This document shows positions 1 to 64,000 of a stretch of 64,000 nt of DNA, piece by piece. Below the pieces are notes generated by a model. It had not been told where the DNA came from and made no database searches. It saw only the letters and a program-made list of their open reading frames with translations. The position numbers and the translations under genes are program-made. This DNA is from Oligoflexales bacterium (lineage in GTDB: Bacteria > Myxococcota_A > UBA9042 > DTJE01). The stretch's first letter is position 1. Each line of letters begins with the position of its first letter. The stretch lies in contig DUVQ01000097.1 of the NCBI GenBank assembly GCA_012840965.1, positions 5,045-69,044 of the forward strand. Direction: 5' to 3'.

Positions 1-850
1 GAGGTTCAAAGCCGGCTTTTAGCCCGTTTACAACCCCCAATCCACGGGTGCGCTTGCCAGATAGGGCTGACCTCAACAATTCAATTTCTGTACGGCCTAG
101 TTTTAACCTTTGGTTTTCAGGGATTTGTTCGTGCATCATCACCCGCCTCAATATCTCGGCTAGGTTTTGCAAGGTTGTGCAATTACCTTGGTTTGGGCAG
201 TGCCATACCTTGTCGTCACCTTTTCTGGCAGGGACTTTCCAGGTTTTTGCCCCTTCTGTCACTGTAAGCGCGGATGATTCTCTTGGAGTCCCCAAATTAG
301 TTATTTTATCAACCACGCGCCTGGTGTAACTACGTAAAAACACAGTGTCTTTTATGCCTTTTGTTTGAAACCACTGGTTCATTGCATCAAAGCCAATGAT
401 TTCAACCAATCTGTCAAAAGCTGTGTTATTTGATGGTGTTATAGCCTGTCGTACCAGCTTTGTAATCGTTTGGGTTACATCACCATCTTCATAATGAAAT
501 GTTATCGAAGCCTTAGTTGAAAATTTCTTTGCGTGCAAGACTTCAAGGGCGGCAACCGCAGCGTAAAGCTTGACCATGGATGCTGGCCACCAGTTGTCGC
601 GGTCAAGTGATGTTCCTTTGTAATCAAATCGGTGCTGTACAGTTTTTCCATCAGGCTTTCGTTCAAAGGCGATTATATAAGCCTTAAAGGAGGGATCTGG
701 GGTGTAGCCAGCTGCTTGTAAAAGACTTGGTAATAGTTCGCTGTTTACGGGATCCTGCGATGCTTGATTAGAGTCCATCTGAGCCCCCAAAGCCGGTTTG
801 AAGATGAAGACTAGCAAGATAAGCCATGGGACAAACGACCATTTGTTCAC
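1..850 (-). CDS. class A beta-lactamase-like serine hydrolase (partial; C-terminus runs off window start)
   Basis: Minus-strand frame is open from a GTG at 850..848 to position 1 with no stop, which is why it is missing from the ORF track. Signal peptide MNKWSFVPWLILLVFIFKPALG. SxxK (ASMVK) and SxN (SNN) motifs. C-terminal LLRSAL segment like the region preceding KTG in TEM-type enzymes. Confidence 0.45.
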   Translation of the reverse strand, partial: MNKWSFVPWLILLVFIFKPALGAQMDSNQASQDPVNSELLPSLLQAAGYTPDPSFKAYIIAFERKPDGKTVQHRFDYKGTSLDRDNWWPASMVKLYAAVAALEVLHAKKFSTKASITFHYEDGDVTQTITKLVRQAITPSNNTAFDRLVEIIGFDAMNQWFQTKGIKDTVFLRSYTRRVVDKITNLGTPRESSALTVTEGAKTWKVPARKGDDKVWHCPNQGNCTTLQNLAEILRRVMMHEQIPENQRLKLGRTEIELLRSALSGKRTRGLGVVNGLKAGFEP

Positions 851-860
851 TTTTGTTGCC

Positions 861-1538
861 TCAGATTTTCATGATATAGATCTGTTTTTGCTGAACTTCA
901 TCAAAGACTTCCCTGAATCCTTGTCGAAGCAGGTAGCTGCGGTAGGACTTAACGTTTGTAGTGGCCTCTAACTGGTGGACGTTGCGGTCGCGAAAGATGT
1001 ATGACTTTCTTTGATACAGATATTTGCCAAACTTGAAATCGCGGAAGGGCGGTGCCATGTAGTCGACCAGTATTTCGGCCCTGCCTTCATCAAGCATCTG
1101 AAGGGAAAGAATGCCTACTGGAATCATGTCGCGAAAGAGCAGGAAGGTTTCGCTTTCTTTGACCATTTGATAGTTGACGTTAGGGAAAAAGTGTCGGATG
1201 TCATCTTCGTAAAATTGATAGAACTTGTCGAAATAGTAATGGCCGACGTTGCTTAGGGAATCGACTGAGAATTTGGTTCGATCTCGTGAGTAATCGATTA
1301 GATACCAGATGTTCATTAAGGCGATGTAGCCGTTAACTATGAAGATTGGCATTGCTCCGATTAAGATGCCATAGACCGAGAAGACTGCGGCGCCTATCAT
1401 GTTTAGCCAACGTAGTTTTAACAGCGACTTCATGCTTAATGAAATCGCAATAAGCAGTGAGCCTGCATATCCTATGATTTCAAAAACGCTTTGGAGCTCC
1501 ATGCAAAGTACCTCTTGGGCCAAAGTTTCTGCCCACAA
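861..1538 (-). CDS. hypothetical inner-membrane protein (N-terminal YgjV-like 3-TM domain plus soluble C-terminal domain)
   Basis: 225-aa ORF with hydrophobic N-terminal third (IIGYAGSLLIAISL..., IGAAVFSVYGILIGAMPIFIVNGYIALMNIWYL). No recognisable catalytic motif. Confidence 0.4.
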   Translation of the reverse strand: MWAETLAQEVLCMELQSVFEIIGYAGSLLIAISLSMKSLLKLRWLNMIGAAVFSVYGILIGAMPIFIVNGYIALMNIWYLIDYSRDRTKFSVDSLSNVGHYYFDKFYQFYEDDIRHFFPNVNYQMVKESETFLLFRDMIPVGILSLQMLDEGRAEILVDYMAPPFRDFKFGKYLYQRKSYIFRDRNVHQLEATTNVKSYRSYLLRQGFREVFDEVQQKQIYIMKI

Positions 1539-1567
1539 TTAGGCGGCGAATTGGGGGCGTTGTCAAT

Positions 1568-1618
1568 GTTCCCTGCCTCCTGTCCCTGCCTCCTGTCCCC
1601 GTCCCTGTCCCTGCCCTC
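1568..1618. repeat. (GGGRCA)n hexanucleotide array, C-rich on + strand
   Basis: cctgcctcctgtccctgcctcctgtccccgtccctgtccctgccc. Same family as arrays at 4073, 11075, 20521, 31353 and others. Confidence 0.8.
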
Positions 1619-1851
1619 GCTTGATGGTTTACAGCTGCAACCAGCTTGTAAATCAAAGACTACATCAGGGGATAAATGAATGGGCTGACTGTTGACATAG
1701 ATGAAACGATTATCAAAGCGCCCACCAAAAGAAGGGCCAAGATTAAAGGCAGCAACCAATATTTTTTCCGGGTTCGCATCCAACCCCAAACTTGCTTCAT
1801 CAACGCCACTGAAATCCCCTTTTTGTGCTAAATCAACCCAATCAATTCAAA

Positions 1852-4008
1852 TCAGAACATGTTTTCCAGGTCTGAATCCATTTTGGCCACGTCTTGCCAG
1901 TACCCAGGTTCTGGCCCCTTGCCCGTTAGTCTTCTGATAATGGAAGTTGGCAACAAAACCAAGATAAAAACGGCTCCAAACAACAAATAACCCACGAAGG
2001 AATTGGCCTTGGCACCAAACTGGCTGAGTCGGTTTTCAAAGCCTCTTAACCCACGTGGAAACAAAAGCCCCATCAAAAGCCCAAATGAGGCAAAAAGCCA
2101 AGAACCTGCGGCCAAAACCATGCTTGGAGTCTTAGGTAAAAACCACGCTACAAGCCCCACAAGGGTAAACAGAACCGCAGTTTCAATACCAAAACGACGC
2201 AACTCTCCAACGCGTCTAGGACGTCGAAAAGGCTTTGGTTTTGGTAACTTCTGTCTGGTCCAGTCGTCAGGTTTTTTGGCTAAAAAAGGCCCTGCGGCCA
2301 ACACGTCGATGTCACAAGCCAAGAACGTCTGAACAGCATCTTTTGGGGTACAAACGATTGGTTGGCCTCGTAGGTTAAAGCTGGTATTTAAAACCACCGG
2401 GCAGTTGGTTTTTGAATGAAACGCTTGGATAAGTGATTGAAAATCCGGCTGGTTTTGGATATCCACGGTCTGAATTCGAGCAGAACCATCCACATGGGTC
2501 ACCGCTGGAATGTCGGACCTTAGGACCCCCAACTTGCCAAGTCCCTCTGGTTCAACTTCTGGCGCTGGCAAAAGCCGCTTTTGAGCCACCTGAGTTACCA
2601 GCAACATGTATGGACTTGAACGGTCTAAATCAAACCAGTCGGCAACATGTTCACGCAGAACGGCAGGTGCAAATGGGCGAAATCCTTCACGAAACTTTAT
2701 TTTTTCATTGACCACTCTCTGCATAGTGGGATTTCTTGGGTCCGCTAAGATGCTTCTGTTACCTAGCGCCCTTGGCCCAAACTCCATCGCGCCCACATAG
2801 CGGCCAACTACTTGGCCCAAATCAAGACAGTTTGCAACGGCCTGATCTATGTTTTCTCCAAGCTTTTCATATGGCAACCCGGCAGCTTCAAGCTCAGCTT
2901 GGATCTCAGAGTCATGAAAGGAAGGCCCAAGCAAGGCGCCATTCATGGAGTCGTGCTCAGACGGCTGGCGGGCCGCGCCAGTTGAATACCAACCAACTAG
3001 GGCGGCGCCCAAAGCACCGCCAGCATCACCTGCAGCAGGTTGGATCCAAATGTCGCCGAAATTCCCACTAGCCAGGATTTTCCCATTAGCCACACAGTTT
3101 AAAGCCACCCCACCAGCCAGACACAGGTTTTTGTACCCTGTCAAACGCCCGGCATAGGCTGCCTGACGAACCAAGATGATTTCAGTAACCTCTTGGATCG
3201 ACCTAGCCAAATCCATATGAACCTGTTCCAGCTTTGATTCGGGGGCCCTGGCACGGCAAAACCCATGGAACTTTTTACTGGTGGTTCGCTCGCCATACTG
3301 GAACGAAAACCAATCCATATTCAGTTCAAAGCCGCCATCATCATCAACGGCTACCATGTCGTCCAGAATTTTGCCCACATAAACAGGATTTCCATACGGA
3401 GCAAGCCCCATAACCTTGTATTCGTCGGAGTTAACCTTAAAACCCAAGAATTCAGTAAAAGCTGAATACAGCAGACCAATTGAATGCGGGAATCTGATTT
3501 CTTTAATCAATTCAATTTGATTGTCGACCCCAGCCGCAATCGAAGAAGTGGTCCATTCACCAACTCCATCAACCGTCAAAATGGCAGCCTCGGAAAACGG
3601 CGATGGATAAAACGCCGAAGCAGCATGCGAAAGATGATGTGACGTGTATAGAACAGGCCCTCTATACCGGATTTCCCTCTTCAGGATCCTAGGCAGAACC
3701 AGTTTATCGGCAAACCAAGAAGGCATCGCTTTACAAAAGGGCCCAACCCCTCTCGGAGCAACGTTTACAGAGCTCTGCAAAACTCTTTCAAACTTAATCA
3801 AAGGCTTTTCATAAAAAACGACCATGTCTAGGTCAGCAGCGCCAATTTTCGCCTTATCCAAACAAGCCTGAATCGCATTAAAAGGAAAACTCGGGTCATG
3901 CCTGATGCGAGTAAAGCGCTCTTCCTGGGCAGCCGCAACAATCGCCCCATCAACCACCAAACAGGCAGCACTATCATGATAAAAGGCTGATATACCCAGA
4001 ACGTTCAC
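1852..4008 (-). CDS. carbamoyltransferase (NodU/CmcH/TobZ family) with C-terminal ~150-aa multi-TM extension
   Basis: N-terminus LGISAFYHDSAACLVVDGAIVAAAQEERFTRIRHD matches the carbamoyltransferase N-domain. The ORF track start (4209) lies inside a hexamer repeat (PVPAPVPVP artefact). A GTG at 4008 yields MNVLGISAFYHD. C-terminal ELRRFG plus 3-4 TM helices, possibly SxtJ-like. Confidence 0.7.
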   Translation of the reverse strand: MNVLGISAFYHDSAACLVVDGAIVAAAQEERFTRIRHDPSFPFNAIQACLDKAKIGAADLDMVVFYEKPLIKFERVLQSSVNVAPRGVGPFCKAMPSWFADKLVLPRILKREIRYRGPVLYTSHHLSHAASAFYPSPFSEAAILTVDGVGEWTTSSIAAGVDNQIELIKEIRFPHSIGLLYSAFTEFLGFKVNSDEYKVMGLAPYGNPVYVGKILDDMVAVDDDGGFELNMDWFSFQYGERTTSKKFHGFCRARAPESKLEQVHMDLARSIQEVTEIILVRQAAYAGRLTGYKNLCLAGGVALNCVANGKILASGNFGDIWIQPAAGDAGGALGAALVGWYSTGAARQPSEHDSMNGALLGPSFHDSEIQAELEAAGLPYEKLGENIDQAVANCLDLGQVVGRYVGAMEFGPRALGNRSILADPRNPTMQRVVNEKIKFREGFRPFAPAVLREHVADWFDLDRSSPYMLLVTQVAQKRLLPAPEVEPEGLGKLGVLRSDIPAVTHVDGSARIQTVDIQNQPDFQSLIQAFHSKTNCPVVLNTSFNLRGQPIVCTPKDAVQTFLACDIDVLAAGPFLAKKPDDWTRQKLPKPKPFRRPRRVGELRRFGIETAVLFTLVGLVAWFLPKTPSMVLAAGSWLFASFGLLMGLLFPRGLRGFENRLSQFGAKANSFVGYLLFGAVFILVLLPTSIIRRLTGKGPEPGYWQDVAKMDSDLENMF

Positions 4009-4072
4009 GGCCAAAAAGCCCCCAAGCACAGGGTGATGGAGTATAGCACCGTTGAAGTACGTGGAGAATTCT

Positions 4073-4134
4073 GGGACGGGGACAGGGGCAGGGACAGGTG
4101 GCAGGGACGGGAGGCAGCGACAGGAGGCAGGGAG
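4073..4134. repeat. (GGGRCA)n hexanucleotide array, G-rich on + strand
   Basis: gggacggggacaggggcagggacaggtggcagggacgggaggcagcgacaggaggcagggagg. Confidence 0.8.
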
Positions 4135-4135
4135 G

Positions 4136-4497
4136 CGATTGTGCTGATCTGCTGGATTTGGAGCTAAAAGAAGGTCGAGAGGGCACCCTGCAACATGGTC
4201 CGGGGGCAATCCTGGAGGGCGCTATCGGGAGTTGCCGGGACCCGACGTCTCTTAGCTGACATGAAGAGTGCGCAGCACTCCGTCCGGGCCAAAAGGATGA
4301 ACGTACACGTTAGCAATCGTATATTTTGCCCGGACGATGTCACTAAGAGACAGTCGGGGTGGCTACGGGAGATTTTGGGTCCGGAAGGATGCCCCCGGAC
4401 ATGTTTTAAAACTGTAACGAAGAGGAAAAACGCCAAAAAGAACAAACAACCAGGAACCAGAACATACAAACTAGCAGGATCTGTAGCATCGCCAGGA
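4136..4497. repeat. copy 1 of a ~250-bp structured intergenic repeat element (carries a 112-bp insertion)
   Basis: About 88% identical to 48835..49082 outside the insertion. Contains a long-range inverted repeat aacatggtccgggggcaatcc / ggatgcccccggacatgtt. Flanked by hexamer arrays. Confidence 0.75.
4238..4349. mobile_element. MITE-like 112-bp insertion nested inside the repeat element
   Basis: Absent from the second copy at the identical junction (gggagttgccg|acagtcgggg). Bounded by imperfect terminal inverted repeats GTCTCTTAGCTGAC ... GTCACTAAGAGAC. Confidence 0.55.
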
Positions 4498-4584
4498 TAA
4501 GGGACAGCGCCTGGGCTTGCATCTGTAAACCATCAAGCGTAAGTTAGTCCGTACAGCCCGTTTTACTGACAACTTGGGGGTGCT

Positions 4585-5934
4585 ATGAACTGGTTGAAAA
4601 CCTTACTGCTCCGATCAAGTCTTTCATGGCTAATAGTTGCTGCCAGCCTGGTTTTTGGCGCTTGTGGCTCAGACGATGACCCAGGCCCCTATATCGCGTC
4701 GGATCCGGACAAAATCGAGTTTGACGTGGATTGGAAGCCTGAAACCAAGATGGTTACAGGTTTGGTAAATCATTTAACAAACGCTGATTTCACCACCAAC
4801 ACATACACTTTTGGTGGAACTGCCGAAGAACTGCAGGACTTGGCTGCACTAGCAGTCGGGGACATCGCGGTCGTCGATGATGTTGGGCTGTTCAAGATCG
4901 AAGAAATCACCGTGTCTGGAGACCAGGTTGTTATAAAGACCGCTGATGCCCAACTGTCTGACGCTATTCAGGATGGCACGATTGAATGGGACCTAGGCTT
5001 CGACCCCCTAAGAACCGACCGTTTCATTGGAATCCAGGTTGGCGCATTGGAACCAATGAGGCTTTACCCAAGAAAGGCTGTGGTCAATTCAGCCATTGGT
5101 ATCGTAGAAAAGGTTGAATGGTCTGGTAGCTGGGGTGGCTTTAACGTAAAAATCACCATGGCCCCGGCAGGTGAAAACATTGACTTCACCATTTCCGCTA
5201 GTTACGACGTCGGCAAGGCCAAGGGCAAAATCGTTGGAAAGGGAACCATTCGAGGATACCGGACCAGCGGCCTTGTGCTGTTGGAAAATGGCACCACAAC
5301 AAACTTTAGATTCGTGGCCAGAGGGATAGATGTGGACATGGACCTTGAGTTTGGCGCAGTTGAACTGGGCATGATGGATGGAAACTTCTCGTTTCCGGCA
5401 AAAATAGTGTTGCCTTTTGCGCTAGGACCCATCCCGGCTTGGTATTCCATGGGCTCGGTAATTGAAGTTCAGTCCACCCTTAAAGCTGAAACAAGCGCCC
5501 TAGCCAAGGCACATCTGAAATTTCGTGGAGCGGCGGGCATTAGAAAGGACACAGCTGAGGATAGCGGCTTGATGCCGATGGCAAACATTGACAACATCGA
5601 CGTGGAATTCATCAAAGGTGAGAGCGTTGCCACTTTGACTTCTGGTCTAGGCGTGTTGATACAGTTTCCAAGGATTGAAGTCGGATTGGGGCTGCCTGGA
5701 ACTGGGGCCGAGAGCTACATGACCGTGAAAAACGAGGTTGTAGCAAACACCAATGTTAAATATGAAGCCGCAGGCCCATACCCTGTTATTACCGGTACTT
5801 GTCTTGAAGTTGGTGTAAATTTAGGTGTTTATGTTGGCGGGGCATTCAAGGCTCTTGGTTTCACCTTGGCGTCCAAGGAGTTCCAAGTGGGGGCCAAGAT
5901 CAATCCTAAAAAACGGTTTGGTAAGTGTGAATAA
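4585..5934 (+). CDS. hypothetical lipoprotein
   Basis: 449-aa ORF. Signal plus lipobox LVFGAC|GSDDD. No recognisable domain. Confidence 0.5.
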   Translation: MNWLKTLLLRSSLSWLIVAASLVFGACGSDDDPGPYIASDPDKIEFDVDWKPETKMVTGLVNHLTNADFTTNTYTFGGTAEELQDLAALAVGDIAVVDDVGLFKIEEITVSGDQVVIKTADAQLSDAIQDGTIEWDLGFDPLRTDRFIGIQVGALEPMRLYPRKAVVNSAIGIVEKVEWSGSWGGFNVKITMAPAGENIDFTISASYDVGKAKGKIVGKGTIRGYRTSGLVLLENGTTTNFRFVARGIDVDMDLEFGAVELGMMDGNFSFPAKIVLPFALGPIPAWYSMGSVIEVQSTLKAETSALAKAHLKFRGAAGIRKDTAEDSGLMPMANIDNIDVEFIKGESVATLTSGLGVLIQFPRIEVGLGLPGTGAESYMTVKNEVVANTNVKYEAAGPYPVITGTCLEVGVNLGVYVGGAFKALGFTLASKEFQVGAKINPKKRFGKCE

Positions 5935-5939
5935 TTGCC

Positions 5940-5964
5940 ACAAAAACCACCGCTTTGTGGCGTG
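5940..5964. terminator. candidate bidirectional hairpin between convergent genes
   Basis: gccacaaa-aaccaccgc-tttgtggc. 8-bp perfect stem, 9-nt loop. Lies between the lipoprotein stop (5934) and the proS stop (5968). No T-tract. Confidence 0.3.
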
Positions 5965-5967
5965 CGC

Positions 5968-7476
5968 CTAGTAAGCAATCGCAAAAATGACTTCAGTCGT
6001 TGATGGTTCACCAGAATATATGCAAGTTCCAGGGGTTGCTGTATCTGTAACAATCAAGCGCACCGTCGCTTTGGTGTCAGCCTTAATCTGAGCTTCAGCC
6101 TCTTTACCTGGGTTGAATCTGCAGCGCAGGAACCCACGGCGACCTTGTTCAAAGTGGTCTTTCAGCTCTTGGTAGCTGTTTGCCACAGCAATGCTTGAGT
6201 CGCGTCTGGCCAACGCTTGCTCAAACAGGGCCTTTTGCATGTTTTCAAGCTTGGCGTCCAGCCATTCCTTGGTCAGCTTTTCCAAAGGCACAATTTCCTT
6301 GGAGCCATCAAGGCGAGATTTAACAACAACGTGCCCAGCGTCAACATCCCTTGGGCCAACTTCAATGCGCAAAGGCACGCCACGCTGGGTCCAGAACCAG
6401 TGTTTGTCGCCTGGGCGCATGGTGTCACGCTTATCGACCACAATCTGCTGGGAAGTGGCCTGATTGTAAAACAGCTGCTGGATCTGGTTGTTTCCAAAGC
6501 GTTTTTCAGATGCCTCAACTTCTTCAGGACCAAGCAGCCCGGTCATGGCCTTGTTTATGAACTCATGGACGCGGTTCTTTTCTTCTTCCTTTCTGAAAAT
6601 AGGCACAATCGCGGCCACATATGGAGATACCCTGGGTGGTAATACCAAGCCATCGTCATCACTGTGGCTCATGATTAAGGCTCCAATTAGTCTAGTGGAC
6701 ACCCCCCATGAAGTGGTCCAGGCATGCTGCAACACCTGGTCGCGACCCTCAAAGCGGATCTCAAATGCCTTTGAAAAGTTTTGACCCAGGAAATGGGAGG
6801 TCCCCATCTGAAGTGCTCGTCCATCCTGCATCAGACCTTCGATGCAGTAAGTAGTCACAGCGCCAGCGAATTTTTCAGACTCTGTTTTGGGACCAGAAAG
6901 AACTGGAATAGCCAGGAAATCCTCGGCAAAAGACCGATAAACTTCCAACATCCTAAGGGTTTCCTCGACGGCTTCCTCTGACGATTCGTGGGCGGTATGG
7001 CCTTCTTGCCACAAAAATTCCATCGTCCGCAAAAAGAGGCGGGTTCGACGCTCCCAACGGACCACGTTTGCCCATTGATTTATCAAAATAGGCAGGTCTC
7101 GCCATGAATGCACCCACTGGGCGTACATGTGACCAATAATGGTCTCCGAGGTCGGACGGACCATCAAAGGCTCTTCCAGCTTCTCACCACCACCGTGGGT
7201 CACGACCGCACATTCAGGGGCAAAGCCTTCAACGTGCTCAGCCTCCTTGGTCATGAAGGACTCTGGAATGAACAGCGGAAAATAGGCGTTAACGTGTCCT
7301 AATTCCTTGAAACGCCTGTCTAATTCCCTTTGCATCCCCTCCCATATGGCATAGCCGACTGGTCTAATGACCATACAGCCTCTTACAGGCGCGTAGTCAG
7401 CCAGTTCAGCGGCGGAGATCACGTCAAGATACCACTGATTGTAGTCCACTTCTCTTGGGGCAATATTGTTAGCCAT
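5968..7476 (-). CDS. proS: proline--tRNA ligase, archaeal/eukaryotic-type (class II)
   Basis: 502 aa. Characteristic N-terminus (FxxWYxxVxxxAELxDY), class II motifs, C-terminal Zn-binding domain ending in a terminal Tyr. AGGAG 8 nt upstream of the ATG. Confidence 0.85.
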   Translation of the reverse strand: MANNIAPREVDYNQWYLDVISAAELADYAPVRGCMVIRPVGYAIWEGMQRELDRRFKELGHVNAYFPLFIPESFMTKEAEHVEGFAPECAVVTHGGGEKLEEPLMVRPTSETIIGHMYAQWVHSWRDLPILINQWANVVRWERRTRLFLRTMEFLWQEGHTAHESSEEAVEETLRMLEVYRSFAEDFLAIPVLSGPKTESEKFAGAVTTYCIEGLMQDGRALQMGTSHFLGQNFSKAFEIRFEGRDQVLQHAWTTSWGVSTRLIGALIMSHSDDDGLVLPPRVSPYVAAIVPIFRKEEEKNRVHEFINKAMTGLLGPEEVEASEKRFGNNQIQQLFYNQATSQQIVVDKRDTMRPGDKHWFWTQRGVPLRIEVGPRDVDAGHVVVKSRLDGSKEIVPLEKLTKEWLDAKLENMQKALFEQALARRDSSIAVANSYQELKDHFEQGRRGFLRCRFNPGKEAEAQIKADTKATVRLIVTDTATPGTCIYSGEPSTTEVIFAIAY

Positions 7477-7509
7477 TTGGGAAACTCCTGATTCAAAAAG
7501 GGATTATTC

Positions 7510-8778
7510 CTAGGTTCCAGCCGCATAATCGTCGCGATACTTGATCTGCTCTGGGGTCAAAACGTCCAGGGCCGAGCCCATTGTTGCAAGCTTCAGGGCC
7601 GCGATTTCCTGATCCTGGGCCTCGGGGATGTCATACACCGTGTGTTCCATGGTGTGGCCTTCCTTGGCCAGGCGAATCATCGACAAGAACTGGTTAGCAA
7701 AGGACATGTCCATAACTTCGGACGGGTGACCTTCGGCACCGGCCAGGTTCACCAAACGCCCCTGAGCCAGGACCAGAATTCGGCGACCATTTGGCAACAC
7801 GTATTCTTCGGTATTTGGACGGATTTCGCGTTTGCTGCGCTTGATTTGCTCCAAATCATCGATCTTCAGTTCACAGTCGTAGTGCCCAGTATTACAGACG
7901 ATGGCGCCGTCCTTCATTGCCTCAAAGTGGCGGCCAACGATGACATCCTTCATACCCGTGGCGGTTATGAAGATGTCGCCTTCCAGGGCAGCCTTATCCA
8001 TGGGCATGACCCTAAAGCCATCCAGCCGCGCCTTAAGCGCCGGAATCGGGTCAATTTCAGTAACAATCACGTTGCAACCCATGCCAGAAGCTCGCATGGC
8101 AAGACCACGGCCACAGTGGCCATACCCGGCGATAACAAAGGTTTTTCCTGCCAACAAAACGCTGGTGCTTCGAATGATGCCGTCGATTGAAGACTGGCCG
8201 GTACCGTACACGTTGTCAAAATCCCACTTGGTCTCAGCGTCATTCACCGCAATGATTGGATAGCGCAGCGCGTTGGCCCTGGCCATAGCTCTAAGCCGGT
8301 GGACACCTGTGGTGGTTTCCTCGGTTCCCCCAAGCATTTTCTTGCAATATTCCGGGTGCTTATTGTGCAAGGTGAAAATCAGGTCAGCGCCGTCATCCAA
8401 CGATAGATTTGGTCCAAATTCGATGGTCTTTTCAATCGCCCAGTAGAACTCGTCCACTGAAAGTCCACGCCAGGCATAGATTGACACGCCATCGGCGGCC
8501 AAAGCTGCAGCGACATCGTCTTGGGTGGACAAAGGATTGCAGCCACTCCAGGACAAATCAGCGCCGGCCGCGATCAACGCCTTGATCAAAATGGCCGTTT
8601 CCTTGGTCACATGCAGGCAACCTGCAATTTTGTGGCCCTTTAAAGGCTGTTCCTTGGCGAACCTTTCCGTCAAAGCGGCCATAACTGGCATGTGGGTCTG
8701 GGCCCATTCAATTTTTAACCGGCCTTCAGGGGCAAGCCCAATATCTTTAACTTTATAACGACTGGTTTCTGATAGCAC
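7510..8778 (-). CDS. ahcY: adenosylhomocysteinase
   Basis: YKVKDIGLAPEGRLKIEWAQTHMPVM... and the NAD-binding region match SahH. The GTG at 8778 is preceded by GGAGG with 5-nt spacing, so the ORF track start at 8814 is probably too long. Confidence 0.85.
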   Translation of the reverse strand: MLSETSRYKVKDIGLAPEGRLKIEWAQTHMPVMAALTERFAKEQPLKGHKIAGCLHVTKETAILIKALIAAGADLSWSGCNPLSTQDDVAAALAADGVSIYAWRGLSVDEFYWAIEKTIEFGPNLSLDDGADLIFTLHNKHPEYCKKMLGGTEETTTGVHRLRAMARANALRYPIIAVNDAETKWDFDNVYGTGQSSIDGIIRSTSVLLAGKTFVIAGYGHCGRGLAMRASGMGCNVIVTEIDPIPALKARLDGFRVMPMDKAALEGDIFITATGMKDVIVGRHFEAMKDGAIVCNTGHYDCELKIDDLEQIKRSKREIRPNTEEYVLPNGRRILVLAQGRLVNLAGAEGHPSEVMDMSFANQFLSMIRLAKEGHTMEHTVYDIPEAQDQEIAALKLATMGSALDVLTPEQIKYRDDYAAGT

Positions 8779-8869
8779 TTGAACCTCCTCTATTTGACCA
8801 CGGCAACCGCTCAATATAGACTTCGGCGTCCTTTCAGGGGCGGTCCTTCAGGACGCGTGATGCTATTTT

Positions 8870-9439
8870 ATGGACGCGGATCTGTCAATCAACAGCCTTG
8901 TAAAAGTCACTGGTTCAACGGCTCTTTTGGGCCTGGGATCAAACCTTGGGGATAGGATTGGCTGGCTGTATTATGGCCTCGCGAGACTGGGAGGTCATAG
9001 TGACATACGCATTGAGGCGGTTTCAAGCATCTGGTCGACCCCACCTGTGCAGGCTGCTGGTGGGGAATTTTTAAACATTGCAGTCAGGGTTAACACAAGT
9101 CTAAACGCCCACGAATTATTGCAGGCCGTCAAAGGGATTGAGGCTGAAACTGGTCGTTCGGGTAGCTTAAGCGATGCAAGGCGGCTCGACATCGACATCA
9201 TCTACTTTGGGGATTCGATCATAGATGAATCAAGTCTTGTGATCCCACACCCAAGGCGCCTGATGCGTTCATTTGTGCTGGCGCCTATCGCAGAGGTCTG
9301 TGGAACGGCGGTAGACCCAGTATTTAAAACGAGAATCTCTGAACTTGCATATTTGAAGCTTCCCGGTTTAATACCAAGTGCAACCCGGGTCTTTCATCCA
9401 GGCTGGCATGGTTCGCCGCGTTCGGGTAAATTCGGGTAA
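8870..9439 (+). CDS. folK: 2-amino-4-hydroxy-6-hydroxymethyldihydropteridine diphosphokinase
   Basis: LGLGSNLGD ... LDIDIIYFG ... IPHPRRLMRSFVLAPIAEV match HPPK signatures. Confidence 0.8.
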   Translation: MDADLSINSLVKVTGSTALLGLGSNLGDRIGWLYYGLARLGGHSDIRIEAVSSIWSTPPVQAAGGEFLNIAVRVNTSLNAHELLQAVKGIEAETGRSGSLSDARRLDIDIIYFGDSIIDESSLVIPHPRRLMRSFVLAPIAEVCGTAVDPVFKTRISELAYLKLPGLIPSATRVFHPGWHGSPRSGKFG

Positions 9440-9477
9440 AAAAGATGAACTTTTATCAGGTGCGTCGGAGTCAGGAG

Positions 9478-10101
9478 ATGATTAAGTTGGCACGAGTACT
9501 TTGGATAGTCCCAGTGCTGTTGATTGCCTGCAGCCAAGATAACATGGACGGTATCTCGGTTAATCAGCAAAACGAAGCGTTGGTACCTTTGACGCCGCTG
9601 GAATTGAATGAACACGCTGGGTTTGATGCGCTTGACAACTTTATTTTGGCCAATGGTGCCAATGAGCAGGCCATGCGGATCTACGAGGACATCTCGCGTT
9701 TGGCACCTGATAATCCCTTGGTTTTGATTAGAGCGGCCTATGCGGCGCTGATTATTGACCAGTCAGAAGTTGGACCGCGTCTTGCGGCAAGTATCATTGA
9801 AAAGCTTAAGGGGGAAAAGCTTAAGGGGCTTGCCGACGGTGCTTTGTCTGAAACGGCAAAACTGGACGTTATGTTTGTGGAATTGACTCTTGTGACGAAA
9901 GTTTCGACTACCAGTAGCGGTCAGCTTATGTTGGATAAGGTGTCGGCCCCGCTGGCAAAGCAGGTCCTGGAACGAAGCTCGGCTTTGGTGCAGGCGGAAA
10001 ACTGGGTTGGTCCCCACAAGGCAACTGTTCAAAATGCTAAGGATATGTTCGAAGCGCTGCAAAGCGCCTTGGATACTTTGGAATCGCGAGCTGCGGATTA
10101 A
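9478..10101 (+). CDS. hypothetical lipoprotein
   Basis: ORF 9445..10101. Internal M gives MIKLARVLWIVPVLLIAC|SQDN, a lipobox. No known domain. Confidence 0.4.
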   Translation: MIKLARVLWIVPVLLIACSQDNMDGISVNQQNEALVPLTPLELNEHAGFDALDNFILANGANEQAMRIYEDISRLAPDNPLVLIRAAYAALIIDQSEVGPRLAASIIEKLKGEKLKGLADGALSETAKLDVMFVELTLVTKVSTTSSGQLMLDKVSAPLAKQVLERSSALVQAENWVGPHKATVQNAKDMFEALQSALDTLESRAAD

Positions 10102-10104
10102 TAG

Positions 10105-11091
10105 ATGGCTGAAAAAGGTAAAAAGAAGGGCAGTTGGGTTTCAAAGATGGCCATTGGATTGGCCCTTGGGCTGCTGACTTTTTTGGCTCTTGGCTTGTGG
10201 GCTGACATCGACAAACTGGCCGAGGCATTTCAATCATTCGACCATCGTCTGCTGGTCCCAATTTTCCTTTTGTCTTTGGCCAATTACGGGATTCGCGCCT
10301 TAAGGTGGCATTACTATCTGAAGGTTGCTGGCCACCAGGTTCCCATTGGTATCTCGGTTGGGATTTTTGCTTCGGGATTGGCTATGTCAGTCACCCCTGG
10401 CAAGCTTGGCGAAGTGATAAAGGTCGGTCTTCTTGGACACAGAGTTCCTGGTCCTCGTGCGTTTTCCATTGTGGTTACGGAAAGACTGGCTGATTTGTTT
10501 GCAGTTTTGCTGTTGGCAGCCGGTGGGGTCGTTATTCTGAAGGCCAATACTGGGGTTTTAATCGGTGGCTTGGTTTTAACTGCCGGAATGTTTTTCCTGC
10601 TGGCGACTGGGCCAGGTTCTCGTTTGACCTTTAAAGCAGCCTCAATTTTGCTGAGGGGCAAGGTTTCAGTTGATTCTTCGGCTGAATCGTCAGCATTGGT
10701 GCGAAAGCTTTTGTCTGGCAAGGAGCTGGTAGTTGGTCTGGTATCAGGCTTGTTTGCTTGGTTTGCTGAAGCTGCAGGTTTGTGGCTTGTAGTGTCAGGA
10801 TTTGCTGGAGGCGAGCTTGAGTTAGCGCCAGCTGTGTTCATATACGCGGTCGGCACTTTAGCTGGGGCATTATCATTTTTGCCTGGTGGGTTAATAGCCA
10901 CTGAGGCAACGTTAGCGGTACTGCTGGTCAACACGGCATTTCCCGGGTTGACGGCCTCAGGCGCCGAGGCAGCCGCAGCCGCTTCCACATTGCTGATTCG
11001 GATTGCAACGCTATGGTTCGCGGTTTTAGTTGGAGTTGTGGGATTGTTTGTAATGGGCAAGGTTTTAGGACGGGAGCGGGCGCAGGGGTAG
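10105..11091 (+). CDS. UPF0104 / lysylphosphatidylglycerol-synthase-TM-region (flippase-like) membrane protein
   Basis: 328 aa, about 8 TM helices. Hallmark LANYGIRALRWHYYLKVAG segment near the N-terminus. Confidence 0.65.
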   Translation: MAEKGKKKGSWVSKMAIGLALGLLTFLALGLWADIDKLAEAFQSFDHRLLVPIFLLSLANYGIRALRWHYYLKVAGHQVPIGISVGIFASGLAMSVTPGKLGEVIKVGLLGHRVPGPRAFSIVVTERLADLFAVLLLAAGGVVILKANTGVLIGGLVLTAGMFFLLATGPGSRLTFKAASILLRGKVSVDSSAESSALVRKLLSGKELVVGLVSGLFAWFAEAAGLWLVVSGFAGGELELAPAVFIYAVGTLAGALSFLPGGLIATEATLAVLLVNTAFPGLTASGAEAAAAASTLLIRIATLWFAVLVGVVGLFVMGKVLGRERAQG

Positions 11092-11191
11092 GGCAGCGGC
11101 AGGGCCAGGGACAGGGGGCAGGGACAGGGGCGGGGACAGGGCCTGGGACAGGGGGCAGGGACAGGGGCGGGGACAGGGCCAGGGGCGGGGA
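11075..11191. repeat. (GGGRCA)n hexanucleotide array overlapping the stop of the upstream CDS
   Basis: gggcagcggcagggccagggacagggggcagggacaggggcggggacagggcc..., about 19 units. Confidence 0.85.
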
Positions 11192-11192
11192 C

Positions 11193-12239
11193 TCAGCTTT
11201 TCTTGTATCGTGTTGCTCTGCCTGAGCCAATCTTCATGATGGTGCCTGATTTAACCATTTTTCCCAAGACGGCTTCCACTGTTGTTGGACTGACATCTGG
11301 CAGTATGTCGCAGATTTCAGCCTTAGAAATCGGGGTCAGACTGTTCAGGACGGTGGCCTCAATTCGAGCCGTCTTAGAAACCTTTTTGCCATGAACAACG
11401 GCGAAACGTTTATCCAGCTCCTTGTAGCAAAGATATAGGGTAAATAAAAAGTTTTCTATGAACGGGAAGTAGCGGTTTTCATTGGCTTCCCATCCTCTGG
11501 AAGACTGCTGCAAGGCATCATAGTAGTACGCCTTGTGGTTGTTGATCTGCTGTTCAAAGGAGATGTATTTGCCTACGTCATACCCATTTTTGTACAGCAG
11601 CAAAAGGGAAAGCAGACGAGACAATCTTCCGTTTCCGTCTCGAAATGGATGAATACACAGAAAATCCAAAATCACGCAAGGAATAAGCAGAAGCTGATTA
11701 ATCTCGGCATCGTCCCGGGCTTCCATGTATGCAAGTGTCAGTTGCTCCATAGCATTGGCGGTCTGTGAAGCCGGAGTAGGGCGAAATCGCACCCTTCGAT
11801 GACCCAAAGGGTCCACCTCCAAAATCACGTTATCTTCCGTCTTGTACCGCCCACTAAACTCATAGCCAGCCAAAGACATCATCATTTCGTGCAGTCGCAA
11901 GATATCCGCCTGCACAAAATCCCAATCGGCATAGTTCATGTGCACTTCGTTTAGAGCGTTTCTGTAGCCAGCAATCTCCGCTTCATCGTGGTTTAAAGGG
12001 GCACTATTTTGATTAACGATTGCCACAATGCGTTCATCGCTAGTCACAATGCCCTCGATAGCATTCGAGCCTTTTACAGACTGGACCTTGGCAATACCCT
12101 CCAGTGCGCTGAAAATCTGCAAATGCTCAGCCTTACGAACCGCACCCATCGTTTTAAGCGAAGCAATATCAGATGTAAGACTCAAGATTCTAACAGGCAC
12201 CAACCCGCTTTTAAGAAAAGCATAATCAAACTTTCGCAT
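11193..12239 (-). CDS. Fic family protein (AMPylator-type) with C-terminal winged-helix
   Basis: Canonical Fic motif HPFRDGNGRLSRLL. 348 aa. Local GC is visibly lower than in the neighbours. Confidence 0.8.
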   Translation of the reverse strand: MRKFDYAFLKSGLVPVRILSLTSDIASLKTMGAVRKAEHLQIFSALEGIAKVQSVKGSNAIEGIVTSDERIVAIVNQNSAPLNHDEAEIAGYRNALNEVHMNYADWDFVQADILRLHEMMMSLAGYEFSGRYKTEDNVILEVDPLGHRRVRFRPTPASQTANAMEQLTLAYMEARDDAEINQLLLIPCVILDFLCIHPFRDGNGRLSRLLSLLLLYKNGYDVGKYISFEQQINNHKAYYYDALQQSSRGWEANENRYFPFIENFLFTLYLCYKELDKRFAVVHGKKVSKTARIEATVLNSLTPISKAEICDILPDVSPTTVEAVLGKMVKSGTIMKIGSGRATRYKKS

Positions 12240-12678
12240 AACACCCCTCTGTTACTGCACACAATGATCCATGTTTATATGCAGAAAAGCAAGAGAAAGA
12301 GGGTAATATATGCATATTATTTTGCAAAAATTATGCAAATAAATTCTAGCTAGGCGAGGTTTCAGGGCCCGCCGTGGGTATGCGAACCACTGACCTCGCC
12401 GCTCACATTCGAACAATTAGTCTCCAAACGATCACTGTACAATGAGTTTATTGGCAGGTGATCTGTAGGCACTCCATCCGCCAATGTCACATGGTCGAAT
12501 GCTACGGACGGACCACCAATAAGTCCCGGCAGGCAGATTTCTGGTGGCTTGAGTAACTCCGTTTTGAGGCTCAATTATCGCCACGCAATCCTGTAGGTTG
12601 GACGTTTTACATATGGCGAGGGCATATCGACCCGCAAGATACACAGGCCCCCAGCTGAACGTTATGTTGCCAGGTGAT

Positions 12679-15600
12679 TTACGAGAGCGGGCGGCGCCGA
12701 TCACGTAGCCACAGAAGGATTGCGAGTGTTAGCAGCACGAGTGCTAGGCCGGACGCGGCTCCTTCTTGTGTTGCGCTGCAGCCGCCGCTCTTCAAGTCTT
12801 CGTTGCCTTCCGGACTGTTGTCGAAACCGAAGACATCGGTGGCCCCATCGGGTGCAGACTTGACTTCGGAGGAGAAGTCGCTTGAGTCCGCCTCGACGGT
12901 TTCCTCCGCGTCGTTCTGCGGTTCTGCATCGTCGGGGCTCTCACCTGCCTGGTCACCCGGGACAGATTCTTCGCTTTGGTCGGGCAGTGGTTCTACGGTG
13001 TCTTCTACGCAGGTGTCCCCATCCGCATGGGTGCCTTGGCCACAGCACCCGAAACCGTCCACGCAACCGCGTTGGCAGAATTCGGTCTGCGTGACAGCCC
13101 CACAAGAGTCTAGGTACACGAGATCGTCACCATCACAGACCGTCGGGAATCGTGGTTCGACGCACTCGCACCAACCCCGGTTGGGCCAGCAAACACTCAC
13201 CGCGTCAAGTTCGTCCGTGCAGGTCGCGTTGGACGGGCACACCCCTGCTGTGCATACAGGCAGGCAGTAGGTGTCAGCACCAACAGGTAGGCACTTAGCA
13301 TCGTCTGTTCCACAGTCTTCGTCGATGGCGCATGGCAGGCAGAGGAGCTGTTCGCAGGTACCCGCCTTACACACCTCGAAGTCCGGACATGCGTGGGTTT
13401 CCGAACAGCAGTCTGGAATGAGTGTGGTCCAACACCCGATACCCGGGTCGCATTTGTCCACCGTACACTCGTCCGAGTCGTCGCAGGTGATGGCGGTTGA
13501 GACACACTTGCCATCGGAACATGCATCGCTTGTGCAGGCGTTTCCGTCATCGCAGGCGAGGGAGTTAGCCTCGTAGACGCACCCCGTTGTCGAATCGCAC
13601 CAGTCCGTCGTGCAGATGTTATTGTCATCACAGTCCAGAACTCCAACGCCAAGGCAGACACCTGTGTTGCAGGTATCTTCGGTGGTACATGCATTGCCAT
13701 CGTCACACGGCAGCGTATTCGCGATATGTTGGCAGCCGCTTTCTGGTGAGCACGAGTCGTTGGTGCAAGGATTCTGGTCGTCGCAGTCCATAGTGGAGCC
13801 AGCTAGACAAACGCCCGCAAGGCAGATGTCATCTATGGTGCAGGGATTTCCATCATCACATGCGGAGCCGGTGTCCGGCAGATATGCGCATGTGCCATCG
13901 CCGTTGCAAGTTGACCCAACGGTGGTCTCACAGAGCCCCGGTGCGTCGCATCTGTAGCTGATGCCGGTACATGTTTTATCTGCCCTGCACCGGTCAGTCT
14001 TTGTGCAAGGATTCCCGTCGTCGCAGGCCAGGCCGGTGGCTGGTGGGTATGCGCATGTGCCATCTCCGTTACAGGTTGCACCAACGGTAGTCTCGCAGAA
14101 CCCGGGTGCGTCGCATGTGTATGTGACTCCAGCGCACGTCTTGTCAGCCCTACACCGGTCAGTCTTTGTGCAAGGATTCCCGTCGTCGCAGGCTAGGCCG
14201 GTGGCTGGTGGGTATGCGCATGTGCCATCTCCGTTACAGGTTGCACCAACGGTAGTCTCGCAGAACCCGGGTGCGTCGCATGTGTATGTGACTCCAGCGC
14301 ACGTCTTGTCAGCCCTACACTGGTCAGTCTTTGTGCAAGGATTCCCGTCGTCGCAGGCCAGGCCGGTGGCTGGTGGGTATGTGCATGTACCATCTCCGTT
14401 ACAGGTAGCACCAACAGTAGTCTCGCAGAACCCGGGTGTGTGGCATGTGTAAGTTACACCAGCGCACGTCTTGTCAGCCCTACACCGGTCAGTCTTTGTG
14501 CAAGGATCCCCGTCGTCGCAGGCGGAGCCAGTTGCAGGTAGGTATGTGCATGTACCATCTCCGTTACAGGTTGCACCAACAGCAGTCTCACAGAGTCCCG
14601 GTGAGTCACACGTGTAAGTTACACCGGCGCACGTTTTGTCAGCTCTACACTGGTCAGTCTTTGTGCAAGGATTCCCGTCGTCGCAGGCGGTGCCGGTGGC
14701 TGGTGGGTAGGAACATGTGCCATCACCGTTGCAAGTTGCTCCGTCGGTAGTCTCGCAGAACCCCGGTGAGTCACATGTATAGGTAACACCGACACAAGTT
14801 TTGTCAGCTCTGCACTGCTCCGCCATTGTGCAAGGATCTCCGTCGTCACATTCGGAACCGGTGTCTGGTAGGTAGGAACATGTGCCATCGCCGTTACAGG
14901 TTGCACCAACACTAGTCTCGCAGAGTCCCGGTGAGTCACACGTGTAAGTTGCACCAGCGCACGTCTTATCAGCCCTACACTGGTCAGTCTTTGTACAAGG
15001 ATTCCCGTCGTCGCAGGCGGTGCCGGTGGCTGGTGGGTAGGAACATGTGCCATCACCGTTGCAAGTGGCTCCGTCGGTGGTCTCGCAGAACCCCGGTGCT
15101 TCACATCTGTAGGATACACCAGCACACGTTTTGTCGGCCCGACAGTGGTCCGTAGTTGTACAAGGATCACCGTCGTCGCACGCAGTGCCGGTGTCTGGTT
15201 GGTACGCACATGTGCCATCGCCGTTGCAAGTGGCTCCAACATTCGTCTCGCATGGCCCCGGAGCGTCACATGTGTAGGTTAGCCCAGCGCACGTCTTGTC
15301 GGCCCTGCAGTGGTCTGTCATGGTGCAGGGATCGCCGTCGTTGCAGGCGGAGCCGGTTGCAGGTGGGTACAGGCATGTGCCATCCCCGTTGCATGTCGCA
15401 CCAATGGTAGTTTCACACTGTCCCGGTGAATCGCAGGCGAACGGAGTTCCGGAGCAGTATCCAACAATGCATGTGTCAGCCAATGTGCAATCATCACCGT
15501 CATTACAAGGTTCACCAACAATGCAGTCCTGAAACTGCTGATAGATGACTTTACCGACAGAGGTATTGTCTAACTGATCTCGGATCACACCATCAATCAG

Positions 15601-18600
15601 CGTGGTATCTGCGTACCCCCACCAGCAATTCAGAGCCATGATGTCCGCCGTGGAGTCGTTGTAGACCGCCCAGTTGTTGGATCCGACCTGATGGCCAATG
15701 AAACGGTTATTACCTATCGACCCATGATTACCGCCGCCAAGGTCGACGGTCGCCCCGGCGGATACTCTAATTGCGTCGTCGCAGTTCCTAAAATCGGTGT
15801 TCTGAATAAGAACTCCAGCAGACGTCTCGCTTCGGACGACGTAGTCAAATGTGGTGTTATTGGGCGACGGTTTGGTGTCTGTACCGCCCTGGCCGCCGTA
15901 GCTGAAGACGACGCCGTCAAACTTGGAGGCCGGCTGGGCTGTATTCTCAGCGATACGAATGCCTCCCCAGTCTCCGGCTGCAGGAATGGTTCCAACACCA
16001 TCCCGATTAGAATCGCCACCAACGGAATCGTCTCGGGCCGACGTGAACACAACAGGCAGGTTCGGATCGCCACCCACCACGATTCTACCACGGACGTCCA
16101 TATCCGCGTATTTGTAGGCAAACTTCAGCGCCACCCCGGGATTGATTCTCAAAGTTGTACCGGCGGCAACTGTAACGTCCCAGTCGATCCAGTACGGATA
16201 GCCGACTATGTCTAAAAGAACATCAGAAGACCAAGTACCTGTTATCAAAGCCTGGGCGTCAATACGATTGTTCTGAAAGACGACGTCATTAAAGACTGGG
16301 TTAGCATTTGGATGGATCACGATAGGATAGCCCCAGGTCGGCTCGTCTGGGTATGGGTCAGGATCATCATCATCCTCTCCACCGTAGGCAACCACAACGT
16401 GATGTAGTTCGGAGTTTCCCAACTCGGCATTAGGGGCGAAATAGATCCCGCCCCAGTCCTGAGCCTTGGGTGAGGTTGCTCCATCTGCATTGTTGTCACC
16501 ACCTCTTGAGTCGTCTCTGTGGGAAGTAAAGACTACCGGGTTGTCGGGGGTTCCGTTGGCAAGCAGGCGACCATTTACGTTGACCTCAGCGTATCGTCGT
16601 CCAAACTTGAGTATGACACCTGCGTCGATAGTCGCAGTATTTGCAGCACTGATGGTAATGTCATTCGAAACCCAGTAAGGATAACCGGCCAAGTCAAGGT
16701 GGACATCAGAAGACCATGTGCCGACCGTGATGGCCTGAGCGTTGATGCGGTTCTTCTCAAACACCACGTTGTCAAAGATAGGGTTTTCATAGGCGTGAAT
16801 GAGAATCGGGTAACCGATGGTCGGTTCGTCAGGATAAGGGGCGGGGTCATCAGCATCTTGGCCTGCATAGGCAATAATTACGTTGTGTAGTTCCGACTGC
16901 GGTAGGGACGTGTTGTTTGCAAAGTAGATTCCACCCCAGTCTTTCGGCTGCGGGGAGGTTAAACCATCACGATTGGTATCACCACCTCTTGCGTCGTCTT
17001 TGGAGGAAGTAAAGATCACCGGACTATCGGAGGTACCGTTTGCAATCAGTCGTCCCTCAACGTTTATCTCGGCGTATTGACGTCCAAACTTGAGTATGAC
17101 GCCCGGGTCAATGGTTGTTGTATTTGCAGCACTGATGGTAATGTCATTCGAAACCCAGTAAGGATAACCGGCCAAGTCAAGGTGGACATCAGAAGACCAT
17201 GTGCCGACCGTGATGGCCTGAGCGTCGATGCGGTTCTTCTCGAACACCACGTTGTCAAAGACAGGGTTTTCATAGGCGTGAATGAGAATCGGGTAACCGA
17301 TGGTCGGATCGTCAGGATGGGGGGCGGTGTCATCAGCATCTTGGCCTGCATAGGCAATAATTACGTTGTGCAGTTCCGACTGAGGTAGCGATGTGTTGTT
17401 TGCGAAGTATATGCCGCCCCAGTCTTTGGGTTGCGGGGACGTGGCACCATCCGCATTGTTGTCACCACCTCTTGCGTCGTCTTTGGAGGAAGTAAAGATC
17501 ACCGGACTATCGGAGGTACCGTTCGCAATCAGTCGTCCCTCAACGTTTATCTCGGCGTATTGACGTCCAAACTTGAGTATGACGCCCGGGTCAATGGTCG
17601 TTGTATTTGCAGCACTGATGGTAATGTCATTCGAAACCCAGTAAGGATAACCGGCTAAGTCAAGGTGAACATCAGAAGACCAAGTGCCGACCGTGATGGC
17701 CTGAGCGTCGATGCGGTTCTTTTCGAACACCACGTTGTCAAAAACAGGGTTTTCATAGGCGTGAATGAGAATCGGGTAACCGATGGTCGGATCGTCAGGA
17801 TGGGGGGCGGTATCATCAGCATCTTGGCCTGCATAGGCAATAATTACGTTGTGCAGTTCCGACTGAGGTAGCGATGTGTTGTTTGCGAAGTATATGCCGC
17901 CCCAGTCTTTGGGTTGTGGCGAAGTCGAACCATCGTTGTTGGAATCGCCCGCTCTTGAGTCATCTTTGGCTGACGTGAAGATAACCGGCTGAGAGGGGGT
18001 GCCTTGGGCTACAAGTCTTCCATAAACATCGATCTCAGAGTATTTGTAAGCGAACTTCAACACAACGTCGCGCTCGATTACCAGGGTCACTGCTTCGGGT
18101 ATCTTGACATCGTTCTCCCACCAATACGCGATTCCAGGTGCTGACGGGATTCGCGCATTGCCCGAGATGGTCTCTGGAAGAGCGATTCCGTTCATCACGT
18201 TGTTCACAAAATACAATTGGTTGAAGATACGTTGGTTCGTGAGGCCAATCGGATTGAGATAGATGGGGGCCTTGTTGACACCCCCACCGTATCTGAACTC
18301 GGTATGCGTGATTGAACTGTTCGCCGCAGTTGCGTTTAACACGAGACTGCCCCAGCTGCCTGACGCTGTCCCAGACGCAGAAGTGAACACGATTGGAAGT
18401 TCCTCGGAGCCATTTGCCTGGATACTTCCTCCGGTGTTAACAGTGATGGTAGTGGAGCTCCCGCTGACTTGAACCAGAACACCGGGCTCGATAGTCAGTG
18501 GCGCGGTTACGTTTAGGTTGCAGGAAACCAACACAGGGCTGTCAGAAAGCCTCCAAGTAGTTGGAGAACCAAGCGCACCGCAAACTGTCGTTACCGGTGG

Positions 18601-18933
18601 GTCCGATTCTACGCAGGCCCCTGATCTGCAGACTTGGGTGCCTGAACAGTGACCGCAGGAGCCACCACAGCCGTCGCTCCCACAACTGATACCAGTACAG
18701 TCGGGGACGCAATCCCCTTTTGGGCTTTGCTCGCTGGGGTTATGTGCATCAATGGGAACCCCAGTTGTACTACCAATTGGCTCTGTTGGAGGTCTAAAGT
18801 CTTCGGTCCGCTCCTCAGCGCCAGCCGCAGCTGCAGCTTCAACAGAGACAACCTCCTGCTCAAGTCCATCTCTGCATCCAACGCAAAAAACAAACACCGC
18901 TGCGATAGTTACAGCCAACCACTTCTCGGTCAT
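12679..18933 (-). CDS. giant secreted multi-repeat surface lipoprotein with MYXO-CTERM-like sorting signal
   Basis: About 2,085 aa. Probable start M6 (MTEKWLAVTIAAVFVFCVGC, lipobox) with GGAGA 5 nt upstream. Contains 161-aa beta-helix-like repeats, 55-aa Cys-rich repeats and CDDGN-type Cys repeats. C-terminus GGCSA plus TM plus RDRRR. Confidence 0.75.
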   Translation of the reverse strand: MTEKWLAVTIAAVFVFCVGCRDGLEQEVVSVEAAAAAGAEERTEDFRPPTEPIGSTTGVPIDAHNPSEQSPKGDCVPDCTGISCGSDGCGGSCGHCSGTQVCRSGACVESDPPVTTVCGALGSPTTWRLSDSPVLVSCNLNVTAPLTIEPGVLVQVSGSSTTITVNTGGSIQANGSEELPIVFTSASGTASGSWGSLVLNATAANSSITHTEFRYGGGVNKAPIYLNPIGLTNQRIFNQLYFVNNVMNGIALPETISGNARIPSAPGIAYWWENDVKIPEAVTLVIERDVVLKFAYKYSEIDVYGRLVAQGTPSQPVIFTSAKDDSRAGDSNNDGSTSPQPKDWGGIYFANNTSLPQSELHNVIIAYAGQDADDTAPHPDDPTIGYPILIHAYENPVFDNVVFEKNRIDAQAITVGTWSSDVHLDLAGYPYWVSNDITISAANTTTIDPGVILKFGRQYAEINVEGRLIANGTSDSPVIFTSSKDDARGGDNNADGATSPQPKDWGGIYFANNTSLPQSELHNVIIAYAGQDADDTAPHPDDPTIGYPILIHAYENPVFDNVVFEKNRIDAQAITVGTWSSDVHLDLAGYPYWVSNDITISAANTTTIDPGVILKFGRQYAEINVEGRLIANGTSDSPVIFTSSKDDARGGDTNRDGLTSPQPKDWGGIYFANNTSLPQSELHNVIIAYAGQDADDPAPYPDEPTIGYPILIHAYENPIFDNVVFEKNRINAQAITVGTWSSDVHLDLAGYPYWVSNDITISAANTATIDAGVILKFGRRYAEVNVNGRLLANGTPDNPVVFTSHRDDSRGGDNNADGATSPKAQDWGGIYFAPNAELGNSELHHVVVAYGGEDDDDPDPYPDEPTWGYPIVIHPNANPVFNDVVFQNNRIDAQALITGTWSSDVLLDIVGYPYWIDWDVTVAAGTTLRINPGVALKFAYKYADMDVRGRIVVGGDPNLPVVFTSARDDSVGGDSNRDGVGTIPAAGDWGGIRIAENTAQPASKFDGVVFSYGGQGGTDTKPSPNNTTFDYVVRSETSAGVLIQNTDFRNCDDAIRVSAGATVDLGGGNHGSIGNNRFIGHQVGSNNWAVYNDSTADIMALNCWWGYADTTLIDGVIRDQLDNTSVGKVIYQQFQDCIVGEPCNDGDDCTLADTCIVGYCSGTPFACDSPGQCETTIGATCNGDGTCLYPPATGSACNDGDPCTMTDHCRADKTCAGLTYTCDAPGPCETNVGATCNGDGTCAYQPDTGTACDDGDPCTTTDHCRADKTCAGVSYRCEAPGFCETTDGATCNGDGTCSYPPATGTACDDGNPCTKTDQCRADKTCAGATYTCDSPGLCETSVGATCNGDGTCSYLPDTGSECDDGDPCTMAEQCRADKTCVGVTYTCDSPGFCETTDGATCNGDGTCSYPPATGTACDDGNPCTKTDQCRADKTCAGVTYTCDSPGLCETAVGATCNGDGTCTYLPATGSACDDGDPCTKTDRCRADKTCAGVTYTCHTPGFCETTVGATCNGDGTCTYPPATGLACDDGNPCTKTDQCRADKTCAGVTYTCDAPGFCETTVGATCNGDGTCAYPPATGLACDDGNPCTKTDRCRADKTCAGVTYTCDAPGFCETTVGATCNGDGTCAYPPATGLACDDGNPCTKTDRCRADKTCTGISYRCDAPGLCETTVGSTCNGDGTCAYLPDTGSACDDGNPCTIDDICLAGVCLAGSTMDCDDQNPCTNDSCSPESGCQHIANTLPCDDGNACTTEDTCNTGVCLGVGVLDCDDNNICTTDWCDSTTGCVYEANSLACDDGNACTSDACSDGKCVSTAITCDDSDECTVDKCDPGIGCWTTLIPDCCSETHACPDFEVCKAGTCEQLLCLPCAIDEDCGTDDAKCLPVGADTYCLPVCTAGVCPSNATCTDELDAVSVCWPNRGWCECVEPRFPTVCDGDDLVYLDSCGAVTQTEFCQRGCVDGFGCCGQGTHADGDTCVEDTVEPLPDQSEESVPGDQAGESPDDAEPQNDAEETVEADSSDFSSEVKSAPDGATDVFGFDNSPEGNEDLKSGGCSATQEGAASGLALVLLTLAILLWLRDRRRPLS
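13650..15450. repeat. 165-bp tandem coding repeats (~11 copies) encoding 55-aa Cys-rich modules
   Basis: Protein repeat TYTCDAPGFCETTVGATCNGDGTCAYPPATGLACDDGNPCTKTDRCRADKTCAGV. Off-frame ORFs in the track show the same periodicity. Confidence 0.8.
15600..18050. repeat. 483-bp tandem coding repeats (3 near-identical plus 2 diverged copies) encoding 161-aa beta-helix-like units
   Basis: Protein unit PVIFTSSKDDARGGDNNADGATSPQPKDWGGIYFANNTSLPQSELHNVIIAYAGQDADD...GVILKFGRQYAEINVEGRLIANGTSDS. Shadow ORFs at 16575, 17064 and 17655 are spaced exactly 483 bp apart. Confidence 0.8.
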
Positions 18934-18960
18934 GGGATTCTCCATCAACGAAGTGGTCGG

Positions 18961-18989
18961 ATGATACTGCTACAAATTTTTTGTGTAAA
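18961..18989 (-). promoter_or_regulatory. candidate sigma70-type promoter for the giant lipoprotein gene
   Basis: Minus-strand TTTACA (18989..18984), 17-bp spacer, TATCAT (18966..18961), about 30 nt upstream of the ATG at 18933. Confidence 0.35.
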
Positions 18990-19115
18990 CCAAAAAATAG
19001 TATCTAGGCTCCTATTGAGTTACAGAATTAACTTTTAGGTTTCACTCGGTGGTAACGCCAAAAAACTAACGGACAAGGAAAGGCTGAATTGCTAGAAATA
19101 ACTGCTTCTTGAATT

Positions 19116-19191
19116 GGTAGCGGGGAGAGGATTCGAACCTCTGACCTTCGGGTTATGAGCCCGACGAGCTTCCGGACTGCTCCACCCCGCA
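19116..19191 (-). tRNA. initiator tRNA-fMet (CAU)
   Basis: Reverse complement GCGGGGTGGAGCAGTCCGGAAGCTCGTCGGGCTCATAACCCGAAGGTCAGAGGTTCGAATCCTCTCCCCGCTACCA. Three consecutive G:C pairs closing the anticodon stem (GGG/CCC), unpaired 1:72, encoded CCA. Confidence 0.8.
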
Positions 19192-19261
19192 GTCGAACGG
19201 CTGGCAATGTGCCACATGGGAAGGGGATTGTCAAGCCAATTTGCCAGGATGGGGGACAAAA

Positions 19262-19936
19262 CTAGTAGTAAACCTCGTTTAGGGCTGCCAAGACGACGTT
19301 GCTGGCGGCGTGGAGTAGGGCTGGGGCCAAAACTGAGCCTGTTCGTTCTTTTAGCCAGCCAAATAATAGGCCGGGGAAAAAGACAGCTAGGCGAAATGGT
19401 GCCGGGATCGATACTAGGTGGATTAAAGCGAATAGCGCCGATGCTAGGACTAGTTCAGGGCCGCAATTGACGCCGAATATTTTAATGCGACGCTTAAAGA
19501 GTAGGGCTAAACGACCTTGTATGTAGCCTCTGAAAAAGACCTCCTCCGGTAAGGCAATTGCCAGAAAATGCGTGATAAATAACCAAAGCCACCAACCAAT
19601 GGTCGGCAATTTGGACCAGTCAGCAGTCGCGTTGTCGATGAATCCAGCCCACAGTCCAAAACCAACGAAGTAAGGTGGGAAAACTATTATGGCCGCTACT
19701 GATGCCGCCACAATGGAGCTAACAGGTCGCTCGCCGTGAAGTCCATAGGTGCGTGGGTTTATGCCTTTACGCTGCAAGACAAACCAAGGGACCAGCAAGA
19801 AAAACAAAGCTGGGATAATCCCCGCATTTTCCTTGAAAAAACCGCCAAACAAGCCTATGGCGTTGGATAATAAAAGGGCCGCAACGGCCAGAACATACCA
19901 AAGGGAAATTTCTTTTATGATTTTAGGGTTAGACAA
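19262..19936 (-). CDS. CPBP family intramembrane glutamic endopeptidase (CAAX protease / Abi-like)
   Basis: EEVFFRGYIQG (EExxxR), FALIHL (FxxxH) and HAASN motifs. 224 aa, multi-TM. Confidence 0.7.
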   Translation of the reverse strand: MSNPKIIKEISLWYVLAVAALLLSNAIGLFGGFFKENAGIIPALFFLLVPWFVLQRKGINPRTYGLHGERPVSSIVAASVAAIIVFPPYFVGFGLWAGFIDNATADWSKLPTIGWWLWLFITHFLAIALPEEVFFRGYIQGRLALLFKRRIKIFGVNCGPELVLASALFALIHLVSIPAPFRLAVFFPGLLFGWLKERTGSVLAPALLHAASNVVLAALNEVYY

Positions 19937-19948
19937 TGTCTTGGTCCC

Positions 19949-20440
19949 TTAGTCAACCAACTCTTCCAAGACGTCGGCCAGTCGCCCCAGAGGCCAGTCT
20001 CGAACAACGTCTGCAGCCTTCGATTCGCGGGTGTCAATCAAGCTAAGCCGCTGGCCTTTTACTGCCTCTGCCGCCAAGAATATAGAGATTATGAAGTAGC
20101 AAAGGATGACGCCCTTAAGGACGCCAAAAATAGCCCCAAAGAGTCGATCCCAAAATCCATGGGCGATTGAAAATGAGTTGAGAGCCTTTGAAACCATGCT
20201 GCTAAGGAATGTCAAAATTATAAAGGCCAGGAAAAACAAGGTGACTGGAACTATGGTTTCGCCGCCCAAAGGCAGACCCGCCAAGAATGGAAAGGCGTCG
20301 ATTAAAGGCCCGGTGGCGTACATGGCGACCAAGACCGACGCCAAGATGGCTGCAATCCGCAGGACCTGGTAAAGCATCCCAGAAGCAAGCCCGCCAATGA
20401 AGAAAACAGCTAAGATGATGAGTACTGCTAAATCCAGCAT
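19949..20440 (-). CDS. cvpA: CvpA family membrane protein
   Basis: 163 aa. N-terminus MLDLAVLIILAVFFIGGLASG and a 4-TM profile typical of colicin V production protein. Confidence 0.65.
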   Translation of the reverse strand: MLDLAVLIILAVFFIGGLASGMLYQVLRIAAILASVLVAMYATGPLIDAFPFLAGLPLGGETIVPVTLFFLAFIILTFLSSMVSKALNSFSIAHGFWDRLFGAIFGVLKGVILCYFIISIFLAAEAVKGQRLSLIDTRESKAADVVRDWPLGRLADVLEELVD

Positions 20441-20520
20441 GGCCGCAATCTAATATCAAATCGTCCAAAGAGCAAAAAAAGTTGTCTATTTTTTCTAGGG
20501 CGACGAAATTCACGCTTCTG

Positions 20521-20636
20521 GGGGACAGGGGCAGGGGCAGGAGGCAGGGGCAGGGGCAGGAGGCAGGGGCAGGAGGCAGGGGCAGGGGCAGGAGGCAGGG
20601 GCAGGGACGGGGGCAGGCACGGGCACAGGGGCCGGC
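20521..20636. repeat. (GGGGCA/GGAGGCA)n array, G-rich on + strand
   Basis: ggggacaggggcaggggcaggaggcaggggcaggggcaggaggcaggggcaggaggcagg... Confidence 0.85.
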
Positions 20637-20713
20637 AATTGTGGGTTTCTTGCACCTTCCACTTGCGCGGTTGGGGCCATTAGATATAGGCTAAGGGGTC
20701 GCTGGAGGTTTAC

Positions 20714-22273
20714 ATGCGTCGCTTTGCCTTTGTTATTGCTTTGACACTGGTTGGTTGCGATATATCTGGTTCGGACCCATTGCCTGATGGCTATTTCCAA
20801 GATGCCGCAAGGGCTTTTAAAGTCGAGCTGGATTCAAAAGAAAAAGATTCAGATGGCCTCGCCAAACGAATCAGGCCCATGACAGGTCTGGATGCCGCAC
20901 CGGTGTCGTCAGGAAAGCTTGAAGATACCTCCGGTTCGTTCCAGATAAGCGGTGTCGCAACCGCAAGATTTCCAAAGGGCTGGGGCTGCGATCTGACCTT
21001 GAATTCAATCTTCCAGAACAATATGGCCGATCCAGATTCCGTCGAATCTTACACTTTACCTGGATTTGAACGCATCATCGACGAGTTTGCGTCGAGGGTG
21101 ATTGCCCCCATTTGGCAGGCCCAGTATGACATTGGGCGAGATTCATGTGTCGCGGACGGAAATGTGGGCAGATGTCACTTAATCGGTGACCCAACCACTT
21201 GGGGCAAAGTCGTTTACACGCTGTTTAACCACCTAGACAAAAGGGTTCGTCGTTATTCAGCCGCCCAATATGGCGAGCCCCTGGCAGCATTAGGGCTGCG
21301 GCCCGGCTATGTCGAGCTATTGCCCGACCCAATGGGTTCTGCTGGATACTCGGAAACTGGCTTTGACTTTCTGATTCCGGTTTACTCAGCTTTCTTTGAG
21401 GCCTTAGAGGCTGCCAGAGTTGAGCAAGGCGCCTCGCAAGATGCGGCCATAATTGCGCCATCATTTAGGGTGGCTGGCCTTAATGAAGTCACAGCAGATG
21501 GCTCCCCAACAGCTAGATTTGTGGACTTTATGAATGGTCGTGCAGGCCCAGGCCCAGATGTTTGGTCGCTACTCGCAACCGTGGCCAGTCCACAGGAACA
21601 TTTGGAATTATTTAAAGAATATGCCAAGTTGCTTCCAGCTAATGCAGCCGTTGGTGACCTAGCCATGAGGGTGGCCCCCACGGTATGGCAAAAATTCGAA
21701 GATAAACTGGTAACCCAAAAACAGCGCAGCAACTACCTAGGCGCCTTTGCAGCAGTTGTCAGGATTTTACAACAGGACAACTTGGAGCTGTTTGTACTTG
21801 ATCGCTGGGGAGGCCCTGGGTCTCCATATGGCGGAACTCAAACTGGTGAAGACCTGTTTTTTGATAGTGAGGGCAAGATTTTGCCAGCCATGATCGGCTT
21901 TATGCCGTTTAATTTTATGGCAAACGGCCACTATGAGCGGGTCAGAGTCGTGCGTTCCGATTCTGCGGCCGCCAGTGGCGATGTTTATGTGTTGGCGGGT
22001 AAAAACCCTGATGGCAGGGCTGCGATTTTGGTTGCGGCACTACCAAAGGCCGGCGATGACCGGATAGGTTATCAGGTTAACGTCGAGCTGAATATAACCG
22101 GTCTTGGAATCGGAAACTGGGAAATGCAAAGGTTGGTAATCGACCAAGATAGCACTTCTTTAAGATATGTTGAAAGGTCCAAAACGCCCCCTCCATTGGG
22201 TGGCGCCCTGCTTATTGAACGGCACATGGTGGTACCGTCTGTCCAGTATTTTGAACTCAGTCCAGTATTGTGA
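20714..22273 (+). CDS. hypothetical lipoprotein
   Basis: 519 aa. Lipobox ALTLVGC|DISGS. No known domain. Confidence 0.5.
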   Translation: MRRFAFVIALTLVGCDISGSDPLPDGYFQDAARAFKVELDSKEKDSDGLAKRIRPMTGLDAAPVSSGKLEDTSGSFQISGVATARFPKGWGCDLTLNSIFQNNMADPDSVESYTLPGFERIIDEFASRVIAPIWQAQYDIGRDSCVADGNVGRCHLIGDPTTWGKVVYTLFNHLDKRVRRYSAAQYGEPLAALGLRPGYVELLPDPMGSAGYSETGFDFLIPVYSAFFEALEAARVEQGASQDAAIIAPSFRVAGLNEVTADGSPTARFVDFMNGRAGPGPDVWSLLATVASPQEHLELFKEYAKLLPANAAVGDLAMRVAPTVWQKFEDKLVTQKQRSNYLGAFAAVVRILQQDNLELFVLDRWGGPGSPYGGTQTGEDLFFDSEGKILPAMIGFMPFNFMANGHYERVRVVRSDSAAASGDVYVLAGKNPDGRAAILVAALPKAGDDRIGYQVNVELNITGLGIGNWEMQRLVIDQDSTSLRYVERSKTPPPLGGALLIERHMVVPSVQYFELSPVL

Positions 22274-22312
22274 TTCAGCTCGGTGTGGTTTTAGGTTAAC
22301 TTCAGGAAATTA

Positions 22313-23437
22313 TTAATCATCCCAGGGGAAAATATGGTGGTTTAGCCCCATCGCCGCACGCATGGCGTTGCAATCTTTTTGCAGGGCAGGACCCACCGGA
22401 ACCCCTTTGTCCTTGCGCTCAAGCCAAGCATAGTGTTCCTTTTCACCCGCTGTCCAGATACGCTCTTGACCAGGCGCCTTAGCGGAATTTCGCAGCCCGC
22501 GCATGATGTTACCAGCAACCGATTTGAAAACCGGCAGCGGTATGAAGTGCTCAATGTTAATGGCCAGGAAAAAATGCCCCAGACGATAGGGGACCTTTTT
22601 ACCGTCCTCGTACCCCAAAAGCCCCTTTAAATAGCTGCCATCCTGCAATGCCGCTGACAGCACTTCCACAACCGTTGCGTAGCTGTACCCTTTGTAACCA
22701 CCAGTCTCTTCCCCTAGCCCTCCCAACGGAGTCAAAGCCGCAGTTCCAGCAATCAAATCCTTCAAGGTTTGGGCTGGGTCCGTCCTAGTTTTACCATCGC
22801 TTCCAATGACCCATCCCTCAGGCATGGTTTTACCTTGGCGTTGATAAAGTTCTATTTTGCCACGCTGGGTTACGCTGGTCGCGCAGTCGATAATAAAGGG
22901 AAAATCCTCGTCAGTTGGAAAGCCAAACACCAACGGGTTTGTGCCCAACATGTTTTCAATTCCAAATGTGGGGGCAATTGATGGCCTAGCGTTAGTTCCA
23001 GTAATGCCAATCTGCCCATTATCAATAGCCATTTGGGCATAGTACCCAGAAATTCCGTAGTGGGTGGAGTTCCTGACTGCAACCATGCCAAGCCCGTATT
23101 TCTTGGCCTTTTCAATGGCCATATTCATTGAACGTACGCTAATAACATGGCCCATACCGTCATGACCATCGATGACAGCGGTGGTCTCAGTTTCCTTAAC
23201 GATTTCAAAATTTGTGACCGGATTTTGGATGCCATCGGCGATTCGGTCGATGTAGATTGGCTTTAAACGGCCAATTCCGTGTGAGTCTATCCCATGTTTG
23301 TCAGCGGTTATCAAAACATCAGCACATACTTTGGCGTCTTGTTTTGGCACCCCCGAGCCAACAAAGCAGTCAAACATGAACGCTTCCATCTGCTCGAAGG
23401 GCACCCAATAAATTTTTTCCAAGGTCTCTTTGCTCAT
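22313..23437 (-). CDS. Ldh_2 family (malate/L-lactate/sulfolactate-type) 2-hydroxyacid dehydrogenase
   Basis: 374 aa. The N-terminal half (DKHGIDSHGIGRL...AVRNSTHYGISGYYAQMA) matches the Ldh_2 fold (ComC/AllD/YiaK-like). Confidence 0.65.
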   Translation of the reverse strand: MSKETLEKIYWVPFEQMEAFMFDCFVGSGVPKQDAKVCADVLITADKHGIDSHGIGRLKPIYIDRIADGIQNPVTNFEIVKETETTAVIDGHDGMGHVISVRSMNMAIEKAKKYGLGMVAVRNSTHYGISGYYAQMAIDNGQIGITGTNARPSIAPTFGIENMLGTNPLVFGFPTDEDFPFIIDCATSVTQRGKIELYQRQGKTMPEGWVIGSDGKTRTDPAQTLKDLIAGTAALTPLGGLGEETGGYKGYSYATVVEVLSAALQDGSYLKGLLGYEDGKKVPYRLGHFFLAINIEHFIPLPVFKSVAGNIMRGLRNSAKAPGQERIWTAGEKEHYAWLERKDKGVPVGPALQKDCNAMRAAMGLNHHIFPWDD

Positions 23438-23775
23438 CTAATTCTTCCTCCATGCTTTCAACTGCAACAAAAAGTTGCCGGTATCTATTACCACAACTGG
23501 CCCTCCTTTAGCCCAGCGTTCTGGTCGCTTTTGAGTCTTAAATCTCCTTTTGGGCAATTTTGCGTCGTTTTTACGGGTAGTTATTTAAAAAAGTTGATAT
23601 TTGACATACAGCTGGCGTAGTTTATGGGCCAACTGCATCATCCTTTTTGATGCACTACGTTGTCAAAGGCACACGTTTTTGGGCTTGGGCCATAAAGGAG
23701 ATTAGCAACATGTCCGTATTATTTAAGGCAAATTTGTTAGTTCGTTTATTACTCTGGAAGCATCGTAATGCCAAC

Positions 23776-25401
23776 ATGAAATTGAATTGGCGTCCGAAAA
23801 TTGATAACCCCAAGTTTATGAGCGCCGCACAGGCCGTCGAATTAATCCCAGATAATGCCGTTGGTATGTCGACTGGTTTGGCCGGGTCGATGAGGCCAGC
23901 TATTTTGTTCGCCGCTATCCGAAAACGCTTTGAAAAAGTTGGACATCCTGCAAATTTGACCTGGATTGCCGCCGGTGGATCGGGTGGTCGTGGGATGGTT
24001 CCTGGAACAGTTGAAGAGGTCGGTGTTGAAGGCCTTTGCACTAGGTTTATTAGCGGCCACTTGGAGACAGCCAAATCCCTTTTGAAATTAGGTGATAAGG
24101 GAGTTTGTGAGCTGGTTGTGTTGCCACAGGGGACCATCACCCAGCTGGCAGAGGCCCAGTGGCATGGGCAGGACTCACTGGTGACGACCGTTGGGGTAGG
24201 CTCTTTTATGGATCCTAGAGTTGGGACAGGTACCCAAGTTATTCCAGGGGTTGGCGAGCAGCTAGTCGAGGTAGATGGCGACAAGTTGCGTTATCGCTTG
24301 CCACCTATCACTGCGGCCTGTGTGATTGCAACAGCTGCGGACGAAGAGGGCAACCTCTACATAGAAGGAGCCCCTTTGATTTGTGAAGCCAAGGACGCGA
24401 CTTTGGCCGCTAAGGCAAACGGTGGGGTCGCTTTGGCATGTGTTGCCAAGATAGTTCCAAAGGACGAATCCAAGATTTTCCTGCCAGCCGATAAAGTGGA
24501 CGCGATTGTTTTACACCCAACAGCTGATATGGCAATTGCCATTCCCCTTGCTAAGCCTTGGCCTGAGTTTTTGCCTGGCGCCAAATGCGATGTGAAAGCA
24601 GCCGCTAGACGTGCCAAGGTGATGAACCAAATTCTGAAGATGGACCCAGAACGTGGACCAGTCGATTCTATGCTGGCCAGGCAAACTGCAAGGCTGTTTG
24701 CCAAGGTGGCCAAGCCCAAGGGTACATGTATTATTGGATATGGATTGCCCCAAGAAGTCGGAAGGTTGGTTGAAGCTGGTGGTTTAAGCGATGATGTCAA
24801 ATTCTTGGTGGAAACAGGCGCATATGGCGGTGTCCCAGCACCAGGTTTGTTCTTTGGAATGAGCGTTAATCCTGAAAGATTGATGACTTCCGCACAGATG
24901 TTCACGTACTGTGAATCAAACCTCGATGTGACCATCTTGGGCATGTTGCAGGCTGATGGAGAAGGCAACGTAAACGTCTCCAAGAAGGCGCCAGGGGCCA
25001 GAAACTACATTGGACCAGGCGGCTTTTTGAACTTGGTCGACAGCGCGAAAACAATCATCTTTGTGGGTGCGTTTACCGCCAAAGGCAAAGTTACTTTGGA
25101 GGACGGTAAATTAACGGTTGTGGAAAAGGGAATTCCAAAGTTGGTCAAAGAAGTCGACGAAATCACGTTCTCAGCCAAGGCTGCGTTAGAAGCTGGCAAG
25201 GAAGTTTATTACGTGACCACAGTTGGGGCATTCAAGCTGACCGACAAGGGGCTTGAGCTGTTCCAGGTCGCCGATGGTGTCGATATCGAAAAGGATGTAA
25301 AGGGGTGCTGCGAAATTGATCTGATTATCCCCGAATCTGTCCCAGTCCTGGACCGAGAAATAATGACCGGTGAAGGCTTCAAGCTGGCTTTCGGCAACTA
25401 G
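23776..25401 (+). CDS. family I acyl-CoA:acetate/3-ketoacid CoA-transferase (YdiF/CarA-type, fused alpha-beta)
   Basis: Collinear similarity to E. coli YdiF: PKFMSAAQAVELIPDNA, TVGVGSFMDPR, catalytic ETG (LVETGAYGG), C-terminal KLVKEVDEITFSAKAALEAGKEVYYVT. Start placed at the internal M (MKLNWRPKID). Confidence 0.7.
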   Translation: MKLNWRPKIDNPKFMSAAQAVELIPDNAVGMSTGLAGSMRPAILFAAIRKRFEKVGHPANLTWIAAGGSGGRGMVPGTVEEVGVEGLCTRFISGHLETAKSLLKLGDKGVCELVVLPQGTITQLAEAQWHGQDSLVTTVGVGSFMDPRVGTGTQVIPGVGEQLVEVDGDKLRYRLPPITAACVIATAADEEGNLYIEGAPLICEAKDATLAAKANGGVALACVAKIVPKDESKIFLPADKVDAIVLHPTADMAIAIPLAKPWPEFLPGAKCDVKAAARRAKVMNQILKMDPERGPVDSMLARQTARLFAKVAKPKGTCIIGYGLPQEVGRLVEAGGLSDDVKFLVETGAYGGVPAPGLFFGMSVNPERLMTSAQMFTYCESNLDVTILGMLQADGEGNVNVSKKAPGARNYIGPGGFLNLVDSAKTIIFVGAFTAKGKVTLEDGKLTVVEKGIPKLVKEVDEITFSAKAALEAGKEVYYVTTVGAFKLTDKGLELFQVADGVDIEKDVKGCCEIDLIIPESVPVLDREIMTGEGFKLAFGN

Positions 25402-25567
25402 GGCTTTTTGGCTACTTGTAGTCTGCATTCAAGAACAATCCCTACGATATTTCAATTGCTTATGGGTAACCAGCAAAAAGGGTAAATTTGACAGTGTCTT
25501 CCGGCGCCGTTTGGGCTAGAATCCCGCACCGAGGCGCAGTGCCGCGCAACCTTGATGGGAGACTGCG

Positions 25568-26920
25568 ATGGCTATAAGACGGACGTTTCGGGGTGGTATA
25601 CATCCCGACGATCACAAGGATTTTACTAGTTCCCTTTCGATTCAGGACATGCCAGCTCCAGACAGAGTGGTGCTACCTTTAAGGCAGCACCTTGGGGCGC
25701 CTGCTAAGGCTGTTGTGCAAGTCGGCCAACGGGTGGCTGTTGGGCAGGTGGTTGGTGAGGCCACTGGCTTCGTGTCGGCTCCAGTGCACGCTTCGATTGC
25801 GGGCGAGGTGACTGCGATAGCAAAATATCGCCACCCAGGCGGTTTTTTGGCTGAGTCGGTCGTTATTGAAGCTCGTGATGCCGCACCTGAGGGTGATGAA
25901 TCCCCATGGCCGCCCGAGCCTTTCAGGATGCCTGGTGCAAGCCATGACTACGGGTCGATGGATGCCGAACACATCCGGTCGCTTATCCGCAACGCTGGCA
26001 TAGTAGGTATGGGGGGTGCCGCGTTTCCAACGGCGGTGAAGCTGTCGCCACCAAAGGGCAAAAAGGTTGAGCTGCTGATCATCAATGGCGCCGAATGTGA
26101 GCCGTTTTTGACGTGCGATCATCGCTGTATGCTGGAAGAGACCGACAAGATCGTCCACGGCGTCAAAATCCTGATGCGTGCCTTGGGTGTCTCAAGCGCC
26201 ATCATCGGGATTGAAGACAACAAGCCGGATGCAATCGCGGTGATGACCAAGGCGTTTGCGGGCGTTCTTGGCGTTACCGTTGCAACCTGTAAGGTCAAGT
26301 ATCCTCAGGGTGGTGAAAAGCAGCTCATCAAGGCATTGACCGGGCGCGAGGTGCCTCCTCCTCCTGGACTGCCGTTGGATGTTGGCATCGTGGTTCAAAA
26401 CGTTGGCACAGCCGCTAGGGTTGCCGAAGCCGTCATGGACGGAATCACGTTTTATGAACGGACAATCACATTGTCCGGGTCTCAAATTGCAAAGCCTGCC
26501 AACGTGCGAGTTCGCTTGGGAACCATGCTTGGCGACGTCCTGGAGTTTTGCGGTGGGCTCAAAGCAGACCCTGCAAAGGTCATCATGGGCGGCCCAATGA
26601 TGGGGGTATCCTTGTCAGACCTGGACGTTCCCGTGGTCAAGGGAACTTCTGGGTTTTTGTTTTTCGACGGATTGGCTGCCGCTGAACTGGAGGCAGGACC
26701 TTGCCTTAGATGCGGCAGATGTGTCGATATCTGCCCACTTAGGCTGCGTCCGGCCGAAATAGCCCAGTTCATTGAGGCAGGCGATCTTGATGGGGCCGAG
26801 GCCATGCATGTACGCGAGTGCATGGAGTGTGGCTCTTGTAGCTACATTTGCCCTGCTAATCGCTGGCTTGTTCAACTATTTCGAATTGCAAAGGCGAAGT
26901 TAAATGAGCGAAAAAAATGA
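25568..26920 (+). CDS. rnfC: Rnf electron transport complex subunit C
   Basis: 450 aa. RnfC N-domain, GMGGAAFPTAVKL, two 4Fe-4S motifs CLRCGRCVDICP and CMECGSCSYICP. Confidence 0.85.
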   Translation: MAIRRTFRGGIHPDDHKDFTSSLSIQDMPAPDRVVLPLRQHLGAPAKAVVQVGQRVAVGQVVGEATGFVSAPVHASIAGEVTAIAKYRHPGGFLAESVVIEARDAAPEGDESPWPPEPFRMPGASHDYGSMDAEHIRSLIRNAGIVGMGGAAFPTAVKLSPPKGKKVELLIINGAECEPFLTCDHRCMLEETDKIVHGVKILMRALGVSSAIIGIEDNKPDAIAVMTKAFAGVLGVTVATCKVKYPQGGEKQLIKALTGREVPPPPGLPLDVGIVVQNVGTAARVAEAVMDGITFYERTITLSGSQIAKPANVRVRLGTMLGDVLEFCGGLKADPAKVIMGGPMMGVSLSDLDVPVVKGTSGFLFFDGLAAAELEAGPCLRCGRCVDICPLRLRPAEIAQFIEAGDLDGAEAMHVRECMECGSCSYICPANRWLVQLFRIAKAKLNERKK

Positions 26921-27962
26921 TGACATCCAGGCTGCGCCTGTGAAAGAGGCCGCGACCACACCGCCGGCTCCTGTGAAGCTGAAGGTGGGGTCCTCACCGC
27001 ACCTTCACGACAAGGACTCCATCTCAAAGATTATGTTTTGGGTGGTTATTGCGCTCTTGCCTGGGGTGGCCGTTTCTTTTTGGTATTTCGGGCTGGAAGC
27101 GGTTCGCGCCATGCTGATTTCGGTGGTCGCCTGCCTTGGGTTTGAGGCCGCTTCCTTGCGGCTGCTTAAAACCCCTGGCTCGTTGAAAGACGGTTCAGCG
27201 CTGGTGACAGGCATTCTGCTTGGCATGAACCTGCCGCCCACAGCTCCTTGGTGGATGATCGTGGTTGGGTCCTTGGTTGCGATGGTTATCGCAAAGCACC
27301 TGTTTGGCGGCCTTGGTACCAACATCTTTAACCCAGCGCTGGTGGCTCGCGTGTTTTTGCTGGTTTCTTGGCCAACCCACATGACCACTTGGATGAAACC
27401 AGGTCAGATGGGCATTGTTGCTGCTGATGAATTGGCCGCTGTTACAGGGGCCACACCACTGGGGCTGTTGAAGGAAGGACGTCTGGCCGAGATGGCTGCC
27501 TCTAGTTCCGACCTTTTCTTTGGTAACGTTGGCGGTTCGATTGGCGAAATATCCGCTATAGCCTTACTGCTGGGTGGTATTATCCTGTTGGTCAAACGGG
27601 TAATAACTTGGGAAATCCCAGTTGTTTTCATAGCTACAACCTTCGTAGTCACCGGACTTGCATATTGGATCGGCGGACCTGAAAAGTATGCAAGCCCCGT
27701 GTTTCACGTGCTTTCTGGTGGCTTGATTTTAGGCGCCTTTTTCATGGCAACCGACATGGTCACATCGCCAATCACCTTTTGGGGTAGGGTGGTGTTTGCC
27801 TTTGGTTGCGGTCTGTTGACTGCCTTGATTCGTTTATTTGGCGGTTATCCCGAGGGTGTCAGCTTTGCAATCCTGTTGATGAACGCTTCGACACCGCTTA
27901 TAGACCATTTGATTAAGGAGCGTACCTTCGGCACTGTGCGCAAGGCGGAGGTGGCGTCATGA
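26904..27962 (+). CDS. rnfD: Rnf complex subunit D
   Basis: 352-aa polytopic NqrB/RnfD-like protein. Overlaps the rnfC stop. Confidence 0.8.
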   Translation: MSEKNDDIQAAPVKEAATTPPAPVKLKVGSSPHLHDKDSISKIMFWVVIALLPGVAVSFWYFGLEAVRAMLISVVACLGFEAASLRLLKTPGSLKDGSALVTGILLGMNLPPTAPWWMIVVGSLVAMVIAKHLFGGLGTNIFNPALVARVFLLVSWPTHMTTWMKPGQMGIVAADELAAVTGATPLGLLKEGRLAEMAASSSDLFFGNVGGSIGEISAIALLLGGIILLVKRVITWEIPVVFIATTFVVTGLAYWIGGPEKYASPVFHVLSGGLILGAFFMATDMVTSPITFWGRVVFAFGCGLLTALIRLFGGYPEGVSFAILLMNASTPLIDHLIKERTFGTVRKAEVAS

Positions 27963-28720
27963 AGCAAGAAATTCGCTATGTTGTGGTTTTGACGCTGATT
28001 TCGGTTGTTGCTGCCGCTTTGTTGGCCATAGTAAATCAGGTCACTGCAGACCCGATTGCCCAGGCCAGGCGTGCGAAAACGCTGAATGCGCTTCAAAAGG
28101 TTTTGCCTCCTTTTGATAATGAACCTGACCAGGAAATGATCCAGGTGGAAGGTTCAGAGATCTACCCAGCCAGAAAGGACGGCAAGTTGGTTGGGGTGGC
28201 GGTGAAGGTGACTGACCCCAAGGGCTATGCTGGCGATGTAACTTTCATGGTTGGTCTAAAAGGTGACCCAAACGCCCCGATTGTAAACGGCTATGACCTG
28301 CTGGCTCACAAGGAAACGCCTGGACTTGGTACCAAGTTGGCTGACGAGCCAAAGAAGCCCAATGCCAAGACATTTAAAACTCAGTTCAACGGATTAGCCT
28401 TCCCAGCTGATGGGTTAAAGGTCGTGAAAGACGGCGGGACCATAGACGCCATTACTGGAGCGACCATCTCCTCAAGGACTGCTACTAATTCGGTGAACAA
28501 AGCCGTTGAGCTGTACAAGGAAAAGGCGGCGGAATTAGCGTCAGGTGCGGCTGCGGATCCGGCTGCTGCGCCAGCTGCAGACCCAGCCGCTGAGCCTGCC
28601 CCTGCTGAGGAGCCGACTGCTGTGCCAGCTGCAGACCCAGCCGCTGGCAGCGACGACGGTGATGACAAGGTGAATGAAGGCGAGTCCCCTGAAGGCGAAC
28701 AGGAGGTGGACAATGTCTAA
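27959..28720 (+). CDS. rnfG: Rnf complex subunit G (FMN-binding)
   Basis: N-terminal TM anchor. FMN-attachment motif TGATISSRT. Unusual acidic Ala/Pro-rich C-terminal tail. Confidence 0.8.
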   Translation: MKQEIRYVVVLTLISVVAAALLAIVNQVTADPIAQARRAKTLNALQKVLPPFDNEPDQEMIQVEGSEIYPARKDGKLVGVAVKVTDPKGYAGDVTFMVGLKGDPNAPIVNGYDLLAHKETPGLGTKLADEPKKPNAKTFKTQFNGLAFPADGLKVVKDGGTIDAITGATISSRTATNSVNKAVELYKEKAAELASGAAADPAAAPAADPAAEPAPAEEPTAVPAADPAAGSDDGDDKVNEGESPEGEQEVDNV

Positions 28721-29315
28721 TCAAAGTCTAGGCTCAGTTTTTACCAGAGGACTTATCAAGGAAAACCCCTTGCTGGTCCTGTTACTGGGAATGTGCCCCT
28801 CCCTTGCAGTAACCACTTCTGTCATGAATGGCCTCGGCATGGGTGTCGCGGTCATCTTTGTGTTGATGTGTTCCAACATCGTGATTTCATTGTTGCGCAA
28901 GGTTATTCCATCTGCGGTCCGCATTCCGGCATTCGTTGTAGTAATAGCCTCGTTTGTAACCATCGTTGATATGGTCATGGAAGGGTTTGCCCCGGATCTG
29001 CACGCGGCGTTGGGCGTTTTCATCCCCTTGATAGTCGTCAACTGCATCATCTTGGCTAGAGCCGAGGCGTTTGCTTCAAAGAATTCAGTTCTTGCCTCTG
29101 CGATAGATGGTCTTGGGATGGGGCTTGGCTTTACCCTTGCCCTAGTTTTAGTTTCGGCGGTTCGTGAGATCCTAGGCAACGGTTCTATCCTCGGCATCAA
29201 CATTCTTGGTGAAGGCTTTGCTGCATCGCCAGTGTTGATAATGATTCTACCCCCCGGAGGGTTTTTGACCCTTGGGATTATTATCGCCATCATGAATAAA
29301 CTGAGGAGGGCTTAG
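28713..29315 (+). CDS. rnfE: Rnf complex subunit E
   Basis: MSNQSLGSVFTRGLIKENPLLVLLLGMCPSLAVT. 8-nt overlap with rnfG. Confidence 0.8.
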   Translation: MSNQSLGSVFTRGLIKENPLLVLLLGMCPSLAVTTSVMNGLGMGVAVIFVLMCSNIVISLLRKVIPSAVRIPAFVVVIASFVTIVDMVMEGFAPDLHAALGVFIPLIVVNCIILARAEAFASKNSVLASAIDGLGMGLGFTLALVLVSAVREILGNGSILGINILGEGFAASPVLIMILPPGGFLTLGIIIAIMNKLRRA

Positions 29316-29316
29316 A

Positions 29317-29907
29317 ATGGGCATTGCTGGATATCTGGCCCTGATAGTCTGGGCCGTTTTTGTTAATAACTTCGTGCTATCTCAGTTCCTTGGTATTTGC
29401 CCCTTTATGGGCGTTTCCAAAAAGGTCGAGTCAGCTGTTGGTATGGCGGCGGCAGTTTTGTTTGTTATTACCATGGCGTCGATCATCACCTTCTTGCTGT
29501 ACAACGCGCTTTTGGTACCTTGGGACCTGCAATATCTGAAAACTATCCTGTTTATATTGGTAATTGCAGCCTTGGTACAGTTTGTTGAAATGGTCATCAA
29601 AAAGGTTTCGCCGACCTTGTTTGCTGCGCTTGGCATATTTTTGCCTTTGATTACAACGAACTGCGCGGTTTTGGGTGCAGCGCTGTTGGCCATTCAAAAG
29701 GATTTCAACTTTATGAAAACCCTGGTTTTCGGGATGGCTTCAGCGGTTGGTTTTGGGCTGGTTTTAATCCTGTTTGCAGCAATTCGAGAGCGACTGGCCT
29801 TGAATGTGGCCACACCCAAGGCGATGAAGGGCATGCCTATAGCCTTGATTACTGCCAGCATTCTGTCGTTGGCATTTTTGGGCTTTTCAGGAATGGTTCG
29901 TATGTAA
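29317..29907 (+). CDS. rnfA: Rnf complex subunit A
   Basis: 196-aa 6-TM protein paralogous to RnfE (FLGICPFMGVSKK). Confidence 0.8.
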   Translation: MGIAGYLALIVWAVFVNNFVLSQFLGICPFMGVSKKVESAVGMAAAVLFVITMASIITFLLYNALLVPWDLQYLKTILFILVIAALVQFVEMVIKKVSPTLFAALGIFLPLITTNCAVLGAALLAIQKDFNFMKTLVFGMASAVGFGLVLILFAAIRERLALNVATPKAMKGMPIALITASILSLAFLGFSGMVRM

Positions 29908-29922
29908 GCGCCTGGCCGCTGG

Positions 29923-30894
29923 TTGGGTTGTTTTGGGAGCAAAACGATGGACGTACAGGCAATCATGATTGGCAGTGGCGCCCTAGCTGGTGTTGGGGCC
30001 ATTTCCGCTGTGGTGCTGGCAATAGCATCTAGGGTCTTTAAGGTCGATGAGGACCCAAGAATCGAGGCTATCAACGAGATCTTGCCTGGGGCTAACTGTG
30101 GTGGCTGTGGTTTTCCTGGGTGCTCTGGGTTTGCGAAGGCCATCGTCGAGGGTATGGCAGATCCCACGGGGTGTGCCCCAGGTGGAAATGAGCTTGCAAA
30201 GAAGATCGCAGTGATCTTGGGGGTCGAGGTTCAAGAAAAGGTGAGAATGGTTGCCAGAGTCCGCTGCTCGGGCACCAGTGAACACTGTGCTAACCGCTTT
30301 GTTTATGAAGGCGTTGCCTCTTGTAAAGGGGCCTCTCTGCTATCTGAAGGTGGTATTAAATCTTGTCCTTATGGTTGTGACGGGCTTGGTGACTGTGTTG
30401 CAGTGTGTCCCTTTGATGCCATTCATATGGGGCCAAATCAGATTCCAGTGGTGGACCTTGATAAGTGTACTGCATGTGGAAAGTGCGTCGATGCTTGCCC
30501 CAAGGGCGTTATCGCATTGGAAGCACACGCTGGGCAGGTTGTTTTGCATTGCCACACCCACTTGGCTGCAAAGGATGTACGTAAGATATGCAGCATTGGA
30601 TGCATATCTTGTAAGGCCTGCATCAGGGCATGCCCATACGATGCTTTGAGCTGGGATGTGGACCTGCCGGTATTTGACTACGAAAAATGCCAAAGCTGTG
30701 GCTTGTGTATTGATGCCTGCAAACCCGGTTGCATCCAGACTTTTAAGGAGATAGACCTTGCGGTTAAGGCTAAGGCCACCGAGGCTTTGGAGGCCAAAAA
30801 GGCTGAAGAGGCCGCCAAGCGCGAAGCCGCCAGAGCCGCAGCCCAAGCCAGGGCAGCAGCTGCCGCGGCCGCTGCAGCTGAAAAGCCAAACTGA
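29923..30894 (+). CDS. rnfB: Rnf complex subunit B (polyferredoxin)
   Basis: N-terminal anchor plus Cys cluster CGGCGFPGCSGF and several CxxCxxCxxxCP motifs. About 45-aa Ala/Lys-rich C-terminal tail. True start may be the M at 29947. Confidence 0.8.
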   Translation: MGCFGSKTMDVQAIMIGSGALAGVGAISAVVLAIASRVFKVDEDPRIEAINEILPGANCGGCGFPGCSGFAKAIVEGMADPTGCAPGGNELAKKIAVILGVEVQEKVRMVARVRCSGTSEHCANRFVYEGVASCKGASLLSEGGIKSCPYGCDGLGDCVAVCPFDAIHMGPNQIPVVDLDKCTACGKCVDACPKGVIALEAHAGQVVLHCHTHLAAKDVRKICSIGCISCKACIRACPYDALSWDVDLPVFDYEKCQSCGLCIDACKPGCIQTFKEIDLAVKAKATEALEAKKAEEAAKREAARAAAQARAAAAAAAAAEKPN

Positions 30895-30938
30895 TGTTCT
30901 TGCCTATCGTCACTCGCTTTTACCCGGACAAGTCCTAG

Positions 30939-31478
30939 ATGACAGAAACAGCCACGATTGTTAAACGCCTGACTGCCAACAAAGTGCTAGTTCAGATTAC
31001 CCGGGGCGCAGCATGCGACACCTGCCATGCCAAAGGGGCATGTGCACCGCTGTCACGTGGGTCCATTGTGACCTTTGAAGCCGAAGACCCATTAAACTGT
31101 GAGCCAGGTGATTTGGTAGAAGTGGCAATCGCAGAAGGTGCCGTATTAAAAGCCGTTGGCTGGGTTTATGGCCTTCCCATCGCACTTGCTCTAATACTCA
31201 GCCTTGCCATTTGGAATTGGATGCCGGACCCGGAGGGCAGGGATCTGATGGCAGCAGGCGGCTTCATCGCAGGAGCGGGCCTGGGCATGCTGGCCCTGCG
31301 GCTGGTTGAGAGAGCGATCAAGGAAAAGTCCACTTTCTCGGTGAAGGTGGTTGGGAGGGGGCAGGGTCAGGGACAGGAGCATGGACAGGGACAAGAGCAG
31401 GGACAGGAGCAGGGACAGGAGCAGGGGCAGGGACAGGGGCAGGGGCAGGAGCAGGGACAGGAGCAGGGACAGGGGTAG
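30939..31478 (+). CDS. rseC: RseC/MucC family (SoxR-reducing system) protein with repeat-encoded (GQGQEQ)n tail
   Basis: [10 protein letters not shown] motif followed by two TM helices. The last ~40 codons run into the hexamer array, so the true C-terminus is uncertain. Confidence 0.55.
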
Positions 31479-31634
31479 GGACGGGGGCAGGGGCAGGGAC
31501 AGGGACGGGGACAGGGACAGGAGCAGGTTCAGGGGCAGGGTCAGGGACAGGAGCAGGGACAGGAGCAGGGACAGGAGCAGGGACAGGGACAGGGACAGGG
31601 ACAGGAGCAGGGACAGGGACAGGATCAGGTGGGG
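31353..31634. repeat. longest (GGGRCA)n array, ~47 hexamers
   Basis: gggcagggtcagggacaggagcatggacagggacaagagcagggacaggagc.... All three + frames give GQ/RD/DR-rich translations and minus frames give LS/PL-rich ones. Confidence 0.9.
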
Positions 31635-31642
31635 AGTTTTGG

Positions 31643-32128
31643 TTAGGCCTTGGCTACCCACTTGCGGATGAACGCGGCTTGGCGGGCTACTTCCTCTTCA
31701 GTTTTTTCCAGCCCAATCTTTTCAGCCTTGCTTCCAACCAAGGGGATTTTAACTTCAAGCTGGCTGATGAAAACCACGCGAGTTTTGTCGCCCTGGGCGT
31801 GAAATTCCACTGAACCAGATAAAAAGAATTTGTCGGCCATGATTTCAGGGGTGACTTTCCAAGTCATTACACCCTTTTCTCGATCCAGCACGTTGTCGTC
31901 GTCATAAACATCGGTCTCGTTCTTGCGCAAAAATGCCGGAACCCTAGAAGGCTCCTTGATCCTAGCCTTCATACGAAGCTTCCCACCAGGCAGCTCCTCT
32001 CTTTCAAGGATTTTAACGTCGATAGCCCCGGAATTTTTCGATTTCTCGATATAAAACTCCTCACTGGCATAAGCATCCAGAACCGTGGCCAAAGGCGCAT
32101 CAATAATGTGTTCGTAGGTAACCTTCAT
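31643..32128 (-). CDS. DUF2505-like SRPBCC superfamily protein
   Basis: Start moved to [26 protein letters not shown], with GGAGGAGA directly upstream. The ORF track start at 32239 lies inside a hexamer repeat. 162 aa. Confidence 0.5.
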
Positions 32129-32182
32129 TGTCTCCTCCAAAAAGACCGCCCCAATTCTGCCGCGCCTTGGAGCTAAAGTAAA

Positions 32183-32222
32183 GGGACAGGAACAGGGGAC
32201 GGGGGCAGGGACAGGGTCAGGT
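32183..32222. repeat. (GGGRCA)n array
   Basis: gggacaggaacaggggacgggggcagggacagggtcagg. Confidence 0.8.
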
Positions 32223-33788
32223 AGGATCCTCAATGCCACTGTGAGGTAGCACCGCTTTGGCCAAAGCCCTCAAGGCCTTCCAGCCAATTGAAGGTTTGTC
32301 ACTTGCCTTCGCCAAATACGGCTCGACCAAGTGATCCCCAGCATAAAACACGAAATAGGTAAAAGAACCATAAGGGGTAAACCCCATTTTCGCCGTTCGT
32401 AACACAAACGTCGCAAAATCAGTAAACCAACTCAACCTCTCTCGTTGAATCTGCCACCACACAAACTGCGTCCCAAACGCAATATGAGTCATCAAAACGA
32501 ATGCTTTAACCTGCCACGGCTTCAGATGCTCATGCTCCATTGAAATCCCATGAAGCAAGTCAGAAGCCTCCTCAAGCGCCTCAGGGCGTATCGAAGAACC
32601 AAGCTCTGCAGCCTTATCAAGCACCTCACTATCCGCCAGCGGCTTGTAAAGGAAAAAAACCGGGAAATCCACTGAAAAATCGTGCGCAAGTTCCAAAGAT
32701 TGAACAAGCCACTCCGGCCTCTCACCAGGCCCACCAGCCATAAAGTAGCCAGTAATCGAAATCCCAGACTCCTTCATCAACCTCAGCCCTTCCTCAAGGC
32801 GCTCTTGGCTGATACCCTTGTTGTAGATTTTGTTCCTCTGCCAGTCGTTCGCAGCCTCAATACCCACCCGCAGGTTTACACAACCACTTTCCCTAAGAAG
32901 AGCCAGATTCTCAGCAGTTACATGATCCGGCCTTGTAAAAGCGCTGTAAGGCAGCTTTTTGTGCAGCCCAACCCGGATGTATTCCGCCGCAAATTTTTCC
33001 ACCCATTTCCTGTTGATCAAAAAGTTCAAATCAGTGAACTGGATAGTTCGCAACCCCATGGATTTATAGCGATCATAGTCGGCCTGAATTTCCTCGACAA
33101 CCTTGATCGGATCCCGATATCGCAGATAGCGCTCGCCAGGATAACGCTTTTGGATCTCGGTCATTGAACAAAACGAGCACTTGGCAGGACATCCACGGCT
33201 GGCAGTTACAGGCAAAATCCCCCATATGTAAAAATTCGCCTCCAGGATATCACGGTCAAAGACGCTCCAATCAACCGCCACCATCTCGCAAGGTGGCAAA
33301 AGCTTAGCCTTTGGGGTTGGCTGGACGATTTTATCACCATCGCGGCGCCATAAACCAGGGACCGAATCTACCGATTCACCAGCCGCTAGGGCGTTTAGCA
33401 GGGCAAGCATCGGAATCTCGCCATCCCCCTCAAGCGCCCAATCAAAGGCAGGGCAACCAAGTACATCCTCAGTGGCCAAAGTCGCGTGATGCCCACCTCC
33501 AACCAGTGGGACCTGAACATGGCGTTTGATTTCCACTGCAACATCCTTGGCCGCAGGAAAATATGGAGTCGAAAGGTACATCGCTACAAGATCCGGTTTG
33601 TATTCTTGAAGCGTCTTTTTTAGCTTTCGTTTCCATCCCCTTGTCGGAGTAGCCATGAAATCAAGGATTTTAACCTCATGGTCGCTGTGATGACGCACCC
33701 ACGAACCCACCATGGCAATCCCCATATGCACATGTTCCTTTTTCATGACAATGTTTGGGTTAACCAAAAGCAGGCGAAGCTTGCGCAT
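32217..33788 (-). CDS. B12-binding domain-containing radical SAM protein
   Basis: N-terminus MRKLRLLLVNPN plus B12-binding fold. CxxxCxxC = CPAKCSFC. 523 aa with a hydrophobic C-terminal extension. Confidence 0.75.
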   Translation of the reverse strand: MRKLRLLLVNPNIVMKKEHVHMGIAMVGSWVRHHSDHEVKILDFMATPTRGWKRKLKKTLQEYKPDLVAMYLSTPYFPAAKDVAVEIKRHVQVPLVGGGHHATLATEDVLGCPAFDWALEGDGEIPMLALLNALAAGESVDSVPGLWRRDGDKIVQPTPKAKLLPPCEMVAVDWSVFDRDILEANFYIWGILPVTASRGCPAKCSFCSMTEIQKRYPGERYLRYRDPIKVVEEIQADYDRYKSMGLRTIQFTDLNFLINRKWVEKFAAEYIRVGLHKKLPYSAFTRPDHVTAENLALLRESGCVNLRVGIEAANDWQRNKIYNKGISQERLEEGLRLMKESGISITGYFMAGGPGERPEWLVQSLELAHDFSVDFPVFFLYKPLADSEVLDKAAELGSSIRPEALEEASDLLHGISMEHEHLKPWQVKAFVLMTHIAFGTQFVWWQIQRERLSWFTDFATFVLRTAKMGFTPYGSFTYFVFYAGDHLVEPYLAKASDKPSIGWKALRALAKAVLPHSGIEDPT

Positions 33789-33892
33789 CAGGGCTCCTTC
33801 CGGGTCCAGCCAAAAGGCTCATCGCAATAAGTTACTCTCTTTTGTCCGGAATGTCGCCTGTGACATTTAAAATCACCAGCCAATCAGCACGT

Positions 33893-33907
33893 TGCTGATA
33901 ATTTTGC
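33893..33907. promoter_or_regulatory. perfect 6-3-6 palindrome TCAGCACGTTGCTGA in divergent promoter region
   Basis: Lies in the AT-rich 250-bp spacer between the two divergent radical SAM genes. Three direct repeats CCAGARATGRCGACC follow at 33962..34031. Confidence 0.3.
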
Positions 33908-34039
33908 CTTCCTTTTGTGACGCTTGGGCTGTAAATACTTCGATTGGCGACATTAACAAATGCCAGAGATGGCGACCTTATCAAAATCCAGAAATGACGA
34001 CCTCATAAAAAGGCCAGAGATGCTAGAATTTCACCCGCT

Positions 34040-35404
34040 ATGCGTGTGCAACTTGTAAATCCACCGCCGTTCAGAATAAATGATCAATACGACGCACCAG
34101 ATTTTCCCCAATTGGGGCTAGCCACTTTGGCTGGGTACCTGATAACCAAAGGTGTGACGGACATATCTGTGATTGATGCGAAGTTTGAGAGGCTTGATTA
34201 TGATGCGATTTTAAGACGTTTGGCTGCTTACAAGCCTGATATCATTGGCATTACAGCAATGACAAACGAAGTCATTCAGGCCGCCAAAGTAGCCAGTCTT
34301 ATCAAGGAAAGATTTCCGCAGATCACCACTGTAATCGGTGGGATACACGTTTCTGTCCTGCCGGAACAAACATTAAAGGAGTTTCCAAGCTTTGATATTG
34401 GCATAGTTGGACAGGGGGAAATCAGCCTTCACCAGTTGATTAAGGCCCTTGAGCAAGGTGGCGATCTGCAGGCTGTTAAAGGAATCGTTTACAGGTCTGA
34501 TAACCAGATTCTGCAAAATGCACCACGCTTTGAAGCGGTTGACCTTGATTTTACACCTGCTTGGCACCTGTTTCCAAAGGCCAAAACCTATATGATTTCC
34601 AGCCAGCGCGGATGTCCTTTTAATTGTCCGTTTTGTGTAAACCCCAATGGACACCGGTTAAACAAACGTTCGATCCAAAGTGTGATTGATGAGATGACCA
34701 TGTTGGCTGATGATTTTGGTGCTGCCAAAGTTGTTTTTGCAGACGAAGTTTTCAGCCTGGATCGCAAACGGACCATTGAGCTTTGCCAGGCGATGATTGG
34801 GGCTGGGCTTGCAAAGAAATTGACCTGGAAGGCTTCCACCCATGTCAATTCTGTAGATGTAGAAGTGTTTAAATTTATGAAGGATTCTGGCTGCTATCTA
34901 ATAGAGCTAGGGATCGAAAGTGGAGATCCAGATATCCTAAAAGTTATGCACAAGGGCGTGACCATTGAAAAGATTCTAAAGGTCAGACAGGATGCCAAGG
35001 CCGCTGGTATACCCTTTGGTGCGCTATTTATCTTGGGCCATCCAAACGAGACGCTGCACACTGCCTGGCGGACTTTGAATCTGGCGGTGCGCCTTAATTC
35101 TGACCTGACCATTTTGGGAATCATGGTGCCTTTTCCGGGTACCAGAATTGGGGAAATGGCAAAATGTGGCGAAGGTGGTTATCGTTTGATTGCAAAGGAT
35201 TGGAATGATTATGGAAAACAGCACGGGCATGCTGTTGAAATGCAAACTCTGAGCAGGCGTCAGCTCGAGTTATTGCAAGGGGTTGGGTACATCAGAGTGC
35301 TGCTTGAAAACGGGCGAATCGTCGACTTGGCTAAGTTTATTTGGCAGTTTAGGCGAGAGGCCATGGCGCTAGGTAAACGCCTGTTGAGCGTTGACCGAAG
35401 TTAG
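34040..35404 (+). CDS. B12-binding domain-containing radical SAM protein
   Basis: N-terminus MRVQLVNPPP plus B12-binding fold. CPFNCPFC. 454 aa. Confidence 0.75.
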   Translation: MRVQLVNPPPFRINDQYDAPDFPQLGLATLAGYLITKGVTDISVIDAKFERLDYDAILRRLAAYKPDIIGITAMTNEVIQAAKVASLIKERFPQITTVIGGIHVSVLPEQTLKEFPSFDIGIVGQGEISLHQLIKALEQGGDLQAVKGIVYRSDNQILQNAPRFEAVDLDFTPAWHLFPKAKTYMISSQRGCPFNCPFCVNPNGHRLNKRSIQSVIDEMTMLADDFGAAKVVFADEVFSLDRKRTIELCQAMIGAGLAKKLTWKASTHVNSVDVEVFKFMKDSGCYLIELGIESGDPDILKVMHKGVTIEKILKVRQDAKAAGIPFGALFILGHPNETLHTAWRTLNLAVRLNSDLTILGIMVPFPGTRIGEMAKCGEGGYRLIAKDWNDYGKQHGHAVEMQTLSRRQLELLQGVGYIRVLLENGRIVDLAKFIWQFRREAMALGKRLLSVDRS

Positions 35405-35470
35405 TTGGTGATATTGACAGCAAAGGTCCTGTTGCCTATCCTGCTTTTCCGAAAGGATGTGGGGGAGCCC

Positions 35471-36451
35471 ATGATAAGAACTGTAGTATTGTTGGCACTT
35501 GTGTTGACGTTTGCCGCTTGTAAAAAGGAACAGGAGCCTACCCCTGAACCGGTGGTTGAGCAGGTGGAGGTTGTTAGACCCGAGGAGCAGGACCCTGACC
35601 GCCGTGGCAGGCGTAGGGCTGCAAGAGCCCAAGAGCAGGCTGCACAGGAGCAGGCTGCGCAGGAACAGGCTGCACAAGAGCAGGCTGCACAGGAACAGGC
35701 TGCGCAGGAGCAGGCTGCGCAAGAGCAAGCCCAGGCGGAACAAGCTGGTTCGCAGGCCGAGCAGGCAGCAGCGCAGGTTGGTGACGAACCTGACCCAGTG
35801 AATCCTGCGACAGCTGACCAACCAGACCAGCAGGCCGCAGCACAGGCAGGTGAACAGGTTCCGGAACAACCCCAGGAGCAAGCCCCAGCGCAGGCCCAGG
35901 AGCAAGCCCAGCAGCAAGCTCCCGGTCCACAGATCGCTCAAGCTCCAGTGCAGGCAGGACCAGATGGAAGTCAGCCTGTTGCGCAAGCTGGCAGGCCAAG
36001 CTTAAGGCAGCCCGAGGCAGGAGCGCCGGCTCTGCCAGACTTAAGGCTTTTGCTAACTATCAATGATATCAAGGAGCTGGCCTCATCCAAGGTTAATCTT
36101 CGTAGGGTCCCTTTGGTTGGTATCGAACCTTCCCCCAAGGTCGACTCCATCATGTACGCTCCTGTTAAAGGCAACAAATATGGTGTCGGGCTTCAGGTCT
36201 TTAGGGAGGATAGTGCCGTTTTTACAAGGGATCGCTTTAACTCAATGTTGGCCTCCTATCCTTCTGCCGTTGAGATTGCTGCCATTGCTGGTCGTACGTT
36301 CTTTGCGTATCGAGACGATCTTTTGTATATCGGCTTTATTTTGCCGGCTAAAAATCTGGTTTTTGTGCTGTCCTGTAGCCGCTCAATCTGTAACTCCGAC
36401 AGTTTGTATGAATTGGCCAAAAAGGTAAGCTCAAGATCGAATAACCTGTAA
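35471..36451 (+). CDS. hypothetical lipoprotein with (EQAAQ)7 low-complexity region
   Basis: Start at MIRTVVLLALVLTFAAC|KKEQ. 15-bp tandem repeat gagcaggctgcacag at 35628..35732. The C-terminal ~120 aa are non-repetitive. Confidence 0.45.
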   Translation: MIRTVVLLALVLTFAACKKEQEPTPEPVVEQVEVVRPEEQDPDRRGRRRAARAQEQAAQEQAAQEQAAQEQAAQEQAAQEQAAQEQAQAEQAGSQAEQAAAQVGDEPDPVNPATADQPDQQAAAQAGEQVPEQPQEQAPAQAQEQAQQQAPGPQIAQAPVQAGPDGSQPVAQAGRPSLRQPEAGAPALPDLRLLLTINDIKELASSKVNLRRVPLVGIEPSPKVDSIMYAPVKGNKYGVGLQVFREDSAVFTRDRFNSMLASYPSAVEIAAIAGRTFFAYRDDLLYIGFILPAKNLVFVLSCSRSICNSDSLYELAKKVSSRSNNL

Positions 36452-36514
36452 ACAAAACCTGATTTTGGGGATTTTGGGACCGAAAATTGGTTTGCAGGCC
36501 ATCAGGCTTTAATC

Positions 36515-37708
36515 ATGAAACTTTTGAACAAGTGGGCTAACCAGTCAATTATTTTGGTTCTTGGTACAGGTGGGGTCGGTAAAACGACGGTCTCCGCGGT
36601 TTTGGGCGGCCTTTTGGCGGCTTCAGGACGGCGAGTGCTGGTTGTTACAGTTGACCCATCCAACAGGCTTAAAGATGCTTTGGGCCTATCTGGTAAGTCT
36701 GGGGTCGAGGAGCCTGTTCCCGTTGAGGCCTTTGGCGGGGCGGACTCGACCGGTTCCTTGTCCGCCATGATTCTTGACACCAAGACAGAGTTGGACCGCT
36801 TGGCTGTTTTAATGATGCCTGATGAAAAGGCTAGGGCCGCTATAACTGACCATGTTTTTTACCAAAAGGCCGCGGCCAAGATGGCTGGGACCCACGAATA
36901 CATGAGCATGATCAGGCTGCTTGAGGCTTTGGACTCCGGTTTATACGATGTGATAGTGCTGGATACGCCGCCAAAAGAGCACGCGCTTGCCTTTTTAGAT
37001 GCCCCCGCGAAATTGGATGCCTTGCTTAATGCGGACATCTTCAAGGCCTTTGTGTCCGCTTCTTCTGGCCTGTCGCGTCTTGGGATGGGTGCCATGCGTT
37101 GGCGCAATGTGATTCTTAAGGGGATAGGTCGTTTTGCCGGCGAGGAAAATTTCCTTGCAGTGCTGGATTTTGTGCTGGCCTTTACTCCTTTGTTTGACGA
37201 CATCCGTAAACAGGCCGCCAAATTTGAACAGTATCTAAAGGGTGGCCAGGCTTCGACTGTATTTGTTACGCGGCCGGAGCTTCAGTCTGTTTCTCCTACA
37301 AAAGACGCCTTTAAGTCGCTGGAGCAACGTGGGATCAAGCCTGATGCCTTGATTGTAAACAGGGTGCGTACGTGGCCACCACACGGTTGTCCTAGCGAAG
37401 GCTGTCACCCCATAGATGGCGAACAGTTAAAGGACACCTTGGCCAATAGCGGGATTTTGGAACTTGCAGATGTCAGTAACAGGGATCGCCTGGCAAATGC
37501 GATCCAGAAAATAGCCGAAGCCTATAGAGCGGTGTCTGTCGAAGATGCCAGAGTTATTGAAGAATTGACAGAGGCCGCCTTTCCAGCAGCCACCGTGACC
37601 CTGCCTCTGTTGCAAGACGACGTCAAGGACCTTCAATCGTTAGGTGGGTTTGCAAAGGTCGTGCGTGACAGGCTAGGGCAGTTTGAGCCACCCCTGGGCC
37701 CCTCCTAG
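36515..37708 (+). CDS. ArsA/GET3-family P-loop ATPase
   Basis: GTGGVGKTT Walker A plus DPSNRL (DPAxNL-like) signature. 397 aa, single ATPase domain. Confidence 0.7.
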   Translation: MKLLNKWANQSIILVLGTGGVGKTTVSAVLGGLLAASGRRVLVVTVDPSNRLKDALGLSGKSGVEEPVPVEAFGGADSTGSLSAMILDTKTELDRLAVLMMPDEKARAAITDHVFYQKAAAKMAGTHEYMSMIRLLEALDSGLYDVIVLDTPPKEHALAFLDAPAKLDALLNADIFKAFVSASSGLSRLGMGAMRWRNVILKGIGRFAGEENFLAVLDFVLAFTPLFDDIRKQAAKFEQYLKGGQASTVFVTRPELQSVSPTKDAFKSLEQRGIKPDALIVNRVRTWPPHGCPSEGCHPIDGEQLKDTLANSGILELADVSNRDRLANAIQKIAEAYRAVSVEDARVIEELTEAAFPAATVTLPLLQDDVKDLQSLGGFAKVVRDRLGQFEPPLGPS

Positions 37709-40278
37709 AACTCGGCTTTAAGCCCCAGAATTGGCAGTATCAGTGATGCCCCTACAAAACCCATCTTGCTGTAGTCGTAGCTGTACAGCACCCCTTCAGC
37801 ATTATTACGGAAATAAACGTTCTGGATTTCAAGATAAAGGCCAAGCTTCCATTGATTAAATACCCATTCTTTGTCGACTCTTAGGTCAAGCTGATGAAAC
37901 AAGGGCAAGCGCTTGGAGTTGATGGTCGCGTTGGGGATGGCCACATAGCGGTCCAAGTCGGCATCATAGACGGACCCATCTGCAGGGGTGTACGGATTTC
38001 CACTTGCCAGGCGGAATCTTAAGCCAATCGACCAGTGTCGTGGCAGCTCGTAGCTTGCCAAGATGTTTAGCAGGTGGTTTTGCTCAAAGTCGGATGATCG
38101 ATAGGCCTTGCTCTTGAAATCCCAGATCTGGGAAACAGTGTAAGTATATGCAATCCAACCAAAAAGCTTTCCTCCAGCAATCTTTGAACCTGGCACCAAG
38201 CGAAGCAGGAAGTCAGCACCAAAGGCCCTGCCAAACCCCTTGTTGTTATAGCGTTCGGTGCGGTCATCCGAGAATTCAACGCGATTAAACAGCCACTTGT
38301 AAAAGCCGTTGACCGACAGCGTCAGGCCGTCGATTGGCGTGTATTCAGCGCCTCCCAACAGGTGGGCGGCTGCCTCTGGCCCAAGGTCAGGATTTCCAAA
38401 GTCCGGGATGTAGGCATAGATAGGCGGTGGCTGTCGATAAAGTCCGCCTGCGAGTTTTAATGCCAGCTTGTCTTTTAGCACCTCAAATCTGTTTGAAAGC
38501 CTTGGATCGATGGACCAACTTTGCCATGTCCCAACAAACACATCTGCTCGAACTGATGGAACTATCGTCCACCAAGGAGTCGCGTCCCAGGTAACCGACA
38601 TGAAGGGGCCAATCTGGCCCATATAGAACTCGCCTTTGGTGTGTAAAACAGCCCTTGAGGAAAGCGGGACTCCAACCATTCCAGGGCGGTCCATATTTGG
38701 CGAGGTAATGTCATATCTTTGAACATCCAATCGAAGATCTAGGCCAGTGTTCATCTTTACCTTTTGGTGGGCCTGCCAGTTGAATTCCTCACGAATCGCA
38801 ACTGGAATGGTTTTAAGCTCGGCGGTAATCTGTTTAAAAACATCGACTTCCACCCCCATATAACCTAGCTGTAGTGACAGCAAGTTTGTAATCGCCGCAG
38901 ACTGCTGGCGCTTCCACTGGAGCAAGAAGTTGTGGCCAAACAACGACATACCTAGGTTGCCAGCAAATTTGGGTTCATGCCCTTCAGCTTTTTTGTTAAT
39001 CAGCGCCACAGCGTCATCAGTTCCATTGATGAAAATCATGAAACGGTCACGTTCACCAAGGCGATGTTGCCATTTCAACTGGTAGTCGTAGTATCTTGGT
39101 GCGGTCGTCAGTTGCCGGTCTTCCCCAAAGTCGATCAGCTTCAAGATCCCGTCAATATAGGAGCGGCGAAAGGCCACCTGGATGTCCCCATCCTTCGAAT
39201 ACGGGCCTCCAATCATCACACCGGCGTGAATCATGTTGATGTCAACCGCTCCATGAATCCCGGTCAGCGGCTCTTCCTTTAAGGTGACGTTTACAATCCC
39301 AGCTGTTGCCCTGCCATAGGAGGCGTCAAAACCGGCTGGGACAAAGTCGATTTTTTGAATGAAATCAGGGTGTATCACTGAATATAGTCCGCCAAAGTGA
39401 TACAACAGCACAAAAGGCTGCTGATTTAAGAGCACCTGGGAGTCAAACGGCGGACTGCCAAAAACCACCAGATAGCCGGCCCCAAGCGCAGAGCGGCCAA
39501 TTCCAGGCAGGTTTTCCACCATCTTTAAAACATCGCCGCCTGACCCTGGAAGCCTTCGCAATTCACCGGCCTCAAGCGTTTGGCGGGCCACAAACCTGGC
39601 CTCTTTTGGTGCCCTGATGATGGTCTGGTTGGAGGATTCAAACTGACGTTCCAAGTAGATCGTGCCTTCACCTATCTTGTCTGGTTCCACGGTGAATTCT
39701 TTGCGGATTTCGCGGTACTCACCCTCTGGGATGTAAAGGGTGTATAGGCCTGGATTCACATCCGCAACTTCCATGACGCCATCAAAGGCAGTGACTGAAA
39801 CGCCGTTTTCTTCCAAGATTCCAGAGATGCCATCCACGGGTTCTCTGACGGCTTTCAGAAGTACCTTGAATCTATAGACAATCTGGCGTTCCTTTTGCGA
39901 GATATCAAAGGTATATCGATAGGTTACCTGGACTGCAACTGGTTCCTGGTCCATCGTGGCGGGTTTGAATGAAAAGCCTTTGACCGCTTCCAGTGCAAGG
40001 TCGTTTAAAGCTTCGGCATCCGAGCCTGTTACCTCTGCGTCGCTGACTACGCCTGCCTCATCAATGGTGATCATCAAGGTGACTACATAGGAGCCAGGTT
40101 CCAGCGCCAGGTCTGGAGGCAGTTTTGCCTGGACAAACTCCAAAAGCTCGGGCGGTGTAATGACTGGTTCTTGGTTTTGGGGCGGCTCCTGCTGGGCGAT
40201 TGGGTCTTGCGAAAACGCGGCCACAGGCGTCACTAGCAGGATGAATATGGCGAATTTGCTAAAAAAGTGCCTGTTCAT
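37705..40278 (-). CDS. TonB-dependent receptor-like outer-membrane protein with N-terminal TonB-C-like and CarboxypepD_reg-like domains
   Basis: Signal peptide. Residues ~40-125 resemble the TonB C-terminal domain. Plug-like region GGDVLKMVENLPGIG. Long beta-barrel ending in aromatic F. Confidence 0.65.
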   Translation of the reverse strand: MNRHFFSKFAIFILLVTPVAAFSQDPIAQQEPPQNQEPVITPPELLEFVQAKLPPDLALEPGSYVVTLMITIDEAGVVSDAEVTGSDAEALNDLALEAVKGFSFKPATMDQEPVAVQVTYRYTFDISQKERQIVYRFKVLLKAVREPVDGISGILEENGVSVTAFDGVMEVADVNPGLYTLYIPEGEYREIRKEFTVEPDKIGEGTIYLERQFESSNQTIIRAPKEARFVARQTLEAGELRRLPGSGGDVLKMVENLPGIGRSALGAGYLVVFGSPPFDSQVLLNQQPFVLLYHFGGLYSVIHPDFIQKIDFVPAGFDASYGRATAGIVNVTLKEEPLTGIHGAVDINMIHAGVMIGGPYSKDGDIQVAFRRSYIDGILKLIDFGEDRQLTTAPRYYDYQLKWQHRLGERDRFMIFINGTDDAVALINKKAEGHEPKFAGNLGMSLFGHNFLLQWKRQQSAAITNLLSLQLGYMGVEVDVFKQITAELKTIPVAIREEFNWQAHQKVKMNTGLDLRLDVQRYDITSPNMDRPGMVGVPLSSRAVLHTKGEFYMGQIGPFMSVTWDATPWWTIVPSVRADVFVGTWQSWSIDPRLSNRFEVLKDKLALKLAGGLYRQPPPIYAYIPDFGNPDLGPEAAAHLLGGAEYTPIDGLTLSVNGFYKWLFNRVEFSDDRTERYNNKGFGRAFGADFLLRLVPGSKIAGGKLFGWIAYTYTVSQIWDFKSKAYRSSDFEQNHLLNILASYELPRHWSIGLRFRLASGNPYTPADGSVYDADLDRYVAIPNATINSKRLPLFHQLDLRVDKEWVFNQWKLGLYLEIQNVYFRNNAEGVLYSYDYSKMGFVGASLILPILGLKAEF

Positions 40279-41375
40279 GGTAGCTCTCCTGCGTCTCGAA
40301 CTACCGCGTAATTGGGGCCAGCAACATCACAAACAGGGTCGATTAGCGGCACGACGGGAAACGTGACGAAAGCGACTCCAAGCTTGTCATCCCTGGCAAA
40401 CACCCACATCGTTGTTTGTTTTGGCATGGCCTCCAATTCCCAGGCCGTCCATTCATTTGATATCTCCAAGGCGCCGTCTTCACCAATCGAGGCCATGCTG
40501 GTTTTGATGCTTCGAAATCTTCCAGAAGTGGCCACCCACGAGAAAAACACAAACTCCTCGTCGCCACCTGCATCTGGGTTGAATTCGATGGCATCATCAA
40601 AAAGCCGCGGCTCCAGTTTGATTCTTTTACCTGGGCAAACAGCCAAAGTGTTTGAAACGGCCTCGGTCGAAGCTACGGTTTGGCCATCATATAAAACCTC
40701 GAAGCCCGGGTTTTTGTTTGGGACGCGACCTTCTTTGGGCGCTCTGAACGCCACCCGTTTATAGCCTTCGCGTTTTAGCTCTTGTCCGTCTATTTCCACC
40801 GTGATGGTCACGTGGAACATCAATTCAAGTCCCTTTTCCAGCAGGCAGACCTTAAACATGGCAAAGGCGTCGTCCTGGCATGTCTTTAGCTGGGCTGCTT
40901 CATATTGACTGCACTTGTCCCAAGCGGCCAAGGCGCTGTTATTACACTCGTCGTCTTGTTCAATGGTTCCCCTAATGAATTCCATGTATTCAGCGGCGCT
41001 GTCCGCAAGAAAATCAATCATCGTAGACAGGACTTGGCCGTCAAAGGTGGCAGTTCGAGCCTCAAAATCGGTGTCCAAAACAGGTATTTCAGGCACAGCA
41101 CAGGCAAAGGTGGCCTCTGCCCCAAGTGACATTGGGCATACTGCCCACTCCAAGTCTTTCAGGGCCGTTTGTTGGAGATTTCCCGTTTCATCTGGGCCTG
41201 GCATGGCAACCACGACATGCAGCGTTACAGAGCCTGGGTTTTCTTGGGTAAACGGCACTTCTGGAGGATTTGCAACGATTCCAAGAATGCGAGGCTTGTC
41301 CACAAAGCTGGAGGGGCTGAATTCAGGGGCGCAGGCGGCAACAAAGAGTACTGCAATCAAAGCGATTCGCCACAT
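40275..41375 (-). CDS. hypothetical lipoprotein
   Basis: Lipobox LFVAAC|APEF. 366 aa. Sits between tonB and the receptor. Confidence 0.5.
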   Translation of the reverse strand: MWRIALIAVLFVAACAPEFSPSSFVDKPRILGIVANPPEVPFTQENPGSVTLHVVVAMPGPDETGNLQQTALKDLEWAVCPMSLGAEATFACAVPEIPVLDTDFEARTATFDGQVLSTMIDFLADSAAEYMEFIRGTIEQDDECNNSALAAWDKCSQYEAAQLKTCQDDAFAMFKVCLLEKGLELMFHVTITVEIDGQELKREGYKRVAFRAPKEGRVPNKNPGFEVLYDGQTVASTEAVSNTLAVCPGKRIKLEPRLFDDAIEFNPDAGGDEEFVFFSWVATSGRFRSIKTSMASIGEDGALEISNEWTAWELEAMPKQTTMWVFARDDKLGVAFVTFPVVPLIDPVCDVAGPNYAVVRDAGELP

Positions 41376-41390
41376 GATAAACCTCGCGTC

Positions 41391-42227
41391 CTAGGAGCCC
41401 TGTGGCAAGAACACCACAGTCCACTTTACTTTATATGCAATTGGCTGTCCGTTTCTGGTAGCTGGCGAAAATCTTAGGCCTTCTACAGCTCGTTTGGCCT
41501 CGACGTTAAAGGCCTCAAGGTCCCCCTTTGTAACTTCAGCCTTTGCAACTTTGCCATCGGCATCAACGTGAAGCTGCAAGGTCACCCTGACTACTCGCCC
41601 CAACTCCCTGTGTTCATTTGGATAAACCCCTTGGACCTGATTTTGAGCCTTTGGTGGGACAATAACCACTTTTTCCGGGGCCTTTTGTTCGGCGGTTGCT
41701 TCTGGTTGCGAGACCCTGGGAGCATCAGGACCATCTCGTTTGAAACCCCTTGCATCTACAGATGGATCGCCAAAAAGGTTCGTTTGTTCGCCAGTTTGAA
41801 CTGCCACGCCGCCATTAAGAGCCACGTTGGACAGGACCAACGGTGCTGGCTTTTTGGGCTCAGTTGGCTTTGCCTCTGGTTCAGGTTTTTTGGCCTCAGG
41901 TTCGGCGGCAGGTTTGGGCGGTTTTGGTTGTGAAGCTGGCTTGCTTTGAGGCTGCTTTGGAGGCTTTTTTGCTGGGGCCGGGGCAGGGGCAGGTTCAGGG
42001 ACAGGGGCAGGTTCAGGGACGGGTTCAGGTTCAGGGACAGGGGCGGGTGGCTTGGCCAGTAGCTCCGCGATTTGCTGTTTTCTGACTTCAATTGGAACCG
42101 GGGCAACTTTTCGGGCTGGCTTTGTGGGCGCTTCAAGTTGACGTCGTGGTGTAAATTCAATGACTGCCACGTGCAGCAGCAGTGATACAACCACAAATAT
42201 CGCCAGTTGTTTGTTGCGATCCATCAA
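41391..42227 (-). CDS. tonB: energy transducer TonB
   Basis: N-terminal TM. Pro-rich spacer PAPVPEPEPVPEPAPVPEPAPAPAP, encoded by the same hexamer motif as the intergenic arrays. C-terminal TonB-C domain. Confidence 0.75.
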   Translation of the reverse strand: MMDRNKQLAIFVVVSLLLHVAVIEFTPRRQLEAPTKPARKVAPVPIEVRKQQIAELLAKPPAPVPEPEPVPEPAPVPEPAPAPAPAKKPPKQPQSKPASQPKPPKPAAEPEAKKPEPEAKPTEPKKPAPLVLSNVALNGGVAVQTGEQTNLFGDPSVDARGFKRDGPDAPRVSQPEATAEQKAPEKVVIVPPKAQNQVQGVYPNEHRELGRVVRVTLQLHVDADGKVAKAEVTKGDLEAFNVEAKRAVEGLRFSPATRNGQPIAYKVKWTVVFLPQGS

Positions 42228-42257
42228 TTTACCAACTGCTTTACAGCCCTTTTCAAG

Positions 42258-42725
42258 CTAGGGTTCAATCCCTGGAATCGATTGTTCTTCAACGTTTAAA
42301 GCCACGTTGCCTACGCCTCTTAACTTCACGAAATCAATGACTCTTGTAACCTTACCATAGGCCAAATCCTTATCGGCCGACAGCACTGCATCAGGGACTC
42401 TGCCTCCTGCCTCATTCGCCCTGCGGTCGATGTAAGCCCCGATTTTTTCAAGGGTAGTTGGTTCTCCGTTTAGATACAGGGCGCCTGCCTGGTCTAAAAT
42501 CAGGTTTAAAGGCACATCCTTTGGCTCTGGTGGTGCCCCCGAGTGTGCCTTTGGTAGGGTAAGTGCAATTTCTCGCAGGTTTTTTTCCTGTTGCATGAAT
42601 ATGTTGGCTGTGACCATAAAGATGATCAGCAGGACCAGGAATATGTCGACCAATGGAGTGACGTTGATGCTGGATATCAAGTCATCTTCAGGTTCATTTC
42701 TCTTCGCAGCCATCTTCTCCTCCAT
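42258..42725 (-). CDS. exbD: biopolymer transporter ExbD/TolR
   Basis: INVTPLVDIFLVLLIIFMV signature. 155 aa. Confidence 0.8.
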   Translation of the reverse strand: MEEKMAAKRNEPEDDLISSINVTPLVDIFLVLLIIFMVTANIFMQQEKNLREIALTLPKAHSGAPPEPKDVPLNLILDQAGALYLNGEPTTLEKIGAYIDRRANEAGGRVPDAVLSADKDLAYGKVTRVIDFVKLRGVGNVALNVEEQSIPGIEP

Positions 42726-43323
42726 AGGCGCAGCGCATGCGGTGGGTGCTTATCTCCCTGGCCTGCTCGACTGCGGCGTTAACTCGTTTGCGAAACACGT
42801 TGTAAAACATGACGGCTGGAAGGGCGACCACAAGTCCAATTGCGGTTGCAATCAAGGCCTCTGAGATGCTTTGCATCAAAAGGGCGTTTTTTTCAGTATT
42901 TTCAGCTATGTCTGATAGTCTAAAAAACGCGGCCATGATCCCGATGACGGTTCCAAGCAATCCTATGAAGGGGGCGTTGTTGCCGAGGGTGGCCAGGAAT
43001 GTGAGGCCTTGTTCATAGCGGTTTTTTTGCTTTCGTAGCTCTGATTCGACTGCATTTTCGGCGTCTTCACGGCCGACACCTGCTTCATGGACCTCGACAA
43101 TAAGCTTAGCTACGAGGTTTTCCATGCAGTCTTGACAGACTTTGGCTGGTTTTCCATGGGCCAGGGCATGGACGGCGTCTGGCCTGACTCGTCGTCTGGC
43201 ATAGAAGATCCAACGTTCGATAATGACGGCAATAGACGCCACCGAGAGGCCGACTAGGAGCCACAGGATCCAGTCAACGCCGATTCCGATGAAGAAGTCT
43301 TGTAAGAGGCCTGCAAAGTTCAC
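42694..43323 (-). CDS. exbB: MotA/TolQ/ExbB proton channel
   Basis: 209 aa, 3 TM. NAPFIGLLGTVIGIM motif. Confidence 0.8.
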   Translation of the reverse strand: MNFAGLLQDFFIGIGVDWILWLLVGLSVASIAVIIERWIFYARRRVRPDAVHALAHGKPAKVCQDCMENLVAKLIVEVHEAGVGREDAENAVESELRKQKNRYEQGLTFLATLGNNAPFIGLLGTVIGIMAAFFRLSDIAENTEKNALLMQSISEALIATAIGLVVALPAVMFYNVFRKRVNAAVEQAREISTHRMRCAYGGEDGCEEK

Positions 43324-43465
43324 AAAAGCCCTCCAAAATCAAGATAAGGCGGGTGTTAAAATGGCGCTTTAAACAGTGTAAGTCAAGCATTTGCATGCAA
43401 CGCAGGGTGGCCAAAAGGCGAACTGGCTCACAAATGCGGTTGCATCAATGAACGCCAGTTGTTAT

Positions 43466-43497
43466 TCCCTGGTCCTGTCCCTGTCCCCGCCTGTCCG
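43466..43497. repeat. (GGGRCA)n array, C-rich on + strand
   Basis: ccctggtcctgtccctgtccccgcctgtcc. Confidence 0.7.
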
Positions 43498-43585
43498 TTT
43501 GTGCCCCAAAAACACCTTGGCACTTGACTAATATGCGTATAGTGCGCATTCATTTTCGGACCGTGGGCGTCCGATTGGAGGTTTT

Positions 43586-44776
43586 ATGGAGCTGTCAATT
43601 CTGAGCGTGTTTGGGGCTGGGTTGCTGACCTTTTTGTCGCCTTGTGTGCTGCCTTTGATTCCAGTTTATCTTGGAATTTTGGCGGGTAGTGCGGATCAGG
43701 GGGCTAATCCTGGACGTATGCGTGCTTTGATTGCTACTGCAATTTTTTCTTTGGGCTTTACCTTGGTCTTTGCCTTGATGGGGTTGTCTGCGACCTTTTT
43801 GGGGCGAGTGTTGATTCACCATAAGTTGCTGTTCCAGCAGTTGGGTGGAATTCTTGTTTTGCTGCTTGGACTTAGGTTTATGGGCTATCTGAACCTGCCA
43901 TTTTTGGAGAACGCGTCTGGTGGAGGGATGGCCAAGATTAAGACCAGGTTTCACTACGTTAACGTCTTTTTGCTGGGTCTGTTTTTCGCCTTTGCTTGGA
44001 CCCCTTGTATTGGTTCAGTTTTGGGGGCGGTTCTCACTTTCACGTCCTTGAAGACGACCAACCCCATTGAGGGTGTCGCCTATCTGTCAGCCTACAGCAT
44101 GGGATTTGCTGTGCCTTTGTTGCTGATTTCTGCCATAGCTGGTCCTGCTTTGACCGCGCTCAAAAAGGCTAGGCAGTTTATTCCAGTTTTTGAAAAGGTG
44201 ACTGGCGTATTGATGGTGGTAGTTGGTTTGCTTTTGGCCACAGACCAATTTGGAATCATTGACAAGGCGTTTTCTTCGCCAAGTAGCGATGAGACTGAAC
44301 TGGTAATTGCAGCTGATTTGACACCACAGGCGCCCAAGGCTCAAGTTGATGGCGGTAATAACCCCTTCGTCATAAATGAGAATCCCAGCTCTTGCGATGC
44401 CCAGGACGCCGCCCAGTGTGACACTCCTGAGGCCCCTAGCCGACCTGCAATGTTGAAATTCTTCAGCCCCAACTGCCCAGTTTGTCGCCAGATGATCCCC
44501 ACAGTTAACGCCTTGAAGCACGAATGTTCCGACCGATCAGTAGAACTTCGTGAAGTCGACATATCCACCCCAGAAGGGCGCATTCTTGCAAACAACTATG
44601 GAATCCGAGGCATCCCAGTATTTGTATTCGTTGATGCCCAAGGCAAGGAGGTCTCAAGGCTAGTCGGCTATCAAACCCTGTCAGCCCTAGAACAAGCCAT
44701 GAGCGTGTTAATCGGCGAAGCCTGCCCAAGCGAATACCGGGAACTCCCCCCAAATTTCAACGTCCGCGGCCAATAA
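43586..44776 (+). CDS. DsbD/CcdA-family thiol-disulfide transporter fused to C-terminal thioredoxin domain
   Basis: FLSPCVLPLIP and WTPCIGSVLG TM Cys pair. C-terminal FFSPNCPVCRQ CxxC thioredoxin fold. Confidence 0.7.
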   Translation: MELSILSVFGAGLLTFLSPCVLPLIPVYLGILAGSADQGANPGRMRALIATAIFSLGFTLVFALMGLSATFLGRVLIHHKLLFQQLGGILVLLLGLRFMGYLNLPFLENASGGGMAKIKTRFHYVNVFLLGLFFAFAWTPCIGSVLGAVLTFTSLKTTNPIEGVAYLSAYSMGFAVPLLLISAIAGPALTALKKARQFIPVFEKVTGVLMVVVGLLLATDQFGIIDKAFSSPSSDETELVIAADLTPQAPKAQVDGGNNPFVINENPSSCDAQDAAQCDTPEAPSRPAMLKFFSPNCPVCRQMIPTVNALKHECSDRSVELREVDISTPEGRILANNYGIRGIPVFVFVDAQGKEVSRLVGYQTLSALEQAMSVLIGEACPSEYRELPPNFNVRGQ

Positions 44777-44797
44777 AACAGCGTCCAAGCCCCTGCC

Positions 44798-45853
44798 TCA
44801 CCGTCCGGGGCCGATCAGGCGCGTTAGCAGGTCGGTTACTAGTACCGCTGGTGCGACATTTCCCCTTTTGAAGCGTAAGTCGGTGTCTACAGCCTGGTTT
44901 AGGAATGTAACCAGTTCATGATGGGTGTATCTCGATGTCGCTTTTCTTAGCCTTTCCCACATGAATGGCCATGAAAGATTTAGGCTTTTCATGGCTGTCT
45001 TGTCGTCTACCCGCTGTTTCACCAAGTCACATGCAATTAGCAGGTTTCTGGCATGTCTGTTGACACCATACATGATTCGGATTGCTTGTGATTTTGGGTC
45101 CTTGGCATCTTCTACATCGCGAGTCGCTATCTTTATCGCCAGTTTCAGATTCCTGTTCGAGATAGCCTCATCAAGGTCCCAAGGGTTGGATTTTCTGCTT
45201 CTTAAAACTAGCCCCTGCAAGTTTTCAGCAGTTGCTTTGCCACCTGGGCCAAGGTAATCAGCCAAGGCCGTGACAGCGGCTTCTATGCTGCCTCTGTCTG
45301 GCCCAACAAGGTCCAGGATTAAAAATGAGACTCCTGGAGCAAGGGTTATCTTGTTTTCAGCTGCCAGCCTTTCGACCAAAGTCTGGGCGGCTCGATCCTT
45401 TAAATCAGCAACCGCGACAGCAACCCCAACCTCCTTGATTGCCTTCGCCATTGGAGACGTTTCAGATTTTCTGTTACCTGTCAGTACCAATCTAACGTGG
45501 GGAGGCCACGAAGAAATCATTCTTTTCAGCTCTGATGGCAGTTTTTCGCCCTTTCCACAACCAGTTATCAGGACCAATGTGCCATCATCAAACATCGGTA
45601 CATTGATTGCGATCTCACCTAATCTAGCCCAGGCCTCAGTCTTGGCAGGCTCTGCGTCCAGCCGTTCAGTGGTAATCACAGTAGACGTCTTTTTTAGGTC
45701 CGCCTCCATCAACTCAAGCGCCCCGTTAGCAATGAAATCATCCCCACCCGCAAGATAGATAGCAAAGACTAAACTTCCTGAATCCATTTGTTTTTTTACA
45801 GGTTCAAGCTCTGGGATGCTCAACGGTGGCTCCTTTTGAAAAGGCGTTGTCAT
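44798..45853 (-). CDS. holA: DNA polymerase III subunit delta
   Basis: Collinear weak similarity to HolA (VFAIYLAGGDD ... C-terminal helical domain). Start moved to the internal M (MTTPFQKEPP), because the longer ORF would overlap the dinG promoter and N-terminus. Confidence 0.5.
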   Translation of the reverse strand: MTTPFQKEPPLSIPELEPVKKQMDSGSLVFAIYLAGGDDFIANGALELMEADLKKTSTVITTERLDAEPAKTEAWARLGEIAINVPMFDDGTLVLITGCGKGEKLPSELKRMISSWPPHVRLVLTGNRKSETSPMAKAIKEVGVAVAVADLKDRAAQTLVERLAAENKITLAPGVSFLILDLVGPDRGSIEAAVTALADYLGPGGKATAENLQGLVLRSRKSNPWDLDEAISNRNLKLAIKIATRDVEDAKDPKSQAIRIMYGVNRHARNLLIACDLVKQRVDDKTAMKSLNLSWPFMWERLRKATSRYTHHELVTFLNQAVDTDLRFKRGNVAPAVLVTDLLTRLIGPGR

Positions 45854-46049
45854 TTTGAATGTAAGGACCCCAAAAAGCAACAGCCAGCCCAGGGGAAAAC
45901 TGGCGGCGTCAAAGCGACTTGAAAAAACTGGCTGGAATCTGAGGCCGCGTCTTGATAAGCTCCAACGCTTTCTTGGCGGTAGCTTCAAGGTGAAAGGAAC
46001 GCCCAACCCCAACGAGTATTTTGGTCCAAGTGGCCGCATTGCTCAGGCT

Positions 46050-47930
46050 ATGACGAACTATGAGGTGCGACCTGAGCAAGTCGCCATGATGGACGCTGTC
46101 CAAGCGGCCATCGCCACGTCTGATGTATGCCTTATCGAGGCCGGAACAGGGGTTGGAAAGACTTTGGCATATCTGGTGCCTTCAGTGATTTCAGGCAGAC
46201 AAACTGTTGTTGCTACCGGAACAAAGGCACTGATGGACCAGATCTACGGCAAAGACGTCCCATTTTTGAACAATGTCCTAGCCGAATCTTTTACCGCTGT
46301 TTTGCTTAAAGGCAGGTCAAATTACCTTTGTTTAACAAGGCTTAAGGAAGCCAGGGTCAAGATATCCTCCCTCAACGATGAGGACCGCGCCATTTTGACC
46401 AGGGTTCGCAAGTGGGCATTGCGCACCGATAACGGAGATATCGCGGAACTAGCCGATCTTCCAGAGGGAACGCCCATGCTAAGGACGCTGACCTCTTCTG
46501 TGGAGGACTGCGGCGGAAGGATGTGTCCTGACTTTGCCGACTGCTTCGTATACAAGGCAAGGGCCCGTGCGCTAAAGGCTGATTTAGTGATAACAAATCA
46601 CCACCTTTTGATCGCTGACATGGCTTTAAGCGAGGATCCAGGTGGCCCAATCCTTCCCGCTGAAGCCAACTTGATCATTGATGAGGCTCACGGACTTGAA
46701 GATGTTGCAACCGAGTTGCTTGGTAGGACTTTGACCTCTCATCAGGTCAGCGAGCTTGGCAGGGAAGTCGCTGAGCTTGCCAAGCTAGAACGGACCTTTC
46801 ATGGCTTTGAGTTAAAGAACGCGGCATCTGGGATTGTCAAAGGTTTTGCCGGATTTTTGGCCGCTTTAGCGCCAACTGATACTCGTCGCAAGCTTGAAAG
46901 TAACAACCCAAAAGCAAAAGAACTTTGGCATGAATTAGACATAGATTTAGAGGCTATAGAGCTTCGCACACTAGAGATTGCCAAGGAATTGGACCGTGCG
47001 CCTGATGTGTCGACGAAAACCGCGCAGGCTCGTGCCTTGCTCGCCGAGGTGATGGTTGGTTTTGACACCAATTTGATAAGGCTTGTCGAGCGAAAAGGCC
47101 GATTCGGAGCTGTTTCTGCCTTGCCAGTCACTGTGTCAGAGATTCTCGAAGAAAAGCTGTTTTTAACTGGAAGACCTGTGATACTGACCAGTGCCACATT
47201 GACCGTGGATGGCAGTACTGAGTTTCTGCGCTCCAGATTGGGCGTTCCAGAAGGTGCGCCAGAGCTAGTTTTAGCCAGCCCTTTCAATTTTCAAAAGCAG
47301 GCCATTATCTACGCGCCCAAAGAACTTCCTGCGCCGGATTCTGCGCTATATTTCGAGCATTTCATAAATGAAACCATGTCCTTGTTGACAGCAACGCATG
47401 GTAGGGCATTTGTCCTGTTTACCAGCCGCGCTGCAATGCTTCGCGCCACACAAGCCGCACGCTCAGAGCTGACCCTTCCAATCTTGTGTCAAGGAGAAGC
47501 CCCCAGACACGAGTTACTACGCCAGTTCAAGGCCACAAAAGGAGCCTGTCTCTTTGGAACCGCCTCGTTTTGGGAGGGAGTAGACGTTGTAGGCGACGCC
47601 TTGTCTTTGGTAATAATAGATCGCCTGCCGTTCGATCCCCCCGACGATCCAATCCTCCAGGCCAGAGTGGAACTGCTAACTGAAGCAGGTCGCAACTCGT
47701 TCAAGGAGTACAACATACCCCTGGCTGTAATCAAACTCCGGCAAGGATTTGGCCGCCTGATCAGAAGCAGAACTGATCGCGGAATAGTAGCAATACTAGA
47801 TTCAAGAATAAGAACCAGAAGTTACGGCAACATTTTTCTGCGAAGCCTACCACCAGCCCCAGTGCTTGATGATTTAGAAGAAGTAAAAGACTGGGCCAAG
47901 CAAAATCTAAAGAAGCGCCGCCGGCGGTAG
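46050..47930 (+). CDS. dinG: ATP-dependent DNA helicase, DinG/Rad3-like (Fe-S)
   Basis: EAGTGVGKTLAYLVP (Walker A), DEAHGLED (DEAH box), Cys-containing Fe-S insertion CPDFADCFVY, C-terminal helicase motifs. Start at MTNYEVRPEQ. Confidence 0.75.
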   Translation: MTNYEVRPEQVAMMDAVQAAIATSDVCLIEAGTGVGKTLAYLVPSVISGRQTVVATGTKALMDQIYGKDVPFLNNVLAESFTAVLLKGRSNYLCLTRLKEARVKISSLNDEDRAILTRVRKWALRTDNGDIAELADLPEGTPMLRTLTSSVEDCGGRMCPDFADCFVYKARARALKADLVITNHHLLIADMALSEDPGGPILPAEANLIIDEAHGLEDVATELLGRTLTSHQVSELGREVAELAKLERTFHGFELKNAASGIVKGFAGFLAALAPTDTRRKLESNNPKAKELWHELDIDLEAIELRTLEIAKELDRAPDVSTKTAQARALLAEVMVGFDTNLIRLVERKGRFGAVSALPVTVSEILEEKLFLTGRPVILTSATLTVDGSTEFLRSRLGVPEGAPELVLASPFNFQKQAIIYAPKELPAPDSALYFEHFINETMSLLTATHGRAFVLFTSRAAMLRATQAARSELTLPILCQGEAPRHELLRQFKATKGACLFGTASFWEGVDVVGDALSLVIIDRLPFDPPDDPILQARVELLTEAGRNSFKEYNIPLAVIKLRQGFGRLIRSRTDRGIVAILDSRIRTRSYGNIFLRSLPPAPVLDDLEEVKDWAKQNLKKRRRR

Positions 47931-47967
47931 GACGGGGTCAGGGACGGGGACAGGGGGCAGGGTCAGT
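47931..47967. repeat. (GGGRCA)n array between convergent genes
   Basis: ggacggggtcagggacggggacagggggcagggtcag. Confidence 0.8.
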
Positions 47968-48667
47968 TCAGTCCTTTGCCAAAGACGAAGACGAATCCCA
48001 CCATTGCTCTGAAGATGGCGTCTAGGCTAGGTGCCCTGCTCAATTTATTGCATTGCACCATTCCTTGCTCGGGAGCGGGGGTACAGCTATCGAAACCTGG
48101 GCCAAAACCCCAGATCGGGCCAGCCTCAAATGTGGTGAAAATATTAACGTTTTTGGCGACGCGACCCTCCAGACCCAGGTGGAAAAGCAGCGGCAGATGA
48201 ACTGAAACCCGGTAATCTGTAGTAAACAAGAAAGTTGGAGAAAATCTAGTCCCCCAATGCAAGTGCAGCCTACTCATAACATCGTAGCCCATAACCAGTT
48301 CAGGTATTGATGCTTGGATTCCCACTTTAATATCAGGCTTATAGCTCACGTAAAACGATGGCCGAGCCAACAAAGACATCTGGAAGCGGCCACGATCTAC
48401 CACGTTTAGCTTCACCCTGGTACCAAACGAGTTACCAAGCCGGACCTCCTCTTTAGTAATTGGCCCAAAATAGTGGAACGTAGCAAAGAGGGCAACCTCA
48501 AGGTGTCTTTGCACCGGCACGTAAACCGCCAACTGCACGTCCGGAAAACCACCCGAAACTTCAATCCCATAAACATTGGGAGCCATGGTATGCCCACCCT
48601 GGGTGGTCCAGGCGAGGGCCGCAGCAGGAATAATCAACGCAATCAGCAGAGCTACAACAAAACGCAT
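47963..48667 (-). CDS. hypothetical outer-membrane beta-barrel protein
   Basis: Start at MRFVVALLIALIIPAAALA (signal peptide). Alternating amphipathic strands. 234 aa. Confidence 0.4.
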   Translation of the reverse strand: MRFVVALLIALIIPAAALAWTTQGGHTMAPNVYGIEVSGGFPDVQLAVYVPVQRHLEVALFATFHYFGPITKEEVRLGNSFGTRVKLNVVDRGRFQMSLLARPSFYVSYKPDIKVGIQASIPELVMGYDVMSRLHLHWGTRFSPTFLFTTDYRVSVHLPLLFHLGLEGRVAKNVNIFTTFEAGPIWGFGPGFDSCTPAPEQGMVQCNKLSRAPSLDAIFRAMVGFVFVFGKGLN

Positions 48668-48783
48668 GGCCCCTCCAACGGACATAAAACCTCTGGAATT
48701 ATCCCTCAACAGCCAATTAAATGACAACTTCACGACAGTCCACCAAATTCACCGCCAAAGAATGATTTTGTAGCCAAGTCGGA

Positions 48784-48833
48784 GCTTCTTTTGGGGCCAG
48801 GGACAGGGTCAGGGGACAGGGACAGGGCCAGGG
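48784..48833. repeat. (GGGRCA)n array
   Basis: ggggccagggacagggtcaggggacagggacagggccaggg. Confidence 0.8.
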
Positions 48834-48834
48834 A

Positions 48835-49082
48835 GACGCTTGTGCTGATCTGCAGGATTTGGAGCTAAAAGGCGGTCGAGAGGGCACCCAGCAACATGGT
48901 CCGGGGGCAATCCTGGAGGGCGCTATCGGGAGTTGCCGACAGTCGGGGTGGCTACGGGAGATTTTGGGTCCGGAAGGATGCCCCCGGACATGTTTTACAA
49001 CTGTAACGAAGAGATCAAACGCCAAAGCCCAACAAACATCAGGAACCAAAACATGCTAATTAGCAGGATCTGTAGCTGGATA
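48835..49082. repeat. copy 2 of the ~250-bp structured intergenic repeat element (no insertion)
   Basis: Aligns end-to-end with 4136..4497 minus the 112-bp insertion. Has the same long-range inverted repeat and GGUCCGGAAGGA motif. Confidence 0.75.
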
Positions 49083-49130
49083 AGGGACAGGGTCAGGGAC
49101 AGGGCCAGGCGTAGGATCAGGGCAGGGACC
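49083..49130. repeat. (GGGRCA)n array
   Basis: gggacagggtcagggacagggccaggcgtaggatcagggcagggacc. Confidence 0.8.
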
Positions 49131-52100
49131 TTGCGAGGCGGAAGCCTAGGTTTGGCTGCCTGCCAATTGGGGTATTACCATGGCGGAAAGCTGACCTTAA
49201 CAGGCCAGCACCACTACTTAGATTGCCGCCACGATTAGCCCGCGAGCTGCCGGTGCTAGGCCCTACTGGATCAGAGCAACCTTGCTCACACATACTGTAG
49301 TAGGTGGTACTGTACCAGTCGTTCACCCACTCCGAAACATTGCCATGAACATCGTACAAACCCCAATGGTTTGGCAGCTTTTGTGCAACCGGTTGGCTTT
49401 TACTACCCGAGTTATAGCCGTACCAAGCAATGTCTGGAAGTCCAATTCCAAAAGGATTACCCGCGTCACATATTGGTTCCCCATTGTGGCCAACATTGCT
49501 GCCAATCCAGTACGCTGTTGTAGTTCCAGCTCGGGCGGCATATTCCCATTCTGCCTCGGTAGGCAAACGATAACCTGTGCACAAAAGACCAACAAAAGTT
49601 ACATTGCAGGAATAGTTGCCACCACCTGGAGTTCCCGAACAATTGGACAGCTGATAGCAAGGTTGAAAGCCTTCTTCAGTAGAAAGGGCGTTAGCATAAG
49701 CCACAGTATCAAACCAGTTGACCTGTTCCACAGGACAATCATCACCACAGGCGGTGTTGTAAGAAGGATTGTTGCTAAAAATGGCCTTCCATTCACCTTG
49801 AGTCACTTCAGTCTGTTTCATTAAAAAAGGACGTGTAATCGTGACTGGATGAACTGGCCCCTCATTTGCCCATCGGCATCCCTCATCACTAGGTGACCCC
49901 ATCTCAAAAGTACATGCCGGCAGCAAGCACCAGCCGTTGTTGCAAATGGTCGATGCTGTACACCCATCGACCGGTACACAGTTACCGCCAACCGGACGGT
50001 AGCCTTCGATACAGATGCACAAGGGCTGATTCAAAGCTGTGACTACACATGAACCATAACCACTGCAGGTGATACCAGAACAAGGATCTGTAGGGGAGAC
50101 GCAAGCGTGGCCATCCCAGTCGTACCCTTGGTTACAGACACACATGGCCTCATTGGTAGCGGTGATTAGACAGGAACTGTTGCTGCCGCAGTCGACACTT
50201 GAACATGGGTTGGTAGTGGCAGTGCAACCTTGGCCATCCCAATCGTACCCTTGGTTACAGATGCACAAGGCCTCGTTGGCAGCGGTGACCACACAAGAGC
50301 CTTGGTTGCTGCAGGTGACTTGGGCGCATGCATCTTCAATACAAGCCTGGCCCACTCGACGGTATCCTTGGTTACAGATGCACAGGGCCTCGTTGGCAGC
50401 GGTGACTACACAAGAACCTTGGTTGCTGCAGGTGACTCCGGCGCATGCATCTTCAATACAAGCTTGGCCCACTCGACGGTATCCTTGGTTACAGATGCAC
50501 AGGGCCTCGTTGGCGGAGGTGACCACACAAGAGCCTTGGTTGCTGCAGGTGACTTGGGCGCATGCATCTTCAATGCAAGCCTCGCCCACTCGACGGTATC
50601 CTTGGTTACAGATGCACAAGGCCTCGTTGGCGGCGGTGACCACACAAGAGCTATTGTTACCACAGTCGACATTTGAACACGCATTTGTAGCGGCTAAGCA
50701 ATCGTTTCCAACGTTATGGTAGCCTTGGTCACAGATACACAAGGGTTCACTGGTTCCTGTGACTACACAAGAGCCATTTTCACTGCAATCAATGTCTTCA
50801 CAGGGCGAGTTTGGCACTCCGCCTCCTCCTTCATCCCACATGCATGCAGGACCGTTAGAAAGATAGCCAGGCCGGCAAATGCATACGGGGGTATTGTCAT
50901 GAGCAATGGCGCAGACGCCTCCGCCTACACATGTGATCCCTTCACAGGGGTTTTCTTCCGGGGATTCCTGGCAAACATCTTCTTTCAGTGTAAATCCTGG
51001 GTCGCAGATGCAGATTGGCCCGACGGCACCAATGGCGCAACGTCCATGGGTGCCACAGTCGACATTAGTACATACATTTGTGGCGGCGACGCAATTGTTC
51101 TCAACAGCGCTGTAGCCCTCGTCACAGACACACAAGGCCTCATTTGAGGCGGTGACTATACAAGAACCCTTGTAACTACAGAAGACGTCTTCACAGGGTG
51201 AATCTGGTACTTCATCCTCCAGACATTGAGCTCCGTCAGAATGATGGCCAGGGCGGCAAAGGCAGACGGGGGTACTGTCATGCGCAACAGTGCAGACACC
51301 GTTGCCGGCACACATGACGTTTTTGCATGGATCGTCCACTGGGGACTCCTGGCAAAGGTCGTTTATTAGTGTAAATCCTGGGTCGCAGACGCAGATTGGT
51401 CCAACAGCGCCAAGTGCGCAACGTCCATGGGTGCCACAGTCGACATTAGCACACACATTGGTGGTGACAACACAGGTGTTGTCTTCTTGGTGGAAGCCTT
51501 CGTCACAAACACACAAGGCTTCGTTGGCTGCGGTAACTACGCAAGAGCCATTGTTACCGCAGTTGGCGCTCAAACACGGGTCTGCGATGCATTGGTCGCC
51601 GTCTCGCATGTATCCTTGGTTACAAACACACAGGGCTTCGTTGGCTGCGGTAACTACGCAAGAGCCATTGTTACCGCAGTTGGCGCTCAAACACGGGTCT
51701 GCGATGCATTGGTCGCCATCTCGCATGTATCCGGGGTTACAAACACACAAGGCTTTATTGGCGGCGGTAACTACACAGGAGCCATTGTTACCGCAGTTGG
51801 CACTCAAACACGGGTCTGCGATGCATTGGTCGCCATCTCGCATGTAGCCTTGGTCACAAACACACAAGGCTTTATTGGCGGCGGTAACCACGCAGGAACC
51901 AAAGCCGCTGCAATCGATGTTTGTACAGGGTGAGTCTGGTTCTTCCTCTGTGTCACCTTTCACGCACCTGTCACCGTCGGAATGATAGCCGGGACGGCAA
52001 AGGCAGACCGCGGTATTGTCGTGGGCAACCGCACAGACGCCATTGCCTTCACACACTACGCCTTCACAAGGGCTATCCACCAAGGTTTCCTGACAAGTAT

Positions 52101-52929
52101 CGCCATGCAGTGTAAATCCATCGTCACAGATACAGATAGGCCCCTCAGCGCCAAGCGCACAGCGCCCGTGGTCGCCGCAGTCGAGCCCCAAACATGGATT
52201 CGTCACGGCAACGCAATCCTTACCCTCCAGGTGGTAGCCTTCGTTACAAACACACAGCGGCTCGTTTGCGGTGGTCACTACACAAAAACCGTGGTCACCA
52301 CAGTCAACTTCAGAACATGGATTGGTCGTCACAACGCAATCCTTACCCTCCAGGTGGTAACCTTCGTTACAAACACACAGCGGCTCGTTTGCGGTGGTCA
52401 CTACACAAAAACCATTGTCACCACAGTCAACTTCTGCACATGGACTAGGCACGGCAACGCAACTGTTGCCATCGAGGTGGTATCCCTGGTCACAGATACA
52501 TAAGGCCTTGTTGCCAGCCGTCACAACGCAAGAGCCATAACCACCACAGGTGATACCTGCACAAGGCGAGCGTGGCACTTCATCTTCAACACAAGTGGCA
52601 CCGTCGGAGTGATATCCTGTGCGACAAAGACACACTGCGGTTTTGCCCTGGACAACAGCACAGACGCCATTGCCATCACATGTGATCTCCGCACAAGGGT
52701 CATCAACTGGGGATTTCTTGCAAACCTCGTCTTGCACAGTGTAACCAGGGTCACAGATGCAGATTGGACCTTCAGCCCCAACTGCACAACGCCCACGACT
52801 GCCGCAGTCAACACCAACGCAGTAATTCTCGAACTGCTCGTCATCAAAGCCAAAATCGAAAGAGCGGTCGTTATTGCTAACACAGGCGATGAAAAACAGC
52901 GTAACTAAAGGCAAAACTCTCTTCAACAT
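49117..52929 (-). CDS. giant lipoprotein: ~28 EGF-like Cys-rich modules plus C-terminal FGE/SUMF1-like domain (paralog 1)
   Basis: Start at MLKRVLPLVTLFFIAC|VSNN. Repeated CxxxDCGxHGxCxxxxxxxxCxCDxGYxxxxxxC modules. C-terminus RLPTEAEWEYAARAGTTTAYWIG...GLYDVHGNVSEWVNDWY...RGG...GFRLARSLP matches the FGE-sulfatase domain. Confidence 0.75.
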   Translation of the reverse strand: MLKRVLPLVTLFFIACVSNNDRSFDFGFDDEQFENYCVGVDCGSRGRCAVGAEGPICICDPGYTVQDEVCKKSPVDDPCAEITCDGNGVCAVVQGKTAVCLCRTGYHSDGATCVEDEVPRSPCAGITCGGYGSCVVTAGNKALCICDQGYHLDGNSCVAVPSPCAEVDCGDNGFCVVTTANEPLCVCNEGYHLEGKDCVVTTNPCSEVDCGDHGFCVVTTANEPLCVCNEGYHLEGKDCVAVTNPCLGLDCGDHGRCALGAEGPICICDDGFTLHGDTCQETLVDSPCEGVVCEGNGVCAVAHDNTAVCLCRPGYHSDGDRCVKGDTEEEPDSPCTNIDCSGFGSCVVTAANKALCVCDQGYMRDGDQCIADPCLSANCGNNGSCVVTAANKALCVCNPGYMRDGDQCIADPCLSANCGNNGSCVVTAANEALCVCNQGYMRDGDQCIADPCLSANCGNNGSCVVTAANEALCVCDEGFHQEDNTCVVTTNVCANVDCGTHGRCALGAVGPICVCDPGFTLINDLCQESPVDDPCKNVMCAGNGVCTVAHDSTPVCLCRPGHHSDGAQCLEDEVPDSPCEDVFCSYKGSCIVTASNEALCVCDEGYSAVENNCVAATNVCTNVDCGTHGRCAIGAVGPICICDPGFTLKEDVCQESPEENPCEGITCVGGGVCAIAHDNTPVCICRPGYLSNGPACMWDEGGGGVPNSPCEDIDCSENGSCVVTGTSEPLCICDQGYHNVGNDCLAATNACSNVDCGNNSSCVVTAANEALCICNQGYRRVGEACIEDACAQVTCSNQGSCVVTSANEALCICNQGYRRVGQACIEDACAGVTCSNQGSCVVTAANEALCICNQGYRRVGQACIEDACAQVTCSNQGSCVVTAANEALCICNQGYDWDGQGCTATTNPCSSVDCGSNSSCLITATNEAMCVCNQGYDWDGHACVSPTDPCSGITCSGYGSCVVTALNQPLCICIEGYRPVGGNCVPVDGCTASTICNNGWCLLPACTFEMGSPSDEGCRWANEGPVHPVTITRPFLMKQTEVTQGEWKAIFSNNPSYNTACGDDCPVEQVNWFDTVAYANALSTEEGFQPCYQLSNCSGTPGGGNYSCNVTFVGLLCTGYRLPTEAEWEYAARAGTTTAYWIGSNVGHNGEPICDAGNPFGIGLPDIAWYGYNSGSKSQPVAQKLPNHWGLYDVHGNVSEWVNDWYSTTYYSMCEQGCSDPVGPSTGSSRANRGGNLSSGAGLLRSAFRHGNTPIGRQPNLGFRLARSLP

Positions 52930-53033
52930 AGCAACCCTCCAGGCAACCGGCATCTATTCCAGAAACCACCGCCTCACAAACGAAAAATCAAGGGGTTAGC
53001 AGGTTCAGGCTAGCATCAGCATGGATCCACGTC

Positions 53034-53075
53034 AAGGGCAGGGCCGGGGAGAGGGATAGGAGCCGGGGACAGGAC
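53034..53075. repeat. (GGGRCA)n-related G-rich array
   Basis: gggcagggccggggagagggataggagccggggacagg. Confidence 0.6.
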
Positions 53076-53084
53076 CCCAAGGTA

Positions 53085-56000
53085 CTAGGGCAGCGACCTA
53101 GCTAGACGTAAGCCAATCATGTAGGCCGAGTAGGAAGGCGCAGCGTCGAGGCGTGCAGCTGATCGTAACTTGTCAGCATGGGCGATAAACCAGCCTCCAC
53201 GATAAACCCGCGTCGTACCCCCCTGAAATCCAATTGGATCTGTACAGCCCTGTGCACAGTAGTCGTAATAGGTGGCACTGTAAAAGTCATACACCCATTC
53301 AGCTACACTGCCGTGAACATCATACAAACCCCATTGGTTTGGAAGCTTTTGCCCAACTGGATGGCTTTCATTACCCGAGCTGTAGGCATACCAGGCAATC
53401 TCAGGTAGTCCCGTCCCCGAAGGATCTCCGTTGTTACACACTGGCAACCCATTGGACCCAATGTTACTCCCAATCCAATAAGCGGTCGTTGTTCCAGCCC
53501 TAGTGGCATGTTCCCACTCTGCCTCGGTGGGCAATCGATATCCATTACACCTAAGACCAGCAAAACTTGCTGACGAGCAATTAAAGCTAGCGGTACCTGG
53601 GGTACCATTACATCCATACAGGGTATAGCACTGATTAAAACCGTCTTCCAAGGAAAGCCTGTTCGCATAATCAACCGCAGCATACCAGTTGACATTCTCT
53701 ACAGGGCAGTCATCTCCACAAAGGTCGGCATGAGATGGATTGGTGCCATAAATCGCCTTCCATTCTCCTTGGGTCACCTCGGTCTGTTTCATGAAGAACG
53801 GACGTGTAATCGTGACTAGATGAACTGGCCCCTCGTTATTCTTTCGGCATCCCTCATTACTAGGAGACCCCATTTGAAAGGTGCACGCAGGGATCAAGCA
53901 CCAGCCGTTCGCACAAACACTCGGGGCTTCACACACAGGATCGTCCTCAACACAGTTGGTTCCATCTGGACGATAGCCTTGATTACAGACGCATAAGGCT
54001 TCATTCAAACCTGTAACCACACAAGAACCATGGCCGCCGCAGTTGATACCTGTACATGGGCTAGCAATACAATTGTCTCCATTGCGAAGGTATCCTGGGT
54101 TACAGACACACAAGGGGTTATTGTCGGCTGTGACTACGCAAGAGCTGTTGGTTCCGCAGTTGACACCTATACATGGGCTGGCAATACAATTTTCGCCATC
54201 GCGAAGGTATCCTGGGTCACATACACACAAGGGCTCATCGTCGGCAGTGGCCACGCAAGAGCTGTTGGTGCCGCAGTTGACACCTGCGCATGGATTAGGC
54301 ACAGGCTCGCAGGTGTTACCATTGCGGCTGAAGCCCTCGTTACAGACGCATAGAGGTTGATTGGAACCTGTGATTACACAGAAGCCATTGCCACCGCAGG
54401 CAACACCAGAACATACGTTAGGTTTGCATTCATTGTTTACGCGACGGAAGCCCTCGTTACATACACACCTGGGGTCAAAGTAACCATCGACCACACAGAA
54501 ACCATTAGCGCAGCTATAATCCATACATGGATTAGGGTGGCAATTTGGGCCATGGTTAAAGTACCCGTAGTCGCATACACACAAGCCTTCGTTGGCTGCG
54601 GTGACTACACAAGAACTATGGGTGCCGCAGTGGGTCAATCTACATGGGCTATCCAAACATCTATCGCCATCGCGATAGGAGCCCTCGTTACAGATACACA
54701 ACGCTTCGGCGGAATTAGTAACTACACAGGTACCCCTATTGCTGCAGGTGACATTTTTACACGGATTTTGGACACATTCATCGCCACTGCGAATGAAGCC
54801 TGGGTAGCAGATACACACGGGTTGATTGGAGACGTCGGTCACACAATAGCTATAGGTACCGCAGTCTTTGTTTGCACATCCAATTCTTTCGCAGTAATCG
54901 CCAAACCTATAGTAGCCATGGTCGCAGACACACACGTCTTGATTGTCAGCGGTGACCACACAAGAACCGTGTTCACTGCAGGTCTTTCCTGCACAAGGTG
55001 AGGGTGGCGCTACAACTTCCACGCATTTAGCACCGTCAGAGTAGTAACCAGGGCGGCAATGGCAGAAAGGGGTATTGTCATGGGCAAGGGCGCAGACGCC
55101 ATTACCTGCACATGTGACGTTTTCACAGGGGTCATTTAAAGGGGTGACTTGGCAAACACCATCTTGCAGTGTGTATCCTGGGTCGCAGATGCAGATATGA
55201 CCGGCGGCGCCAAGTGCGCAACTCCCATGCTCACCACAGTTGGCATTATCACATGGATTGGGCGTCAGAACGCAGTTGTCCCCAACGCTGTAGTAACCTT
55301 GGTCGCAGACACATAAGGCCTGCTTGCTGGCGGTGACCACACATGAACCTTTGAAGCCGCAGGTGATGCCTTCACAGGGCGAAACCTCCACCGTGTCTTT
55401 TACACAGACGGCACCGTCAGAATGATAGCCAGGACGGCAATGGCAGAAGGGGGTATTATCATGTGCGAGAGCACAGACTCCATTGCCCACACAAGTGACG
55501 TTTTCACAGGGGTCATTTACTGGTGTCACTTGGCAAACGCCATCTTGCAGCGTGTATCCAGGGTCGCAGATGCAGATCGGCCCGGCGGAGCCAAGTGCGC
55601 ACCGTCCATGTGCACCGCAGTTGGCGTTCTCACATACGTCTGTATCGGGAACACACTCGTTGTTTACCGGGTGGTAGCCTTGGTCACATACACATAAGGC
55701 TTGATTATCAGCGGTTACTACACAGGACCCTTTGTAACTGCAGGTAATGTTTTCACATGGTGAAACTGGCGTTGCGTCTTTGACACAGACGGCACCATCG
55801 GAATGATAGCCAGGGCGGCAAAGACAGACCGCGGTGTTGTTGTGGGCAACAGCACATGCCCCATTGCCTGCACATACAACGTTTTTACAGGGGTCGTCTA
55901 CTGGGGTTGCTTGGCAGATGCCGTCTTGCAGCGTGTATCCAGGGTCGCAGATGCAGATTGGCCCAACAGCGCCAAGTGCGCACCGTCCATGTTCACCGCA

Positions 56001-57227
56001 GTTGATATCTGCGCATGCATTCGTCGTGGCAACGCAGTTGTTGCCGTCGCGACGGTAGCCTTCGTGACAGATACATAATGCTTCTTTGGCAGCGGTGACT
56101 ACACAATAACCCTTGTTGCTGCAGGAGACGCCCGCACACGGATCCGCGATACAATCGTTATCGTCCTGAATGTAGCCTCGGTTACAGAGACACATGGCCT
56201 CATTTTCGGCGGTGACTATGCAAGAGCTGTTGTTACCACAGTTGGCATTGAAACACGGGTCTGCGATACACTCGTTGTCAACTTGCAGGTAGCCTTGGTC
56301 ACAGATACACAGCGGTTCGTTTTCGCCAGTGACAACACAAGAGCCAAAGCCACTGCAGGCGATGTCTTTACACGGCGATCCCGGTCCTTCACCACCTCCA
56401 TCTAACAGACATGTGGCACCGTCGGAATGATAGCCATGGCGACAGATGCAGACGGGGGTATTATCATGCGCAACGGCACAGACACCATTGCCAGCACATA
56501 CGATGTCTTTACAGGGGTCGTCAACGGTGGATTCTATGCAAACCCCGTCCTGCAGCGTGAATCCTTGGTCGCAGATGCAGATGGCCCCAACGGCGCCAAG
56601 TGCACAACGCCCGTGTGCGCCACAGTCGACCCCTGAACATGGATTGGTGGTCGCAACGCAGTTATCGTCCCCCTCCTGATGATAGCCTTGGTCACAGATA
56701 CAAACGGCCTGATTGTCTGCATTGACCAGACAAGACCCATGCCCTCCGCAGGTGACGCCAGCACATGGACCAGCAGTGGCAACGCAGTTATCGCCCCCCT
56801 CCTGATGGTAGCCTTCATCACAGATACAAACGGCCTCATTGTCTGCGTTGACCAGACAAGACCCATGCCCTCCGCAAGTCACGCCAGCACAGGGCGAGCG
56901 TGGCACATCATCTTCCACGCAATTGGTACCGTCCGCGTGATAGCCAATGCGGCAAAGACACACCGCGGTTTTACCCTGGGTAACAGCACAGACTCCATGG
57001 TTATCGCAGGTGATTCCTTCACACGGGTCATCAGTCGGGGACTCCTTGCAAAGACCATCTTGCAGGGTATATCCCTGATCACAGATGCAAAGCGGCCCCT
57101 CAGCGCCAACTGCACAGTGCCCATGGGCACCACAGTCAAAACCGACACAATAGTTCTCGAACTGACCGGTCCCGCCACCACATGCAACAAAAAGCACGGT
57201 AACCAAAGGCAAGGCTCTCTTAAACAT
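53085..57227 (-). CDS. giant Cys-rich repeat lipoprotein with C-terminal FGE/SUMF1-like domain (paralog 2)
   Basis: Start at MFKRALPLVTVLFVAC|GGG. About 1,380 aa. Same module types, including near-identical ~127-aa super-repeats. C-terminus RLPTEAEWEHATRAGTTTAYWIG...GFRLARSLP. Confidence 0.75.
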   Translation of the reverse strand: MFKRALPLVTVLFVACGGGTGQFENYCVGFDCGAHGHCAVGAEGPLCICDQGYTLQDGLCKESPTDDPCEGITCDNHGVCAVTQGKTAVCLCRIGYHADGTNCVEDDVPRSPCAGVTCGGHGSCLVNADNEAVCICDEGYHQEGGDNCVATAGPCAGVTCGGHGSCLVNADNQAVCICDQGYHQEGDDNCVATTNPCSGVDCGAHGRCALGAVGAICICDQGFTLQDGVCIESTVDDPCKDIVCAGNGVCAVAHDNTPVCICRHGYHSDGATCLLDGGGEGPGSPCKDIACSGFGSCVVTGENEPLCICDQGYLQVDNECIADPCFNANCGNNSSCIVTAENEAMCLCNRGYIQDDNDCIADPCAGVSCSNKGYCVVTAAKEALCICHEGYRRDGNNCVATTNACADINCGEHGRCALGAVGPICICDPGYTLQDGICQATPVDDPCKNVVCAGNGACAVAHNNTAVCLCRPGYHSDGAVCVKDATPVSPCENITCSYKGSCVVTADNQALCVCDQGYHPVNNECVPDTDVCENANCGAHGRCALGSAGPICICDPGYTLQDGVCQVTPVNDPCENVTCVGNGVCALAHDNTPFCHCRPGYHSDGAVCVKDTVEVSPCEGITCGFKGSCVVTASKQALCVCDQGYYSVGDNCVLTPNPCDNANCGEHGSCALGAAGHICICDPGYTLQDGVCQVTPLNDPCENVTCAGNGVCALAHDNTPFCHCRPGYYSDGAKCVEVVAPPSPCAGKTCSEHGSCVVTADNQDVCVCDHGYYRFGDYCERIGCANKDCGTYSYCVTDVSNQPVCICYPGFIRSGDECVQNPCKNVTCSNRGTCVVTNSAEALCICNEGSYRDGDRCLDSPCRLTHCGTHSSCVVTAANEGLCVCDYGYFNHGPNCHPNPCMDYSCANGFCVVDGYFDPRCVCNEGFRRVNNECKPNVCSGVACGGNGFCVITGSNQPLCVCNEGFSRNGNTCEPVPNPCAGVNCGTNSSCVATADDEPLCVCDPGYLRDGENCIASPCIGVNCGTNSSCVVTADNNPLCVCNPGYLRNGDNCIASPCTGINCGGHGSCVVTGLNEALCVCNQGYRPDGTNCVEDDPVCEAPSVCANGWCLIPACTFQMGSPSNEGCRKNNEGPVHLVTITRPFFMKQTEVTQGEWKAIYGTNPSHADLCGDDCPVENVNWYAAVDYANRLSLEDGFNQCYTLYGCNGTPGTASFNCSSASFAGLRCNGYRLPTEAEWEHATRAGTTTAYWIGSNIGSNGLPVCNNGDPSGTGLPEIAWYAYSSGNESHPVGQKLPNQWGLYDVHGSVAEWVYDFYSATYYDYCAQGCTDPIGFQGGTTRVYRGGWFIAHADKLRSAARLDAAPSYSAYMIGLRLARSLP

Positions 57228-57485
57228 ACAACCCCTCCAAGTCATCGACACGCTAGTCACGTGGAAAAACCACAAAGACCAAACCTATTGCGACCCTAGT
57301 GCGCACGCTACTCCTGCCATAAATTCGTGTCAACAGAAAGATCTGACAAAAAAAACAGTGGCTTAAGTTGCCAAAGCCCGTGGTCGTTATTTACCCCCGC
57401 AATCGATAAACGGTCCCCAAACAATCTGGTGGTACGAGTACCGAGGAAGGATAAACAAAAGCGGAGGGGGTACGGTGGGGGCTGA

Positions 57486-60400
57486 CTAGGGCAGCGACCT
57501 TGCCAGTCTAAAGCCCACCCAGGATAAACCATTTGTGGGAATAGCAGAGTTACGGTAGGCTGATCGGCACTCCCCAGCGTTGTTCAAGTATGAGCCACCA
57601 CGATAAGCCCGATTATTGCCTGTACTAGGTCCCAACGGATCAGTACAACCGTTCTTACAACTGTTGTAATGGTCATCAAACCGGTCATTAACCCATTCAC
57701 TCACATTACCGTGAACATCGTACAGACCCCATTGATTTGGTAACCGATCCTTAACTTTTTGAGTCTTGCCAGCTGAGTTATATGAATACCAACCAGCCTC
57801 TGGTAGCCCAATTCCATCGGAGCTATTACCACATACCGGTTGCCCACTGTACCCAACATTGCTTCCCATCCAATACGCGGTGGTAGTTCCAGCTCTAGTC
57901 GCATATTCCCATTCTGCCTCGGTTGGTAAACGATAACCCGTACAGCCAGGACCAAGATAAGTTACATCGCAGGTATATTCGCCAGAACCTGGAGTACCTG
58001 TGCAAGACCCTATGCTGTAACATTTGGACAGGCCCTCTGTTGCGGAGAGTTTATCCGCATAACGAACCGCGTCATACCAATTGACATTGTCCACAGGGCA
58101 CATAGCACAATAGGGTTGGCGCATCGACGGATTGGTGCCTGGAAAGACCGCCTCCCACTCATACTGGGTTACTTCAGTTCGCTTCATCCAGAACGGACGA
58201 GTAATCGTGACTGGATGAATTGGTCCCTCGTTATTAGACCGGCATCCCTCATCGTTAGGAGACCCCATTTGAAAGGTACACGCTGGGATCAAACACCAGT
58301 TGTCGGTGCAAGTACTTGAAGTCACGCATGCATCGTCCAATACACAGCTAGCACCAACGGGGCGGTAGCCTTTGTTACATACACACATGGGTTTAAGTGA
58401 GCCAGTGACTACGCAAGAACCTTTACCACCGCAGGTAACGTTATTACACGGATTAGGCTGACAAAGCGTACCTTGGCTAATGTACCCCTGGTTGCACACA
58501 CATAAGGCCTCATTCGAAGGTGTGACTACACAATGGCCTTGATCACTGCAGGTAACTCCAAAGCAGGCATCTGCGACGCATTGATTGCCACTGTCAAGAC
58601 GGTAGCCCTCGTCACAGACGCAGAGAGCTTGATTGGAAGCGTCGACTACGCAAGAACCATGTTCGGAGCAGGTAACTCCTGAACATACATCTGGGACGCA
58701 CTCATTGCCATTGCCAGGACGGTAGCCCACGTCACAGATACATAAGGCTTGATAGGCAGAGGTGACTATACAAGCACCATTCCCAGCGCAAGAAACTCCA
58801 ACGCATGGATTTGCGACACAGGAACTACCATTGTGGAGGTACCCTTCATTACAGACACATAACGCTTGGTTCTTGGATGTGACAACGCAATTGGCATTTG
58901 CGCCGCAATTGGCGGTTGCACATGGATTCTGTATGGGAAGGCAATCGTTCCCAGTGCTGTAATAGCCTTCGTCACAAACACACAGGGGGTCATTGTCGCC
59001 GGTGGGAACGCAAGAACCGTTGCCTCCGCAGTCGATGCCCGCGCATGGTGAATCCGGCGCCTCATCTTGCACGCACTCGTCGCCGTCAGAATGATAGCCA
59101 GGTCGGCACAGGCAGACAGGGGTATTGTCATGAGCAATCATGCAAACGCCGTCGCCTTCACATTCGACACCATCACAAGGGTCATTTACTGGGGCCACCT
59201 TGCAAACGCCACTTTGCACCGTGTATCCAGGGTCGCACACGCAGATGTGCCCCCCAACTCCAAGTGCACAACGTCCATGCTCGCCACAATTGACTCCCAC
59301 ACATGCATTTGGCGTAGGGATGCAATTGTTGCCTTCTGCATGGTAGCCTTGGTCACATATACATAAGGGTTGGTTGCCACCGGTTACTATACATGAGCCT
59401 TTAAAACTGCAGGTAACGTTTTTGCATGGTGAATCTGGTACCACGTCTTGCACACACTCGTCACCGTCAGAATGATAGCCAGGGCGACAAAGGCAGACGA
59501 CGGTATCATCATGCGCGATGGCACAGACTCCATTGCCAGCGCATATGATCCCTTCACATGGGTCATCTACTGGGGCCACCTTGCAAATTCCATCTTGAAC
59601 TGTGTATCCCGGGTCACACACGCAGATGTGTCCGCCAGAGCCAAGGGCACAACGCCCATGCTCACCGCAATCGACCCCAAAACATGCATTGGCGGCGACA
59701 ACGCAATCGCTTCCAACGCTGTGGTAGCCTTGGTCACATACACACAAAGGTTCATAGGCGCCGGTGATCAAGCACGAGCCATTGTAACTACAGTCAATGT
59801 TTTCGCATGGTGTACCTAGCACTCCCGCTTTCAGACACTGGGCACCGTTAGATTGATAGCCAGGGCGGCACAGGCAGACAGGGGTATTGTCATGCGCGAC
59901 GGCACAGACCCCACCGCCAGCGCACAACACCCCTTCACATGGGTCATTCTGCGGGGGCACCTGGCAAACGCCACCCAGCGATGTATATCCTGGGTCACAG
60001 ACGCAGATTGGCCCATCAGCGCCAACGGCGCAACGTCCGTGCTCGCCACAGTTGGCCTCCGTACACACATTGGTGGCGGCAATGCAATTGTGGCCATCTC
60101 TAAGGAATCCATGGTCGCAGACACACAAGGCTTTATTGTCGCCGGTTACTACACAATGGCCGTTACCACCGCAGGTGATATCTGAACAAGGGTCAGCGAT
60201 GCACTGGTTGCCCTCTCGAAGAAAGCCTGCTTTACATACACACAAGGGTTGGTTGGCAGCAGCGACCACGCAAGAGCCATTGTCAGGGCAGTTAACATCC
60301 GAACATGGGTCAACAAGGCACTCGTTGCCAACTCGAAGATAGCCCTGGTCACAGACGCACAAGGCCTCATTGTCAGCGGTCACCACACAGTGGCTATCGT

Positions 60401-61379
60401 CACCGCAACTAACTCCCAAACATGGGTCAATGACGCACTCGTCGCCATCTCGAAGATACCCTTGGTCGCAGACACACAAGGCCTCATTGGCAGCAGTCAC
60501 CACACAAGAGCCAAAACCACTGCATATGATGCCTGTACAGGGCGAATCTGGCACCACATCTACCACGCACTTGGCCCCATCCGCGTGATAGCCAGGGCGA
60601 CAGTGGCAGACGGCGGTATTATCGTGTGCAACGACACAGGTACCGTTGCCAGCACATACCACTCCTTCACAAGGGTTGTTCACTATGTGTTCCTTGCAAA
60701 CGCCTCCTTGCAGGGTAAATCCTTGGTCACAGACGCAGATTGGCCCCTCAGCTCCAATGGCACAGCGTCCATGGTCACCACAGTTGACTCCTGCACATGC
60801 GTTGGTATTGGCAACGCAATTGTCGCCTTCCAGATGGTAGCCATCGTGGCAGAAACATGATGCTTCATTGGTAGCGCTAACAACACAAAAACCGTTGTCG
60901 CCACAATCGAATCCTACACAAGGACCAGTGGTGGCAACGCAGTTGTTGCCGTCAAGATGGTAGCCTTGGTCACAGACACATAACGGCTTGTTTTCCGAGG
61001 TGACTACGCAAGAGCCGTGACCACCACAGGTGATGCCTTTGCATGGTGTGTATGGCCCTACATCTTCCACGCATTTGGTCCCTTCCGCATGATAGCCGGT
61101 GCGGCAAAGACAGATGGCGCTGTTACCCTGTGTAACAGCACAGACGCCATTACTTCCACATGAGATCCCGTTACAAGGGTCGTCAACCGGGGATTTATTA
61201 CAAACACCGTCTTTCAGGGTGTAACCTGGGTCACAGATGCAGATTGGACCTTTGGAACCGACTGCACAGTGGCCATTGTTGCCACAGTTGACGGACTCAC
61301 AGTAATTCTCGAATTCACCGCCATTGCCACCACAGGCGACGAAGAGCAGCGCGACCAAAGGCAAAGTTCTTTTAAACAT
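57486..61379 (-). CDS. giant Cys-rich repeat lipoprotein with C-terminal FGE/SUMF1-like domain (paralog 3)
   Basis: MFKRTLPLVALLFVAC|GGNGG. 1,297 aa. C-terminus RLPTEAEWEYATRAGTTTAYWMG...GFRLARSLP. Confidence 0.75.
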   Translation of the reverse strand: MFKRTLPLVALLFVACGGNGGEFENYCESVNCGNNGHCAVGSKGPICICDPGYTLKDGVCNKSPVDDPCNGISCGSNGVCAVTQGNSAICLCRTGYHAEGTKCVEDVGPYTPCKGITCGGHGSCVVTSENKPLCVCDQGYHLDGNNCVATTGPCVGFDCGDNGFCVVSATNEASCFCHDGYHLEGDNCVANTNACAGVNCGDHGRCAIGAEGPICVCDQGFTLQGGVCKEHIVNNPCEGVVCAGNGTCVVAHDNTAVCHCRPGYHADGAKCVVDVVPDSPCTGIICSGFGSCVVTAANEALCVCDQGYLRDGDECVIDPCLGVSCGDDSHCVVTADNEALCVCDQGYLRVGNECLVDPCSDVNCPDNGSCVVAAANQPLCVCKAGFLREGNQCIADPCSDITCGGNGHCVVTGDNKALCVCDHGFLRDGHNCIAATNVCTEANCGEHGRCAVGADGPICVCDPGYTSLGGVCQVPPQNDPCEGVLCAGGGVCAVAHDNTPVCLCRPGYQSNGAQCLKAGVLGTPCENIDCSYNGSCLITGAYEPLCVCDQGYHSVGSDCVVAANACFGVDCGEHGRCALGSGGHICVCDPGYTVQDGICKVAPVDDPCEGIICAGNGVCAIAHDDTVVCLCRPGYHSDGDECVQDVVPDSPCKNVTCSFKGSCIVTGGNQPLCICDQGYHAEGNNCIPTPNACVGVNCGEHGRCALGVGGHICVCDPGYTVQSGVCKVAPVNDPCDGVECEGDGVCMIAHDNTPVCLCRPGYHSDGDECVQDEAPDSPCAGIDCGGNGSCVPTGDNDPLCVCDEGYYSTGNDCLPIQNPCATANCGANANCVVTSKNQALCVCNEGYLHNGSSCVANPCVGVSCAGNGACIVTSAYQALCICDVGYRPGNGNECVPDVCSGVTCSEHGSCVVDASNQALCVCDEGYRLDSGNQCVADACFGVTCSDQGHCVVTPSNEALCVCNQGYISQGTLCQPNPCNNVTCGGKGSCVVTGSLKPMCVCNKGYRPVGASCVLDDACVTSSTCTDNWCLIPACTFQMGSPNDEGCRSNNEGPIHPVTITRPFWMKRTEVTQYEWEAVFPGTNPSMRQPYCAMCPVDNVNWYDAVRYADKLSATEGLSKCYSIGSCTGTPGSGEYTCDVTYLGPGCTGYRLPTEAEWEYATRAGTTTAYWMGSNVGYSGQPVCGNSSDGIGLPEAGWYSYNSAGKTQKVKDRLPNQWGLYDVHGNVSEWVNDRFDDHYNSCKNGCTDPLGPSTGNNRAYRGGSYLNNAGECRSAYRNSAIPTNGLSWVGFRLARSLP

Positions 61380-61417
61380 GTAAACCCTCCATGCAGTTAG
61401 GCATAGGGCAAAAGCAA

Positions 61418-64000
61418 CTAGGGTAGTGACCTCACAACGCGAAATCCGTTCAAGGGCGAGCGGGTGGCAGGTGCGCTAGAGCCACGGCTAGCCGACCGAA
61501 CCTTGCCAGCTAAACTACTAAAATCGCCTCCACGCTTAACCTTGTTCTTGAGTGTACCTTGCGGAGGTCCCACTGGATCTGTGCAATCCCCTTCAGAGCA
61601 TTGTTGGTAGTAGTTCAACTTGTACCAGTCGTATACCCATTCTCCAATATTGCCATAAAGATCGTACAAACCCCATGGATTCGGTAGCTTTGCCTCACTT
61701 ACCTGGGTCGTATTGCCTGAGTTATAACCGTACCAAGCAATCTCCGATAGTCCGATTCCTGAAGGGTCACCTGCATTACAAACTTCTGCTCCATTGTACC
61801 CAATGTTGCCTCCTATCCAGTATGCAGTCGTAGTTCCAGCACGAGCGGCATATTCCCACTCTGCCTCGGTTGGCAAACGATATCCTGTGCAACTAAGACC
61901 CTGAAAAATTACCGATGTACAGGTATAGCCGTAATTACCTGGAGTACCTGTGCATCCAGTTGTTATGTAACAGAGGGGTAATCCTTCCTTAGTAGAACGT
62001 GTATTCGCATAGGCAACCGCGTCATACCAACTGACATTATCCACAGGGCAGTCTTCACCACAGGTTTGGTTTTGGGATGGATTGTTGTTAAAGACACTTT
62101 CCCAATCTCCCTGAGTCACCTCACGTTGTCCCATGATAAAAGGACGTGTAATCGTAACAAGATGCGCCGGACCTTCATCGCCATCCCGACATGCTTCAGT
62201 GCTGGGAGAGCCCATCACGAAGGTACATGGTGGGATCAGGCACCAGCCGTTACGGCAAGCACTTAAAGTTGAACACTTTTCAACCCTTACACAGGTGTTG
62301 TCCACACGATGATAGCCTTGGTTACAGACACACAAGGGTTGATTGTCACCGGTGAGTACACAAGAACCATTACCACCGCAGTTGTCACCTAAGCACGGAT
62401 TTGCAACGCAAGTACCATCCACGCGCTGGTAGCCTGGGTGACACACACATAGTGGTTGATTGTCACCGGTGAGAGTGCAAGAGCCGTAATCATCACAGGT
62501 GACCCCTGAGCATGGATCGGCAACGCAAGTACCACCCACGCGCTGGTAACCTGGGTCACAGATACATACGGGTTGATTGTTGTGGGCCAGTACACAAGTA
62601 CCGTTACCGCAGTCGATGGCTGAACATGCATCTGCGACGCAGGCGTTGTCATCACTACGGTAGCCATGCCCACACACACATATGGCATCAAACTCATCAG
62701 TGACTATGCAAGAACCTGCATCAGGGCTCGATCCATCACACAGGGCATCTTCACATGGACTGGGATTGCAAAATTGGCGGTTGCTTAGGTATCCAGGTTC
62801 ACAGACACATAAGGCCTCTTGATCAGCGGTGACCACACATAGTTGGTTGTTACCGCAGTAGACTTTGGTACACGGATTATCGGTAGAAACGCATGTGCCG
62901 CCCGAAAGGTGGTTGCCTTGGTCGCAGATGCACAAGGGTTCGTTGTCGCTGGTGACAACGCAAGAGCCTCTGTTATTGCAGGTGACGCCCGCACAAGGTG
63001 AATCCGGCACCAAATCTTGCACACACTGGGTGCCATCAGAGTGATAGCCTGGGCGGCATAGGCAGACGGCGGTATTGTCATTAGCAATCATGCAAACGCC
63101 GTCGCCAGCACATTCGACACCATCACAAGGGTCATTTACTGGGGCTACCTCGCACACCCCCTGTTGCACTGTGTATCCAGGGTCGCAGACGCAGATTGTT
63201 CCGTTGGCACCAAGCGCACAACGCCCATGCTCACCACAGTTGACCACCGCACATGGATTAGGGGTGGCGACGCAATTGTTGCCCACCCGGTGGTAGCCTT
63301 GGTCGCAGACGCATAATGGCTGATTGGCACCGGTGACCACGCAGGAACCTTTGTAACTGCAGGTGATGTCCTTACATGGCGAATCTGGAGCCACATCTTG
63401 CCTACATTCGGCACCGTCAGAAAGATAGCCAGGGCGGCACAGGCAGGTAGGTGTGTTGTCATGCGCAATCATGCAAGCGCCATTGCCAGCACATTCGACA
63501 CCATTGCATGGGTCATATACTGGAGCTGCCTTGCACACCCCTTGTTGCACTGTGTATCCTTCGTCGCAGACGCAGAACGGCCCCGCAGCGCCAAGCGCAC
63601 AACGCCCATTGTTGCCGCAGTTGACATTCGTGCATGCATCAGTGCCGGCAACGCAGTCGTTTTGAACTCGATAGAAGCCTTGGTCGCATATACACAAGGC
63701 CTGATTGGCGCCGGTGACCACGCAAGAACCGTTGTCGTTGCAGTCAACGCCATCGCATGGTGAATCCACCGGCTCCAATTCATCATCTTTCAGACACCTG
63801 TCACCATCCGAATGATAGCCAGGGCGGCAGATGCAGACAGGGGTGTTATCGTGCGCGACAGCGCAGACTCCGTTGCCAGCACATATGACATTTTCACAGG
63901 GGTCATCTACTTGGGATTCTTGGCAAACCCCTTGTTGCAGTGTAAATCCAGGGTCACAGATGCAGATTGGCCCCGCTGCGCCAACGCCACAATGTCCATG
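61418..64000 (-). CDS. giant Cys-rich repeat protein with C-terminal FGE/SUMF1-like domain (paralog 4; N-terminus beyond window end)
   Basis: The frame stays open upstream of the TTG at 63778 (…VCICRPGYHSDGDRCLKDDELEPVDSPC…), so the gene continues past 64000. C-terminus RLPTEAEWEYAARAGTTTAYWIG...GFRVVRSLP. Confidence 0.7.
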   Translation of the reverse strand, partial: HGHCGVGAAGPICICDPGFTLQQGVCQESQVDDPCENVICAGNGVCAVAHDNTPVCICRPGYHSDGDRCLKDDELEPVDSPCDGVDCNDNGSCVVTGANQALCICDQGFYRVQNDCVAGTDACTNVNCGNNGRCALGAAGPFCVCDEGYTVQQGVCKAAPVYDPCNGVECAGNGACMIAHDNTPTCLCRPGYLSDGAECRQDVAPDSPCKDITCSYKGSCVVTGANQPLCVCDQGYHRVGNNCVATPNPCAVVNCGEHGRCALGANGTICVCDPGYTVQQGVCEVAPVNDPCDGVECAGDGVCMIANDNTAVCLCRPGYHSDGTQCVQDLVPDSPCAGVTCNNRGSCVVTSDNEPLCICDQGNHLSGGTCVSTDNPCTKVYCGNNQLCVVTADQEALCVCEPGYLSNRQFCNPSPCEDALCDGSSPDAGSCIVTDEFDAICVCGHGYRSDDNACVADACSAIDCGNGTCVLAHNNQPVCICDPGYQRVGGTCVADPCSGVTCDDYGSCTLTGDNQPLCVCHPGYQRVDGTCVANPCLGDNCGGNGSCVLTGDNQPLCVCNQGYHRVDNTCVRVEKCSTLSACRNGWCLIPPCTFVMGSPSTEACRDGDEGPAHLVTITRPFIMGQREVTQGDWESVFNNNPSQNQTCGEDCPVDNVSWYDAVAYANTRSTKEGLPLCYITTGCTGTPGNYGYTCTSVIFQGLSCTGYRLPTEAEWEYAARAGTTTAYWIGGNIGYNGAEVCNAGDPSGIGLSEIAWYGYNSGNTTQVSEAKLPNPWGLYDLYGNIGEWVYDWYKLNYYQQCSEGDCTDPVGPPQGTLKNKVKRGGDFSSLAGKVRSASRGSSAPATRSPLNGFRVVRSLP

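What the first reader, a model, noticed from the sequence alone, without database searches (positions are those of the whole stretch)
49117..64000. Head-to-tail array of four giant paralogous lipoproteins: EGF-like Cys-rich module arrays fused to a C-terminal FGE/SUMF1-like domain
About 15 kb of one strand is taken up by four consecutive genes (38-210 bp spacers; the fourth is truncated by the window edge). Each encodes a lipobox signal (LPLV..FVAC|GG), then 25-30 tandem 38-40-aa modules of the form CxxVxCGxxGxCxxxxxxxxCxCxxGYxxxGxxC (EGF-like or Myxococcus-type disulfide repeats), then a single C-terminal FGE-sulfatase-type domain. The combination of such a long EGF-like array with a terminal FGE/C-type-lectin-fold domain, amplified into a tandem family, does not correspond to any characterised system I can name. 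It looks like a surface adhesin or lectin family, or a diversifiable surface layer. Shared module families and ~127-aa near-identical super-repeats within paralog 2 imply ongoing duplication or gene conversion.
Basis: partly seen in the sequence, partly recalled or inferred. Interest (0 to 1): 0.8.

Follow-up and report, generated by a model that had tools for sequence, protein, structure and literature searches.

The report
Five giant stalk-and-head surface lipoproteins
An uncultured myxobacterium from anaerobic digesters carries five back-to-back genes for very long, disulfide-rich, lipid-anchored proteins that most likely hold a lectin-like binding domain far out from the cell; this is an unusual new version of a familiar kind of bacterial adhesin or receptor, not an enzyme and not a retroelement-diversified system.

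Summary
Window 49117-64000 (minus strand) holds three complete genes and one truncated gene. Each has a lipobox signal, then 23-26 six-cysteine EGF-like modules, then one C-terminal FGE-sulfatase domain (Pfam E 1e-38 to 1e-44). Near-identical contigs show the array has five genes, between truD and a helicase, in a 3.2 Mb uncultured Myxococcota genome.

The head domain lacks the FGE catalytic cysteine pair. Its closest solved relative, by sequence and by predicted fold, is TvpA, the Treponema variable protein diversified by a diversity-generating retroelement (DGR). The last ~40 residues follow the TvpA-type pattern of fixed scaffold residues alternating with hypervariable positions, and they differ among all five paralogs.

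No DGR acts here as far as could be tested. I found no reverse transcriptase or template repeat nearby. The paralog 3' ends cannot share one template. The heads are identical across four assemblies.

Stalk length differs between assemblies by whole modules, although assembly collapse is not excluded. There are no gene-conversion tracts between paralogs.

Best reading: a family of lipid-anchored stalk-and-head adhesins or receptors with five hard-wired binding specificities. It is a new variant of a known kind, with moderate interest.

The parts
49117..52929 (-). P1: complete gene, 1270 aa. Lipobox, 23 EGF-like modules, FGE-type head. Other assemblies have 24 or 25 modules.
53085..57227 (-). 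P2: complete gene, 1380 aa. Lipobox, 26 EGF-like modules, FGE-type head. Other assemblies have 28 modules.
57486..61379 (-). P3: complete gene, 1297 aa. Lipobox, 24 EGF-like modules, FGE-type head. The exact protein is recorded in 39 blocks of the contig collection; the 23 contigs read include two of 3.2 Mb.
61418..64000 (-). P4: C-terminal 860 aa of a 1308-aa gene cut by the window edge. The full gene and a fifth paralog, P5 (1295 aa), lie beyond the edge in L008-L011.
61332..61379 (-). P3 signal peptide with lipobox (MFKRTLPLVALLFVAC). The equivalents are 57180-57227 in P2 and 52882-52929 in P1.
58344..61301 (-). P3 EGF-like stalk, residues 27-1012, ordered ABCC-ABCCCC-ABC-ABC-ABC-CCCCC. The P2 stalk is 53952-57149, the P1 stalk 49978-52821, and the visible P4 stalk 62291-64000.
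57489..58343 (-). P3 head: FGE-subtype C-type-lectin-fold domain of 285 aa. The P2 head is 53088-53951, the P1 head 49120-49977, the P4 head 61421-62290.
57489..57605 (-). P3 stretch equivalent to the DGR variable region (VR): the last 39 codons, RGG-x5-AG-xx-RSA-x-R-x4-P-x7-GFRLARSLP. The P2 equivalent is 53088-53204, P1 49120-49236, P4 61421-61537. This is the putative ligand-binding surface and is specific to each paralog.
   Evidence: TvpA VR defined in PMC6328139
51497..51901 (-). 117-nt tandem repeat, 3.5 copies, 93% matches (one EGF module per unit) in P1. This is where one or two modules are gained or lost between assemblies.
50245..50651 (-). Second 117-nt tandem repeat in P1, 3.5 copies, 93% matches.
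56653..56905 (-). 126-nt tandem repeat in P2, 2 copies, 90% matches. Other assemblies carry two more modules here.
55030..56125 (-). 381-nt (127-aa, A-B-C triad) super-repeat in P2, 2.9 copies, 76% matches. The same period occurs at 59042-60050 in P3 and 62908-63735 in P4.

Best explanation
This is a tandem family of five paralogous lipid-anchored 'stalk-and-head' binding proteins (adhesins or receptors).

Proposed steps, each marked shown or inferred:
1. Each precursor has a type-II (lipoprotein) signal. Cys16 is lipidated and anchors the N-terminus in a membrane, probably the outer membrane since residue +2 is Gly or Val. The motif is shown; the lipidation and location are inferred.
2. The 23-28 EGF-like modules each form three disulfides in the oxidising periplasm and fold into a thin, protease-resistant stalk. 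If extended, it would reach tens of nanometres (about 60-80 nm at about 2.5-3 nm per EGF domain, from my general knowledge). That is too long to stand upright in a periplasm, so it probably projects from the cell surface. This step is inferred.
3. [quoted passage not shown] It therefore acts as a ligand-binding head, like the Treponema variable protein TvpA. The fold and the missing residues are shown; binding is inferred.
4. The binding surface is the last ~40 residues. There, invariant scaffold residues (RGG, R, R, P, GFR) alternate with about 20 positions that differ in every paralog. The array therefore encodes five hard-wired specificities made by old gene duplication and ordinary substitution, not by a retroelement. 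The pattern is shown; the specificities are inferred.
5. Stalk length is adjusted by in-frame gain or loss of near-identical modules (shown between assemblies, with an assembly caveat).

The ligand is unknown. Surfaces of other cells, or polymers in the digester community, are the likeliest targets.
For: Architecture:
- Lipobox at Cys16 in all five paralogs, with a conserved RBS before each start.
- 121 modules, all with 6 Cys at EGF spacing. EGF families score above their Pfam cut-offs.
- The AF2 model of the last two modules plus the head has pLDDT 92, and each module shows two beta-hairpins.

Head:
- PF03781 at E 1e-38 to 1e-44.
- The best solved-structure match by sequence is TvpA 2Y3C, E 1.6e-29. 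By fold it is also TvpA, Foldseek E 2e-22, TM 0.76, ahead of PvdO and the true FGEs.
- The FGE Cys pair is absent in all five paralogs. None of the 72 aligned sequences (the four window heads plus 68 head-domain homologs) has both Cys.
- TvpA is reported to have no FGE activity and to be a binding protein whose variable region (VR) is its last 45 residues (PMC5758913, PMC6328139).
- The VR-equivalent stretch shows scaffold positions at 0.5 bits or less alternating with positions at 3.1-3.8 bits of entropy family-wide. These are the same positions that differ among the paralogs.

Rates of change:
- Mean paralog identity is 61% in the stalk, 64% in the head scaffold and 47% in the VR-equivalent.
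- Between strains, dN/dS is 0.11 for truD, 0.19-0.27 for the stalk, 0.34-0.38 for the head scaffold and 0.99 for the P5 VR-equivalent.

Stalk length: assemblies differ by exactly +1 or +2 modules in P1 and +2 in P2, with no other amino-acid change in those two proteins.

Context of relatives:
- The same head is fused to subtilisin-type proteases, VWA domains and other Cys-rich repeats, as expected for a portable extracellular binding module.
- Surface lipoproteins with a C-terminal exposed C-type-lectin VR are a known design, for example Legionella LdtA (PMC5758913).
Against: - Nothing shows that the proteins reach the cell surface, that they are lipidated, or that they bind anything.
- No ligand can be named.
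- The six-module stalk model was low confidence (pLDDT 62), so rod-like geometry is assumed, not shown.
- The dN/dS value of about 1 rests on only 23 substitutions in 46 codons of one paralog. It could reflect relaxed constraint or imported sequence, because dS is also raised in that head.
- PvdO-type proteins also lack the FGE cysteines yet take part in catalysis. Loss of the Cys pair alone therefore does not prove a non-enzymatic role.
- The module-number differences could be repeat collapse in short-read assemblies. The extra units differ from their neighbours by only 1-3 nt per 117 nt in P1.
Confidence: 0.58

Rival explanations
1. The five genes are targets of a diversity-generating retroelement (DGR) located elsewhere in the genome. 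In that case the C-terminal ~40 residues would be rewritten by mutagenic retrohoming, giving a truly diversifiable surface family.
For: - The head is most similar to the DGR variable protein TvpA and carries the same pattern of scaffold and hypervariable positions.
- DGRs can act on tandem arrays of up to eight targets and on targets more than 100 kb away (PMC5758913).
- I could not scan the whole genome. The one attempt failed.
Against: - No reverse transcriptase or Avd among the window ORFs scanned against Pfam; several ORFs of 150-225 aa were not scanned. None in the record annotation of the 2 kb (L008) or 8.6 kb (L006) upstream of the array.
- No second copy of any gene's 3' end in the window.
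- 81 of 117 nucleotide columns differ among the five 3' ends. This includes 34 of 39 third codon positions and synonymous changes in 9 of 14 invariant codons, so one shared template would need A at 69% of its positions.
- P5, P4 and P3, heads included, are identical or differ by one stalk residue in four assemblies from different samples. The last 60 residues of P1 and P2 are identical too.
- Where a more distant strain differs, synonymous changes accompany the replacements.
- The genes next to the close head homologs examined are not DGR genes: Pfam scan for the two genes downstream in L012, record annotation for L013, L015, L016.
Confidence: 0.05
2. The C-terminal domain is an enzyme: an FGE-family oxidase, or a PvdO/EgtB-like catalyst working on a periplasmic or extracellular substrate. 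The EGF array would then be only a tether.
For: - There is a strong FGE-sulfatase domain match.
- NCBI names relatives 'formylglycine-generating enzyme family protein' or 'SUMF1/EgtB/PvdO family nonheme iron enzyme'.
- PvdO is the second-best structural match.
Against: - The copper-binding Cys pair of FGE is absent in all five paralogs and in all 72 aligned sequences.
- There is no DinB-type domain as in EgtB.
- Scores against the PvdO, EgtB and SenA equivalog models are 21-96 bits, against cut-offs of 360-500.
- The region that forms the FGE active site is the least conserved part of the protein among the paralogs. That is the opposite of what an active site shows.
Confidence: 0.07
3. The proteins are structural parts of the cell envelope that face the periplasm, analogous to the FGE-fold lipoproteins PorK/GldK/GldJ of the type IX secretion and gliding machinery. 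They would act as a scaffold or tether rather than as outward-facing receptors.
For: - PorK, GldK and GldJ are lipoproteins with the same fold. They appear among the sequence and structure matches.
- tolQ, tolR and tonB-like genes lie 6-9 kb away.
Against: - Scores against the GldK and GldJ models are 25-80 bits, against cut-offs of 350-458.
- The PorK structural match is much weaker than TvpA (TM 0.37-0.45).
- No T9SS or gliding genes are adjacent.
- A structural partner interface would be conserved, but here the putative interface differs in every paralog.
- A 24-28-module stalk is hard to fit in a periplasm (inference).
Confidence: 0.1
4. The family is a self or kin recognition system like Myxococcus TraA. 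The variable heads would bind identical heads, or a cognate partner, on sibling cells rather than foreign ligands. The paralog set and stalk length would then define social compatibility.
For: - The organism is in the same phylum.
- The logic matches TraA: a variable domain, cysteine-rich repeats and a lipid-type surface anchor (PMC13184517).
- The head is polymorphic between strains, and its VR-equivalent has dN/dS of about 1.
- The organism has at least one protein with a MYXO-CTERM-like tail and a Cys-rich stalk in the same window.
Against: - There is no homology to TraA parts: no PA14-type domain, no TIGR04201 repeats, no MYXO-CTERM on these genes.
- No traB-like partner gene is present.
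- Four assemblies from different samples share identical heads. That is low polymorphism for a kin-discrimination locus.
Confidence: 0.15

Closest known systems
TvpA, Treponema denticola DGR variable protein (PDB 2Y3C)
   Same: It is the best match to the head by sequence (E 1.6e-29) and by predicted fold (E 2e-22, TM 0.76, 30% identity). [quoted passage not shown] It has no FGE activity, and its variable binding region is at the extreme C-terminus (PMC5758913, PMC6328139). The RGG...R...P...GFR scaffold is the same.
   Different: TvpA is a single-domain protein of about 330 aa diversified by a retroelement. Here the head sits on a 23-28-module EGF stalk, no retroelement or template repeat was found, and diversity is carried by five fixed paralogs.
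LdtA, Legionella pneumophila DGR surface lipoprotein
   Same: [quoted passage not shown] This is the topology proposed here.
   Different: Its head is a different C-type-lectin subclass (DUF1566/CLec2). It is DGR-driven, has no long stalk and is not an array.
Periscope proteins and fibrillar adhesins (SasG/Aap, Sgo_0707, Rib family)
   Same: These are single-chain stalks of tandem repeats that project a binding domain. Repeat number varies between strains (PMC8201768, PMC9704523, PMC8286594).
   Different: The known examples are mostly Gram-positive, wall-anchored at the C-terminus, with the head at the N-terminus. Their stalks are SHIRT, G5-E or Rib domains. The text of the two adhesin surveys I searched mentions neither EGF nor FGE-sulfatase. 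Most modules here are only 70-76% identical at the DNA level.
TraA, Myxococcus xanthus kin-recognition receptor
   Same: Same phylum. It also combines a variable binding domain, a cysteine-rich repeat stalk and a lipid-type surface anchor (PMC13184517).
   Different: The polarity is reversed: in TraA the head is N-terminal and the MYXO-CTERM anchor C-terminal. The head fold and repeat family are different, and no TraB partner is present here.
Formylglycine-generating enzyme (SUMF1/FGE)
   Same: Same Pfam family and fold.
   Different: The catalytic copper-binding cysteine pair is missing, and the active-site region is hypervariable.
Eukaryotic C-type-lectin plus EGF adhesion receptors (selectins, thrombomodulin/CD93 group), from my own knowledge
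   Same: They share the design logic: a membrane anchor, an EGF-containing stalk and a distal C-type-lectin-fold head.
   Different: This is convergent only. The lectin subclass differs, the EGF array here is far longer and not calcium-binding, and the anchor is a lipid rather than a transmembrane helix.

Membership tests
Pfam PF03781 FGE-sulfatase domain family | HMM score above the gathering threshold | tested here: met
   132-152 bits against a cut-off of 23.3, covering profile positions 3-255 of 255, in all four proteins.
Formylglycine-generating enzymes (SUMF1/FGE, catalytic) | Pair of copper-binding catalytic cysteines (human C336/C341, the LCHxSYC motif) | tested here: not met
   The aligned positions are N/C (P3), S/L (P1), I/K (P2), S/K (P4) and H/S (P5). 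None of the 72 aligned sequences (the four window heads plus 68 homologs) has both Cys.
Formylglycine-generating enzymes (SUMF1/FGE, catalytic) | [quoted passage not shown] | tested here: met
   The model has pLDDT 92. Foldseek gives probability 1.0 to TvpA, PvdO and many FGE structures.
EGF-like domain | Pfam EGF-family scores above gathering, and six cysteines with EGF spacing | tested here: met
   PF00008 at 58-134 bits against 21.5, and several other EGF families above their cut-offs. 121 of 121 modules have 6 Cys; 87 have spacing 4-5-9-1-10.
EGF-like domain | 1-3, 2-4, 5-6 disulfide connectivity | not testable with these tools
   This needs mass spectrometry or a solved structure.
Calcium-binding EGF (cbEGF) | C-x-[DN]-x4-[FY]-x-C consensus | tested here: not met
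   0 of 121 modules match.
Myxococcus cysteine-rich repeat (TIGR04201 Myxo_disulf_rpt) | NCBIfam HMM match | tested here: not met
   This model did not appear among the NCBIfam hits at E <= 0.01 for any of the four proteins.
Bacterial lipoprotein (signal peptidase II substrate) | Lipobox [LIVMF..]-x-[AGS]-C after a basic n-region and a hydrophobic h-region | tested here: met
   All five paralogs match, with Cys16 and two K/R in the first seven residues. The PROSITE-type rule was written from memory. Lipidation itself was not tested.
DGR variable (target) protein | C-terminal C-type-lectin-fold variable-region scaffold | tested here: met
   TvpA is the top match, and invariant and hypervariable positions alternate.
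DGR variable (target) protein | A template repeat that differs from the variable region only at adenines | tested here: not met
   No second copy exists in the window. A shared template is excluded, because 69% of columns vary, including third codon positions. The rest of the genome could not be searched.
DGR variable (target) protein | Reverse transcriptase, with or without Avd, nearby | tested here: not met
   No RVT or Avd hit in the window ORFs scanned. None in the record annotation of the 2 kb (L008) or 8.6 kb (L006) upstream of the array. A remote element is not excluded.
DGR variable (target) protein | Variation between isolates confined to the variable region | tested here: not met
   P3 and P5 are identical in L008-L011, P4 differs by one stalk residue, and the last 60 residues of P1 and P2 are identical. 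The differences from L006 are spread over the head and include synonymous sites.
Periscope proteins | Repeat-number variation between strains in a tandem-repeat stalk | tested here: inconclusive
   P1 has 23, 24 or 25 modules and P2 has 26 or 28 in otherwise identical genes. However, the short forms come from k141 short-read assemblies, and the extra units differ by only 1-9 nt.
Periscope proteins | Rigid, rod-like stalk | not testable with these tools
   The six-module AF2 model has pLDDT 62.
TraA-type receptors | PA14-like variable domain, MYXO-CTERM tag and a TraB partner | tested here: not met
   There are no such Pfam or NCBIfam hits. The proteins end in RSLP, and no partner gene is present.
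PorK/GldK and GldJ (T9SS and gliding lipoproteins) | NCBIfam equivalog score above cut-off | tested here: not met
   25-80 bits against cut-offs of 350-458.
TIGR02171 Fibrobacter paralogous lipoprotein family; PvdO (NF051459) | NCBIfam score above cut-off | tested here: not met
   69-89 bits against 544, and 77-96 bits against 500. These are local matches to the shared FGE domain only.

The most novel reading that the evidence does not exclude
The array is a hard-wired ('germline') counterpart of a DGR repertoire. The same C-type-lectin variable scaffold that retroelements hypermutate elsewhere has here been multiplied into five fixed specificities under diversifying selection. Each is mounted on a length-adjustable stalk of about 24-28 EGF modules. 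Together they form a bacterial, selectin-like system that an anaerobic, small-genome myxobacterium uses to recognise prey or partner cells in digester communities.
Probability: 0.3. Interest if true: 0.65.

Novelty: new variant of a known kind. Interest (0 to 1): 0.45.

Why it matters
If the reading is right, it has three consequences.

- It extends the stalk-and-head (fibrillar adhesin or Periscope) design to a diderm lipoprotein with an all-EGF stalk. The five genes hold 121 EGF-like modules, one of the densest bacterial uses of a fold usually thought of as eukaryotic.
- It shows that the TvpA-type variable lectin scaffold is also used without its retroelement. Paralogy and ordinary selection supply the diversity instead. 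This bears on how DGR targets arise and decay.
- It gives a handle on how an abundant but uncultured digester myxobacterium (3.2 Mb genome, seen in dozens of assemblies) touches its surroundings.

It does not open a long-standing question, and the organism is not in culture. The practical impact is therefore moderate.

Tried and rejected
1. DGR hypothesis. TvpA as top hit prompted this idea. I rejected it for the reasons listed under the rival explanations.

2. Genome-wide template-repeat search. I scanned metagenome contigs with the P3 3' end recoded so that every base could also be A. The design was flawed: poly-A runs satisfy the pattern. The test is uninformative.

3. GTDB representative genomes. 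These hold no close relative of P4. The best matches were 24-34% identical: four over the head only, and the weakest (25%) over the EGF part of the query.

4. L012 looked like a target-avd-RT arrangement (288, 134 and 362 aa). The 362-aa gene is in fact an LPG-synthase-type membrane protein.

5. Six-module stalk structure prediction. The alignment was shallow and pLDDT was 62. I did not use it for a fold search.

6. Exhaustive representative search for family size. The list was dominated by proteins with 3-6 tandem FGE domains. It could not count the EGF-stalk family, but it showed that the head is very common (10,017 hits at E <= 1e-30).

7. Promoter and terminator scan. Nothing exceeded the shuffled expectation.

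8. Gene conversion between paralogs. No tract of at least 85% identity over 80 nt was found.


Full report
WHAT IS IN THE WINDOW

Positions 49117-64000 are filled on the minus strand by four consecutive long ORFs. The last one stays open to the window edge. Each complete gene has an ATG preceded at 6-7 nt by GGAGGG. This sets the starts at 52929 (P1, 1270 aa), 57227 (P2, 1380 aa) and 61379 (P3, 1297 aa), with spacers of 155, 258 and 38 bp.

All genes begin M[FL]KRxLPL..F[VI]AC. Cys16 sits in a lipobox that passes a PROSITE-type rule.

Then come 23, 26 and 24 modules; 14 are visible in the truncated P4. Each module is 34-36 aa, joined by 4-13-residue linkers. All 121 modules of the full five-gene set have exactly six cysteines, mostly spaced C-x4-C-x5-C-x9-C-x-C-x10-C. 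None has the calcium-binding EGF consensus.

Three module types (A, B, C) are arranged in the same order in every paralog: ABCC, ABCCCC, ABC, ABC, ABC, CCCCC. The ABC triad is the 127-aa (381-nt) super-repeat.

Pfam places the modules in several EGF families above their cut-offs. It places the last ~285 residues in FGE-sulfatase, at 132-152 bits against a cut-off of 23.3.

BEYOND THE WINDOW

The exact P3 protein is recorded in 39 blocks of the contig collection; the 23 contigs read include two of 3.2 Mb. The window is 99.98% identical to one of the retrieved contigs (L008).

These loci show that the array has five genes. The order is truD, P5 (1295 aa), P4 (1308 aa), P3, P2, P1, a 234-aa signal-peptide protein, then a DinG-type helicase.

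The prolyl-tRNA synthetase encoded in the window is named by NCBI as from uncultured Myxococcota, including an 'ADurb' bin. I know that label as anaerobic-digester metagenomes. GTDB species representatives contain no close relative of these genes.

THE HEAD

The C-terminal domain's best solved relative by sequence is TvpA of Treponema denticola (2Y3C, E 1.6e-29). PvdO, CarF, true FGEs and PorK follow.

An AlphaFold model of the last two EGF modules plus the head is confident (pLDDT 92). Its best Foldseek match is again TvpA (E 2e-22, target TM 0.76), ahead of PvdO and the FGEs.

The two cysteines that bind copper in FGE align to non-cysteine residues in four paralogs, and to N/C in P3. None of the 72 aligned sequences (the four window heads plus 68 homologs) has both. 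Scores against the PvdO, EgtB, SenA, GldK, GldJ and TIGR02171 models are far below their cut-offs. The domain is therefore an FGE-fold protein but not an FGE.

TvpA is described as lacking FGE activity. It is a binding protein whose variable region (VR) is its last 45 residues, solvent-exposed on the lectin fold (PMC5758913, PMC6328139). In these paralogs the same stretch reads RGG-x5-A[GD]-xx-RSA-x-R-x4-P-x7-G[FL]R. The fixed residues are invariant and the x positions differ in every paralog. Across the 72 aligned sequences the fixed positions have 0.5 bits of entropy or less, and the x positions have 3.1-3.8 bits.

IS A DIVERSITY-GENERATING RETROELEMENT (DGR) AT WORK?

This was the most interesting possibility, so I tried to confirm it. 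The results argue against it.

- None of the window ORFs scanned is a reverse transcriptase or an Avd. They are housekeeping genes: Rnf complex, TolQR/TonB, ProRS, AdoHcyase, DNA polymerase III delta, DsbD-like.
- The record annotation of the sequence upstream of the array (2 kb in L008, 8.6 kb in L006) lists none either.
- No second copy of any gene's 3' end exists in the window.
- Across the last 39 codons, 81 of 117 nucleotide columns vary among the paralogs. This includes 34 of 39 third positions and synonymous changes in 9 of 14 invariant codons. A shared template would need adenine at 69% of its sites.
- P5 and P3 are identical, and P4 differs by one stalk residue, in four assemblies from different samples. 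The last 60 residues of P1 and P2 are identical too.
- Against a more distant strain (L006, 96-98.7% DNA identity) the differences are spread over head loops and include synonymous sites.
- The genes next to the close head homologs examined are not DGR genes. One that looked like target-avd-RT turned out to have an LPG-synthase-type gene downstream.

A remote DGR cannot be formally excluded. My genome-wide pattern scan was badly designed and returned only poly-A.

THE STALK AND ITS DYNAMICS

The five paralogs are collinear and roughly equidistant: 60-63% protein identity and about 72% DNA identity. No tract between paralogs reaches 85% identity over 80 nt. The gene duplications are therefore old, and recent gene conversion between paralogs is not seen.

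Recent events are confined to single modules. P1 has 117-nt units at 93% identity, and P2 has 126-nt units at 90%. Between assemblies, P1 has 23, 24 or 25 modules and P2 has 26 or 28, with no other amino-acid change in those two proteins.

The extra units differ from their neighbours by only 1-3 nt (P1) or 4-9 nt (P2). The short forms come from k141 short-read assemblies, while the longest forms are in the 3.2 Mb contigs. Collapse during assembly is therefore a real alternative to biological length variation. The window may under-represent the true module count.

RATES OF CHANGE

Mean paralog identity is 61% in the stalk, 64% in the head scaffold and 47% in the VR-equivalent.

Between strains, dN/dS is as follows:

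| Region | dN/dS |
|---|---|
| truD | 0.11 |
| Stalk | 0.19-0.27 |
| Head scaffold | 0.34-0.38 |
| VR-equivalent of P5 | 0.99 (16.5 non-synonymous, 6.5 synonymous changes) |

The counts are small. The direction fits a binding surface under relaxed or diversifying selection.

DISTRIBUTION

The head is very common. There are 4,754 or more hits at E <= 1e-20 in the word-indexed search, and 10,017 representatives at E <= 1e-30. Many are large proteins with 3-6 tandem copies.

EGF-plus-FGE fusions are rare. A few dozen clusters come from Myxococcota and from MAGs labelled Oligoflexales, often with 4-15 modules. Some carry an added subtilisin domain, or Dicty-type Cys-rich repeats in place of EGF.

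Relatives with the same lipobox and 'QFENYC' start occur as one gene, as two tandem genes, or as one flanked by two FGE-only genes. The five-gene array with 23-28 modules per gene is the largest form seen.

MECHANISM AND COMPARISON

The evidence best fits lipid-anchored stalk-and-head binding proteins. A disulfide-stabilised EGF stalk, tens of nanometres long if extended, would carry a TvpA-like lectin-fold head. Its binding surface is specific to each paralog.

Surface exposure, lipidation, rigidity of the stalk and the ligand are all inferred, not shown.

The closest known systems are these:
- TvpA has the same head but is driven by a DGR.
- Legionella LdtA has the same lipoprotein topology.
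- Periscope proteins and fibrillar adhesins follow the same stalk logic. The surveys I checked do not mention EGF or FGE-sulfatase.
- Myxococcus TraA follows the same logic in the same phylum, with unrelated parts and reversed polarity (PMC13184517).

The family fails the defining tests for FGE enzymes, DGR targets, TraA, and PorK/GldK/GldJ. It is best filed as a new variant of the surface adhesin or receptor kind.

VERDICT

The feature is real and correctly described in outline. Interest is moderate: the architecture is striking and uncharacterised, but it is assembled from known parts following a known logic, in an uncultured organism.

Noticed in passing
window 12679-18948 (-): A second giant Cys-rich protein of 2089 aa. 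It has a lipobox-like N-terminus, about 1000 Cys-poor residues, then about 130 Cys in the last ~900 residues (Pfam Dicty_CTDC). It ends ...SGGCSATQEGAASGLALVLLTLAILLWLRDRRRPLS, which looks like a MYXO-CTERM sorting tag. The topology is TraA-like, with polarity opposite to the EGF-FGE genes.
   Followed up: partly
window 43586-44776 (+): A fusion of a DsbD/CcdA-type membrane domain with thioredoxin lies 4.3 kb from the array. It may be relevant to folding proteins with 150-170 cysteines, or the position may be coincidence.
   Followed up: no
window 11100-11190, 31362-31625, 41996-42040, 48790-48830, 49080-49105: Runs of the hexamer CAGGGN (G3N3 repeats on the + strand, up to about 270 nt). One lies inside a TonB-like gene, where it would encode a proline-rich spacer on the minus strand. 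Two flank the P1 3' end, one directly after its stop codon. C-rich tracts on the coding strand also follow the stop codons of P2 and P3. Possible roles include G-quadruplex formation or Rho-dependent termination.
   Followed up: partly
window 47963-48667 (-): A 234-aa protein with a cleavable-looking signal peptide (…PAAALA|WTT) and no Pfam hit. It lies directly downstream of the array in all four retrieved loci (L008-L011), but not in more distant relatives. It may be a small outer-membrane protein.
   Followed up: partly
L008:5131-5997 versus L006:11836-12702 (P5 head): Between two strains, dS in the P5 head is 0.17, against 0.07 in the P5 N-terminus and in truD. This suggests the head was imported by recombination from a more divergent allele.
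   Followed up: partly
L016:7440-12223 (ENA ERZ27249281 k141_1027200): A different organism in the same sample as L009 carries two tandem, shorter EGF-FGE lipoproteins (829 and 740 aa). Their first 33 residues, covering the signal peptide and the start of the first EGF module, are identical, but the C-terminal binding stretches differ.
   Followed up: partly
P0183, P0186, P0190, P0194, P0198 (metagenomic proteins): Large proteins with 3-6 tandem FGE-type domains are common among the closest head relatives. One combines four EGF modules with five heads.
   Followed up: partly
window 25568-31478 (+) and 32217-35404: An Rnf-type complex operon (RnfC, RnfD, an FMN-binding subunit and an RnfB-like subunit) and two B12-binding radical SAM genes. 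These fit an anaerobic lifestyle.
   Followed up: no
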